From Eledone cirrhosa (lineage: Eukaryota): a stretch of DNA of 64,000 nt. The stretch is taken from positions 10,974,001 through 11,038,000 of the forward strand of contig OZ024758.1 in assembly GCA_964016885.1 (NCBI GenBank), given 5' to 3'. A program made the position numbers and the translations under genes. How positions within the stretch are numbered: the stretch's first letter is position 1; each line of letters opens with the position of its first letter. Shown here piece after piece: positions 1-64,000 of this stretch. Under the pieces are notes generated by a model. The model did not search any database and was not told where the DNA came from. It saw only the letters and a program-made list of their open reading frames with translations.

Positions 1-1541
1 CTATATATATATATAATACAGTGCTTAAAATTTTGAACTTAGCTCACGGAATCCCAGGTTGGGAACCGCTAAATTAGGCTGACCCCTTAAATACTTGCTC
101 AAAACGGTAAACTAAAGTGACTTATTCGTATAGTTGTTTTTAAAGAATGGCTTAGGACTGTTGTACGCAAAGTATGGAGTTAAGCTGACCCCCTACACAT
201 TTTTTGTTCCAAAACGGCACGAATAAAAATTTTGGTTGAAAAGAGTTTTAACTGGAGTCCACTTATATGTTAATTTAACAATTTCAAAGCACTGAAAGAA
301 ATGTTTTCATTCGATTCTTCCAGAACATTAACTCAGCAAATTAACCAAAAAACAAATCTTAGACGTTTGAATTTTGGTGATGTTCGTGTTGGAGGTGGTG
401 TTGGTGTTGTTGTTGGTGGTGGTGGTGTTGTTTTGTTTTCGAATTTTATATAATACTTAATATTTAGATATCTCAAGTACAAGATATCATTCATTCTCCT
501 CCTCTTCCCCTATCCCTCCCCCTCTTCCTCTCCCTCCCCCGTCTTCATCTCCCCCCTCTTCCTCTCCCCCTCTCTCTCCATCTCATCTCCATCTCATCTC
601 CCCCTCTCTCCATCTCCTCTCACTATCCCCCTATCCATCCCCCCATATCCCCCTATCTCTCCCCCTCCCCCTCTTTTCTCTTCCTTTCTCTCCACCTGAG
701 ACACAAACGCATTTATTTATATATAAGCGAGGCGTTAGAGGGGGGGGGGGGAGAGGGACATGCAGACAGAGAGGAAGAAACAAAGAGAAAAAAGTAGAAA
801 AAGAATGAAAAAAGAAAGAGAAGAGAAAGATTTATGTGTTAGTCCATATGAGATGTGACAGGAAGTTGGTGATAAGAGGAAATGTGACAGGTGGGTTTGG
901 TATGCTTGGGTTGAGGTTTTATGTCATTAAAGACATCAGAGAAATAAAGATTGGTTGTAGTAGCAATAGAACAGGATACTAATAGAGAATAACTAAGGGC
1001 AAACATGAAATGTATTGTCTGACTTTGCTGCTATTTAATTCCATTTTAACGCTCACACCTCCAACCTAAAATTAAACAAAGTACCAGTCTAGTACTGGAG
1101 TCAAATCTTTTTCTAAATCTTTCTCACTTCCTCTCTTTTACTTTCTATCCTTCTGTGGAAAACATCTGCGGTGTTCAAGCCTGGGGAGGAGATAGGGCTG
1201 GCTCTGCCAGGATTAAAATGCCACAGAAACATCATATATCAATAAGCGTCCCTAGGATTCCCTCGGGAGTTATAGGATAAACCTAATCACTTAGATGGTG
1301 ACAATGTAAGGAGATTGTTAGGTGAGTCTAGTTGGCCACCTTTTAGGTTGCATCTCATGCGGTTATTTGTGAGGTTTAATGATTTGGGTCCACACATATC
1401 ATTATCAACCTACAGAGGCGTTCCATTACTTTTGACTCGGATGAAGACGTATGAGATAATTAGAGAAAGGACTTTTTGAAATGTTTAAGCTTTTCAAAGC
1501 AAACAAACGTTGTTTGAGTTGACACAAAATAAACATGTGTA

Positions 1542-1572
<31 letters not shown>

Positions 1573-1602
1573 GCACATACATTTATGTACGTTGTAATAT
1601 AG

Positions 1603-1660
<58 letters not shown>

Positions 1661-1794
1661 GTAAAGTTATATTTAAAATTGTTGGGTTACAACTAGTAAA
1701 TATTTATAACTGATATAAAAGCACTCGACAAATATTTGGAGTATATTTACAATATTAAATAAATGGATTTATTAAATAAATCCATTTATTTAAT

Positions 1795-1875
<81 letters not shown>

Positions 1876-2124
1876 GCACATATATTTATGTACGATGTAA
1901 TATATATATATATATATAATATATATACATTTATATATATATACATACATTTATGTACGATGTACATATATATATATAATATATATATATATATATACAT
2001 TTTATGTACGATGTGTATATACATTTATATTTTTTTAAAAATAAGACTCCAGTTACTTTTCGATTTCATCTTTTTTTTCTTTATATATATACATTTATAT
2101 ATATACATACATTTATGTACGATG

Positions 2125-2155
<31 letters not shown>

Positions 2156-2264
2156 ATACATTTATATATATACATACATTTATGTACGATGTATATATAT
2201 GTGTATATATATATGTATATATATATTTTTATATATATATATATATATACATACGTTTATGTAC

Positions 2265-2365
<101 letters not shown>

Positions 2366-3691
2366 TATATACCTCGTACATTCACTTGAAATCGTTGTTT
2401 CTTCTAAATGTAGAAATTGCCTTCCAGATTTATTCAATTATGATGGCAATAAACTACAAGGTAATCTGTTCTTTTCAAAGTTGAAACATATAAATACATT
2501 GTAAATACACCGAACAATGAAGTCACGTGGTTCCAAATACGCCATTAGAAAACAATGAACATGAATAACCGCAGGAAATAGACATTTCTAGTTTTCCATA
2601 GAAATTTGCAGATGCCAAATGTAGAAAACAAACTCTTGTAGCTTCTTTAGTAAAAGTTTCGATATTAATAAATGCATAGTTTTCTATAGAGTTAAATTAT
2701 TACAATTTAGTAAATTGAATATCTACATTTTTCTGGCAGCACTTTAAATGAATTTTGGACCTCGCTGGTAGCTTAATAAAGCCTTGAGTTGGACGAGTAT
2801 ACTTATAAAATTTGTTTCTTTCATAAACACTGGGAATAAACTGAAGTAACCGTTAATCTGGAATGGAAATTTGAATGGAAAATAATCTTCTCCACAACCA
2901 TCCGTTGTTTGCACTTTATATTTTGTTATTCATGTTTTAGTCGTATATTTTATGCTTTATTTGTGCTTTAGTGTTTTATTTCTGCTCCCCATATCTTCTG
3001 TTGTTCATTCCAGGTCTGCAACATCAAAGTAGACCCCATGATCAATATTTGATAGAACGTAGCTAACCTTACACTTAATTGATTCGTTCTAGGTTCATAA
3101 ATAACAAAATTTACACTTAATTTTCATACATACATACATACATACATGCATACATACATACATACAGCTGGGTACCACGGTCGAGATTTTATACATCTCT
3201 ATACCTACTCTACATCTTCCCATCTATCGAGTACTCCCATGATTAGTGGTCTCCTTGGTCTCAGAAGCCACAGAATCTACTTTTATATATATATATATAT
3301 ATATACATACATATGAAAATTAAGAGTTAATTTTGTTATTTATGACCCCAGAACGAATCAATTAAGTATAATATTAGCTACCTTCTATCTAATCGATTAG
3401 GACTACCTTCTGCATGAAGAACATATAGTTAAATGGTGCGCTAATAGAATTAATGTAGTGATCAGTAGATTTAGAATGTTATCCCACACTTAGCTAATAC
3501 CTTCTGTTTAATTAGGTGCTTATTTCACTGAAACCAAATTTCTGCTGAAATCTTTGATTCCCGTCAGTTTAGAATACATACCATGTATAGACATGTTTTT
3601 ATGAGACGAAGTATTGATTCCATTGACTACAAATTTATTCTTTACAAGATATTCCTTTATATTCTACAAAAACAAGAGAACAAATGTTTCA

Positions 3692-3905
3692 ATTTATTTT
3701 TCCATTGCTCATACTATTTGCCGGTAGCAACTCTTGGCAGAAGCATTAACATGTGACGAGATTGAACTCAACATTTATTTTTCCATTGCTCATACTATTT
3801 GCCGGTAGCAACTCTTGGCAGAAGCATTAACATGTGGCGAGATTGAACTCAACATTTATTTTTCCATTGCTCATACTATTTGCCGGTAGCAACTCTTGGC
3901 AGCAA
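3692..3905. repeat. 81-bp tandem repeat, about 2.6 copies
   Basis: tccattgctc at 3701, 3782 and 3863. Confidence 0.9.
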
Positions 3906-3909
3906 CTCT

Positions 3910-4516
3910 TGCTCTATAAACCTCTATGTTTCTCTATGTTGCTCTAAAGTTCTCTATATTTCTCTCTATCACTCTATAGTCCTCTAAAGTCCTCTATGTT
4001 CCTCTATGTTCCTCTATATTTCTCTCTATCACTCTATATTTCTCTCTATCACTCTATAGTCCTCTAAAGTCCTCTATGTTCCTCTATGTTCCTCTATGTT
4101 CCTCTATATTTCTCTCTATCACTCTATATTTCTCTCTATCACTCTATAGTCCTCTAAAGTCCTCTATGTTCCTCTATGTTCCTCTATGTTCCTCTATATT
4201 TCTCTCTATCACTCTATAGTCCTCTAAAGTCCTCTATGTTCCTCTAAAGTCCTCTATGTTCCTCTATATTTCTCTCTATCACTCTATATTTCTCTAAAGT
4301 CCTCTATGTTCCTCGATAGTCCTCTAAAGTCTTCTATGTTCCTCTATATTTCTCTCTATTTCTCTCTATATTTCTCTCTATTTCTCTATATTTCTCTCTC
4401 TATTTCTCTATATTTCTCTATATTTCTCTCTCTATTTCTCTATATTTCTCTCTATATTTCTCTCTCTATTCCTCTCTATTCCTCTCTATTCCTCCCTATT
4501 CCTCTCTATTCCTCTC
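3910..4516. repeat. 10-12-bp ctctat-based minisatellite
   Basis: cctctatgtt / cctctaaagt / tctctatatt variants. Confidence 0.9.
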
Positions 4517-4843
4517 TGTGCAGTTAAAACATACGTTTAACGCGTCATGCAATTACCGATTTTATAATGATTTTACGTAGGAAAATTCTATTTTCTTTCC
4601 AAAAATCTCGGTGTAATTAAATCATTAATATTTATGATGGCAATATTAAAATAAATTTACGAGGCAATATTAAAGTAAACCAAATCTGCAGAAAAAAATT
4701 AAGTGTTATATAGGATTAATTATTTCTAAATTATTTATTTTATATCATATTTTTCTCTCTTCTATAAAAGAGATATACGATGGTATACAAAGCTATAAAT
4801 ATAGCCATATATATAACTGTAGATATAGCTATATATATATGTA

Positions 4844-4890
<47 letters not shown>

Positions 4891-4906
4891 CTAAATATAG
4901 ATATAG

Positions 4907-4944
<38 letters not shown>

Positions 4945-4980
4945 CTAAATATAGCTATATATATATAACTGTAGATATAG

Positions 4981-5094
<114 letters not shown>

Positions 5095-5404
5095 ATATAT
5101 ATAGCTATAGATATAGCTATATATAGCTATATCAGTGTTATAAATCTGGGCAGTATAAATCAGCAGGAAGTGAACATACATACTTACATACATACATACC
5201 ATACATACTTACAATCATACATACAAATAAATACACACAAATACATACTTACAATCATACATACAAATAAATATACATTCTTATGAAGCAAAACGAGGTT
5301 TCACAGATGGGTGGCTCAGGATCCATGAAAATCCTATAAACCCGACTCAAGCGCAATCTGCTCATCAGAGTTTTTAATCAATCAAAACCAAAATCCCATC
5401 TCAT

Positions 5405-5446
<42 letters not shown>

Positions 5447-5449
<3 letters not shown>

Positions 5450-5921
5450 ATAATAATAAAATTGAAGACTAAAATCCAAAGAGGGCTCGATAAGGAAAAT
5501 ATATATCAAATATATAAGAACCGTAGAGCAAATATTTATTAAAATAACAGATTAAAGTTTAAGCAAAGAATCGCTGCTTTCACCCTTAACGGGATCTTCT
5601 GAAACTAACAAAGTCAATCTGTAAACGCAGAACTGGATATTTCAAAAAACGTTGCAACCGGAGGAAGACAGGAAGACGATACTTTGGTTCGTTGTAACGT
5701 TCGCTGGCAAAGAACGGGAAAAAACGAATAATACGTCATTAATAGGAGCGGTGAAAAACAATTACGCGCAAAGACAGAACCACGTTTATGGTATAAAAGA
5801 GGTCGTAGACTAATGTTCTCTTAGGTGGTGCATAGAGACGTTCTCTGGCAATGAACGAAAAAACGAAGGGTGAAAGCAGCGATTCTTTGCTTAAACTTTA
5901 ATCTGTTATTTTAATAAATAT
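5447..5921. repeat. (TA)n-flanked dispersed repeat with internal inverted segment; further copies at about 23030-23135 (+) and 34345-34435 (-)
   Basis: Shared gactaaaatccaaagagggctcgataagga..tatatatcaaatatataagaaccgtagagcaaata. 5534-5587 is inverted at 5866-5920. Confidence 0.8.
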
Positions 5922-5932
5922 ATATATATATC

Positions 5933-6196
5933 CCAAAAGTCAGCTCAAAAGTGACACAGAGGAGACTGAGGTTGGCTGGACATGCTCACCGACATCCAGA
6001 GTTGACATTGCACTCAGTGCTCCTTTGGGAACCCCTACATGGACACACTAGAAGAGGAAGACCAAGGTTAACATATGTTGATGCCCTAAGGACAGACACT
6101 GGTCTGTTGGAGATGCAGGATATGGCAGCGATAATGAGGGACAGAGACCGCTGGAGAGAACTCGTCCATGGATCTCGGGAATTTTACCCGCCTTAG
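5933..6196 (+). mobile_element. 3' fragment of an RTE-like LINE (C-terminus of the RT ORF), 5'-truncated, inserted in (TA)n
   Basis: RRLRLAGH..RHPE...VLLWEP.HG..RRGRPRLTYVDAL..DTG......M.DRDRWRELV is the typical C-terminal region of RTE/RTEX-type ORFs. Confidence 0.8.
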
Positions 6197-6616
6197 ATAT
6201 ATATATATATATATATATATAAAAGCTAGAAAGATTTATAGAGGAAGTATTGATCCTTTACTAGTCTTAATGTATCAAATCACAAAATTCCTTAGCTGCA
6301 ACAATTGTTCTTATATCCAGTAATCAATGTGTATATGGCAAAGCAATCCTGAAGTCCAAATATTAAATACGTTCAACGTTAATACTGTCGTTATTCACGG
6401 CACAGACCCAGTAGTTTTATCAATAAAAATGTCACTACCCTGCCAAACAAGCATAAGAAATTTTAATTATATGAAGTCAATTTCGATTATATTAATAGCT
6501 AATGTTTTGAACTGCTTGATAAGATACGGTTTTCCCATAAAATATGGTCGCGTAAACAAAACGATATATGATGTCTAAATGAAGCCATACTGATTGTGTA
6601 TATATTTTGTGTTTAG

Positions 6617-7508
6617 TATAGACACATGGGTTTATATGTGTGATATAAATACATAGGTTTATATGTGATATAGACATAGGTTTATATGGGTTATATAAAT
6701 ACATAGGTTTATATGTGATATAGACACAGGTTTATATGTGATATAGACACAGGTTTATATGTGATATAGACACAGGTTTATATGTGTGTAATATAGACAC
6801 ATGGGTTTATATGTGTGATATAGATACATAGGTTTATATGTGATATAGATACATAGGTTTATATGGGTTATATAAATATATAGGTTTATATGTGATATAG
6901 ATACATGGGTTTATATGTGTGTAATATAGGCACATTGGTTTATATGTGTGATATAGATACATAGTTTTATATATGTGATATAGATACATAGGTTTATATG
7001 TGTGTAATATAGACACATGGGTTTATATGTGTGATATAGCTACATAGGTTTATATGTGATATAGACACATGGGTTTATATGTGTAATATAGACACATACT
7101 TTATATGTGTAATATAGACACATGGGTTTATATGTGTAATATAGACACATGGATTTATATGTGTGATATAGACACATGGGTTTATATGTGTAATATAGAC
7201 ACATACTTTATATGTGTAATAGAGACACATGGGTTTATATGTGTGATATAGCTACATAGGTTTATATGTGATATAGACACATGGGTTTATATGTGTAATA
7301 TAGACACATACTTTATATGTGTAATATAGACACATGGGTTTATATGTGTAATATAGACACATGGATTTATATGTGTGATATAGACACATGGGTTTATATG
7401 TGTAATATAGACACATACTTTATATGTGTAATATAGACACATGGGTTTATATGTGTAATATAGACACATGGATTTATATGTGTGATATAGACACATGGGT
7501 TTATATGT
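6617..7508. repeat. About 21-25-bp minisatellite
   Basis: Repeated atatagacacatgggtttatatgtgt(a/g) units. Confidence 0.92.
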
Positions 7509-7891
7509 CTTGGATATGCGAAAGATTCAGACATTATTTTCCAACATAAACATTTTACTTATATCTCTAAACTTATGTTTCAATTTACCAGTACATCACA
7601 TGGGAATGAATCAATCGACGAACTTAAATTGAATTAACCTTAGGTTATTCCATTGCTGTTAATTCAAAACGAGTTGTTTTTCTTCTCAATAGACTAAAGT
7701 GTTCTATATTTTAGAGGATGAAGGACTAGGAAGTATAACAAGGACATTGCTTATGTAATAGGCGGAGTTAATTACCTTCATTGAAAAACGTTTGTCTTCA
7801 GTAGAAATAGAAAAGTACATAGTGTAAAGTTAGCTTGCAAAAAATAATGATCATCAGAAAATCCCTTTTTTTTTCCCCCTATTATGTAGTG

Positions 7892-8636
7892 CACAGGTTC
7901 TCAACCCATTTGGGCCAAACGCCCCCCTTTGTCCCTCGAAATCACGAAACGCCCCACCCCCACCCTATTTTTCCATTTTTCAATATACTACTGATTTTTA
8001 TGTCAGTAGATTACTAAAAAATTGATTAACAATATTCCAAAGATGTGTGTATTATCTGTTTATGTTGTATGTGGTCCGAGATGTGTGTATTATCTGATTA
8101 TGTGTTGTATGTGGTCCTAGATGTGTGTGCTACCCGCTTCTGTTTTTTTCTTTTCTTTTTTTTATTTGTAATATTATTTATACAATAGGGAATAAAATAG
8201 ATCTACATAGTGTTAACTCGTTGCGGTTGAGTCAATAATTTCAGACATGAAATACATTGTTATCGGTGAAGGAAAGATAAGGTTCTAACTGGCTGCGCTC
8301 AAAGTGTCTTTGACCCAGTTGACTGTGGGTTTTTCCATTTTTAGGATCTCAATTACCGGTTAACGTCTCAATTACCGGACATGCCTGCACACCTGCTCAC
8401 AGCTGCGGTCAGACTATAGTTATGCTGTCTGCAAGCTCATTCAAATGCATTCACACTGGCTGTCTCAAAGACATACAAATATGGGTTATAAAACTTACCA
8501 AAATAAAGAGCCTTCCAGCGCGCCCCTACCAAATAAACGCCCCCCTAACGCGACCTTGCTCCCATACGCCCCCCTGGAGTTCCGAAACGCCCCCCGGGGG
8601 TGCATATGCCCCCCCCCCATTGAGAAAGAACCTTTG
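7892..8636. mobile_element. Non-autonomous hAT-type DNA transposon (MITE)
   Basis: Imperfect TIRs CACAGGTTCTCAA / TTGAGAAAGAACCTTTG. 8-bp TSD atgtagtg (7884-7891) / atgtagag (8637-8644). Subterminal acgcccc motifs. Confidence 0.72.
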
Positions 8637-9704
8637 ATGTAGAGTACTGAGGCCGCTCTATAATAAAGGAATATTATAATATTCGTGACCAATGTGTGAC
8701 GGATGAAACAAATTGATATTTTCGTGCGGACCATTTTACTTTCTCGTTTACGAGTCATATCTGATATGTTTATTTTATTTTATTTTATATATTTATTTAT
8801 TTTATTTTATATATTTATTTATTTATTTATTTCAGCTAGGTAAAAAGAGAGAAAAAAGGGAAAAAGGGCAAAAAAGAGGTTAGGGAGGATAACGTTACCC
8901 CTTGGTTTGGCGACATACTTCAGATGTGCCACACAGTAAAAGATGGTAAAATCTTTATAACAGAGAACAGCTAGAGATAGTAACTGCACCCCACCAGGGC
9001 TCAATCCTAGGGTGTGATGTCCTCAGCTGGATTTGGTGGAGGAAAACAAGTCTGAGAAGTGAGGACACTAAAGGTTACCTGTAAAAAATGAAACGGTCGA
9101 TGGATGCTTGGAGCTCAACTTCCGTTCCCCTGTGTTTGTATTTGTCAATATAAAACAAAAATCAATATAAACGCTTGGAATAATACGCTGAGTAGATTTT
9201 ATAGATTATATCTTTATCATAAAACTAGAACTCCTTACTACTTTATCAAGAGAAATAGTTGTTATTGCGGTTATCGATATGCAACCTAATGTCAGCATTT
9301 ATTGAACAGAACTGCGACTATCCCATATTTCTGAATATTCCAGCTTATATTGTTATATTTGGGGAGGGTCATGTTCTAATATTGCCAGAAAATATAGAAA
9401 ATATAGTAAAATACACTCACTGTTTGGTTTGGTTTTCGCTTCAGTATATCTTCATATTTCTATAAATAATTTAGCTGGCAATCAATGTTGTTTAATATAT
9501 TCTTTGTTTATGAATTTTGGTAAATACTCTTTTACAATCCTCTCAATTCGGTTATTGTTTTATGTTCTGGTAGAATAAACATCACAAGATCGAATTCCAA
9601 CTGCCATAACACATATATAACTTTTGTAGAACTATATATCAATATAATCAATAACTTTCAGCTTCATATAATTCTAACGTTTTGTATTTTTATTTCTTTT
9701 GCAG

Positions 9705-10139
9705 TTGGTTCGAAACAAATCAGTACCAAGCATTCAGGAAGAAGGCCGTGGAACGCTTAATTTTAGCATTCATTATAACAAAGACAAATCTTTGTTGACT
9801 GTTAAGATTATCCAGGCACGGGATTTGGTTCCTTGTGAAAATAATGGTACAGTTGACCCGTTCTGTAAAGTATCCATCTTGCCGAAACGCTGGAATCAGT
9901 TAAATGGTAAAGTCTTGAAAAGTACATTAAATCCAAAATTCGAAGAAGAATTTGTATTCGAAATACCAGCCGGAGATTTGAGGACGTCTACATTGGAAAT
10001 ACTTTTAGTTCATCATGACAAATTCTCGCGGGGTAACAGTATTGGCAAAGTACAGATGGCGCTGTGTGATGTTGATTTATCGGATAAAGTGATCATTTGG
10101 AAAAATATCTCGAAAATTACATCGGAAGACAAAGAAAGG
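9705..10139 (+). CDS. Synaptotagmin-family gene, internal exon encoding the C2A domain
   Basis: Acceptor ttttatttcttttgcag| ends at 9704; donor |gttagt at 10140; 435 nt, phase 0/0. Translation [24 protein letters not shown]...[11 protein letters not shown]...DPFCKV...[14 protein letters not shown]...DKFSR...IGKV matches the synaptotagmin C2A pattern. Confidence 0.92.
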
Positions 10140-10149
10140 GTTAGTACCA

Positions 10150-10206
<57 letters not shown>

Positions 10207-10311
10207 GATATAGATATATATATAGATATAGATATAGATATATATATAGATATATATATAGATATATATATATAGATATATATATAGATATATATATATA
10301 GATATATATAT

Positions 10312-10386
<75 letters not shown>

Positions 10387-10700
10387 TACAGATATATAGA
10401 TATATAGATAGATACAGATATATAGATATATAGATAGATACAGATATATAGATATATAGATAGATACAGATATATATATATATATATATATATAGATATA
10501 GATAGATATATATATAGAGAGATATATCTATCTATCTCTCTCTCTATATATATATATATAGATATATCTATCTATCTATCTATATAGAGAGAGATATATA
10601 GATATATCTATCTATCTATATATATATATATAGATATATCTATCTCTATATAGAGAGAGATATATAGATATATCTATCTATATATAGATATATCTATCTA

Positions 10701-10754
<54 letters not shown>

Positions 10755-13562
10755 CCAGACCTTTATCACATAAGTTATGCCACCTTCGTAATAATTCATA
10801 AAAGATTTATAAACTATGATTTATAAATCTTGAATTTATTAGATTTGGTTTTAATGAAGAATTATAAATAGATGCATCAAAGAGAGTTTAAAAGAACGTG
10901 AAACTAACACTTTTCAGGAGGTAGACATATATTTAGTCACATGACCTTTACCAATTCATGAATAATTTATATTAGATTTATTAACTAAAATTTGAGAATT
11001 TTGAATTTATTAGTTTAGCTTATAATGTAGAAGTATAAATGAATTATGGAGATATGGTAAGTTTATGATTAGTGGACTGGAGCAACGTGGGGTGAAAGTT
11101 TTGCTCAAGGACAATACCTGTCACTTGGAATAGAATTCACAGCCTTAGGATCATCACAAACTGAACGCCATAGTAGCAAAGCCATTCGCTTTCACTACGT
11201 GTGAGAAGACGTGTAAGATTGTTGTAATCGGGTGAATTAGTTCATTGTACAAAGTGCTCCTAGATGCACAAAGTATGGGTAATGTCGAGACAGTCCGTGA
11301 TAATGTGTGATCTATTGGGTCGTACCTAGTGCTAAATAGCAACAACAATATCTAAAGATACCTGGTCTTTATAAATATGTTAACAACCAACTTCCCTCGA
11401 AACCAGACTAACGTCTTAATAAAACTACGCACTGCATAATATAGTCCTGTGAACTGAAACCAACAATGAAAATGTCGGTATTGGATTGTTTTTTTTTTTT
11501 ATCGTTTTCCTTTGAGGTTTCTTTTACCATAGACCGCCCCCCTCCCCCCATCCTCGATCAGGGTCGATAAACAACAAGTTGTTTGTTTTCCATCTCCAAA
11601 ACTAATTATATTTTCTTTCCTTGCCATCATAAATGAAACTAAATTACTTTTAAGAAGCTCTTAACAGTAATAAACTACTTTAAACATCTTAACTCTACTT
11701 CATCGAGACAATAATTGTATTTTATAGTTAGAGTCCTCCATCTCACCTACAAATATCTGGACACACAATTGATAACCATAACCCTATTGGTGATTTAAAT
11801 GCTCCCAAAAGTATTGGATAAATGCATACAAAATTACACATGTACATACAGACATTCACAAACGTACAGTCACATGCGTGTGTATGTGTATATGTGTCTG
11901 TGTATGTGTGGCTAATATGTGTATATATGTGTATATATGTGTAGGATTTTACAATATTTTATCGTGTATTTATTTGATTAAACATATTTCAGTATTTGTA
12001 CCGCTGCACACTATTTCATTTCACTCATTCCTTTGTTTCTATGTTATCATACATTATATTGTTGGCACCAAGGTAATAAACACTAATAATAAACAGTCGT
12101 AGAGAGGAGACATCTAATATATATCCTGGGCCGAGAATTGTGTTCCCACACAACACCACTTTTACCACTAACCAACTCATAGTGTGAGTCCTGATATATA
12201 GACTTTACCAAATATAAGTTTTGTTAACTCATGGAGCGATTGGCAAACAGCGATCTTGGACGTATTCTATTTGTCTGGTTCAATAAATCTATATATAAAT
12301 ACATATATATATATATATGTGTGTATATGTGTATGTATATGGTCACCAGGTCTGTAGATGTTAGCAATAATATACTTCAATATCTTGTTGGTCCTGACCA
12401 TTGACCTCAGAGTTTCCTCTTACAGGCATTCAGTGTCCAATGTCCAGTTTGTTTAACTTACCTCAAGGTTGCACATCCGGTGGCATGCTGCTTTCTATGG
12501 CTTCCTATGTGGACCTTGTCAAGCCTGTGTTTCAAAGATAACTGTAGGATGTAGATATATGCAGACACCGGGAACTATGGCTTGTTTTATCATTTCATGA
12601 ACACCGCCTACGGTCAACCGTACTTGCCGCTATGAAGCTCACATACATATATACATATATACATACTTACTTATATATATATCATATACATACATACATA
12701 TATATCTACATACATACACTACTAGCTAGTGTTTACAAATAACATCCTATTGCACGCTACCCAATATTTTTAACTCACTAAAATCTACAACTGGGATTAA
12801 TACAGCCATGAACTAAGTCTTCCAATGTCTTTATACAACATTTATCATGGATGTGTAATGATTTTGTACTTTACCATTCTGCAAATTATAAACGTGCCTA
12901 ACTTATATAAACATGTGAAATTGTCGGAAACAAATCAGGTAAAATTTCTTCTCGGCAATTGACAGCTAATATATAGCGAATACAATATGACCAACCAAGT
13001 ATAGGTTTCAATGCAATTCTCTTCTGTTGAGATTTTTACATCAACATATAATTGCATGTAAATATATGGGTTCGGTTCATCTATTGGCAAAGATAAACTT
13101 ACAACTTATATATTACAATATATAGCTTACAGTTTCCTAGTAGCTAATTAGGAACCAAATACTTGTAAATAAGTAACATGTACTGAGTAGTCATTTTCTG
13201 GAATAAGATACGTTAACTGAAGAAACTGTTAATTATACCTTTCTCATATTAAGGTGATATAGAAAGATATATAAGATAATATCATTTACATGTTTACACA
13301 CAATAATTTATCATGCTTAAATTACAAACGAACGCATTGAGTCTTTATCGGGGAATATCTTATCTAATAGTTGACAAAAGAGTTGAAATTTCGTCTTCTG
13401 TCATAATATCAACAGAGGGGAATATATACTATCCCTACAAAAGATCCCTGTCCCTTAATATATGAAAGGGTTTCAATTCAAAATATATAATATTGTAGTT
13501 CATTTAATTCACTTCCTATAACTAATAAATATGTATAAAATGTTGATATTTTAGATACCAGA

Positions 13563-13665
<103 letters not shown>

Positions 13666-13772
13666 ATGTATGTGTGTGTAGGTGGCCATGCAGTTGTGAA
13701 CAGATACTGACACCCTCTCAATCCTCCTCTACTCCCTTGATCTACTGGACATTTCAGGATGTGACATCTGGA

Positions 13773-13812
<40 letters not shown>

Positions 13813-14828
13813 CACCAGCATTATGCTAGTAGTTTCTTCATCGACCGTAAAAAGTATCTGTGTTGGATTCGATCTTATAACACCTATAGCTGAGCCGGAG
13901 TAATTCTATCAAATCAACCAAATTGAGAGTATCGAGTCAATACTATAGATGATTAAATCGTTCCCAATTCTGAACTTTAGTCTATCGAACCCGGAACAAC
14001 GAAATACAAAGTCATTCTTGATAACATTTGAAATCAGAACGCCGTAGACCATAACTAAATACATATTTTGTTCGACATTGTAATCATTCTGTCCATCTAC
14101 AGAGTGTAAATTGAACTTATTGATCATATAGATTGTTAATTTCTATTTAAAAAAGCCAGTCAAGTCTAACGTGGGTTAAAGGTGTATACTACAACACTTT
14201 AAAGTTTATGTTTCCATACGACTCTAGGGAATTTCCTGGATACAAACCTATATACAAATAATGAACTTTCTCTCGATCAATTCCAAACCATTTTCATTCA
14301 ATCCGTTTCTCACGAAGAAAGGATTTTATTTTCTATACGATGTTTAGACAGTATTTAAACGAAAACAAAGATATACATATAATAATAATAATAATAATAA
14401 TATTAATAGTAATAATAATAGTAATATTAGTAATAATAATAATAGTAATAATAAGCACTGGTGTATCAATGTTTCAAACCCTTCCGATTAAATATCAACA
14501 TTGTTAAGAAGTATAGAATATAGTTTATTGATGCGAGCTAAATAGGCCTTAAATCATTGAAGCTCGACGTTATGACCTAAATTTCATCATCAATTTGTAT
14601 TGACTGTAATATTGATCTGATATATATGATCATATAGACTGATAGATCTAATCGACAATATTTCCTCTTGTATTGCAATGATTTCTAAAATAGTATTTTT
14701 AACTTGATAATGTTGTTTGATAGTACAAATATAGCAAACAAAACATTAGTGGTAAATCAACCACGTTTCTTTGTCATAAATGTTTTATTATTTTTCCTGA
14801 GTTACACTAACTTCTTTAGATTTTCCAC

Positions 14829-14900
<72 letters not shown>

Positions 14901-14901
14901 C

Positions 14902-15021
<120 letters not shown>

Positions 15022-15343
15022 TGAACCTAATAAACCTTTATTTGTCTGCCTCTCTGTTTTCGTTCCCGTCCAATTTTGGACTATATATATATATATAATC
15101 TGCTCTCCACAGCCAACAAGTCAACATGAATTATAGGAAGTGAAACATCATAGCCGGGGTGGGGACTGATAGTTTATTTATCGACCTTGAAGGTATAAAG
15201 AGGATTTAAGCTGAGAGCAAGGGGATTTTGATTGAAGAAATTGCAAAAGCTCTTCGTGTATGTATATGCGTGTGTGTTTATGTCACGTGTGTTATCGGTT
15301 CGACAAAATAAGATCGATAAAATGAGTAACTTGAAGATAGTAA

Positions 15344-15531
15344 ATAATTGTCTCTACTATTGGCACAAGGCCAGCACATACCCAGTACATTACTGGTACT
15401 TTATTTTGTCGACCCCGTAAGGATGAAAGGCAAAGTTAACCTCGGCGGGATTTGAACTCAGAATGGCAAGGGCCGTAACTCTATGCGTCAAAGCATGGCG
15501 TCCGACCCTCTACCGATACTGCCAATCCACC
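15344..15531 (-). mobile_element. SINE family 1
   Basis: Full-length match to the family consensus. Confidence 0.88.
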
Positions 15532-15609
15532 AAGTAAATAATATGGATTGATATGATCAACTAAAAAATCGAGGTGGTCCCTGAGCATGAAACAAGTTAA
15601 AGGATAAAG

Positions 15610-15647
<38 letters not shown>

Positions 15648-16189
15648 TAGAGGGGGAAATGGAGAGAAAGAACGATAAATATTAATATATAAACAAGGCT
15701 AAATATAATTGAAAAGACAGTCGTATATGAATGTGTATTGATCTTATTCCTATTCCTCTGAAAGAATCTCTTTAATCGCCTGTGCATGTGTAAATGACCA
15801 TAAAACTTACTATTGAAACAGTTTTATCAGAGGCTTTACAATCTCCTCGTGGCGAATCATTTCAAAAAAATCCCCAACATAATAAGCTATAATATCGATT
15901 CAGTAGAGTTTTTGTTGCTTGTGGTATAAGCTTCGAAGGGAAGAGAGAAAATTGACAATATATGATATTGTTTAAAAAATGTGTGAAGAGATGTGTGTTC
16001 AATGTTTTTATTACATATCTTTATAAACTAACACCTCACTTCAGATATAATGTTTTTTCATATATTGACTCCGATCTGTTCAAATAAATATTTTTAAATG
16101 TCTGATATAAAGTAAGCTTTAAATATCTGAGTTAGTTGCAAGCTAACTTACAATTCTCTCCATATACTTACAATTCTCTCCATATAGAC

Positions 16190-16318
16190 ATTTATCGACC
16201 CCGGGAGGTTGGAAGATAATGTCGACCTCGGTGGGATTTGAACTCAGAACGCAAGACATGGAACAAATACTGCAAAGCATTTCCCCCTACATTCTAACGG
16301 TTCTGCCAATTCGCTGCC
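16190..16318 (-). mobile_element. SINE family 1 relative, partial and older
   Basis: tttatcgacc...gacctcggtgggatttgaactcagaa...ctgccaattcgc. Confidence 0.75.
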
Positions 16319-17339
16319 AAAGACATTTCACAAAGCTATGACGTGAAAGAGATTTGGTTACTACTTCTCTCGGGTTGAATAGCTTCGTAAAGGTACCATT
16401 GGTGGTTCGATCTCTTAAAATGTTGTTTTTTTTGTGTTCTTTTGTCTTTTACACCTTTCGCCCACAGTTATTTACATCAGCGGGAAAAGTAAATTATCAA
16501 TTTGTTGGTAGCGCCAAAATTTCCCTTGGTGCTTCAGGCATCGTTGTCGGTTAATTGCTAAAAGCAGAACTCTGAAAAGAAAAGAAATTAGAAGCAAATA
16601 TAGTTAGCCTGAATGTTTGGAAGCAAAATATATTTCTATATAAACCAAGTGAGAAAGTGTTGTTGCTGTTCTGAACAAAGTTCGCTGCTTTGATATAATA
16701 ATGATTATAATAAAAATCATGTATGTAAAGAGCATTAACGTGTGAGTAGATTAGCTTTCGGCAGTATAAAACTATCAAACACCACAAACAACAACAACAA
16801 CACCATCGTTTACTTGTAAGTTCAACATTTCATCGCCATCTTGTTCTTAACGTTTCCTTCACATGTTCTGCTCTAAGGCAAATGATTTTTCAATGCTTCA
16901 TATAAGACACAAGACAATAGTACGTTTGCCGTTAACAGACGATGTTAGCAGCATATTTACTGTTGCTATGTTATTTCCTATGGCATTTCAATTATGAAGA
17001 CTCCAGAGAATTTCGGAAAATTACTGATTTTTGTTAATAAAACGAGCAAAATTATGAATTCAATTTTTATTGTAACCCAAATCTATTTTTTGAAATATAA
17101 TATTAGTCACGACTTTTCCATTTAATGGAACACCATTGTCACTGGCAAAGTTAATTCATAACTACAAAATATATTAATTTAAAACGCCAGCAATTAATTT
17201 AATGTTAGAGAACACTACGACTACACAAATGACCACATTAACAAATAAGAGACAGATAATACATTGTCTCTTGTATTGCGTTGGATCTGTGTTCAAGACA
17301 TTTAATTCTTAATTATATTGCAGAAAAAAACATGAATTG

Positions 17340-17514
17340 GTGGCCAACATTTTGGGGGGAGGGGAAAGTCGATAAAATTTACCCCAGTGCGTTACTGGTA
17401 TTTTATCGACCTCGTACCTACCCTCGGTGGTATTTGAACTTAGAATTTAAAGGACGTAACTCTATGTTGTAAAGCATGTTGTCGGACGCTCTACCGATTT
17501 CTGTCAATCCACGA
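17340..17514 (-). mobile_element. SINE family 1, diverged
   Basis: Consensus match with an internal deletion. Confidence 0.75.
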
Positions 17515-19748
17515 CCTTCACGATAGCTATATAATGAAACTAGACTACATCAAATCACGTCTTACGTCCATAATGTGTTATAAAACAAAAGCCGGAACCA
17601 ATTCATTATTTATGGTTACAGAGATGTCCAAAGCTTTAATGACCATCTATATTTGATTAGCTTTCTTTGCTGTTCGGATTGCTTAACAAAAGTAGTTGAG
17701 GTTATGTACTTTAATCACCTTCGGAGTTTAATCTGTGTTACAAGGTGCAGATTTATGAATATGAGGCTGTCAGGAGATTGGTACATTTTCAATTAGAGCT
17801 GTTATTAGATTTATAATTATATGCATACCTTTGAACAGTTAAATTGAAATTACATTCGACAAATTCTTACTATTCAATAGCTTTCAATTATATAGAATTT
17901 AAAGCGTATAAAATAAGTGATAAATTCGAAATGTAACTGATAGTTATTTCTATTAAATTCAATTAGCCTTAAACTCGACTCATAACTGTTCATTAACTTT
18001 CAGATAATAATTTAACATTCCATTATGTTATATATTTCCGACAAGAAACATCTGAATAGAAATAACTAGATGTTTAAGACTGAAATACGTGCTGAATATC
18101 TCATTATAAATTTGCTCGCAGAAACATAATTATAGATATCTTTCTGTCTAGTGAGACCACTCAATAAATGCGAACATGTACTTTTATTAATTTTATTTAT
18201 TTATTGGACATCGATTATCTTTAATGTTTGTGTATATGTGTCTGTATATGTGTAGGTATATATCTGTGTATATGTATGTATGTATGTATGTGTGTTATAA
18301 CACAGCTGAAACACTAATCTACAAATAATACACTTGCTGGATTTTTAAACAAGTACTTCTAACAGATTATCTAGTATGTGTTTGTTTTGTCCAATAAATC
18401 ATGTTTGTACGTTAGAAAATATAAAATTTTATGACAGAAATATTAATAAGATTGTCTGGACTACATTACAGTTTTCTATTTATAACTTGCTCTTTTAACA
18501 TTAGCAATTTGAGGTGGAGAGAATATTGCAACCACATCTTATGAAGTATTGAAGTATTGCTCTTAATTTGCCTATAAGAGTACATTTATCAAACCTAGCA
18601 CTGGTACCTCGTTTGCTGATTTGTATTGCTTCTTTATTTATAGTGCAACCAAATCAAAACAATGTAGAGAAAGAAATAAAGACTTTGTTCGCAGCAAAGA
18701 AATAAATTGTTCCATATTAATGCAGTTTATATCACCTTCTTATACCATCGAAACCCAAGTAATTTTGCAGGCATTTCAATAGCTTAAATATTCGATGAAT
18801 TTCTTCCTTTCTCGTAGAAACTATGCATTGTTAGTTGAACTAGATTGAGCCAGAAAAAATTACGTATGTTTTATTTTCTAGGTGTACAATGTTGCGGCGG
18901 TGACTTGATGTGTGTTTGTAATCTCGTGAAGTAGATGATGTAAATAAACGCAATTGTATTCCTTGTTAAATAGTCTTCAACTATTCTATGTTCCAAAACA
19001 GAATACTAACTTATCAATCATATCAATTGAGAAACTACGAATTTATTTATTCCACCGTTTCAATCTTCAATTCCCTTAAAGCAGAAAGAGTAACTCTTCT
19101 ATTTCTGGCTATGAAACCAATTCATGAATTCCCAGAAACATGAATGTTTCTATGATACAGATTTTCCAACTAAATAAATCAAAACAAATTCTCTCAAAGT
19201 CCCAAGCTCATTCTTTCTGTGAATATTGGTAATAAATCCATTACATTATTACAGCAAAACAAAGGCTAAGATTATCGGTATTTGTTAGAAATGCTCGTTA
19301 GGATAAATTACATTTATTCGAGTGTAATATTCAAATGTAAATTCATGATTAGTAACTTCATCAAGTGGAATTTCTTGTTGATTGATTACTAATCAGGAAT
19401 CAGTAATCGAAATAATTTGAACACACGAAAACAATAATATTAACAGAAAGAAATTAACTATGACAGAGAGTTATGGTTTAAGATATTACAGAAAAGTAAC
19501 CATGGCAAAGTAACCAGGCGTGCAATAGGCAGGATTTTCCTAAAAATAAAATAAATTGAATGAATAAGAACCAAGAAAACAAACACCACAAGTTTCCGCC
19601 CTTTATTCTTTTATTAGGGATGAGGCATTGTATAAAATATTATAATTTTTAGAATTCTGACATAACATTAATTTAACAAATGAGCTTCTTATCCAATTCA
19701 ACTGATACTCATATATTATCATCCCAATATCTTTTATTATTAACTCTC

Positions 19749-20436
19749 AATGTCCTTTACAGCATAAAACCACCTTAGCAAGCCATTCTTGAAAAGTACA
19801 AAACAGTACTAAAACTACACGACATTAAATGTCCTTTACAGCATAAAACCACATTAGCAAGCCATTCTTGAAAAGTACAAAACAGTACTAAAACTACACG
19901 ACATTAAATGTCCTTTACCACATAAAACCACCTTAGCAAGCCATTCTTGAAAAGTACAAAACAGTACTAAAACTACACGACATTAAATGTCCTTTACAGC
20001 ATAAAACCACATTAGCAAGCCATTCTTGAAAAGTACAAAACAGTACTAAAACTACACGACATTAAATGTCCTTTACAGCATAAAACCACATTAGCAAGCC
20101 ATTCTTGAAAAGTACAAAACAGTACTAAAACTACACGACATTAAATGTCCTTTACCACATAAAACCACCTTAGCAAGCCATTCTTGAAAAGTACAAAACA
20201 GTACTAAAACTACACGACATTAAATGTCCTTTACAGCATAAAACCACATTAGCAAGCCATTCTTGAAAAGTACAAAACAGTGCTAAAACTACACGACATT
20301 AAATGTCCTTTACAGCATAAAACCACATTAGCAAGCCATTCTTGAAAAGTACAAAACAGTACTAAAACTACACGACATTAAATGTCCTTTACCACATGAA
20401 ACCACATTAGCAAGCCATTCTTGAAAAGTACAAAAC
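19749..20436. repeat. 79-bp tandem repeat, about 8.7 copies
   Basis: tgtcctttac at 19751, 19830, 19909 and onward; few variant sites. Confidence 0.95.
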
Positions 20437-21079
20437 GTCATTATAACTACATCACATTTAAAATTGAAGTCTTTATTTTTAGTTTACTACAAATTGTCAC
20501 AGCAGTCTTTACACTAGTAAATATACTATAAACATCTGAATTAACAAACTTGGTTTTAGATATTTCTGCTGAATCATTACATGATGCTAAGAGTGAATAT
20601 AATGTCTCTTAGACTGGAGTAACTCAGTTTAAGATGGCGGAATACTCAATTACATCGTCACTGCTTTAATTGTAGTTATCAATAACAGCAATAGCACACC
20701 TAATATTATTTTACACTTTTATAATCTCCATCTTGATTTTGCTTAACAACAAATATGTCAGACAGGAAGTACTTGCTGAGAAATTAAGACTCTATTAACA
20801 AAACAAAAGCCACTGGAGTTCGAATTGGAAGAAATTCGTGATGTTGTGAGTCATTGATGATAAATTCAATAACTATACACACACAAAAAAAGAAATAAGT
20901 TTATTATCGTCGAGAGAAGAGAATTTTAACCTTACTCTTACGAAAGAACAACAAATTCATTCCATTTTGATAAATTTGTTTGATAAACAGAATGCATTTA
21001 TAAAATTTCTTGATAAAGTACTTTTCAGAATCGTATATTAGTTTAGCGACATACACCAAAGCTAGGAAATTTTCTTTAT

Positions 21080-21355
21080 AATAATTGTTTCTATTGTAGG
21101 CACAAGGCCAGCAATTACTCAGTACATTACTGGTACTTTATTTTATCAACCCCGTAAGGATGAAAGGTAAAGTTAACCTCGGCGGGATTTGAACTCAGAT
21201 CATAAAGGGACTTAACTCTATGCTTCAAAGCATGGTGTCCGACTCTCTACCGATACTGCCAATCCATGGTTTCTGATATAGGCACAAGGCCATCAATTTT
21301 GGGCAAAGTTGATTAAATCGACCCCCAGTGTATTACTGGTACTTTATTTTATCGA
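21080..21355 (-). mobile_element. SINE family 1, full copy plus adjacent 3' fragment
   Basis: 21080-21266 is full length; 21268-21355 is a tail fragment. Confidence 0.85.
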
Positions 21356-21407
21356 ACAACTGGAACACTGTGAACCATTACACTATCACGACAAAGAGGA
21401 AATGAGA

Positions 21408-21493
<86 letters not shown>

Positions 21494-24036
21494 AGATGCT
21501 GGTGATTTAATGGCAGTAAATGTCAGAATGATGCAACAGAAAACAAAGAGAGAGGAAGAAATATTTGAATTTAAAGAGTGAGCTACAGGTAAATAAGATG
21601 ACAGAGAAGAGAAGGATGGTCCAGAGTCCAGAAACTGTTATTTCAGAGGTGGAGATTTATTTTAGTAAAACAAAAAAAATACTACAGTGAGTGAAATAAC
21701 ATGTTAGCAGGGTAATAAATATAGAATGTTGATAAATAAATATGTGTCAATCAGTTTGAAAGTCTGTTGTCCTGGGGGTGGATGGAAGAGTCTAGAACAT
21801 TCCTGAATATAAGCGACATAATGTTCTAATTGTGTTTTCTTGTTTCATCTAGTTACTCTGCATTGTGCTTTTGAATTAAACAAAAGCAAAACAACACACA
21901 AGAAAACTCTGCTATCGAATCCTGCCGAGAAACATTTGTTATATTGATACAGCGTTCGGAATTTGCTTTCGTTTGAATTTTGTTTTTGTATTTTGTTTTA
22001 TATGGAAAAGGCTCATTTCTTAAACCTGTTAATTTCCATCCTGTATTAGCCCGGGTAATATATTCTATAATGTTAAACACCAGCCTCAAAGAGTCATTAC
22101 GGTTCTATTGCAATTCTGAGTACAAATTAAATAATATTTGTATATGTGCATCCTTTAAGAAAAATCAATAGAATGCTATTTGGTTTTGCTTTCATCTTTT
22201 GTTTTTCCTGCTGTGAATAATTGCTTAAAGGATAGCAGAAACCATTGATAGTTTCATTAAATATCTTGTAGTAGTGTTTGTTTTATCCTTCTACGTTGAT
22301 TCTGAGTTCAAATACCATCGGCGCTAACATCCAACTTCTATTTCTCAGTTATCCGTACAATGAAATAGTAAAAACAGTTTAAAGCTATTTCTAATACAAT
22401 TTAATATCATGTGTTGTCAAAGGAGTCGAGTATCTGTTGCAAAAGATTCCTATTGCCAAAACATGTGTCATCTTAGAATATATTTTGTTGGTGGGAGAAC
22501 TGTAAAAGACCAAGTGGTAATCTACTGACAATTTTGTGTCTGTAATTCCTCGTCAAACTAATAGTGGTGGAAACATATAGAGTCCTGGATCTCCGAGCTA
22601 CTGGTCTTAGCTGGAATATAGTCCTGTATATACACATATTCTGGATATTATTGGCTAGGATATAGTCATGTATACACGCACATACTGGATGGTCTTTACT
22701 GGAATGTAGTCCTGTATATATACACACTTTCTGGCTACTGTTGGCTGGTATGCAACTACTACTTCTATCAGATTATTCACAGTAACCACTAAGCCACGCA
22801 ACTAATGCAAAATACGTAAGATTCAGTAATGTTACTGAGCGAATTATTGGTACACTTTCTATATAACTTATATTAAAACATACAACATTATGTTCGTTTA
22901 TACCCTCTTGTATGTAGGTTGCCTGGCAACGTACATAATGAGGGAAAGAAGTTACACAGGGGAGAAAGTATGTTTTAATGTTAGTCATACATCTTGAAAT
23001 TGAAATATATATATATATATAATAGTAATGATAATAAATTTGGAGACTAAAATCCAAAGAGGGCTCGATAAGGATAAATATATATCAAATATATAAGAAC
23101 CGTAGAGCAAATATTTAATCTGTTATTTTAATAACTATATATATATATAATATATATATATATATTATATATATAAATATAAATTCAGCGAGAATCACAT
23201 TTCGGCGGGTAGAAAAAGCGAAACGAAACGCAAATCAGAGTTATGCTGGCAAGCGCTTAATAGTTAAAAAAAAAACAGAGCTAAAGAATATGTTAAAACA
23301 CCATACAAACTGAAAAAGTGGTCAAGAAGGCATTAACCACCTAAGCCAAAAAACAAATCAAGCTAAACAGGTCAAACAAAATAAATGATAAAAACATATA
23401 TATATATATATAGGGGTTGTGTTGAAAGGATAGGGTTTGTTCGTATGATGTTTTATATTCAAATTCATTATCAAACTTCCGTTTGTGAATAGATTTTCAA
23501 TTTGATTTCTCACTCGTTCCTTCAATTACAGCACCATTACCATTGAAAACGCGTTACGAAATTTCTTTTCTTCTCTGTGGCTTTTATTAAGTAAATATGT
23601 AATTTCTTCAATTTTTCATCAGATTAGTTTTTCTATAAATTATAAGGAATGTGTATTTATATTCATTTAAAGCATGTATTTCTCCGTCAATAAAATTATG
23701 CATTTATATCAGATTAATATATGAATTTTTATGGAGATTAAGAATAAATCTAACATTTGTTTTTCTCTATAGCAGATTAAGAGCTGAATTTTTTCAGTAT
23801 GTTGTAAAAATATGCTTTATTATTGGATTAGAAAAATAAGCATTTCATTTCATTGGGGATTAGAAAATATTATTTTGTCATTAGATTATTGAGGGTGGTA
23901 TTATCTTGTCAGATTAGAATATCAATTCTTAACGAAATTATGCTGTGGTAAGACATTCTTCAATAACAAAACGTGTAAACTTCGAATTTCGTTGTTATTT
24001 AACCCAAGTCAGCCTTGATCAAACACATCTCTCATC

Positions 24037-24190
24037 GTTTCTGATTTAGGCAGCAGGCAAACAATTTAGGGGAGGGAAAAGTCGATTAAATCGACCCCAG
24101 TGTATTACTAGTGCTTTATTCTATCGACCCTGTAAGGATGAAAGGCAAAGCATATTGTCAGTCGGTCTACCGATTACTGCCAATCCACCA
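24037..24190 (-). mobile_element. SINE family 1, long-tail variant, internally deleted
   Basis: gtcgattaaatcgaccccagt...tatcgaccctgtaaggatgaaaggcaaag...gccaatccacc. Confidence 0.8.
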
Positions 24191-24228
24191 CCAATGTGGA
24201 ATGATGCATATATACATATGTGTGTGTG

Positions 24229-24265
<37 letters not shown>

Positions 24266-24430
24266 TTGTGTTATATGCTGACGAGTTAATAGATGGGAAT
24301 AAAACGACACACTTACACATACATATATATGTGAGTGAATATATATATATATCCAGACAGCTTCCAAAAATAATGGTTGCATCTAATAGGGTACGTCAAA
24401 ATTATTTATAAAACTGTTTATATATTGTAT

Positions 24431-24490
24431 TTTGTCTGATGAAGGCATACCATATTTTAATTTGGTATCCCTGAAATATGCATCGTCAGT
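24431..24490 (+). ncRNA. Hammerhead-like core with weak stem I
   Basis: CTGATGA agg c atacca...tggtat c cct GAAA tatgca TC. Core, stem II and AUC triplet are present; stem I pairs poorly. Confidence 0.45.
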
Positions 24491-24946
24491 GGTGCTATTG
24501 TTTCCTCCCGTTGCAGATGTGCAACGAAAGAACTTTGATAAACTATATATATGTGTTTGTGTCTATATTGTATCTGTATTATTTTTGACCGTCGGTCAGT
24601 CAATGGCAACATTGAGGACCGAATAAATAGATTACCGATATAAAAGATACAGAAACGAAAAGCGAAAACCAACCAAACAGTGAGTGTGTTCTGTTATTAA
24701 TTCTGGCAATATTACACAAATATGACCCTCCCCAAGTATAACAATATTTGTTTCGACACACGATTTCATATCAAAAACCTCGCAAAACTATATATATATA
24801 TATATAAAACCTTTTGTATTTTCATTGGTCAAAAACCTCGCAAAACTATATATATATATGCATAAAACCTTTTGTATTTTCATTGGTCAATTTTGTTCCC
24901 AAACGGACCTGAAATTTTGAATTGTTGTTATTATCAATAAATATAT

Positions 24947-25100
24947 TTCATTATTTCTGAAGACGGCGTATATATGTGTTGGTATGTATATTTAATCTTG
25001 ATAGTTTGTATAATTTTGTATAATTTTGTACATAGATCTGTTGAATATGCATGCCAATTCTAACACATATATATCCTAGAAACGATCGTTAAATAATGAA
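24947..25100 (+). ncRNA. Type I hammerhead ribozyme with long stem II
   Basis: ttcattattt CTGAAGA [cggc gtatatatgtgttgg ... ctaacacatatatat ccta] GAAA cgatcg TT aaataatgaa. 10-bp perfect stem I, about 15-bp stem II helix with an imperfect base, palindromic stem III, GUU triplet. Confidence 0.7.
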
Positions 25101-25294
25101 CTTTTTTTGTTTAATATAAGGAACTGTTTCATTGTTTTATTCATTATTTGTTTAATATTTTATCTTGACTCTGTATTCCGTTTATCTTTCACCGAAAGTG
25201 ATTTTTCATTACATCTCTTCTTTCCATGATATCCGGAATACATTGAGTTCTTCATACGGATTGGACACTACCGTAAACTCTTGGTAGATTTATC

Positions 25295-25330
<36 letters not shown>

Positions 25331-25452
25331 AATATAGACATAGAATATTCGAAAATATTCTGTATGTTTATAATAAACATTTTGAAGACCTAATCGCTAT
25401 AGAATAGAATACGTCACGTATTACAATTAGATTCTCGATAAAAGCAAGGGAA

Positions 25453-25495
25453 GTAATCTACGCGTTTCATTCTCGTTAGAAATCATCAGGACTAC
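25453..25495 (-). ncRNA. Type I hammerhead ribozyme (representative; also at 25763, 26073, 26383, 26693, 27003, 27313 on -)
   Basis: Exact reverse complement of the motif at 27948-27990. Confidence 0.85.
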
Positions 25496-27947
25496 ATATC
25501 CAGTGCTTTTATCGAGAATGACACAGCTAGAGACTTATAGAATACTTAGCTGTGTACAGGAACTGGTTTGAAAGAGCGGTTGCCGGTCCGGCAGAAATTA
25601 GAAATTGGAATAAATGCTCTGAAATAGCGATATATATGTGAATATAGACATAGAATATTCGAAAATATTCTGTATGTTTATAATAAACATTTTGAAGACC
25701 TAATCGCTATAGAATAGAATACGTCACGTATTACAATTAGATTCTCGATAAAAGCAAGGGAAGTAATCTACGCGTTTCATTCTCGTTAGAAATCATCAGG
25801 ACTACATATCCAGTGCTTTTATCGAGAATGACACAGCTAGAGACTTATAGAATACTTAGCTGTGTACAGGAACTGGTTTGAAAGAGCGGTTGCCGGTCCG
25901 GCAGAAATTAGAAATTGGAATAAATGCTCTGAAATAGCGATATATATGTGAATATAGACATAGAATATTCGAAAATATTCTGTATGTTTATAATAAACAT
26001 TTTGAAGACCTAATCGCTATAGAATAGAATACGTCACGTATTACAATTAGATTCTCGATAAAAGCAAGGGAAGTAATCTACGCGTTTCATTCTCGTTAGA
26101 AATCATCAGGACTACATATCCAGTGCTTTTATCGAGAATGACACAGCTAGAGACTTATAGAATACTTAGCTGTGTACAGGAACTGGTTTGAAAGAGCGGT
26201 TGCCGGTCCGGCAGAAATTAGAAATTGGAATAAATGCTCTGAAATAGCGATATATATGTGAATATAGACATAGAATATTCGAAAATATTCTGTATGTTTA
26301 TAATAAACATTTTGAAGACCTAATCGCTATAGAATAGAATACGTCACGTATTACAATTAGATTCTCGATAAAAGCAAGGGAAGTAATCTACGCGTTTCAT
26401 TCTCGTTAGAAATCATCAGGACTACATATCCAGTGCTTTTATCGAGAATGACACAGCTAGAGACTTATAGAATACTTAGCTGTGTACAGGAACTGGTTTG
26501 AAAGAGCGGTTGCCGGTCCGGCAGAAATTAGAAATTGGAATAAATGCTCTGAAATAGCGATATATATGTGAATATAGACATAGAATATTCGAAAATATTC
26601 TGTATGTTTATAATAAACATTTTGAAGACCTAATCGCTATAGAATAGAATACGTCACGTATTACAATTAGATTCTCGATAAAAGCAAGGGAAGTAATCTA
26701 CGCGTTTCATTCTCGTTAGAAATCATCAGGACTACATATCCAGTGCTTTTATCGAGAATGACACAGCTAGAGACTTATAGAATACTTAGCTGTGTACAGG
26801 AACTGGTTTGAAAGAGCGGTTGCCGGTCCGGCAGAAATTAGAAATTGGAATAAATGCTCTGAAATAGCGATATATATGTGAATATAGACATAGAATATTC
26901 GAAAATATTCTGTATGTTTATAATAAACATTTTGAAGACCTAATCGCTATAGAATAGAATACGTCACGTATTACAATTAGATTCTCGATAAAAGCAAGGG
27001 AAGTAATCTACGCGTTTCATTCTCGTTAGAAATCATCAGGACTACATATCCAGTGCTTTTATCGAGAATGACACAGCTAGAGACTTATAGAATACTTAGC
27101 TGTGTACAGGAACTGGTTTGAAAGAGCGGTTGCCGGTCCGGCAGAAATTAGAAATTGGAATAAATGCTCTGAAATAGCGATATATATGTGAATATAGACA
27201 TAGAATATTCGAAAATATTCTGTATGTTTATAATAAACATTTTGAAGACCTAATCGCTATAGAATAGAATACGTCACGTATTACAATTAGATTCTCGATA
27301 AAAGCAAGGGAAGTAATCTACGCGTTTCATTCTCGTTAGAAATCATCAGGACTACATATCCAGTGCTTTTATCGAGAATGACACAGCTAGAGACTTATAG
27401 AATACTTAGCTGTGTACAGGAACTGGTTTGAAAGAGCGGTTGCCGGTCCGGCAGAAATTAGAAATTGGAATAAATGCTCTGAAATAGCGATATATATGTG
27501 AATATAGACATAGAATATTCGAAAATATTCTGTATGTTTATAATAAACATTTTGAAGACCTAATCGCTATAGAATAGAATACGTCACGTATTACAATTAG
27601 ATTCTCGATAAAAGCAAGGGAAGTAATCTACGCGTTTCATTCTCGTTAGATTTCTAACGAGAATGAAACGCGTAGATTACTTCCCTTGCTTTTATCGAGA
27701 ATCTAATTGTAATACGTGACGTATTCTATTCTATAGCGATTAGGTCTTCAAAATGTTTATTATAAACATACAGAATATTTTCGAATATTCTATGTCTATA
27801 TTCACATATATATCGCTATTTCAGAGCATTTATTCCAATTTCTAATTTCTGCCGGACCGGCAACCGCTCTTTCAAACCAGTTCCTGTACACAGCTAAGTA
27901 TTCTATAAGTCTCTAGCTGTGTCATTCTCGATAAAAGCACTGGATAT

Positions 27948-27990
27948 GTAGTCCTGATGATTTCTAACGAGAATGAAACGCGTAGATTAC
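27948..27990 (+). ncRNA. Type I hammerhead ribozyme (representative; also at 28258, 28568, 28878, 29188 on +)
   Basis: gtagtc CTGATGA t ttct aacg agaa t GAAA cgcg TA gattac. Stem I gtagtc/gattac, stem II ttct/agaa, palindromic stem III (acgcgt), predicted cleavage after GUA at 27984. Stem I is extended by a perfect 16-bp helix 27924-27939/27997-28012. Confidence 0.85.
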
Positions 27991-29572
27991 TTCCCTTGCT
28001 TTTATCGAGAATCTAATTGTAATACGTGACGTATTCTATTCTATAGCGATTAGGTCTTCAAAATGTTTATTATAAACATACAGAATATTTTCGAATATTC
28101 TATGTCTATATTCACATATATATCGCTATTTCAGAGCATTTATTCCAATTTCTAATTTCTGCCGGACCGGCAACCGCTCTTTCAAACCAGTTCCTGTACA
28201 CAGCTAAGTATTCTATAAGTCTCTAGCTGTGTCATTCTCGATAAAAGCACTGGATATGTAGTCCTGATGATTTCTAACGAGAATGAAACGCGTAGATTAC
28301 TTCCCTTGCTTTTATCGAGAATCTAATTGTAATACGTGACGTATTCTATTCTATAGCGATTAGGTCTTCAAAATGTTTATTATAAACATACAGAATATTT
28401 TCGAATATTCTATGTCTATATTCACATATATATCGCTATTTCAGAGCATTTATTCCAATTTCTAATTTCTGCCGGACCGGCAACCGCTCTTTCAAACCAG
28501 TTCCTGTACACAGCTAAGTATTCTATAAGTCTCTAGCTGTGTCATTCTCGATAAAAGCACTGGATATGTAGTCCTGATGATTTCTAACGAGAATGAAACG
28601 CGTAGATTACTTCCCTTGCTTTTATCGAGAATCTAATTGTAATACGTGACGTATTCTATTCTATAGCGATTAGGTCTTCAAAATGTTTATTATAAACATA
28701 CAGAATATTTTCGAATATTCTATGTCTATATTCACATATATATCGCTATTTCAGAGCATTTATTCCAATTTCTAATTTCTGCCGGACCGGCAACCGCTCT
28801 TTCAAACCAGTTCCTGTACACAGCTAAGTATTCTATAAGTCTCTAGCTGTGTCATTCTCGATAAAAGCACTGGATATGTAGTCCTGATGATTTCTAACGA
28901 GAATGAAACGCGTAGATTACTTCCCTTGCTTTTATCGAGAATCTAATTGTAATACGTGACGTATTCTATTCTATAGCGATTAGGTCTTCAAAATGTTTAT
29001 TATAAACATACAGAATATTTTCGAATATTCTATGTCTATATTCACATATATATCGCTATTTCAGAGCATTTATTCCAATTTCTAATTTCTGCCGGACCGG
29101 CAACCGCTCTTTCAAACCAGTTCCTGTACACAGCTAAGTATTCTATAAGTCTCTAGCTGTGTCATTCTCGATAAAAGCACTGGATATGTAGTCCTGATGA
29201 TTTCTAACGAGAATGAAACGCGTAGATTACTTCCCTTGCTTTTATCGAGAATCTAATTGTAATACGTGACGTATTCTATTCTATAGCGATTAGGTCTTCA
29301 AAATGTTTATTATAAACATACAGAATATTTTCGAATATTCTATGTCTATATTCACATATATATCGCTATTTCAGAGCATTTATTCCAATATATATATATA
29401 TATATACTTAGGGTAAACATTGATGCAATTCAAATCAAGCACTCAACGTACTTATTCCACATAGGAGTGACGGAGTAAATATCGACTAAGGAAAAGCAAA
29501 GTAGTTTCAGATGTTCAAGTCCTTTAATAATTAAAGGACTTGAACATCTGAAACTACTTTGCTTTTCCTTAG

Positions 29573-29635
<63 letters not shown>

Positions 29636-30197
29636 ACAATTAGATAGATAGATAAATAGATAGATATGCTGTTCCGTTATGGTTAAGATCAACGTAAAAA
29701 TGATCTAAAATGGTTTAAGTTGCATTACAACATTGAGACAATATTATTTTGAAAACACATCTCAAGTATTTAAAAATAATGTTGGAAGGATTGTTTTTGT
29801 TGCAAGCGGCCCCTACTGTGTGAAACAGAGACGGTGAACTACATTAAATTAGCTTCCTCCTAGTAAACCTATACATTCATATAATCAGATGAAATATAAA
29901 TTATATTATACCTTTTATTTCATTCTCAGCTTGATGGTATCGTGTTTCATATTAATCAATTCTTTGTTACCCAGTGTGTAATAATTAATATAATAACCAT
30001 AACACACGCACATACACTTACATGAACATGCTCACATACACACAGACACATACACAGATACACACGCGCACAGATACACGCACAGGGGCACATGTACAGG
30101 CACACACACACAGAGAGGAACACACACAGGCACATACAGAGAAGTGCACACATACGCACTGGCGCACGCGCACGCGCACACACGCACACACGCTCAC

Positions 30198-30259
<62 letters not shown>

Positions 30260-30622
30260 ACACACACGTACACACACGTACACACACATTACAGTTTGTT
30301 TAAGTAGTCGGGTCAGGGAATCAACGTTGTTAATATTACTGATCTTATTTAGCCCCCTGCTAAGATATGGAAACACTTCTGTGTTTGTCATGTTAATGTT
30401 TTGTCTTTATCACCACTACCCCGCCCCCCATCATCCTCACCACCCCACCACCACCACCACCCCATCATCAGCACCACCACATCATCAGTACCACCACCAC
30501 CACCACCATCATCATCATATATCAATTGCCGAAACCAAGAGGACATTTTTTAGTTTTTAAATAGTTTATGCAGACATATTTTGTACTATCTTGATTTCTG
30601 GTCTCCTGCGTTGCAAACTTTC

Positions 30623-30719
<97 letters not shown>

Positions 30720-30721
<2 letters not shown>

Positions 30722-30968
30722 TAATTCAAAATATTAACAAAATAGATATTCTTGTGATCAATTATATTTTATTATACATATTTCAGAGGTAATGAGTTAA
30801 GTTCAACAGTACGTCCTCATCAGATAAAATAAAATGATACATGACATACCCTGACATATTTTATCTGATGAGGACGTACTGTTGAACTTAACTCACTACC
30901 TCTGAAATATGTATAATAAAATATAATTGATCACAAGAATATCTATTTTGTTAATACTTTGAATTAAT
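30720..30968. repeat. Fold-back insert, about 112-bp inverted arms with 25-bp spacer (Penelope-like terminus)
   Basis: 30720-30831 is the reverse complement of 30857-30968 with about 3 mismatches. It abuts (CA)n on the left, and the insert runs to (TA)n at about 31065. Confidence 0.8.
30856..30924 (+). ncRNA. Type I hammerhead ribozyme motif (inverted twin at 30764-30831 on -)
   Basis: atattttat CTGATGA gga..gta..gttgaacttaac..tac.tct GAAA tatgta TA ataaaatat. 9-bp stem I, near-palindromic stem III, AUA triplet. Confidence 0.65.
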
Positions 30969-31081
30969 ATTAATAACTTTGGAAAACATTTTTTTGTTGA
31001 GTGCTTCCAATCTATTGTAAAACTCATTCTTTGATGTATTCATTGAACCTTGTTTAACTCTTTAATATATATATATAAATT

Positions 31082-31112
<31 letters not shown>

Positions 31113-31653
31113 GTCTTAGACAGGAACAAAAACAGAGAGGCAGTACAAATATGAGTTTATTAGGCTTGTGAGAGGGGGGGGGGTCCGAGCGGGGAGGCCT
31201 GAAGGTGGTGTTTGTGTAGGTGTATGTGTGTGTGCGTGTGTATGTGAATGTGAGAGTTGGGGGAAGAACGAGGTTCCATGTTCAGGAAAAAGGGGAACAT
31301 GGTGTGTGCGTGCGTGTGGATGGAAAGGGGGTCAGAGGGTGTGGGAGGGAGGGGTGCGTGTGGATTCCTGAGGCTGAGTGTGTGTATATGTGGGGATACG
31401 CACGTATGTGTTTGTGTTTGTATGTGGTGTGGATGTAGGTGGCGTGGTTAAAAAAAAAATGTGAGTGTTTGTTCATGGGTATGTTCCTAAAGTAGTTCCG
31501 TGGAGTGTGCGATCAGATGTAGGATGTGGTTACTCCTTGTTTGCCTCTATTGTTTATTACCAGTAATTACCAGTACTATACATATTAGAGAATCTCCATT
31601 TGTGTCAATTTTATGGGAACAAGAAAATTAGACCACCACATATTTCATATAAT

Positions 31654-31829
31654 TGTTTCTACTTTTGGCACAAGGCCAGCAATTATCCTAGTGTATTACT
31701 AGTACTTTATTTTATCGACCCCGTAAGGATGAAAGGCAAAGTTAACCTCGGCGGGATTTGAACTCAGAATGGCTAGGGCCGTAACTCTAAGCGTCAAAGC
31801 ATGGCGTCCGACCCTCTACCGATACTGCC
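31654..31829 (-). mobile_element. SINE family 1 with 12-bp TSD
   Basis: Same consensus; TSD atttcatataat at 31642 and 31830. Confidence 0.88.
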
Positions 31830-31866
31830 ATTTCATATAATGAAAAATATCAGGTCATTTCTTTCC

Positions 31867-31897
<31 letters not shown>

Positions 31898-32075
31898 ATT
31901 TATATTTATTGGAATATCTGTAGGAAAATTAAAAGAAAATAATAGTGGATCTACATACATTATCTACTTTAATAATACGTTGTGAAATATAAATAATTCA
32001 ATATCCTCTCGGTAAATGTTATTATAAGATGGATACAATATTAGAACGCATACACATAGTTATGCGTACATATAT

Positions 32076-32131
<56 letters not shown>

Positions 32132-33363
32132 GTATATTGGTGTGTGTATGTAAGAATAGCCAACAATATATATGGAACAATTAAATGGAGACAACAAAGC
32201 AAACAACACCATAAGGAAATATATTATTTTAACGCTTGGTATTGTAAGAAAAGAGTTATTATATTTCGGTCAGTAGTCCTTCATCAGAAGGTAGAATCAG
32301 AAATAAAAAATGAAATGAAAAAAAAAAAAGATAGTGAGAAGAGGAAAAAACGGGGAGAAAATAATTTAAGAAAACATTTAGTCAGCTATTTTGGAGAAAT
32401 TTTGGTCATTGTAAGAATGCCACAAATTCACGCAAATGATTTGAATTAAAGAAACAAGAATTTATAACTTTAATAGTTCCGAATACTTCAGGAGAATCGG
32501 GATAAGTCAGTAATCGACATGGTTTCAATACCGAGTTCAAGGTCTTCAAAAACTCTTTCATTGATAACACTCATGAACTTCTAATCTTAACTCTAAACCG
32601 CTATAAACACAATGTTATATAAGAAATCAATAGTGGATTTTCATTGGTTAAAGAACCAAATAACTTCTTAAATGCAATCCTTGCTTTGTATCTGATGTAA
32701 TCCTACTGTATTTAGAAACTAAACGACAGGACGAATCTAGGGATATTGGTTCATTCCGTTCAATTATACACAACAACTATATATATATATATATATTATA
32801 TATATATATACATATATAATATATAAATATATATACATACATGTATATATTGATGTATATATACACAGATATATATATGTTTGTATATATATATGTGTGT
32901 ATGTGTGTGTGTATATATGTATGTGTGTGTGTATATATATGTGTGTGTGTGTGTATATATATATGTGTGTGAATATATATATGTGTATGTATGTGTGTAT
33001 GTATGTATACTTTCCGTTGAGAGCTAGAGCGATTCATGAAGGTTACATGTACTTGTTTATGTGACGTATATACGTCAGTAATATGTAAATGATTTGTTTA
33101 ATGGAAGACGTTTGTGTAATTTGGAGTAAATCCCTCTCCTGCCTTGGTTTCCATTGTATAGAAAATCGGGAAATATCTCATAATTCTATACAAATACAGA
33201 GATAAGGTATCGACCAGTGTATAAATAGACAAGTTTATACAGGAACATCATGTGTTTGTCTTACCACCTCTCCTTATATATATATATGTGTGTGTGTGTA
33301 TATTTATATATATATATTATATATATATATATGTGTGTGTATATTTATATATATATATATATA

Positions 33364-33410
<47 letters not shown>

Positions 33411-33432
33411 ATAGTGTATATTTATATATATA

Positions 33433-33475
<43 letters not shown>

Positions 33476-33490
33476 TTTCTCTCTTTCTCC

Positions 33491-33569
<79 letters not shown>

Positions 33570-33593
33570 TTTCTCTCTTTCGCATAAATATAA

Positions 33594-33630
<37 letters not shown>

Positions 33631-33645
33631 TTTCTCTCTTTCTCC

Positions 33646-33695
<50 letters not shown>

Positions 33696-33802
33696 CTATT
33701 GGTTAAGTTTTGTTACATCTGATAATGTATACTCCGTCTGTTTCGAGTGTGAACATTCGCTCTTTGTATCAACTGATCATTAGACATTAATTAAGGTGTA
33801 AC

Positions 33803-33986
33803 GGGCGGTGAATTGGCAAGTATCGGTAGAGGGTCGGACATGCTTCCCAGCATAGTTACGTCCCTTTACGATCTGAGTTCAAATCTCGCCGAGGTTAACT
33901 TTGCCTTTCATCCTTACGGGGTCGATAAAATAAAGTACCTGTAATGTACTGGGACAATTGCTGGCCTTGTGCCAAAAGTAGAAACA
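33803..33986 (+). mobile_element. tRNA-derived SINE, family 1, with 17-bp TSD
   Basis: A-box-like ttggcaagtatcgg, B-box gagttcaaatc, core gcctttcatccttacggggtcgataaaataaagtacc. TSD attaattaaggtgtaac at 33786 and 33987. Confidence 0.9.
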
Positions 33987-34308
33987 ATTAATTAAGGTGT
34001 AACTGTTTCGGTGTTCCATAGACACGTGTATTCTAAACGTAATACTCAGGGAGAATCAGCATGACCTAATATATGACAAAGCTGAACCATTAAAATACAG
34101 TTTCAATCCATACGATGAGCTTCTGCGTAGTTTCCGTCTGCCAAAAATGCCACATAGTTTCATCGAAAACAACATCACATAATTGCCAAGAATCTTCTTG
34201 ACCACTCAATCCATACTTTGTCCATACGTATATGTAGGTATACATCCATTCAACATGTTTTATGGATATATACCTACATATACGTATGGACAAAGTATAT
34301 ATATTTTT

Positions 34309-34344
<36 letters not shown>

Positions 34345-34970
34345 GGATTTATTTGCTCTACGGTTCTTATATATTTGATATATATTTATCCTTATCGAGC
34401 CCTCTTTGGATTTTAGTCTTCAAATTTATTATTATATGCGTTGATACGCCCGAAACCCCAGCAGACAACTATAGAGGGGACAACTATAGAGGGGACTGTC
34501 TCTTGTTAGGGCTTGCCTTTTATTTCTAAATACACTTTATAATATATATATATATAATATATATATATATAATATATATATTATATATATATATATAATA
34601 TATATATAATATATATATAATATATATATATATAATATATATATTATATATATATATATAATATATATATAATATATATATAATATATATATATATAATA
34701 TATATATAATATATATAATATATATAATATATATTATATATATAATATATATATATAATATATATATATAATATATATAATATATATATATATATAATAT
34801 ATATATATATATAATATACGTTATTCCGGGTTGAATCGGAGGTAACCACAGTAAGTAAGGTACTCAATACATTAAGTGTTAATTGAACAAGTACTTTCAT
34901 ACTTTCGCAATCTTCAGGTTCATATTCTGTGGTGACAGTCAAGTTTGCAATTATATATATATATATATAT

Positions 34971-35151
34971 ATAATTATTTCTACTTTTGGCACAAGGCCA
35001 GCAATTATACAGTGTATTACTGGTACTTTATTTTATCGACCCCGTAAGGATGAAAGACAAAGTTAACCTGGGCGGGATTTGAACTCAGAGCGTAAAGGGA
35101 CGTAACTCTATGCTGCAAAGCATGGTGTCCGACTCTCTACCGATACTGCCA
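34971..35151 (-). mobile_element. SINE family 1
   Basis: Near full-length match. Confidence 0.88.
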
Positions 35152-36439
35152 AATATATATAATGTGTATGTGTGTGTGTGTGCGAAGGTGTATATGTGTG
35201 TGTATGTGTGCGGGTATATGCATGTGTGTCTGTTGTGAAAATATGTTAAGATACTGCCACATAGTTTTAAGGTCTGGTGGGTAATTTAGTTTATTAAAAC
35301 CTACAGCCGCCATTGAGAATTTATGTAAGAATTTTACCATTGTGATCATTGAACTCTTCCAAACTGTGTACACTCAAAATTATTGCTTTTCATTCTAAAA
35401 TGCTATCGGCTGAGAAAGTCTGAACTTTTGCAATTAGCTGTTCATTGTTTAGTTTTCCTTGAAAATAAACTTTGCTGCTAGTAAAACATAACACGGAACG
35501 GTCTTCCGTCGGTTTCGACAGTAAGTGTTCTACTTGTGTCATCCTCGGAACAATCTACTCAATGAAATTTACTTCTAAGGAAAAACAAAATAATCCACGT
35601 GTATGGGAATATCCTTAAATTAATTCTCATGGGGATTGAATGTTACACCGTCTTGTGGTTACAAATATGGAGATTTGAGTTACAGATACAGCCCAGTCAG
35701 TCCATCAGGCGGGGGCTTCTTAACCGTTTCATTCCCAGGGCTTGCGTTGTCACGAGGGAGGCTATCTTAAATTACACTTGCCCAAAATATCATGAAGCTC
35801 AATCAAACACAATATTTGATGTAGTATGGCCGAGTGGTTAAGAGTAATCTTCTTAACCACTCGGCCATACTACATCAAATTTTCTGTTTGTATTTCTGAA
35901 GTGACCTCAACACCACAACACTTTGAAACACAGAACCAGCTTTGTTTGGTGGTCTGACCTAGAACCCTCAGAGCGAGGTTTTTGTTATATTGGATGTCAC
36001 TTGGCAAATGGTACAATGCTTTTAGACAAAGAAGCTAATTAGCTTACCTGGCGGTGAGTTTACATTGCTATATTTACCACCTCCACAAACACACACTGAT
36101 TTGCCTACACTCACTCACCCATCCACTAATCTCTCTCTCTCTCTCTCTCTCTCTCAATATATATATATATATATATATATACATATGTGTGTGTGCGCAC
36201 ACACGGTTGCAAATGCATATTCATACAGTTACACACACACACACACGTTATATATGGATAAAGACTGCCCTGTTTTATGGTCTTGCCGGTCTTGAAAGCG
36301 TGAAAAATTCATATACACATATGTAGGTAGGAAGGTAGGTATATAGGTATTTAAAATCATATATATCAACACCTATATACAATATTCGATCATTAATATA
36401 TGAAATGATATTAGGTATGAAAAATGTTTTTGTGTATAC

Positions 36440-36496
<57 letters not shown>

Positions 36497-36892
36497 TAAA
36501 TTTCTTTAAGTCGTTTGGAAGCCTCGACAATGCAAATGGGTAAATCTCCGGGTAACAAGATCCGGTGGTGGAGAGAGAGATGTAAGTGGGTGTACGTTGA
36601 GATGCGTGGCGTGTATAAGACTGTAGTGTGTAGAGGAATGAAGGAAAGAGCGTAAAGGATAAAAATAAAAATAACAACACGAGAGAGAGTTACCTTGGGA
36701 GAGATTTAATTGTCCCTATATATTTCGGATTCACATCTATCAACTGGGGGTATTTTCCGGGGTGGGGGAAAGGTTGTCTGTCGGAAAGGTGTGAAACGTG
36801 TCCTCCGCTGTTCGTTGTTTTGAATATCGGCTTCCAAACCACTTAAAGAAATTTACCTTATTATTCCACAATGCTTCAAGCAAACTTCAATA

Positions 36893-36962
<70 letters not shown>

Positions 36963-37361
36963 TTATATATATATATATTCCAAGATATTAATAAATGGAA
37001 ACTATATTTATAAAACCATATTTATTTTATTATATATCTTGGTGCGCTTTCATCAGATAAAATACAAAATTTGTTTTATAAATAACGACATACCCATGGA
37101 AATCAACCTTAACGGTCGGAAATTCGCTGGAGAGTAAATAAATATGGTTTTATAAATATAGTTTCCACTTATTAATATCTTGGAATATTTACTCCAGTAA
37201 ACTATTGAGTGCTCTATATCAGTTATAAACATTTATGTTTGTCGGAATTCCAACAAATTAAATACAACTTCTACACACATATATATATATAAATTAAAAA
37301 ATATATTTTCTAATTTCAAACTCGCTCACTGTTTCAAAACATACTTACTTGATATATATAA

Positions 37362-37393
<32 letters not shown>

Positions 37394-37639
37394 CTGTATA
37401 TGAGATTGTGTTTGTGTGTGTGCATCAATATACATGTATATGTGTCTGTGTGTGTATATTTATATACAATAAACCGGGTAAAACACCGAAGGTGGTGAAC
37501 CTGTCTGGCTATTGTCCAATGATTATCGAAAAGAGAAAAATAATAAAAGAATGTATTGTGTGTATATAAACATATATATACACGGCGTGTATTCCTAATA
37601 AACTCACACATATATATATATATAAATATATATATGTGG

Positions 37640-37717
<78 letters not shown>

Positions 37718-37990
37718 GGATATGTATGTGTAGGTAGATATAGATATATATATGTGTGTATATATGTGTATGTATACATTTATCTGTGTGTATACATATG
37801 TATGTGTATGTATACATTTATCTGTGTGTATATATATGTATGTGTATGTATACATATATCTGTATGTATATATATATATAGTTAGATATGTGTGTGTAGA
37901 TAGATAGCTATAGATATATATGTGTATATATATATATATATATATGTATACATATATATGCATGTATGTATATGTATACATATATATATA

Positions 37991-38030
<40 letters not shown>

Positions 38031-38442
38031 TATGTATATATATATAGTTAGATATGTATGTAGGTAGATAGATATAGATATATGTGTATATATATATGTA
38101 TGTATATATATGTGTGTATATATATGTATGTATATGTGTGTATATATATGTATGTATATGTGTGTATATATATGTATGTATATGTGTGTATACATATGTA
38201 TGTATATGTGTGTATACATATGTATGTATATGTGTGTATACATATGTATGTATATGTGTGTATACATATGTATGTATATGTGTGTATATATATGTGTATG
38301 TATATGTATACATATATATGTATGTATTTGTATACATATATATGTCTGTATGTATATATATATATATATAATTAGACGTGTGTAGGTAGATAGATATAGA
38401 TATATGTGTGTATATATATGTATGTATAAGTATACATATACA

Positions 38443-38501
<59 letters not shown>

Positions 38502-38547
38502 TCACCATTCAATGTCTATTTTCCACGCTAGCATGGGTTAGACAAAT

Positions 38548-38635
<88 letters not shown>

Positions 38636-38950
38636 CCCATCTCCTGCTGGTGTTTTATCAGACGTTTCCATCGTTTAGAAAAACAACACCAACTTAGTTC
38701 TTGGTGCAAGAAGCCCAAATACAGCCTGTGTGTGCCTTGAATCTACAGGAAGGAAATACATTTATGTCCGATTAGTTTCATTCTAACACACCAGGAAAAG
38801 ATATTGTTTATTAGATGTATGAGGATAGTAGACATCTGACTTCCAAACTTCCTTCAGCTATACTTGTTGGTCATCAGATTTATTCAGATATATGTGTTAG
38901 TTAAATATTTCACCAATGTCCTATTTTGGTTTATTGGCTCTCTGCATGTG

Positions 38951-38989
<39 letters not shown>

Positions 38990-39043
38990 TAAACAAATAA
39001 TGAATAAAACAATGAAACAGTTCCTTATATTAAACAAAAAAAG

Positions 39044-39198
39044 TTCATTATTTAACGATCGTTTCTAGGATATATATGTGTTAGAATTGGCATGCATACT
39101 CAACAGATCTATGTACAAAATTATACAAAATTATACAAACTATCAAGATTAAATATACATACCAAACACACATATATGCCGTCTTCAGAAATAATGAA
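39044..39198 (-). ncRNA. Second copy of the long-stem-II hammerhead motif
   Basis: Near-identical reverse complement of 24947-25100; core and stem I unchanged. Confidence 0.68.
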
Positions 39199-39560
39199 AT
39201 ATATTTATTGATAATAACAACAATTGGACACTACCGTAAACTCTTGGTAGATTTATCTACATATATATATATATATATATATTCTCTCGTTCACGATTTC
39301 ACCGAACTTAAATTCATAGAAATCTGGGACTTGTCTCTTTCTTCCTCACTTTCTGTTGCTTCACCATTTTGTTTGTTTACCCCCCCCCCCGCGTCCCCTT
39401 TATATACGTGTCCCAACGACTTTTTTTTAGCCGTTGCTCGCACCAACCGGAGGTATATGGTCTTTAAAGCGATGAAATGCCTATGATGGTTGGAAGATCA
39501 CTGATGAAGGACAAACTTTTTTCATATGTAACCCATTTGCAACTCTGCAGCGCCCTTATT

Positions 39561-39609
<49 letters not shown>

Positions 39610-39828
39610 TTGTTCAAAAGTATTGTAGCTTGCAAAACTCTATGGACAAATTGAAAGGAACTGTGTATGCCGGCCATTTCGACAGCTAGATCCGAACTCG
39701 AGCTTTCGAAACGGCCGGAGCTCAGCTGTCGGGTTGCTGACTCTTTTCCTATTACCCACTCTACTACCCTAAGTATCGAATACCCTGGTGCTTTATAGTC
39801 CACCTGGTTCCTTACCACACTTCCTTCG

Positions 39829-39888
<60 letters not shown>

Positions 39889-40573
39889 ATGTATCAGGTT
39901 TAATATAGAAATGGATTCTACAAAACTAGAACTGTTTCATTAAAAAAATCATCATCCTGTTATATATATATAGCACTTATATCATTTCTGAAAAGCTGAG
40001 TAGCAGCACAGTGAACCCCCGATAGAATTTGAATTTAGTTATGTAGATGTTCAGACGATGATGTTGTCCACCATTTGTTCTGCTCTACAGATTCTGTTAC
40101 AACTATGTCATTCGACTGATTGAATCAGTTTTGTATATAAAGTCTTCTCATAAACCTCGTTATTTATACATTGTGAAGATATTGACTCATTTCTCCAAGG
40201 TTGTAAACTTAAGTAAAATATCCAAAAGCGTAAGTAGATTATCATATGGCCTCGTGTATATTAAGGATGATAAGATTGGATATGTAGAAAACTACATTAT
40301 TCCCCAAGAAATTTCATGCAAACAAATCTGCTTAACATTTTGGTTAGTTTCTTGTTGTTTGTTTTTGTTTTTGTTATGGAATTTGGTATTTCAACTAAGA
40401 TATATTTTTATCGATGCATATATCAAATTAAAATATAATGCTTTGTTCTTCATCTTCTTCAATAATAAGTTGGTTTAGAAAATTAAACTTGGAGATTTTA
40501 GTTATTAGAGAGACAATGTAATGGAATGGAGCCAAAACAAGAGCAGATTCGATAAAAAAGATTCATTATTATA

Positions 40574-40760
40574 TGGTGGATTGGCAGCATCAGTAGAGGG
40601 TCGGACGCCATGCTTTGCAGAATAGTTCCGTCCCTTTACGGACTGAGTTCAAATCCCGCCGAGGTTAACTTTGCCTTTCATCCTTACGGGGTCGATAAAA
40701 TAAAATACCAGTAATGCACTGGGGGATTTGCTGGCCTTGTGCCAAAAGTAGAAACAATTA
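40574..40760 (+). mobile_element. SINE family 1 with TSD
   Basis: Same consensus; attattatatggtg is duplicated on both sides. Confidence 0.88.
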
Positions 40761-40859
40761 TTATATGGTGATAGCAGAAATAACATTTGTTGGAGGCAGC
40801 GTGCCGTAGATAGACGAAGAATTTTCCCGGCTCTCTGAGCTCTGATATATATATATATA

Positions 40860-41112
40860 TTAACCACCCAAGCCAAAAACCAAATCAAGCTAAACAGGTC
40901 AAAACAAAATAAATTTATTTTGTTTTGACCTGTTTAGCTTGATTTGGGTTTTGGCTTGGGTGGTTAATGTCTTCTTTTCAGTTTTGTATGGCTTCTTAAC
41001 ACATTGTTAAGCTCTGGTTTTTAACTATTGAGCACTTTGCCAGTATCATTTCTGATTTTTGCGTTTCGCTTCGCTTTCCCTGCCCGCCGAAAATGCGATT
41101 CTCGCTGAATCT
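40860..41112 (-). repeat. (TA)n-flanked repeat with terminal about 54-bp-arm palindrome; homolog at about 23183-23386 (+)
   Basis: ttaaccacccaagcc...aaaataaatttattt...ggcttgggtggttaa. The body aligns by eye to 23183-23386. Confidence 0.8.
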
Positions 41113-41117
41113 TTATT

Positions 41118-42001
<884 letters not shown>

Positions 42002-42851
42002 ATCCTGCCGTTTCAACAGCTATTTTCTAACTCTGGTGAGCAATGGTCTAACAGGTTTTTACTGAGACAAGAAATGGAATGCTTTCTGAAAGAGAGAAGG
42101 TACCAAGTTTAAATGCTGAAATTATGCTATATACAAAGACAGCTCCCCAGCGACACCATCACCACCACCACCGCCACCACAGTATTATAGATACTACATT
42201 TCAGTTGTTTGCTTTCATATGCATAATTAAATACAGATTCAATGTCTTCTGAATGGTTTCATTATAAATTACGTCTCAAGATATTGTCATTACAAAGAAA
42301 AAAAACAATTTTGAAGAACTCAAGGTCGTTCCGATAGAAATATAAGATGAAGAAAACATCATATTGTACTATGTAATTACGAAATTAATAAACCACATGA
42401 ACAAGAATGATGTAATTCAAACAAATTATTATTATTACATCATAGCAAAATATTTTTTTGTATTTGCCAAAAATATTATTATTACGTCATAGCAAAATAT
42501 TAATTTTTTGCGTTTGCCCAAAATATATATATTTTTTTCATATCTTTAAGAAAACTGCACTAAAATTACATTCTATAATGACTTGTAATTCTTTCTTCTC
42601 GTTTCTAACATATGCTTTAATTTAATAATTTCTGTCAAACATCATCTTCATTGCTAAAATACCACTTTATCATCTTAGTTCATTTCTGAATGAAGACGTT
42701 AATATTTTCAGAAGTACCGTCTTTCAACCATTTAAATCTTTTCTAATGATATGTCTCCATTTTCACAATGTTCAATTATTTTTCACATTCTAATCAGTAA
42801 ACTTCCAGCTAAACACAAATTATCGATGTATTTTATTTGTTCAGAAGTGTG

Positions 42852-42855
<4 letters not shown>

Positions 42856-42924
<69 letters not shown>

Positions 42925-42934
42925 ATATATATAT

Positions 42935-43021
<87 letters not shown>

Positions 43022-43034
43022 AATATATATATAA

Positions 43035-43129
<95 letters not shown>

Positions 43130-43142
43130 TATATATAAATAT

Positions 43143-43207
<65 letters not shown>

Positions 43208-43226
43208 TATATAAATATATATATAA

Positions 43227-43259
<33 letters not shown>

Positions 43260-43304
43260 AATATATATATATAAATATATATATATAAATATATATATAT
43301 ACAT

Positions 43305-43343
<39 letters not shown>

Positions 43344-43410
43344 TATAAATATAAATATATATAAATATATATATAAATATAAATATATATATATATAAAT
43401 ATATATATAA

Positions 43411-43441
<31 letters not shown>

Positions 43442-43454
43442 AATATATATATAA

Positions 43455-43487
<33 letters not shown>

Positions 43488-43500
43488 AATATATATATAA

Positions 43501-43533
<33 letters not shown>

Positions 43534-43546
43534 AATATATATATAA

Positions 43547-43579
<33 letters not shown>

Positions 43580-43580
43580 A

Positions 43581-43611
<31 letters not shown>

Positions 43612-43612
43612 A

Positions 43613-43645
<33 letters not shown>

Positions 43646-43786
43646 AATATATATATACATATATATATATAAATATATATATACATATATATATATAAAT
43701 ATATATATACATATATATATATAAGTATATATATATATAAATATATATATAAATATAAATATATATATATATAAATATATATATAC

Positions 43787-43817
<31 letters not shown>

Positions 43818-44032
43818 AATATATATATAAATATATATACATATATATACATATATATATACATATATATATATATAAATATATATATATATACATATAT
43901 ATAAATATAAATATATATAAATATATATATATATAAATATATATATATATAAATATATATATACATATATATATAAATATATATATATACATATATATAT
44001 ATACATATATATACATATATATAAATATAAAT

Positions 44033-44063
<31 letters not shown>

Positions 44064-44164
44064 CATATATATAAATATATATATATATATACATATATAT
44101 AAATATATATATATATAAATATATAAATATATAAATATATATAAATATATATATATATATATAA

Positions 44165-44195
<31 letters not shown>

Positions 44196-44222
44196 AATAT
44201 ATATAAATATATATATATATAA

Positions 44223-44253
<31 letters not shown>

Positions 44254-44280
44254 AATATATATAAATATATATATATATAA

Positions 44281-44319
<39 letters not shown>

Positions 44320-44440
44320 CATATATACATATATATAAATATATATATACATATATATATATATATACATATATGCATATATATAAATATATATATATAT
44401 ACACATATATATATATACATATATATATACATATATATAC

Positions 44441-44471
<31 letters not shown>

Positions 44472-44482
44472 CATATATATAC

Positions 44483-44515
<33 letters not shown>

Positions 44516-44640
44516 CATATATATACATATATATACATATATATACATATATATACATATACATATATATACATATATATACATATATATATATATACAT
44601 ATATATACATATATATACATATATATACACATATATATAC

Positions 44641-44671
<31 letters not shown>

Positions 44672-44672
44672 C

Positions 44673-44763
<91 letters not shown>

Positions 44764-45340
44764 CATATATATACATATATATACATATATATACATATAT
44801 ATACATATATATACATATATATACATATATATATATAAAATATATATATATATATATAATATATATATATATATAATATATATAAAATATAAAACATATA
44901 TATATATAAAATATATATATATATATATATAAAACATATATATATATAAAGCATATATATATATAAAATATATATATATATATATATATAAAATGTATAT
45001 ATATATATATATAAAACATATATATATATAAAATATACATATTTATATATATATAATATATAAATATATATAATCTCTATATATATAAAATGTATATATA
45101 TATATATAAAACATATATATATATATATATAAAACATATATATAAAATATATATATATATATATAATATATATATATATATATAATCTATATATATATAA
45201 AATGTATATATATATATATAAAACATATATATATATATATATAAAACATATATATAAAATATATATATATATATATAATATATATAAAATATAAAACATA
45301 TATATAAAACATATATATATATATATTATATATATTATAT
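42856..45340. repeat. (CT)n followed by a 2.4-kb degenerate (TA)n tract
   Basis: Seen directly; it is the source of the spurious 700-800 aa ORFs. Confidence 0.95.
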
Positions 45341-45437
45341 TTAGGTGGACACTTAAAACGAAGAACTTTCATTTATATATAAAACTTTCTTTCATACTGT
45401 GACATAAATCCTGTTTTTTTTTTCTTTCTAATTCCAG

Positions 45438-45558
45438 GATACAGATATTGGTGATCTAATGTTCTCTTTGAGCTACCTCTCCAGTGCTGAAAGATTAACT
45501 GTGGTGGTTGTAAAATCAAGAAACCTAGAACATACAGAAAAGGGTAAAATCACTCTTG
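45438..45558 (+). CDS. Synaptotagmin-family gene, exon encoding the start of C2B (absent from the ORF track)
   Basis: Acceptor ttttctttctaattccag|, donor |gtaggt at 45559. Translates DTDIGDLMFSLSYLSSAERLTVVVVKSRNLEHTEKGKITL plus 1 nt. The phase 0 start fits the upstream exon and the phase 1 end fits the next exon. Confidence 0.93.
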
Positions 45559-45733
45559 GTAGGTCTTCATTTAATTCTTAATTTCCTTTATTTCAACCTT
45601 AAAATCACAATAATTGTAGAGGATAGGGGCCAATTATATAAATTAATAATTGCTCATAAAATCTGTGACATTTAGTTATTCTAAATAACAGCTATCTCAG
45701 AATTTAAGGGCCGAAATACCTGTTTGATGTGGG

Positions 45734-45990
45734 ATTTCTTCTCAGAAGACCTTCTGCTGTCCAACTTTCCTGAAATGTTCTCACCAGGTGATATGAATTT
45801 GTAGATAAGAGGTTAAGGAGGGTGTCTTTAAAGACCTTCTGCTGTCCAGCTATCCTGAGAGTTTCTTCTCTGAAGACCTTCTGCCGTCCAACTTCCCTAA
45901 AATGTTCTCACCAGGTGATATGAATTTGTAGATAAGAGGTTAAGGAGGGTTTCTTTGAAGACCTTCTGCTGTCCAGCTCTCCTGAGAGTT
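45734..45990. repeat. 127-bp tandem duplication in the last intron
   Basis: gaagaccttctgc at 45745 and 45872. Confidence 0.9.
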
Positions 45991-46141
45991 TTTTTAATAC
46001 TATCACGTTTAGTTATTCTATACATGTTTAAATAAAATAAAAACATTATCAAAACGTAATTGACCACCATATTGTAAAAGAACTACTGACAAAGATTGGC
46101 TAATTGTTTTCTTTATTGTCTGTTTTCTTCTTTTGTTATAG

Positions 46142-46443
46142 ATCCCTACGTAAAAGTAACACTTGTGTACGCAGGAAAGAAAATTAAGAGGAAGAAGACA
46201 ACTACAAAGCGAAACACACATAACCCTGACTGGAATGAAGCTTTGGTGTTTAATTTGGGTCGGGAATACATCAAAGAAATTACAATTGATTTGGTCATTT
46301 ATCATGACAATAAGATCGGAAATGATGAAATGCTTGGCAAAGTACTGCTTCACCCTGATTCCACTGGCGAAGAGAAGATACATTTAGGTGATATGATTGT
46401 AGGCAAAAGTACCGGTCCCCGCTGGCATAAACTTACAATGTAA
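46142..46443 (+). CDS. Synaptotagmin-family gene, last coding exon (rest of C2B and stop)
   Basis: Acceptor ttcttttgttatag|. Split codon G+AT gives D, then PYVKVTLVYAGKKIKRKKTTTKRNTHNPDWNEALVF...GPRWHKLTM*. Polybasic stretch and C-terminal WHxL motif are typical of synaptotagmins. Confidence 0.93.
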
Positions 46444-46467
46444 GCTTCATTATTTCTCTTGTTTTAA

Positions 46468-46678
46468 GGGTGCTGGATTGGCAGAACCGTTAGAACGTAG
46501 AACAACATGCTTTATGGCATATGTTCTGACTCTCTAGATTCTGAGTTTAAATCCCACCGAGGTCAACTTTGCCTTTCATCCTTCCGAGGTCGATAAAATA
46601 AAGTTCCAGTCAAGGACTGGGGGTCGATATAATCGGCTTTCCTCTTCTCTCCCTCAAAATTGCTGGCTTTGTGCCTAA
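46468..46678 (+). mobile_element. SINE family 1, long-tail variant, about 25 bp after the synaptotagmin stop codon
   Basis: ggattggcagaaccg...ctgagtttaaatcccaccgaggtcaactttgcctttcatccttccgaggtcgataaaataaag. Confidence 0.85.
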
Positions 46679-48475
46679 TTTAGACACCCTTATTTCTCTT
46701 GTTGAGAGCAATGTTCTTGTATTAATAAACAGAGATGTGGTTCTTGGATTACTGAATCAAAAATATTGTGATTCAAGAAAGGAAAGGAAACGCAAATGAT
46801 TTCATCTTTTTTTAAGAAATGAAATTTGAAGAAAAGGGAACTGAAATAGAAAATAACTTTGAAAGAATGTTTGATTTGTAATAGAAGAACATAACCAACT
46901 AAGCTGAAAATCGAATTATCTTGAAATATATTTGAAATCGAATGATGAAAAAAACAAACAAACAAACAAAATAACCCAGAGATTTATATTTCCAATTATT
47001 TTAATATTTGTTTTATCCCAATACATGAGAATGATAAAAAAAAAAGAAAAAAAAAAATTACAAACGAAAAAGAAAAAAAAAAAGAAATCTCAATGCCAAC
47101 CAACCAGGAAAAAAATGTTCTTTGATAAATAAGTGAATTATATGGAACAATATTGGTCCTTGTAATATTTACGTCTCTCATGTAGTTATTTCTAGAATAT
47201 TGTCAACACATCAGAAACAGTACAAAACAATAACAGAGAATGAATGCTTTTCGTTCATATATTTCTAGTATATCTGGAGTACTTCTTTTATCTTCCAGTT
47301 AATATACATGTATCAACAGTAAGGAATTTAGTCAACACATTTTACAATGTATTTCTTCTTTTCCTAACGTTCATCACCCCCGCAGTAACGATAGCTCCGA
47401 CTGCAGCATACAAGTGTTAGAGAATGAAACTAGTTGTATGGGATTGATATTCTAATTCACACATATTCATATTTATACAATACATATTTATATATATATA
47501 TGGATACATATAATATTTATACATCATATCTATATATTAAAAAAATTATATATATATAATTTATTTCAGTATTTCTAAACATTTTCACTTCCTTGATTTA
47601 AATGAAGTTTCCCACATCTCACATTATTATTATACAGTAGCAATAACAATCAGAAAAAAGAAATGTTTATACTTAGAAAAGAATGAATACCCAGTAGTTT
47701 GTGTATATTCTATTTAACACTAGTACTACTTGTTACAAACCACTAGTGTATATATATGTAAGTTTATTTGAAGCTGGGTTTTCACGAGCCTGACTTAACG
47801 TTTCATATTTGACACGTCAGGCACTGGATTTGCATGCACTTATGTGCATTTAATTATCCATATTATATATATATGTGTGTGTGTATGTATATATACACGT
47901 GTGTATATACATATGAAACATAACATGAATTAGATATCAAGCAGAACACATCAATAAATAAATTAAAAGTGAAACTGTTATTGCAAAAATGTTAAGAATT
48001 CTGTATTTTTGTAGAAAGGAATGATGTTATTTAGAATTTTGATAGACTATTAAGATCATTATCTTAGTTGTTTTGTGGTTATTGTTTAAATATTACATTT
48101 CATCAATTACATTCTCATTAGGAAGAAATATCATATCCATTTATCTGTTTGTATATTATATCTACTCTGGTTAGTTCAGTATATTATTGATAAAAGAATC
48201 ACACATCAACTTAAACATTTTTTAAAATATCCTCTTTAATCTTTGAAATAATAAAAAGTATACACACACACACATACATATATATATGAATGTATCAAAA
48301 TAAACAAACTATTGTTATCATTTCTAAAGCGAAGCCAAAATTGTAAGTGATATTTGCCTACGTACATGAAAGACATTAGATATTTGAATATACGTACATA
48401 TATACAGGCGTAGATGTTAAATATTAACGACAGAAGTCTATACTACTTGTATATATATATGTATGTATATTTAAC

Positions 48476-48508
<33 letters not shown>

Positions 48509-50604
48509 ATTTAACTATATATATATATAAATACAGCTATTTATACATATATTTATGCACACACACACGAAATAAAGGAACAATGAAATGTACACAAATA
48601 AATGTTTTGCATCCCATCTTTGTGCAGGTAACTGACAGCAACTGCCCAGGCACTTATCTCCCCTTGTTTCTGGTATATAGCCCGGCAACTGTTTATATGG
48701 AACCTGTGAAGATATAACAATGATAATAATAAGAATAAGAAGAATTTGTATAATTGGTTATTTATGGAGCTGGAAATTGTGTGATAACAAAGCATCACCC
48801 ACCCTAGGCCTCTAGTTGAGGTGTGGTATATGTAAATATACAGATAATCAAGGATAGTAATAATAATGATGATGATGTTTTGAGTGTAGAGGAAATATCG
48901 GTTATAAATAAACAGAAGTGACTAGTATCGGGTATGTGTTAGAAGTCATTATCGTTAACATTGTGGTAGAGACGGTAGCACAATATCCTGTTTTTAGTAA
49001 CGACCCTTTCAGCTGTAAGTATTAAATCCTACCTGGATATCAGGTTCACATTTTGTCTTTCATTCATCCATGGTCAATCATATACTTATCAATCAATGCT
49101 GGGGTCTCAAGTACTGTGCCAATATAAAACATTCTTATCAATTCAGGTACAACATACATACACACACACACACATAAATATACATATGTGTATACACATA
49201 CATACATAAATATACATACACGTATGCATGTATATATATAATGTTTCCTTACTTACGAAAGCTTACAATTATCCAGTATAATCTTTGTGATTTACTAAAT
49301 TATATGTTTCTTAGCCAACTAATAGCAATTTTGAGACGGAAAAAACATTGGGTGACTTTCAAAGAGAAATTTAATCAAATTGGTAATGTATTTACTGAAC
49401 CATCGATGGCTAAACAGGTGTAGATATGAAATATTAACGACAGAAGTCTTTACTACTACTGCTCCAATGAATCGATCTCTATGTCACACAATTCTGTATT
49501 TTACGTAAACTACATCTCATATTCAGCAGCAATATTCAGTAATTAATATTAATTAACTCTAGATACGTTTATTTTTAAAACCATTGATTTATTATTTAAA
49601 ATTAACAAGATACAACCAATACTTAAATATGTACCGACCTTCTTCTAACCAAATAATTTAATCTAACTGTAGACAAAAGTTACACCTTTTAAAACGATAT
49701 TCCTGCCAGGTTATTTTTAAAACCATTTATTATTTAAAATTAACCACAAACAACCAAAATATTGATATGTACCAACGTATTTCTAACCGATTGTTTCCGC
49801 AAATGCAAAAGTTATAAAAATATATTTATTTTCAGTAAAGAAACGTTCAGAGATGTTTAGGAAGAAATTAGGAAATGATGCAAAATCCTCTTTATAAGTA
49901 AGGTATTGAATTCTTTTACGGTTCGTACATTTGCCATAAACTTTATAATACTTGCTAAGCTTTTAAATTATCTTCCCTTCGCCTTCGGATTCTCTAACAA
50001 TTGCCTCCCATCTACTACACAAAGAGATTTTTTTTTCTTTTTATTACAATTTATTCTGAGCAGCATCCAATACACAACCTCTTAAAATTATTTCTCTTTA
50101 CTCGTTTATGCAAATTATTATGTAAATTATTCTTGGCCGAAATATACTTGTTTCTTTTTCTAAATGTAAATTAACATTTCAAATTGCAAGCAAGTTAAAA
50201 CTATGCAGGCGAGATATGAAGGACCAAAACATATGTACATAGTTATCCTTAGCTTGCAGTGTTGAATATATTGTCCTTTTCCCCAGAAAGTTAAATTCTT
50301 TGAGAATTCGTTCCTAAGATTTTGACATTATTTCCCATTCTTCATGGATGTTGCAAACAATCACCTCTAGGTATTTTGTTTTCCGTCTCACGCCTAAATA
50401 AATTATCAATTTACTGTGTACTACATTCCAAACATCAGCCTTTTACTTATACATATATATATATATATATATTTATATTGAAATATTTATTTACGAGTTT
50501 TTAATGAATGAGAGTGGAAACTATTTCAAAGATTACTTTTAAATATTAATTGGAAATATGTAAAGAAATTAATATGTATACATACACACACACACACACA
50601 CACA

Positions 50605-50675
<71 letters not shown>

Positions 50676-51216
50676 GTAATAATAAAAACTAACTTTCTAA
50701 GAAGAAAGACTGATACTCCGATCAATCACAACTTCAAGCCCAACATTAAAATGTATAGTTGTTATAGTGTATATAAATACAATATTTGTCGATATTGATA
50801 TGTATTCAAAGAGAAATAACAATGTCATTTTTTTTATCGATGTAGATATAATTGAAATTTAGTGATTAGCAATTTGTGATAATGAGATTATTCTCTTATA
50901 ATTTCATAATTATGTATATAATGAGTTTAATGATTATATAATATGCAATTACGTAAAATAAGTACATAACACACATATTTATATAATTGATTATATATAC
51001 ATACACATACAGATGTATATATGAATATATATACAAATATATGTATATATAACACACCCACACACTCATATATATCTCCTTTTTCGGCCCACTTATTCCT
51101 GAGGGGGTCATGGGGGCAGAGTCCAGTGGGTCCTGTCAAAAGCATCATATATCTATATACTTAAATCTATACACAGACATAGTTATATATACATAATTGT
51201 ATTATATGTGTGTGTG

Positions 51217-51252
<36 letters not shown>

Positions 51253-51736
51253 CGAGAGAAACTCAAAGCAAACGAGAGTCAGTAGAATGATGTGGGTGTA
51301 TGGTGTGTATAATTAAAATTCATCAACTTGACTTGCAAAATATACATAATTATAATTTTAATAGTTTTGATAAACTAAACTAAACTAAAAAATACTGGTT
51401 GGATAAATAATTACTTTATTTAACTATAATTTAGATCTGTTAGTATATATTTCCTTCGTATCTTAGCTTGTACTTTCTCAAGTGTCATGTTTAACAAAAA
51501 TAAAATATAAATGTTACACTTTTCTTATCAACGTTGTTTGACGAATTTACTATGAACGAAAACAAAATGTTTCATTCTTGTTTAGAAATAATTTCAATGT
51601 CTGTTGGTGATTTCATTCTTAGTTATACTTTGTTAATATTTCCTGACTAATTGATTATATTTCAATAAAACATTTTTATCCTTTAAGTACAAAGTTGTTG
51701 CTGCTTTTAATATCTTGCCTGTCTTTCTTTTTTATG

Positions 51737-51771
<35 letters not shown>

Positions 51772-52135
51772 TGGCTGCCAACTCGTTTTCGAGTACGGCC
51801 ACTACTTTATATCCATGTAAGAGAACCCCTACCGATACGCTGAACGAGTGTGACTTTTTAGTCCAGCCAGTGACTTGAAAACTCTACAAAAACTCTGGTA
51901 CAAACACTACACTTGTGACAATTATTGACACATAGTGCTGGGCCCATGGTACCACGTGACGACAAGTGCAGAGAGATCTCCAGATATAAAGCAATGCCTG
52001 TGCCGTGAAGCTTTTATAGTGAGCAAAGGCACTGCACAAAGCCAGTCCCACTCTCTTAACCAAGATGATATTTACCAAAAAGAAGAACAAGTCAACATCA
52101 TTGGATACCATATTAGATACATATACCATCATTAG

Positions 52136-52199
<64 letters not shown>

Positions 52200-53149
52200 G
52201 CAAATATATCCTTCGGCAAGAAACGTCTATTTTCTCCTCACTGTTCACTAAAACAATATTTAAATCCAAGAGCTATCTATCTACTGGCCAAATTTACGGT
52301 CCAGTTATCAGAACCTTTCTATGTTCGCTCGACCTGCTAGAATTAGCATCCAAATCTCCCTAAAGTCCTAAAAATATAGAGAACACATTGGCTGTTTTGT
52401 CGTCTACTATTACAGTTCAAGAAAGTACGAGTAAAATTCTACAGCTCACATTTGTTAGGTAATTAAACATTACATCGTGATTGATATCATTCTATGTCTG
52501 TCGTATGTAATAAGCACAATTTTCTTCAATTATCTATAACCTAATAGGAACCAATTAATAGAGGTTTAATCCCATTAACTATGCAGCAGTTAATGACTGT
52601 AAAATGTATTTAGCAACTAACAGAAACTGTACAAACTATTATAATGATGCTTAAAATACATCAGTGAATCTCTTAATTATTAGATTAATCAGTCTTTTGA
52701 TTATTATTCACAGAATTGTTGCTAATGACTAGAGATTATCTTCTATTATCTACTTTAAACGTTGGTCTTATCTATAAAACGGCTAGCATATAGAAATGTC
52801 CAGACTAATTAGAGAGACAATTAGGGACAGTCAGAAATTTGTATATCAAAAAAGAAAAAAAGGAAAAGAGCCGATCATCAGATCGAACAAAGAGAATTAT
52901 ATTTTCATCACTTTTTCCATTGATGATTCTATCTCTTGGTAGAAAATATAGCAGCCGATCGTCACCTCGCATCAAGGAAATTAAGTTTCCATTAATCTTT
53001 CCATTGCTGATACTATCTCACTCTGTTGCAACTCTTGGCAGAAAAGAACAGAACCGATCATCGTAACTGTTCTATCAATTTAGTCCTACGTCAGTCTACA
53101 TTATCGTATGGCCACAGTTAAGGAAGATATGATTACATATCCTAGCAGA

Positions 53150-53373
53150 ATGATCGAGGACATAGATGCTTATCTTTGAAACCAGCACAGGCTCTACAGA
53201 GAACACTGAATACTTAAATGTATATTGAAAACGAAAGCATATTCTGCTCCAATGCTGCAATTCCATATATAAACATAGCTCAATTCAGACCTGGATGCAT
53301 TCCTTTTTTCATGGAAAAGGCGGACCTGTCATTTACAACCAGCTACAGAGGTATCGCCCTTATGGCTATTGCT
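53150..53373 (+). mobile_element. Decayed LINE reverse transcriptase fragment
   Basis: 53313-53373 translates EKADLSFTTSYRGIALMAIA, resembling the KKGD....NYRGI.L motif at the start of non-LTR RT domains. The left boundary is approximate. Confidence 0.55.
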
Positions 53374-54523
53374 ATAATCAATAGAATTTAGGACAGATAT
53401 TTAGCTCTCATCATCTGTGTCCATTGGTTGTCCCCTGTATGTGTTGACCAGAAATACTGTTTCAATTTTAATTGAATTAAATGTGTCACTAGATTATATT
53501 GTTCACTTCAAAACTAAGTCTCCCTGGCTCACTAGTATGAGCTGTTCCGGAATTGATGTATGATTAATTGCCAGCAATTACTAAAAGGAAAGCATTACTT
53601 CCTATTGATATCCTAACCAAAGGAGAAAATATTTATCGTCTGCTATAAAAACTGACAATAGAAGGCGACCTTATAGGGTATTGTAATTCAAGAAAAGATT
53701 TAGTAAAGTATTAGTGTAGGTTATATTTATCTGAAGAAGCATCAGTAATAACCTACCGTCAAACCATCTAATCCCTTCCATTTACTCCTGACTAAATGGG
53801 GCTTTGGTGTAGCTAAATATATCACAATATCATTTTAGCTACCGTTAGTAGTAATGTTGGAGAAAAGCCTTAAAATGGCAATTTTACGACTTCTAAATAA
53901 TGAGAAAAAAAGAGACAAATCCTTTTTCTGAATGAACACACACATATATATATAACTATTAGATGAAAATAGAAAAATATTGAGAGAAGAAGAAGAAAGA
54001 GAAGTGTGTTGATACGTAGAAGTGACAGGAAGAATGGAAGACAATATTTAGTAGGAGGGACCACAGACTATATTGTACACACACATAAATACAAATAAAT
54101 GATTCTCAATATTTTGCAGAGTATTGCTTCAGTAAGTTACGAATCCTAATCCTACTTTATTTATTTTTTCTACTGGATTGATCTGGAGGAAGAAGCTAAG
54201 TCCATGGCCTTCACGTTTCTTCTGAGACGTGAAGAAATACCTAATATATATCGTGATACTGCAGATTGCTTTGATCAATAAAAGAGATAAAATACTTCAG
54301 ATCAAAGCCTTCATCTGACAATATGTCAGAAAGTGGATGGTGTATATATTTAAAAACAAAAGCTAGACAAACATGAATTCAATAAAAAATATCTTATTTT
54401 ATTATGTTTAGTTATGATAAGCTTTGATCTAATCCATTCTTCCAATAACTAATTAAATGCAGGTCAATCAATATTGACCCATCACTAACCGAAACGATGT
54501 GCTTTATGTGTACACACTCACAC

Positions 54524-54572
<49 letters not shown>

Positions 54573-54739
54573 ATTATATATATAATATAATAATATTAGG
54601 TATATATATATATATATAATATAATTATATTAGGTATATATATATATATATATAATATAATTATATTAGGTATATATATATATATATAATATAATTATAT
54701 TAGGTATATATATATATATATATATAATATAATTATATT

Positions 54740-54783
<44 letters not shown>

Positions 54784-54791
54784 ATTATATT

Positions 54792-54825
<34 letters not shown>

Positions 54826-54832
<7 letters not shown>

Positions 54833-55281
54833 TAAAAATAGACAAGGGTTAAAATGTCCTCTTCAGTAGTCTGCAGAATATCGTTGGTATTTCGACACAT
54901 TAAAGACTAGATACCTAAAATCAGTGCGAGCGATAACTCAAATAAGTTATCGGGACAGTGGGAAAACAGGGAAGGAAACAAACACATGGTGGTATGCAAT
55001 GTAAAGAGAGGAAAATAGAGACAAGTCAATGAATCCTGTGGTCTTAAGCCCGACATATCAAATTGACGAGGAGAAATAGACACGTCCGAGCCGCGAGAAG
55101 ATTGTTGCATACCACCTTGTGTTTGTTTCCTTCCCTCTGTTTTCCCACTGTCCCGATAACTTAATTGAGTTATCGCTCGCACTGATTTTAGGTATCTAGT
55201 CTTTAATGCGTCGAAATACCAACGGTATTCAGCAGACTACTGAAGAGGACATTTTAATCCTTGTCTATTTTTATTCATATA
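54826..55281. repeat. Fold-back insert, about 175-bp inverted arms, between (TA)n tracts
   Basis: 54826-54999 is approximately the reverse complement of 55105-55281. Confidence 0.85.
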
Positions 55282-55786
55282 TTCATGTTCGCAACAACGC
55301 AGCACGCCATTCTTCATTGATATATATATATATATATGAATTATAAGAATCAAAGAACTGTTCAAAACATTTTTATGCTTACAACTGTTTCCTCCAAATC
55401 GAGGTTTGGATTCTTCGGAGCAATTTATTATTGAATGAACACTTATATGACCTCCTTATCAGCCAAGAGACATACAGATACATATGCAAATATTGTGGGC
55501 CAACATTCATTATAGCATTTAGTGTGGCAGTACACACTTAGAAATTACATTCATATTAAAAGATACAATCAAAAATACAGGTTAAAATACAAGTTAAAAT
55601 ACAGTTCTTTGATTCTTATAATTCATATAACTGGTCTGTAAATCATCTGATGTTTTTACATTGAGCTATTTAACTTACTGGTAATAAGGTAGTAATATAT
55701 TACTGCCTACCACTGTTTAGGGTTTATAAAAATATATATAACTGCAAAAGGTTTTGTATTTGCATAACCATAAATAGTATAATTAA

Positions 55787-55844
<58 letters not shown>

Positions 55845-56264
55845 GGCGAGAGAGCGATAGATACATATAAAATATACAAATAAAGTCGATGTGCGTGTTA
55901 GTATCGACATTATGTGTATATTTTTATTTGTTTTGTCTGTAAGTTTCTATATTATATGAGACAGCAGTGCAGCGATGCAATAAACATCAACAAGTTGCAC
56001 CGATGTTTTCTACAAAAAGTGTAAGAAAGAAGAATACAGGAGAGTAAACAAAGTAAAGCCAAGACAAACAGACAGGCATCTAAAAGATGATAATGACTAG
56101 AAGATGTCGGTAGATTTAGAGGTTTATTTCAAGACATAATTCTTAGTGGCAAGTTTTATTTGAAGAATGAAGTAACATCTTGGTCTTATGTCATGATCAA
56201 ACTTGACAAAAGGCATTATGAGAGTTGAGTTGACAGAAAGATAATGTGAAGTTGTGAAAAGCAA

Positions 56265-56622
56265 TCATACACACATACACACATATATATATACATATAT
56301 ATACACACATATATACACACACACATATATACACACATATATATATATACATATATATACACACATATATACACACACACATATATACACATATATATAT
56401 ATATATTTACATATATACACACATATATACACACACACACGTATATATACACATATATATATATATATATTTACATATATACACACATATATACACACAC
56501 ACACGTATATATACACATATATATATATATATATTTACATATATACACACATATATACACACACACGTATATATACACACATATATATATATATATATTT
56601 ACATATATACACACGTATATAT

Positions 56623-56661
<39 letters not shown>

Positions 56662-56920
56662 CATATATACACACATATATACACACACACGTATATATAC
56701 ACACATATATATATACACACATATATATATTTACACATATACACACATATATACACACACACGTATATATACACACATATATATATATATATATATATAT
56801 TTACATATATACACACATATATACACCCACACGTATATATATACACATATATATATATATTTACATATATACACACACACGTATATATATACACATATAT
56901 ATATATATTTTTACATATAT

Positions 56921-57013
<93 letters not shown>

Positions 57014-57015
57014 CA
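56265..57015. repeat. (AT/AC) compound microsatellite; similar tracts at 1800-2362, 4800-5130, 10150-10750, 32780-33700, 34540-34815, 37610-38630, 54525-54830
   Basis: Seen directly. Confidence 0.95.
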
Positions 57016-58281
57016 CTTCAGTGAATTAATGGTAGTGGTACTGATATGAGCACTCGACCTGTTACGTACGTTTCACAGATGATTGGCTCAAGGTCACCTA
57101 CGGAAGCTATGGACCCGACTACTGCATCAACAAATTAACAGAGTATGTTTCAGCAACTTGAATGGAAATCATGACCACACGGTCAACAACTGAACAACCT
57201 AACTACTTAACCACGTGTCATTACTATAACCAATGAGAACTGTGCATTAAAGGAGAATGGTTTTATTGTGTCTCGTTAGCAATTAGTCGGTTCCTGGCTT
57301 TCCTCTTTGCAGGAATATTTTTACTGTTCCCACCTTGGTAGTGAAATGGTAGTGAAACACTTCAGTAGTTCCCACTTCAGTAGTTCCCACCTTGGTAGTG
57401 AAATGGAACACTTCAGTATTTCCTCATTAAATTAATCTCCACTGGCTTGTTTATATATATATATATAAACAAGCCAGTATATATATATATATATATATAT
57501 GATACAAAAATACTTACATAGATACATACAATGTTGAATTTATGGGAATGTTACTCGATTTTGCTCGTTCCAGATCTTCAAGTGGTTGGTGGTTTAATGC
57601 TAAATGTTTTATATACACATCCATTGAATATATTTGGTTTACACTGAAGATAAATAATTTGGTGGGAATTCCTAGTTCCGTTTTGGGGAATATAACTAAG
57701 TGAGGAAAAATATATTTAAACATTTTTTATTAAAAAATTCAATATGCAAGTTTACGAAAAATTTAGAAATATACTAAAACCTTGTTTGTATATAGAGTGG
57801 TTTTGTATTTAAAAAAAAAGGGGGAAAAAAGGTTCCTGAGACGTATTTGTATGTAAAATTCCGTGTCGAATTCTCGTGCGAATCCCTGTAGAGACTTAAC
57901 GACTGGAGGCATATATATATAAAAAAAAGTTGGAAGTGAATAAAAAGATATTTAAAGGCTAGCGATAAATTAGTTTTAGTTAGGTGTATTTTCACTACGG
58001 CTATAAATTGCACATATTGTGTTTTGTGCTGACAATAGCTTTTAGCTGGAAGGTTTTAAAAACATTTTAAAAGTGATTTTGGTTCATGTTATGGATAGAT
58101 TAACTGTAAATTATGTAATGGCTGCCTTCTATAATGTATTCTAATATTTTGCTGGTGAGAACGTTGTTTCTCACGCACGTTCCATGAATATATATTTTAC
58201 CTAGGGGGCTTATAATTTATTTATATTATTATTATTTAAACCCTTTGTGGTTAATAAATAAATCATTATCATTATCATTAT

Positions 58282-58470
58282 TGGTGGATTGGCAGTATCG
58301 GTAGAGAGTCGGACACCATGCTTTGAAGCATAGAGTTACGTCCCTTTATGATCTGAGTTCAAATCCCGCCGAGGTTAACTTTGCCTTTCATCCTTACGGG
58401 GTCGATAAAATAAAGTACCAATAATGTACTGGGTAATTGCTGGCCTAGTACCTAAAAATAGAAACAATTA
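58282..58470 (+). mobile_element. SINE family 1
   Basis: Full-length match. Confidence 0.88.
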
Positions 58471-58489
58471 TTATTATTTCATATTGGTA

Positions 58490-58750
58490 CTACGTCGGTT
58501 TCGACGATGATAAGTGTCCCAAATTGTTTTCTATCAACGGAACAACCTGCTCATCACATTAATATGCATATGGTTGAGCATTCTACTGACTCCAATACCC
58601 ATAATGTAATTTTCAGGGAGATCCAGGGGACACAGTGTATAAGACAAGCTTCTAAAGAACTTCTGTCAACTCAAAAATCTTGGATCCACCCGAAGCTATG
58701 TTTAAGACACCCAAGATGCCAAGATTGGGAAACGAACTTAACTCCTCAAA
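58490..58750 (+). mobile_element. Older SINE-like repeat, family 2 (related pieces at about 34005-34090 and 35500-35830)
   Basis: Shared cgtcggtttcgac...cggaacaa.ct.ctc and ..taat..tcagggaga.tca motifs among the three loci. Confidence 0.5.
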
Positions 58751-59145
58751 TATAGCTAGAGACACTGCATTTGAAAAAGAATGGTGATAGTCAAAGCTTC
58801 AGTCAAACTCAGGCTATAATTATTTAAACCACGCGGAAGATACGAACTCAGGACACAAGGATTGCAATGGAAACTTGTTAGTTAACCCTTCGATGATGCC
58901 ATCCTGAGTCAACAACTTATATATAGCGTGTATCTAGTCTATTTGAGCTCTCTTGTGTATAGTTGTCTACTTCTAAAGAACCTGGCTAGTATTCATGACT
59001 TTAGGGTTGATTTAAGTAACTTCATGTTTTATTTAAAGAGATTGTCTATCACACCTCAGTGTCAGAGAGAAAGTAAACGTGGGCTGACGAATGTGTAACG
59101 ATACTCACAAGAAGATGAAATGTATGTTTATTATCATATATAGGT

Positions 59146-59516
59146 TCTGAGTTCAAATCCCGCCGATGCTAACTTTGCCTTTCATCCTTTACAGGGTCGA
59201 TAAAATAAAGTACCAGTCACGCACTGGGGGGTTGGGGATCGATTTAATCGACTTTCCCCTCCCCCAAAAAATTGCTGGCGTTGTGCCTATATGAGAAACC
59301 ATTATCGTATATCGCATATACGTGTTGGCGGTGGATTGGCAGTATAGGTAGAGGGTCGGACGCGATGCTTTGCAGCATAGAGTTACAGCCCTTGCCATTC
59401 TGAGTTCAAATCCCGCCGAGGTTAACTTTGCCTTTCATCCTTACGGGGTCGATAAAATAAAGTACCAGTAATGCACTGGGTAATTGCTGGTCTTGTGCCC
59501 AAAATAGAAACAATTA
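59146..59516 (+). mobile_element. Two tandem SINE family 1 copies (59146-59303 is 5'-truncated, 59327-59516 is full)
   Basis: Two B-boxes and two core domains. Confidence 0.88.
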
Positions 59517-59904
59517 TCGTATATACGTGTTCAATATATATGGGTACGTATAAAAAGAGACAGATAGGGGAGAGGTAGGTAGTTAGGTAGATAAATAAAT
59601 AAATATTTTCTTATCCTATTTTGGCTTGCAGTTTGCCTGTTCTTTTCCTTTAGTTTACGAGTCTGTGCCAACGCGACTGTCTCTGCGATTGCATGTATGT
59701 GTGTGTGACTGATTGCATGTATGCTACTGTGTGTATGCGACTGTGTGTGTGTGACTGCATGTATATATGTGAATGTGTGTATGTGTGTGTGACTGTCTGT
59801 GATTGTATATAGGTGACTGTGTGTGTATGTGCGTGTGTGTGACTGTCTGATTGTATGTATGTATGTGACTGTGTGTGAGAGAGTGTCTCTGATTATATGT
59901 GTGA

Positions 59905-59954
<50 letters not shown>

Positions 59955-60245
59955 CTGGCTATGATTGTGTGTGTGTGTGTGTGTGACTGGCTATGATTGT
60001 GTGTGTGTGTGTGACTGGCTATGATTGTATGTATGTGTGTGACAGTGTGTGAGAGTGTCTCTGATTATATGTGTGTGTTTCAGCTGGAATCTCAAACGTC
60101 TCAGCCTCTTTTTTACCATCATTTCATCATCACGAAGTCTCATCTCTTCTGACTTCAATCAGTTTCAATCGTTTACCGTCTATTTTCGTATATTGTTTAC
60201 ATCATGCTTTATATATAAATATATATAGATATATATATTTATATA

Positions 60246-60323
60246 CAGGTTGTCCCCCAAAAATGTATACACACTTCAACAGCATTCTAATCAAAGTGTG
60301 TATACATGTTTTTGGACACCCTA
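60246..60323. mobile_element. Tiny Tc1/mariner-type MITE
   Basis: TIRs CAGGTTGTCCCCCAAAAATGTATACACACTT / AAGTGTGTATACATGTTTTTGGACACCCTA, flanked by TA. Confidence 0.65.
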
Positions 60324-60435
60324 TATATATATAAGTTATTCCGGGTTGAATCGGAGGTAACCACAGTAAGTAAAGTACTCAATACATTGCATCATGATTT
60401 CTCACGAATGAAACAGTTCTAGTCCTGTAGAAGCT

Positions 60436-60511
<76 letters not shown>

Positions 60512-60577
60512 ATATGAGTGTGTGATTCTTCATGTATATCTGTGTTTAAGCGTGTTCACTTCATGTGTATGTATATG

Positions 60578-60613
<36 letters not shown>

Positions 60614-60777
60614 GTGTGTGTGTGTGTGTGTGTGTTCACTTAATGTGCATGCATATATATATATGTGAGTGTATTCACTTCATATATATGTATATGTATA
60701 TATATATATGTGTGTGCGTGTGTTCACTTAATGTGCATGTATATATATATACATATGTATATGTATATGTATATATA

Positions 60778-60828
<51 letters not shown>

Positions 60829-61867
60829 TTGTGTATTCACTTCATATATATGTATATGTATGTACTTGAGTATTCTTGGGTTTTTTTATTTCCTTTTTGT
60901 TATCTTGTTGGAAATTTCTATAACAAAATAATTGCTTTAATGTCGTTTACCTCCAAATATTCTTTTATTCTTTTATTTGTTTCAGTCAATGGAACATGGC
61001 CATGCTGGGGCACAGCATGTCAGTGTTTAACCAATTATATCAACATCGGTTCGTTTTTGTTTTTTTTCAATTCAGTAGAATGTAAATATTGTTTTGAAAA
61101 TCAATATATATCTAGAGTATTGAAAGGATTAAGACACTGAGGGGTTGATTTGAGGATAAATTGACTACTATTTCTTTTAGGGGTGAGACAGTCACGTAGC
61201 GACTCCTTCATTGTCACTCTTGGCTTGGCTGTTGTTCAGCTCCAGATCAAAAAGTACTCCTATAATGGTCAATTTATCTATCTTGTTTTTTTTTCAAATT
61301 TTGAACTACATCATCCAAAGTTTCTTTCCCTTATGACAGGGTGGTGTAGTTTGAGGGACATTTAACAGCTATTTCTATCAGATTGAACGACAACATGGAA
61401 GCTTCAGCTAACATTGATTTGCATAGCTGTTTTTCATGTTGGAACAGATAACAGATTTTTTTTTTTGTAATTTTTGTTATTTTTTTACGATTAATTTCAA
61501 AAATTTGAATTTCATTTTCTGACATTCATGGCTTCCACTAAACTGAAATTCAGCATTCATCCATCCCACCCAGCATAAAAACGAGTATTTCTCCATATTT
61601 AGTATTGTCGTCCCTCTAAAACATCCGGTATCATATAATACGTCTTTCTATCCATTGGTCTTGATTTGCTAAAGCTTCTAACTGATAAACCATCCCTTCA
61701 TTATCATACCTTTTAACGTATAATAATACCCAGCATATATTTTACATCCACACCTGATACGGATCATTGCTTTCGTCTCCATGTATTGCCTGCACAATTC
61801 TGATAACACAGATTTTTCCAATTTCCTTCATGTTGACACAAGCAATTCATCACTTTTCTTTTTTCTC

Positions 61868-61899
<32 letters not shown>

Positions 61900-61992
61900 G
61901 TTAATTATGGAACTGCGTAGATTGTTTCCTGGAATCCTTGTTACACCAACATCATCATCATAATCAATAATAACATTACCAAGGTTATTATT

Positions 61993-62170
61993 GGAGTGGC
62001 AAAATCGTTAGAGCGTCGGACAAAATACTTTGCAGTATTTGTTGCGGTACTGAGTTCAAATCCCGCCGAAGTCAACTTTGCCTTTCGTCCTGCTGGTTTA
62101 AATAGAATAAAGTACCAGTCAAATACTGGGGTCCAGATGATAGACTTACTCCTACTACACCACAAACTTG
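61993..62170 (+). mobile_element. SINE family 1 relative, diverged (further fragments at about 63100-63140 and 63320-63420)
   Basis: tggcaaaatcgttagagcgtcggac...ctgagttcaaatcccgccgaagtcaactttgcctttc. Confidence 0.78.
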
Positions 62171-62229
62171 AGGACTTTAGAGATAACAATAACTGGCTAT
62201 GTATAGTTTTTCCTTTCTTAAATACTAAC

Positions 62230-62484
62230 AAAACGTAGATCACTTCTGGTAGGGAGAATAATACAATAGTAATAGGGTGATAGACTTAATCCGTCATCCG
62301 GTTTCAGAACCCCATCTGGTCTATGGGTGTCTTTAGCGGGGTTCAAGCTGCCCCAATTATTCGAGCTAGATCTTGGGTTTAAGGATGCCTTCCTGCTCCT
62401 GTCATTCCCACCAAGTTCGGAAGACCCGAAAAGCTTTATAGGCGATACCCCTCTCTCCTTATCCAGACAGTAAAACACGCACAT
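62230..62484 (-). CDS. Candidate first coding exon of an unidentified minus-strand gene
   Basis: Unique, higher-GC sequence. ATG-initiated 85 codons (MCVFYCLDKERGVSPIKLFGSSELGG...RSDLRF) end at a gttagt donor in phase 0. No homology recognised and no partner exon found. Confidence 0.3.
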
Positions 62485-62880
62485 GCACAGTAAATGGTTT
62501 AGATGTATTTTGTATTTTGTGCTGAAATCCCGTCTCCTGTCAATGGAATGGCGGTGAGGCTTCTGCTAAGAATTACGACTGTCAGATAATGTCAAATATG
62601 GTAGGACAAATGGAAACATACCTGTCTTGGTCCGATCTGACAATCAACTTCTTTCTTTCAGACAATTGACAGCAACATGGACGCAAATAACTTGTATGTT
62701 TACAACTGGTAGAGTTTATTCTGTCAAAGAAAATATTTTCTCGTTCAGTTTAAAGTAGCGAGTGATTTAAGATAATTGATTCTATCTTATCGAGACGAGA
62801 ACTAAAAGTTGACCGCCAGCCAAACGACAGAGAGAGAAAAATGAAACTGCTTGGTCATAACTGTCAGTGCTAGAGAGAGA

Positions 62881-62921
<41 letters not shown>

Positions 62922-64000
62922 AGAGAGTGAGTGAGTGGGAGAAAAGTGCATGAGAGAGAGTGGTGCGTGTGTGTGAGTGATAAAGTGTGAGTATGTGAGA
63001 GAAAGAGGGAGAGAGAGAGAGAGAGCGAGAGAGAGAGAGAGAGAGATCTAGTGTCGAGCGAATTCTAAATTTTTTTAATATATTTCCTTACGACTCAATA
63101 TTCTGAGTTCAAATCCCGCAGAGTTCCATTTTACCTCACATCTTGCTGTGGTCGCTATATTACTTTCTCTCAAATATTTCATATTGTTTCTGTTTTCACC
63201 GTGGGTTACCTAAAAGAGGCAGTCACTGTTTTGTCGAAAATATTAAACCTAGCACTGTATCTTTGTGTTGGTTTTCATCAGTTCATCTCTGTATAGTCCC
63301 CAATTTCGTGCACCCTTACATTCTAAGTTCAAATCCCACCGAGGTCAACTTTACCCTGTAGATTTCATCCCCCCGGGGTTTATAGAATAAAATACCAGTC
63401 AAGTACTTGTCTCAATTTAATCATAGACCTATTAACTCTCCCCGTCGGACTTTGGGGTGGGTAAAATCTCCCCATTTTGTATCATTTCTCCCCGTTTTGG
63501 TTTTTAGAGGTTGGCAGGTCTGTAATTAACTTCACCGCACTAGTACTATCACCGCCACTACCACCACCGCCACTAATACCGCCACCACTACCACCACCAC
63601 CCACTAAAATCACCACCTCTACCACCACCACTATTACTTTATTCTTAGATATTTCCATATTAACCTGGCTATAACATAATATGTGATTTACTAAGGTTAC
63701 ATCTTATTATTTCCTTGTTTGAATTTTAGATAACTTGTTATATCGCTTTCTATATTTCTATATTTTACACTTCTACCATTCTTTATATTCCTTTCCCATT
63801 GTTAGTCTTTGTGTTGTTCTCTTTAACTCATTTCTACGCTATTTTCAGCACACATCTTCTTTCTTCTACCACAGCACAATTTACCTCTGGAGCTTATTTT
63901 TTTCAATGTTTGTATTAGATTTTCGAAACTAAACTATTTCTGGTTTTCGTATAATTTCTGTTTACTTTGCTTTGTTCGTTACAAATACGTTTTTATGTTT

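Follow-up and report, generated by a model that had tools for sequence, protein, structure and literature searches.

A young hammerhead repeat family of Eledone cirrhosa forms divergent arrays with Penelope-like insertion features in (TA)n microsatellites

The 64,000-nucleotide stretch of the Eledone cirrhosa genome analysed here (the window) contains two back-to-back tandem arrays of a 310-bp unit that carries a hammerhead motif. We read this structure as, probably, a young non-LTR retrozyme written into a TA microsatellite by the protein of a Penelope-like element (PLE), with both cut strands priming and a template that was probably a circular RNA. The parts of this reading differ in strength: we hold the PLE-type insertion of the 310-bp family to be very probable and priming on two strands at two sites to be likely, while for the usual template we lean towards a circle.

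Both arms are period-310 arrays at 100% match (TRF: 25320-27650 with 7.5 copies and 27649-29389 with 5.6 copies; Table 1), and direct base-by-base comparison gives 0 mismatches at lag 310 in either arm. The initial annotation had described 310-bp tandem monomers without differences, which is borne out. Its counts of motifs on both strands also stand, but it overlooked the divergent two-arm architecture behind them: the arms lie back to back and meet inside stem II of a hammerhead. Site 2, where the right arm ends, is 26 nt past site 1, where the left arm ends. The array ends adjoin (AT)n directly, with no LTR structure, and because both flanks are (AT)n a target-site duplication is unreadable at this copy. 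The insertion is located in the intron between the two exons of a synaptotagmin-like gene given in Table 1.

The unit has a GC content of 34.5%. When a single reading frame is traced round the circle, the longest ATG frame is 30 aa and the longest stop-free stretch 59 aa. No ORF of at least 90 aa was found over the array, and an RT or GIY-YIG ORF is absent from both unit and array. A sigma-70 promoter scan stayed at chance level, its model being inapplicable to an animal.

Table 1. Features of the insertion and its surroundings, in window coordinates
Feature	Position	Strand	Remarks
Host context, synaptotagmin-like gene	9705..45557	+	Exons 9705-10139 and 45435-45557; tblastn of P0001, 98% and 93% identity
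Left (AT)n target microsatellite	25298..25327	.	Last 8 nt coincide with ATATATAT of the unit (unit positions 132-139)
Left arm, 7.52 identical units	25320..27650	-	RNA-sense 3' end is site 1 (unit position <=139), facing the left flank
Outermost complete hammerhead, left arm	25453..25495	-	Predicted cut between 25459 and 25458, from the GUA triplet
Six further left-arm hammerheads	Steps of +310 up to 27313-27355	-	Core search
Central arm junction, 2-nt overlap (GA) in stem II	27649..27650	.	Innermost hammerhead motif incomplete on both sides
Right arm, 5.62 identical units	27649..29389	+	RNA-sense 3' end is site 2, unit position 165
First complete hammerhead, right arm	27948..27990	+	Predicted cut after 27984, from the GUA triplet
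Four further right-arm hammerheads	Steps of +310 from 27948..27990	+	Core search
Single unit, cut site to cut site	27985..28294	+	Unit positions 1-310; predicted monomer RNA
Hairpin and both end sites, unit positions 59-190	28043..28174	+	73-82% like older sister families B/C
Right (AT)n target microsatellite	29388..29406	.	AT (2 nt) shared with the arm end

Twelve intact hammerheads had been reported from the sequence, and a search for the core GTAGTCCTGATGA confirms twelve complete type I motifs, with five copies on the + strand (27948, 28258, 28568, 28878 and 29188) and seven on the - strand (25495 to 27355, step 310). Their anatomy is likewise as first described: stem I pairs GUAGUC with GAUUAC, stem II pairs UUCU with AGAA and has a U-U pair at its base, the core contains CUGAUGA and GAAA, and a one-pair stem III stands under a palindromic CGCG cap. 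The exact 43-nt motif has 4033 matches in the genome, compared to 0 for a reversed control pattern. Rfam, proposed in the initial annotation as a check of the hammerhead, gave no match in the window at the gathering score and, at E<=10 over 27650-28400, returned unrelated families and no hammerhead family. The hammerhead call therefore rests on anatomy and covariation.

Over 22 sequences from this and the sister families, pairing holds in 90.7% of cells, compared to 80.2 +/- 0.9 in shuffles, in a set that was chosen by a core-requiring pattern and whose related members outscore shuffles easily. In the same 22 sequences, 16 of 25 pairs are altered on both sides, and the core pair C3-G8 has become U3-A8 in five, with no C-A cases. 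We count this pattern for a ribozyme fold that appears to be conserved across family and sisters. Of 83 sporadic changes, a single one lies in the 11 core positions, where about 3 are expected, and core conservation within the family is uninformative. The unit circle folds with z = -4.3 relative to 100 shuffles. For the same 68 nt, the monomeric active fold has +0.9 kcal/mol versus -12.1 for the best fold; with so weak a monomeric fold, cleavage would need the dimer form or help from a protein. In Xenopus, one of nine retrozyme dimers predicted to cleave is reported to have done so in vitro (10.64898/2026.07.22.740005).

Pattern searches of the whole genome put the family at about 15,000-15,500 units in roughly 1,500 insertions, and a 35-nt block of the unit has 15,480 exact matches. 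The original view of a young, dispersed, non-coding family of retrozyme type, each unit bearing one type I hammerhead motif, is supported. The searches also found 1006 site-2 ends followed by (AT)n, as well as 497 and 1194 matches to two site-1 end patterns, the larger of which takes in some internal units.

The two-armed layout is the rule. The survey covered 51 loci with 54 insertions (of the 50 loci fetched, 40 had been selected for a site-1 end): 44 run minus-then-plus, none plus-then-minus, and 10 are single-armed. One arm ends at unit position 128-139 (site 1) and the other at 159-172 (site 2), a pairing seen in all 44 two-arm insertions fetched, two of them local duplicates, and in 10 of 10 from the set not selected by ends. 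In the coordinate lists of contig C1, 68 of 70 divergent pairs combine site 1 with site 2, and site 2 is never paired with site 2. The outer ends meet (AT)n-type repeats at every locus with a readable flank; one flank consists of N. The centre joins are scattered over the unit, away from the cut site, with 1-5 nt of overlap in 25 of the 40 measured and templated inserts in some. A dependence of priming on the unit's AUAUAUAU tract was considered and rejected, as site-1 ends stop before C131 more often than after it.

A simple rolling circle with one primer does not account for two divergent arms with different fixed ends; either two priming events per insertion are needed, or a fold-back followed by site-specific resolution. 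The initial annotation had derived the array from a 310-nt circle by rolling-circle copying. Of this, the young insertion holds, and the circle is the template that we favour.

PMC8557442 characterises PLE insertions by three hallmarks: an inverted 5'-truncated copy, (TA)n targets and, at one end, a tail of 30-40 bp. The octopus family has the inverted 5'-truncated copy (44/54), the tail at one end and the (TA)n target. In addition, autonomous elements encoding RT and GIY-YIG in the same genome (L116 and L122) are arranged in the same divergent way, their ends in (TA)n being unequal. Mobilisation by a PLE is well supported, both by this layout shared with autonomous PLEs and by the inverted copy, tail and TA target that the literature gives as PLE hallmarks. 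Penelope-like machinery, first suggested by analogy, is thus the most likely mobiliser, now on the much stronger evidence of layout. At the 3' end of another PLE (L133), a hammerhead core and stem II match those of the unit at 26 of 28 nt. None of 50 GIY-YIG loci (150 of 10,596 candidates scored) holds an autonomous PLE with the unit's end region, and no PLE is joined to that region in 5 further stretches or 30 sister-family loci. Purified PLE protein is described as cutting and extending both strands at AT-rich DNA, and as starting at two adjacent internal RNA sites, which define the tail (PMC11167929).

We propose the following course of events. Arrays would be transcribed, neighbouring hammerheads would cut as dimers after GUA, and the resulting 310-nt monomers would be closed into circles by a host ligase. 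The PLE protein, probably as a dimer, would bind unit positions ~59-190, likely the part that it recognises, and nick both (TA)n strands. Reverse transcription would then begin at site 1 from one DNA end and at site 2 from the other, where 1-2 nt of pairing can suffice for either start; the two fixed ends are the visible footprint of this step, and its chemistry is part of the model. Each cDNA would extend round the template by anything from 0.2 units to tens of them. The cDNA ends would join at variable points, usually with 0-5 nt of overlap, to leave the back-to-back arms that we observe. DNA-level duplication may later reshape long arms, as it has in one array.

More tentatively, a PLE dimer might sit on the small RNA circle, with a separate start site for each subunit, and copy it by double rolling circle, working from the two ends of a staggered break. 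If true, such a process would account for the pseudo-LTR tandems, inverted copies and one-sided tail of PLEs, and would give the hammerhead its role, namely making the circle. PMC8557442 lists the origin of tandem, inverted and tailed PLE insertions among the open questions.

Arms of up to 45 units, and private variants fixed across both arms, lead us to favour a circular template. Such variants, absent from the other sampled loci, are found at 8 of 46 loci and are fixed in all covered units of both arms (up to 25/25 units); unit lengths of 311 bp are also fixed across entire two-arm arrays. Together they imply that at some stage such an array passed through a bottleneck of one unit and then grew again. 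The same two-site priming by a PLE could instead have used an uncut linear multimer transcript, with the circle unnecessary and the hammerhead mostly a silent passenger. This agrees with the PLE system in vitro, for which unprocessed RNA is reported as the main substrate and hammerhead mutants as still inserted (PMC11167929), and with the weak monomeric fold and the mixed units within L054 and L056/L167. However, 5'-truncated linear copying can only shorten arrays, whereas near-identical arms of 27-45 units exist (the longest have about 27 and 45), and the fixed variants and lengths would still need their bottleneck and regrowth. On balance we judge a linear template unlikely. A single pure monomer circle is not a perfect fit either: in the 45-unit arm five marked units recur 27 units away, a 27-unit duplication, and in L054 one variant occupies 2 of the 4 covered units, one per arm.

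Alternatively, a long cDNA primed once could fold back on itself, and the PLE endonuclease could cut this DNA intermediate at a second fixed site, producing the inverted arm and the tail. PMC8557442 ascribes the tail to endonuclease-mediated resolution, and the centre joins, with short overlaps and with templated inserts, are compatible with a fold-back; in periodic sequence, twin priming and fold-back yield an identical centre. What makes this route improbable is that the longer arm is tied to neither site, carrying site 1 in five and site 2 in five of the unbiased set, and that in vitro the tail ends are described as start sites of reverse transcription, with extension on both strands (PMC11167929). 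Spread and enlargement of a satellite by DNA recombination alone, the hammerhead being a relic, is highly improbable: one long arm does record DNA-level turnover, in the form of the 27-unit duplication and of linked variants scattered along it, but ~1,500 dispersed sites, two fixed ends, strict pairing and (TA)n flanks are unexpected from unequal exchange, so that recombination is largely refuted as the origin of insertions and remains only as a modifier of long arms. We can practically dismiss an assembly or library artefact from fold-back reads, for although the perfect 1.7-kb palindrome of identical units resembles a fold-back chimera, left and right flanks differ, centres vary between loci while ends are fixed, and haplotype and sporadic changes are particular to each array.

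Priming by both strands of a PLE-cut target, our preferred reading, has a parallel in LINE-1. In LINE-1 twin priming, a single RNA serves as template for primers from both target strands, and a microhomology join creates an inversion; the RNA is linear, priming takes place at its poly(A) tail and at an internal site that varies, and a target-site duplication results. The octopus family differs in that both sites are fixed, internal and about 30 nt apart, and in that the same sequence is copied into both arms many times over.

This is a new family among the known animal non-LTR retrozymes. It shares the non-coding tandem unit of 150-450 bp with GC below 50% of the axolotl (Rtz_331/Rtz_353), coral and mussel retrozymes described in PMC7229834 and of those in the vertebrate survey 10.64898/2026.07.22.740005, together with the one type I hammerhead per unit and the coexisting PLEs. 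The one-pair helix III with palindromic tetraloop recurs in HHR_Amex1, and the U-U at the base of helix II in HHR_Amex2. Published retrozymes form head-to-tail arrays according to their descriptions, flanked in some cases by target-site duplications (>4 bp as a criterion), and their cleavage and circles have been demonstrated; the octopus family, in contrast, mostly forms two divergent arrays with two fixed ends in (TA)n and has no readable duplication in its (AT)n flanks, and its cleavage and circles are predictions. A term search found 'inverted', 'microsatellite', 'octopus' and 'cephalopod' absent from the main text of PMC7229834. Our literature searches turned up neither an octopus retrozyme nor retrozyme insertions with two arms, and supplements, Repbase or Dfam could list the family.

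With the endonuclease-bearing PLEs of PMC8557442 and PMC11167929 the family has in common the inverted 5'-truncated copy, the tail at one end, the (TA)n target, and two internal start sites with a hammerhead upstream of them. Unlike them, it lacks an ORF and repeats its unit up to 45 times per arm. Its tail, about 26-40 nt, is strictly paired with the other site: octopus insertions use one of each, whereas PLE protein in vitro is reported to have no strand preference between the two sites (PMC11167929). The non-autonomous MRC1, a Chlamys element, is also a non-coding PLE parasite with multicopy head-to-tail insertions (PMC8557442). It is, however, algal, has no canonical hammerhead, and resembles an autonomous partner at its 3' end; such a partner was not found for the octopus family.

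The earlier link between retrozymes and PLEs consisted of co-occurrence and sequence likeness, to which the octopus family adds a mechanical footprint in ~1,500 young insertions. Under the model, every insertion should draw on both start sites, with a different one for each DNA strand, and the circle should be copied many times; the 310-nt template is small enough to be made and marked in vitro. For the host, kilobase-long perfect inverted repeats with hammerhead motifs enter introns, here that of the synaptotagmin-like gene, and are predicted to yield long double-stranded RNA and possibly cuts in the pre-mRNA.

Finally, units also occur in sequencing runs of other organisms: 20 runs from 18 coded organisms and 17 studies contain 65-100% of the sampled unit words. 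That the RNA circle itself also passes between species, as near-identical units in runs from 18 organisms might suggest, seems very unlikely to us. Among the four runs inspected in detail, the unit is found in pieces at depth 2-4 in X8 and at depth 6.7 in X2; in these two runs the repeat from the host flank is not covered, an absence without weight, since rare sequence is lost from contigs. Depths as low as these are equally well explained by low-level carry-over of octopus DNA and by horizontal transfer, and we do not count the runs as evidence. Run X10 has the unit at depth 34, with two changes that are also present in the octopus genome, and in X1 it forms a 340-nt contig at depth 365.

The array in the window consists of two divergent arms of 310-bp units, which meet within stem II with an overlap of 2 nt and whose outer ends both pass into (AT)n. 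The initial annotation had counted intact hammerheads, seven on the minus and five on the plus strand, with no differences between monomers; we find the same 7 + 5 complete motifs, and the array is invariant across both arms. Unit numbering starts one base past the predicted cut (window 27985 = position 1). The motif comprises stem I GUAGUC/GAUUAC, the core CUGAUGA, a stem II of four pairs above a U-U pair, followed by GAAA, and a stem III of one A-U pair with the palindrome CGCG as its cap, with GUA as predicted cut site. Rfam, then suggested as a check, does not recognise the motif in the window.

Features in the window, in stretches fetched from the searched genome G000 (L-numbers) and on its contig C1
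Feature	Coordinates	Strand	Description
Left arm, 310-bp unit array	window 25320-27650	-	7.52 units, identical
Right arm, 310-bp unit array	window 27649-29389	+	5.62 units, identical
Synaptotagmin-like gene	window 9705-10139, 45435-45557, 46132-46440	+	three exons (two C2 domains)
79-bp unit repeat	window 19749-20458		nine copies, match 96%
High-copy repeat	window 5462-5926, 5918-6196		open frame
Sister families	L033:4373-4709, L057:3518-3783, L082:2449-2864, L136-L165		longer stem III; some U3-A8 cores
Longest arm (L056 + L167)	G000:C1:97461501-97476484		45 units, 14 kb; partner arm 2.9 units
L133 PLE	L133:4201-7950	+	ORF over two overlapping frames, CxC-x4-CP linker; hammerhead 3'
L111 PLE	G000:C1:145868500-145877000	-	partial tandem, 938-aa open frame

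In G000, the 43-nt hammerhead motif has 4033 exact copies and a 35-nt block from another part of the unit 15,480 (~4.8 Mb). The end pattern for position 165, within site 2 (159-172), occurs 1006 times, and those for site 1 (128-139) occur 497 and 1194 times, the latter including internal units with C131T. We estimate some 1,500 insertions for the family, each with some 10 units. We fetched 50 loci on C1: all 10 arrays listed for the 43-nt motif, which form an unbiased set, and 40 drawn from the 497 matches to one site-1 pattern, a set selected for that kind of end. Matches below 94% identity were treated separately, as older sister families.

These loci and the window hold 54 insertions, of which 44 are divergent (minus then plus), 10 single-armed and none convergent. 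Every one of the 44 has one site-1 end and one site-2 end, as classified by script (39), by BLAST (2) or at the edges of fetched stretches (3). The two BLAST-classified insertions end at 165, where the script had halted on an array-wide substitution, and the three at fetch edges also end at 165. The unbiased set gives the same pairing in 10/10, the longer arm ending at site 1 in five and at site 2 in five. Pairing ends by listed coordinates over the first 273 Mb of C1 yields 68 pairs that join site 1 to site 2, 2 that join two site-1 ends and none of two site-2 ends; a further 87 ends have no partner because the patterns detect only some end variants. Of the two exceptions, one proves to be an internal unit, as the element continues beyond it, and the other sits in an array whose listed units all have C131T. 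Near 105.76, 165.01 and 169.70 Mb of C1 lie arrays with C131T in all listed units, a change that yields the sequence also formed where (TA)n follows a site-1 end. Local duplicates account for 2 of the 44 divergent insertions. In L048, which adjoins an assembly gap, and L080, entire two-arm insertions are duplicated with their flanks, 2.4-3.1 kb apart.

The centre joins are scattered across unit positions. Of the 44 joins, 40 were measured: 25 have an overlap of 1-5 nt, 4 a blunt join, and 11 extra bases or a halt at a substitution.

This footprint can be compared with the one left by Penelope-like elements (PLEs), for which the available text of PMC8557442 describes a 5'-truncated copy in inverted orientation, a tail of 30-40 bp on one end and (TA)n targets. 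According to the accessible part of PMC11167929, a purified PLE protein cleaves both strands of AT-rich DNA and extends them, initiating at a pair of neighbouring internal RNA sites, which bound the tail. GIY-YIG loci are numerous in G000, with RT ORFs of up to 1096 aa. L116 and L122, two such loci, have the divergent two-arm layout too, inserted in (TA)n with ends that are unequal. Their hammerhead-like motifs have palindromic tetraloops as in the 310-bp family, and the L122 type also has the U-U pair. The terminal hammerhead of the L133 PLE equals that of the family at 26/28 nt of core and stem II. Unit positions 226-262 are similar to the antisense strand of this PLE, which suggests that the family may be a chimera. 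Short inverted end fragments of the L133 PLE are very common in (TA)n. In the L111 PLE the tail is followed directly by the next copy's 5' start; in its hammerhead-like motif the core is U3-A8 and the loop CCGG. Among the GIY-YIG loci examined (150 of 10,596 candidates scored), we found no PLE partner with the end region of the unit. Judged from sequence, the family appears to work like a non-autonomous PLE passenger.

The template could have been a circle or a linear multimer. A single arm can traverse the predicted cut site as many as 45 times. In 8 of the 46 analysed loci a variant found at no other sampled locus is shared by every covered unit in the two arms, and some whole arrays are built of 311-bp units; both require that the array was reduced to one unit and grew again, and a circle would achieve this in one step. 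In the 45-unit arm, five marked units recur 27 units apart while other marks are unshared, and in L054 one variant occurs in 2/4 covered units, one per arm. Accordingly, templates of several units, or DNA exchange at a later stage, are also at work. The window array, being invariant, carries no information on circle versus linear template.

Support for the hammerhead comes from the sister families, whose units (310-317 bp) have the same ends and layout, with positions 59-190 at 73-82% identity to the 310-bp family; one of their motifs has 2351 matches. We aligned six variants of the 310-bp family with 16 sister copies: 90.7% of cells pair and 16/25 pairs are altered on both sides. At the core pair C3-G8, five sequences have U3-A8, one has U-G and none has C-A; the selecting pattern demanded the core yet left positions 3 and 8 free to combine. 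The U3-A8 change is likewise present in PLE hammerheads (available sections of PMC4209133). Array-wide variants of the motif affect N7, loop II, stem I (as a G-U change) and the foot of stem II, where an A-U pair is restored. Two points count against the predicted ribozyme: core conservation inside the 310-bp family is not significant, and the active fold of the monomer is unfavourable (+0.9 vs -12.1 kcal/mol). A hammerhead with a weak palindromic helix III acts as a dimer (PMC4209133, same sections), and two of the palindromes pair at -9.5 in folding energy. A further point against it is that only 1 of 9 Xenopus retrozyme dimers cleaved, as given in the accessible text of 10.64898/2026.07.22.740005.

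The retrozyme class is already known, and a PLE link was proposed earlier. At the sequence level, the family fits an animal non-LTR retrozyme as the available portions of PMC7229834 and 10.64898/2026.07.22.740005 set it out; its self-cleavage and circular RNA are putative. The giant squid has 235 Rfam hammerheads (PMC6962438, in part); we found no octopus retrozyme or two-armed retrozyme insertion in the literature searched, including the accessible text of PMC7761336 and PMC6962438. The present analysis adds a strict, countable footprint, with which both the circle hypothesis and the way in which PLEs insert become testable.

Most unit words are also present in twenty public runs under 18 organism names, as near-identical units at low depth; the four runs examined have unit depths of 365, 34, 6.7 and 2-4. 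Contamination and horizontal transfer fit alike, and we draw no inference. Loose ends in the run of lowest depth (X8) fall at a GANTC site, as expected of Hi-C joins.

Finally, the array sits in a 35-kb intron between the first two listed exons of the synaptotagmin-like gene, an exon of which is 98% identical to Octopus bimaculoides synaptotagmin. A host transcript would thereby contain five hammerheads in sense orientation as well as a perfect inverted repeat of 1.7 kb. The high-copy repeat elsewhere in the window resembles the 3' end of an RTE-type LINE.

Follow-up and report, generated by a model that had tools for sequence, protein, structure and literature searches.

We suggest, with a probability that we put at roughly 0.6, that the array described here belongs to a young non-coding retroelement of 310 nt, i.e. 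a hammerhead-bearing non-LTR retrozyme, that is moved in trans by an endonuclease-bearing Penelope-like element (PLE), with both ends of a cut target priming reverse transcription and the two products being joined centrally by end-joining. Insertion works like PLE insertion and leaves the full PLE footprint, and what is inserted is no autonomous PLE. There is good support for double-ended priming at two fixed sites followed by end-joining in the centre, and this priming is very likely of the PLE type. The mechanical footprint of PLEs is here found on a non-coding ribozyme RNA at more than 1,000 young sites, which points to the enzyme that moves this RNA and, probably, to a circular RNA.

A two-armed array between TA runs

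The window, i.e. the whole 64-kb stretch of DNA that was analysed (G000:C19:10974001-11038000 of the 3.0-Gb assembly), contains a 310-bp type I hammerhead unit in 7.5 copies on the minus strand and 5.6 copies on the plus strand, and all copies are 100% identical. Unit phases are counted in the ribozyme sense, with phase 0 at position 27649. The features are as follows.

25298..25327, no strand: left (AT)15 target run, of which the final 8 nt fit unit phases 157-164 too
25320..27650, minus strand: left arm, 7.5 units, 2,331 nt; outer (3') end at site A, phase 164; inner end at phase 4
27649..27650, no strand: central junction with 2-nt GA microhomology, joining both inner (5'-truncated) ends; both central ribozymes are cut
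27649..29389, plus strand: right arm, 5.6 units, 1,741 nt; outer end at site B, phase 190; inner end at phase 0
27924..28012, plus strand: one intact type I hammerhead, predicted from motif and fold
29355..29389, plus strand: "tail", from the modal A end (phase 155) to the modal B end (phase 190); at one insertion end only
29388..29406, no strand: right TA target run, 19 nt; its first 2 nt are common to the unit

As an earlier note on this DNA had described, the arms face in opposite directions, with the ribozyme sense diverging from the centre, and they overlap in a 2-nt microhomology. Its account of the outer ends is also borne out: the left arm stops in the unit's own AT run, fused to (TA)n, and the right arm stops at phase 190 and passes into the 19-nt TA run, so that the array adjoins (TA)n directly on both sides. 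The note had placed the flip inside stem II of the ribozyme, which is correct for the left breakpoint but not for the right one, which lies in the core. Similarly, CTGAT is missing from the right central ribozyme as proposed, whereas the left one lacks all of CTGATGA plus 2 nt.

The arms form a perfect inverted repeat of 1,737 bp around a 2-nt spacer and hold 12 intact hammerhead cores, seven in the left and five in the right arm. The junction string occurs a single time in the whole assembly. The flanks are not mirror images of each other, and the two arms stop at different unit phases. A target-site duplication is not callable at this insertion because its ends sit within (TA)n. MicroRNA matches over the junction were rejected, as they reflect the palindrome only. 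The array is a young and real insertion that is ordinary within its family as to its junction.

The unit and its ribozyme

In the hammerhead at 27924..28012, the core motif CTGATGA lies at 27954-27960 and GAAA at 27975-27978 (unit phases 305-1 and 16-19), and cleavage is predicted after 27984 (phase 25). Stem II has 4 bp above a U.U mismatch, helix III has 1 bp with a palindromic tetraloop, and stem I, of 6+3 bp, is closed by a 16-bp helix; the constrained fold has -30.4 kcal/mol compared with -31.9 kcal/mol for the unconstrained one. In its 1-bp helix III and palindromic tetraloop the ribozyme resembles the axolotl HHR_Amex1, and in the U.U mismatch under helix II it resembles HHR_Amex2 (PMC7229834). 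We base the identification on motif, fold and this likeness to the axolotl retrozyme ribozymes. The Rfam match is weak: one unit matches HH9 with 15.8 bits and an E-value of 0.11, i.e. below the gathering score of 52, and at the gathering score nothing within the 64-kb window matches. None of 31 fixed-variant sites falls in the ribozyme core (1.2 expected, P 0.29), so that selection on the ribozyme is not significant.

Like the non-LTR retrozymes of animals (Cervera and de la Pena 2020, PMC7229834; Li et al. 2026, bioRxiv 10.64898/2026.07.22.740005), the arrays consist of a low-GC tandem unit of ~300 bp with one type I hammerhead per unit. The unit length lies within 150-450 bp, G+C is 107/310 and thus below 50%, each unit has a hammerhead and the element is non-autonomous; on the features examined, we classify the unit as a non-LTR retrozyme. 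PLE-type reading-frame motifs are absent from the whole window, and the unit itself is just 310 nt. Because no frame with reverse transcriptase (RT) and GIY-YIG endonuclease lies in or is attached to the arrays, the unit is a passenger and not an autonomous PLE. Folded in silico as a circle, it has a z-score of -4.1 relative to 100 shuffles, which would be compatible with a circular RNA.

A family with fixed and paired outer ends

An invariant 16-mer of the unit occurs 19,077 times across the assembly (control, 0), corresponding to ~5.9 Mb. Two end patterns gave 781 and 666 matches on the forward strand (controls, 0 and 25); the reverse-strand counts were inflated by repeated matches, and doubling of the forward counts gives ~1,300-1,600 insertions. 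We read 85 loci including the window, most of them from the first 106 Mb of contig C1. Ten were found via the ribozyme core, 53 via end patterns (paired or unpaired) and 18 via two variants, while three had been missed by the end patterns. Two resolved arms are present in 67 loci and a single arm in 16; the two unresolved loci stop at an assembly gap (L063) or have an 11-nt stub (L076). At L056, the same insertion is present twice beside an assembly gap, possibly by duplication in the assembly.

The polarity is head-to-head in 67/67 resolved two-armed loci, and each of them pairs one A end (phase 152-164) with one B end (phase 181-197), ~35 nt apart; there are no A+A or B+B pairs among them. 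In a tally of 112 outer ends, A ends lie at 153-164 with a mode at 155 (33/59) and B ends at 188-197 with a mode at 190 (35/53), and the two modes are 35 nt apart. As these 33 A ends stop before the unit's own AT run, the fusion to that run in the window is incidental. TA adjoins all 112 tallied ends, most loci having been found via patterns that demand TA; among the ten loci found via the core in a search without this bias, nine are two-armed with A+B and one has a single arm, and 19/19 ends lie in TA-rich DNA. At both ends of the arrays, internal unit positions are joined to TA, with no poly(A)-primed 3' end. The single-armed loci have an A end in 13 cases and a B end in three (p 0.02).

The same build recurs in a sister family with a unit of 322-326 bp that is ~67% identical to the 310-bp unit (L121, L096:8716-9262 and L124-L153; 1,603 first-look candidates). 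In 17 of 30 stretches of this family there are two arms of the same polarity, and all 11 with both ends resolved are A+B. Its hammerhead, with a palindromic helix III, has U3-A8 in place of the C3-G8 core pair, a swap that presumably obeys the pairing rule for these two positions. For C3/G8, this rule is stated in PMC11167929.

The two-armed architecture is far beyond chance. The earlier note had proposed to tabulate orientation and breakpoints in other copies, and this tabulation gave one build for all 67 resolved two-armed loci. With 66 further loci of this build, the array in the window is neither an artefact nor a one-off.

Central junctions and arm lengths

Junction statistics refer to the 52 loci with a simple junction; L042, where the junction is duplicated, was left out. 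The 104 inner ends are evenly spread across the unit (chi-square p 0.41), with 4 of them in core and stem II (8.4 expected) and 2 within 5 nt of the ribozyme cut site (3.7 expected). This distribution rules out that stem II or the cut site has any particular influence on where junctions fall. Because the inner ends are uniform and core and stem II are not enriched, the break within the ribozyme in the window is a matter of chance, and the position of the flip inside stem II is incidental.

Overlaps of at least 2 nt are present in 23 of 38 insert-free junctions compared with 18% expected. Inserts are present at 14/52 junctions, and all seven inserts of 6-16 nt were copied from at most 60 nt away (origin examined for 13 of the 14, with an insert of 272 nt treated apart). 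We take this pattern of overlaps and templated inserts to be that of polymerase-theta-type end joining. The 272-nt insert, at L051:1499-1770 (G000:C1:45281598-45281869), is a piece caught between the arms from a repeat that is clustered on contig C25 (190 candidates, 96-98% identical); Rfam gave no family near it.

The median arm has 4.3 units, and 83/104 arms have at least 2 units. The A arm is longer in 25/52 loci and the B arm in 27/52, and the two lengths are uncorrelated (rho 0.18, p 0.2). Junctions within 5 nt of a perfect palindrome number 3/52 (1.8 expected). Thus, fold-back is ruled out as the rule because neither arm is regularly longer and the inner ends are not mirrored. The likeness to inverted Penelope insertions that the earlier note had seen stands, but the template switch that it had offered as one way to arrive there is rejected on the same grounds.

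The other way that it had named, twin priming of the L1 type, is ruled out as well. In LINE-1 twin priming, reportedly described by Ostertag and Kazazian in 2001, both target ends are said to prime on one RNA, giving an inverted 5' part and microhomology at the inner junction. The insertions reported here share the inversion, the microhomology and, probably, the priming of one RNA by both ends. However, there is no poly(A) priming, and the second start is a fixed site rather than a product of chance annealing, the two starts being fixed adjacent sites that delimit a "tail" as in PLEs. Moreover, the first arm does not stop at the second primer (B inner ends at phases 145-185, 8/52 vs 6.9 expected; A inner ends at phases 180-200, 6/52 vs 3.5 expected), and both arms copy the same sequence many times.

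Haplotypes and variants point to the template

The two arms agree in haplotype in 40 of the 43 loci where arms are at least 330 nt long, with 18 haplotypes in total; in 100,000 permutations the mean was 7.6 and the maximum 18. Together with the uniform polarity in 67/67 loci and the combination of fixed outer and variable inner ends, this upholds the central proposal of the earlier note that the two ends left by a break in (TA)n were primed on a single RNA species. From the purity of the arrays and the haplotype identity, it is likely that one circle served both arms. Haplotypes are, however, lineage-wide, and arm identity can thus also arise from two RNAs of one source locus.

Among the 453 units in arms shorter than 3.5 kb, 55 variants are confined to a single unit and 2 occur in several units; the corresponding counts for arms of at least 3.5 kb are 17 and 9 (Fisher p 0.0003). 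Because short arrays are nearly free of multi-unit variants, they were not built by stepwise duplication, and the long arrays were reworked later. In a lineage marked by a 2-nt deletion (9/9 loci read), three loci each carry one further variant that is absent from the other eight and fixed in every unit, in two of the three in both arms. Fixation of a variant across a whole array needs a one-unit bottleneck followed by amplification, and a circle supplies both. Variants 235A and the deletion of 76-77 were rejected as private variants since both mark lineages with many loci (327 and 77 units). In 589 units, the position of ribozyme cleavage (phase 25/26) is free of indels.

Single-unit variants common to both arms occur in L050, L085, L086 and L184; in L086, the variant is in the outermost unit of the B arm and the innermost unit of the A arm. 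Position 301 is mixed within arms in L066, where the B arm reads AAAAGG and the A arm G throughout, and in L068. A pure monomer circle cannot yield such patterns; either a multimeric template or gene conversion between the arms has to be assumed. In L184 (G000:C4:267858700-267863400), 225T nearly alternates from one unit to the next in either arm, with a shifted register between the arms, possibly pointing to a dimeric template.

The change from A to G at phase 301, in stem I, recurs on several haplotype backgrounds (L036, L053, L066, L067, L068, L094 and L169) and could reflect A-to-I editing of the template RNA, recombination or conversion. A 46.5-unit arm at G000:C1:217,795,000-217,810,100 (L166-L168) is a mosaic of repeated variant blocks, a pattern that is evidence of expansion after insertion; other long arms have 48 (L091/L092) and 27 units (L048). 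The 46.5-unit array was rejected as the source of the 235A lineage: its 235A units also have 39A, and ten pure 235A loci were read that lack 39A.

A model for insertion and its alternatives

In the model that we favour, an array would be transcribed and cut by its hammerheads, probably as dimers, into monomers that are then circularised, as in known retrozymes. A PLE protein would then cut both strands of a (TA)n tract, the tract being observed as the target at these loci. Each DNA end would prime reverse transcription at one of two RNA sites ~35 nt apart, always one at A and one at B, with site A probably first; the paired ends themselves are observed. Each RT would subsequently make a variable and independent number of turns on a monomer-equivalent template, most simply one circle, as suggested by the observed purity and haplotype identity. 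Finally, the two cDNA 3' ends would be joined in the centre by microhomology-mediated end joining, for which the microhomologies and templated inserts argue, and the junction in the window would be one random outcome of this step.

Such a model agrees with what has been reported for PLEs. A PLE protein, for which a dimer is predicted, cleaves AT-rich DNA on both strands and extends both; reverse transcription begins at two neighbouring positions inside the RNA, with no homology involved, and the stretch between these positions corresponds to the genomic tail; hammerhead cleavage is dispensable for insertion in vitro (PMC11167929). PLE copies typically have an inverted 5'-truncated copy, a tail of 30-40 bp at one end and a bias for microsatellites and (TA)n, while the origin of their tandem and inverted structures was termed undefined (PMC8557442). 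In a more detailed form of the model, to which we give slightly less than an even chance, the process would be double rolling-circle target-primed reverse transcription: a single PLE dimer would hold a single 310-nt circular ribozyme RNA at the two fixed sites, each half would take one end of the cut (TA)n tract, the two RTs would follow one another around the circle, each displacing the cDNA of the other, and the centre would be closed by end-joining of the host. If so, retrozyme arrays would be born full length, and obligate asymmetric double priming rather than self-priming would explain the inverted pLTR and the tail of all PLEs.

Given double-ended priming, a monomeric circle is quite probably the usual template, and the competing views of the template deserve weight in different measure. 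It is conceivable, but considerably less probable than the model that we favour, that the PLE protein primes from both ends on two RNAs, or on linear or circular multimers of one source array, with an asymmetric dimer enforcing the A/B pairing. Cross-arm variants in different registers (L086, L184 and L066) argue in this direction, as do the lineage-wide haplotypes, which make two RNAs of one source alike, the use of uncut RNA as the main substrate in vitro (PMC11167929) and multimeric retrozyme RNAs on record (PMC7229834). However, a linear multimer passes on single-unit variants as such and has no means of spreading a new variant to all units of the two arms. Nested variants that are fixed in this way are frequent, and only 2/57 variants in short arms are shared among units; at the least, a monomer bottleneck is needed between insertion generations. 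Repeated end-to-start jumping on a linear ribozyme-cut monomer, instead of a closed circle, would account for purity and haplotype identity equally well, and PLE RTs are related to telomerase (PMC8557442). Jumping is nonetheless improbable: the cut site at phase 25/26 has 0 indels in 589 units and no pile-up of inner ends (2/104 within 5 nt, 3.7 expected).

To each of three further alternatives we give little credence. That short two-armed insertions were enlarged later by unequal exchange or slippage, i.e. local amplification as favoured in bioRxiv 10.64898/2026.07.22.740005, describes what is seen in long arrays, such as the 46.5-unit mosaic at G000:C1:217.8 Mb, and 9/26 variants in arms of at least 3.5 kb are common to several units. 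Yet 83/104 arms have two units or more while short arrays are pure or have single-unit variants, and the 13 units in the window are identical, making later growth a very improbable origin of the arrays. Equally improbable is single priming followed by fold-back, either by the self-priming proposed for head-to-head repeats of PLEs (PMC3846280) or by a template switch onto the nascent cDNA. The junction in the window, a near-perfect palindrome with a 2-nt spacer, is what fold-back would leave, but a copied-back arm cannot exceed its template, near-palindromic junctions are as rare as given above, both outer ends are fixed sites, and at the window locus the left arm would have to have grown by 2 units after insertion. 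Thus, self-priming does not fit because fold-back is contradicted by the arm lengths and the fixed outer ends. The least probable explanation is an assembly artefact from fold-back chimeric reads, for which the 100% identical, near-palindromic arms could be cited, no spanning read having been found in the run sequence examined, a stretch that does not include the window junction and skips site B as a repeat. Fixed paired ends, dissimilar flanks and varied junctions are not what chimeric reads would produce: the flanks are not mirrored, the arms end at different phases, 66 other resolved loci have the same build with different and mostly non-palindromic junctions, and site A ends run into TA in seven contigs of sequencing run X1, which may be the source sample.

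Because its template is periodic, the family can tell apart models between which ordinary PLE copies do not discriminate. Fold-back is thereby rejected, and the strict use of one A and one B start site in vivo becomes visible. For the PLE assay that already exists in vitro (PMC11167929), the unit offers a ready-made RNA of 310 nt whose two start positions are predicted.

Relation to retrozymes and PLEs

For non-LTR retrozymes, multimeric cDNA made from circles and PLEs as candidate mobilisers have been proposed (PMC7229834, PMC7761336), and a PLE mobiliser with rolling-circle cDNA is part of the published view of these elements, too (PMC7229834; bioRxiv 10.64898/2026.07.22.740005). The candidacy of PLEs rests on co-occurrence and sequence kinship in these two sources, the latter of which links retrozymes to pLTRs by phylogeny. 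Unlike the published head-to-tail retrozymes, most insertions reported here are two head-to-head arrays with fixed paired starts in (TA)n. The words "inverted" and "orientation" are absent from the main text of PMC7229834, the supplementary model figure of which may bear on novelty, and "orientation", "tail" and "head-to" are absent from the available text of bioRxiv 10.64898/2026.07.22.740005. In the literature searched, which included PMC4209133, PMC8969392 and PMC9977147 and mostly excluded subscription journals, retrozyme arrays in head-to-head arrangement with paired starts were not found to be described.

With the endonuclease-bearing PLEs (Penelope/Poseidon, Neptune, Nematis and Naiad; PMC8557442, PMC11167929, PMC3846280), the insertions share a head-to-head 5'-truncated copy, a tail of 30-40 bp, two adjacent internal starts without homology, (TA)n targets and a hammerhead near the starts. 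They differ in that there is no reading frame and that the arms are several identical turns of a 310-nt unit, whereas arms of PLEs are a partial tandem of a 3-4 kb element; also, no homologous autonomous partner was found here. The non-autonomous elements of Chlamys, e.g. MRC1, are likewise non-coding PLE passengers with multicopy insertions into microsatellites (PMC8557442). By contrast, those are head-to-tail multicopy elements of green algae with (C)n or (CA)n targets that resemble the 3' end of their autonomous partner and mostly lack canonical hammerheads (PMC8557442).

PLE frames and PLE-type hammerheads abound in this genome. Among the 85 loci read, no autonomous PLE shares the unit sequence and no array is joined to a PLE frame across real sequence; the PLE frame that adjoins an arm in L063 was rejected since an assembly gap separates the two. 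A profile search for pLTR kinship among the loci read matched only further retrozyme-like families. A young head-to-head insertion at L075:2780-8301 has arms of at least 2.7 kb that are 99.96% identical, each with a frame of ~480 residues. These frames bear what we take to be PLE-like endonuclease motifs, and a PLE-like frame from this locus matched no Pfam family. The L075 insertion appears to be an autonomous-type PLE with the same inverted build, and no kinship to the 310-bp unit was found.

The unit was also followed in other sequence sources. X1 contains both main haplotypes. No RNA run was among the sequencing runs listed for the unit. In runs X4-X20, with 16 other organism labels, 0.41-0.61 of the words of unit and flank are present, X5 and X11 each giving one low-depth contig of 340 nt; raw reads of organism B (X23, of which ~1 in 100 was read) gave 0 matches. 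Contamination is as likely as real presence in these runs, and we do not claim horizontal transfer.

Related families and other repeats in the window

Third and fourth related families are represented by L179:2238-2757, L034:4360-4721 and L039:53-495. Between families, phases ~84-260, around and behind the start sites, are kept while the ribozyme is not, and this segment is a candidate protein-binding element.

To the right of the array, 29407-29574 is the outer end of another TA-targeting repeat, for which reason an empty site, suggested earlier as a check, is not obtainable from paralogues of the right flank. The first 25 nt of this repeat have 1,144 matches with at most 1 mismatch; of 25 copies read, 16 adjoin TA or T, eight share one extension, i.e. 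a second, tail-like end, and one is different. The copy in the window is short and inverted in its own right, and its centre, near 29525, is palindromic. On the left, 24436-24750 has a hammerhead-like motif at 24436 and is a dispersed repeat with matches of up to 98% in other loci; it looks like the end of another Penelope-type element. Further tandem repeats in the window are located at 3692-3902 (81 bp period), 6610-7508 (27 bp), 19749-20458 (79 bp), 24771-24890 (58 bp) and 45735-45991 (127 bp).
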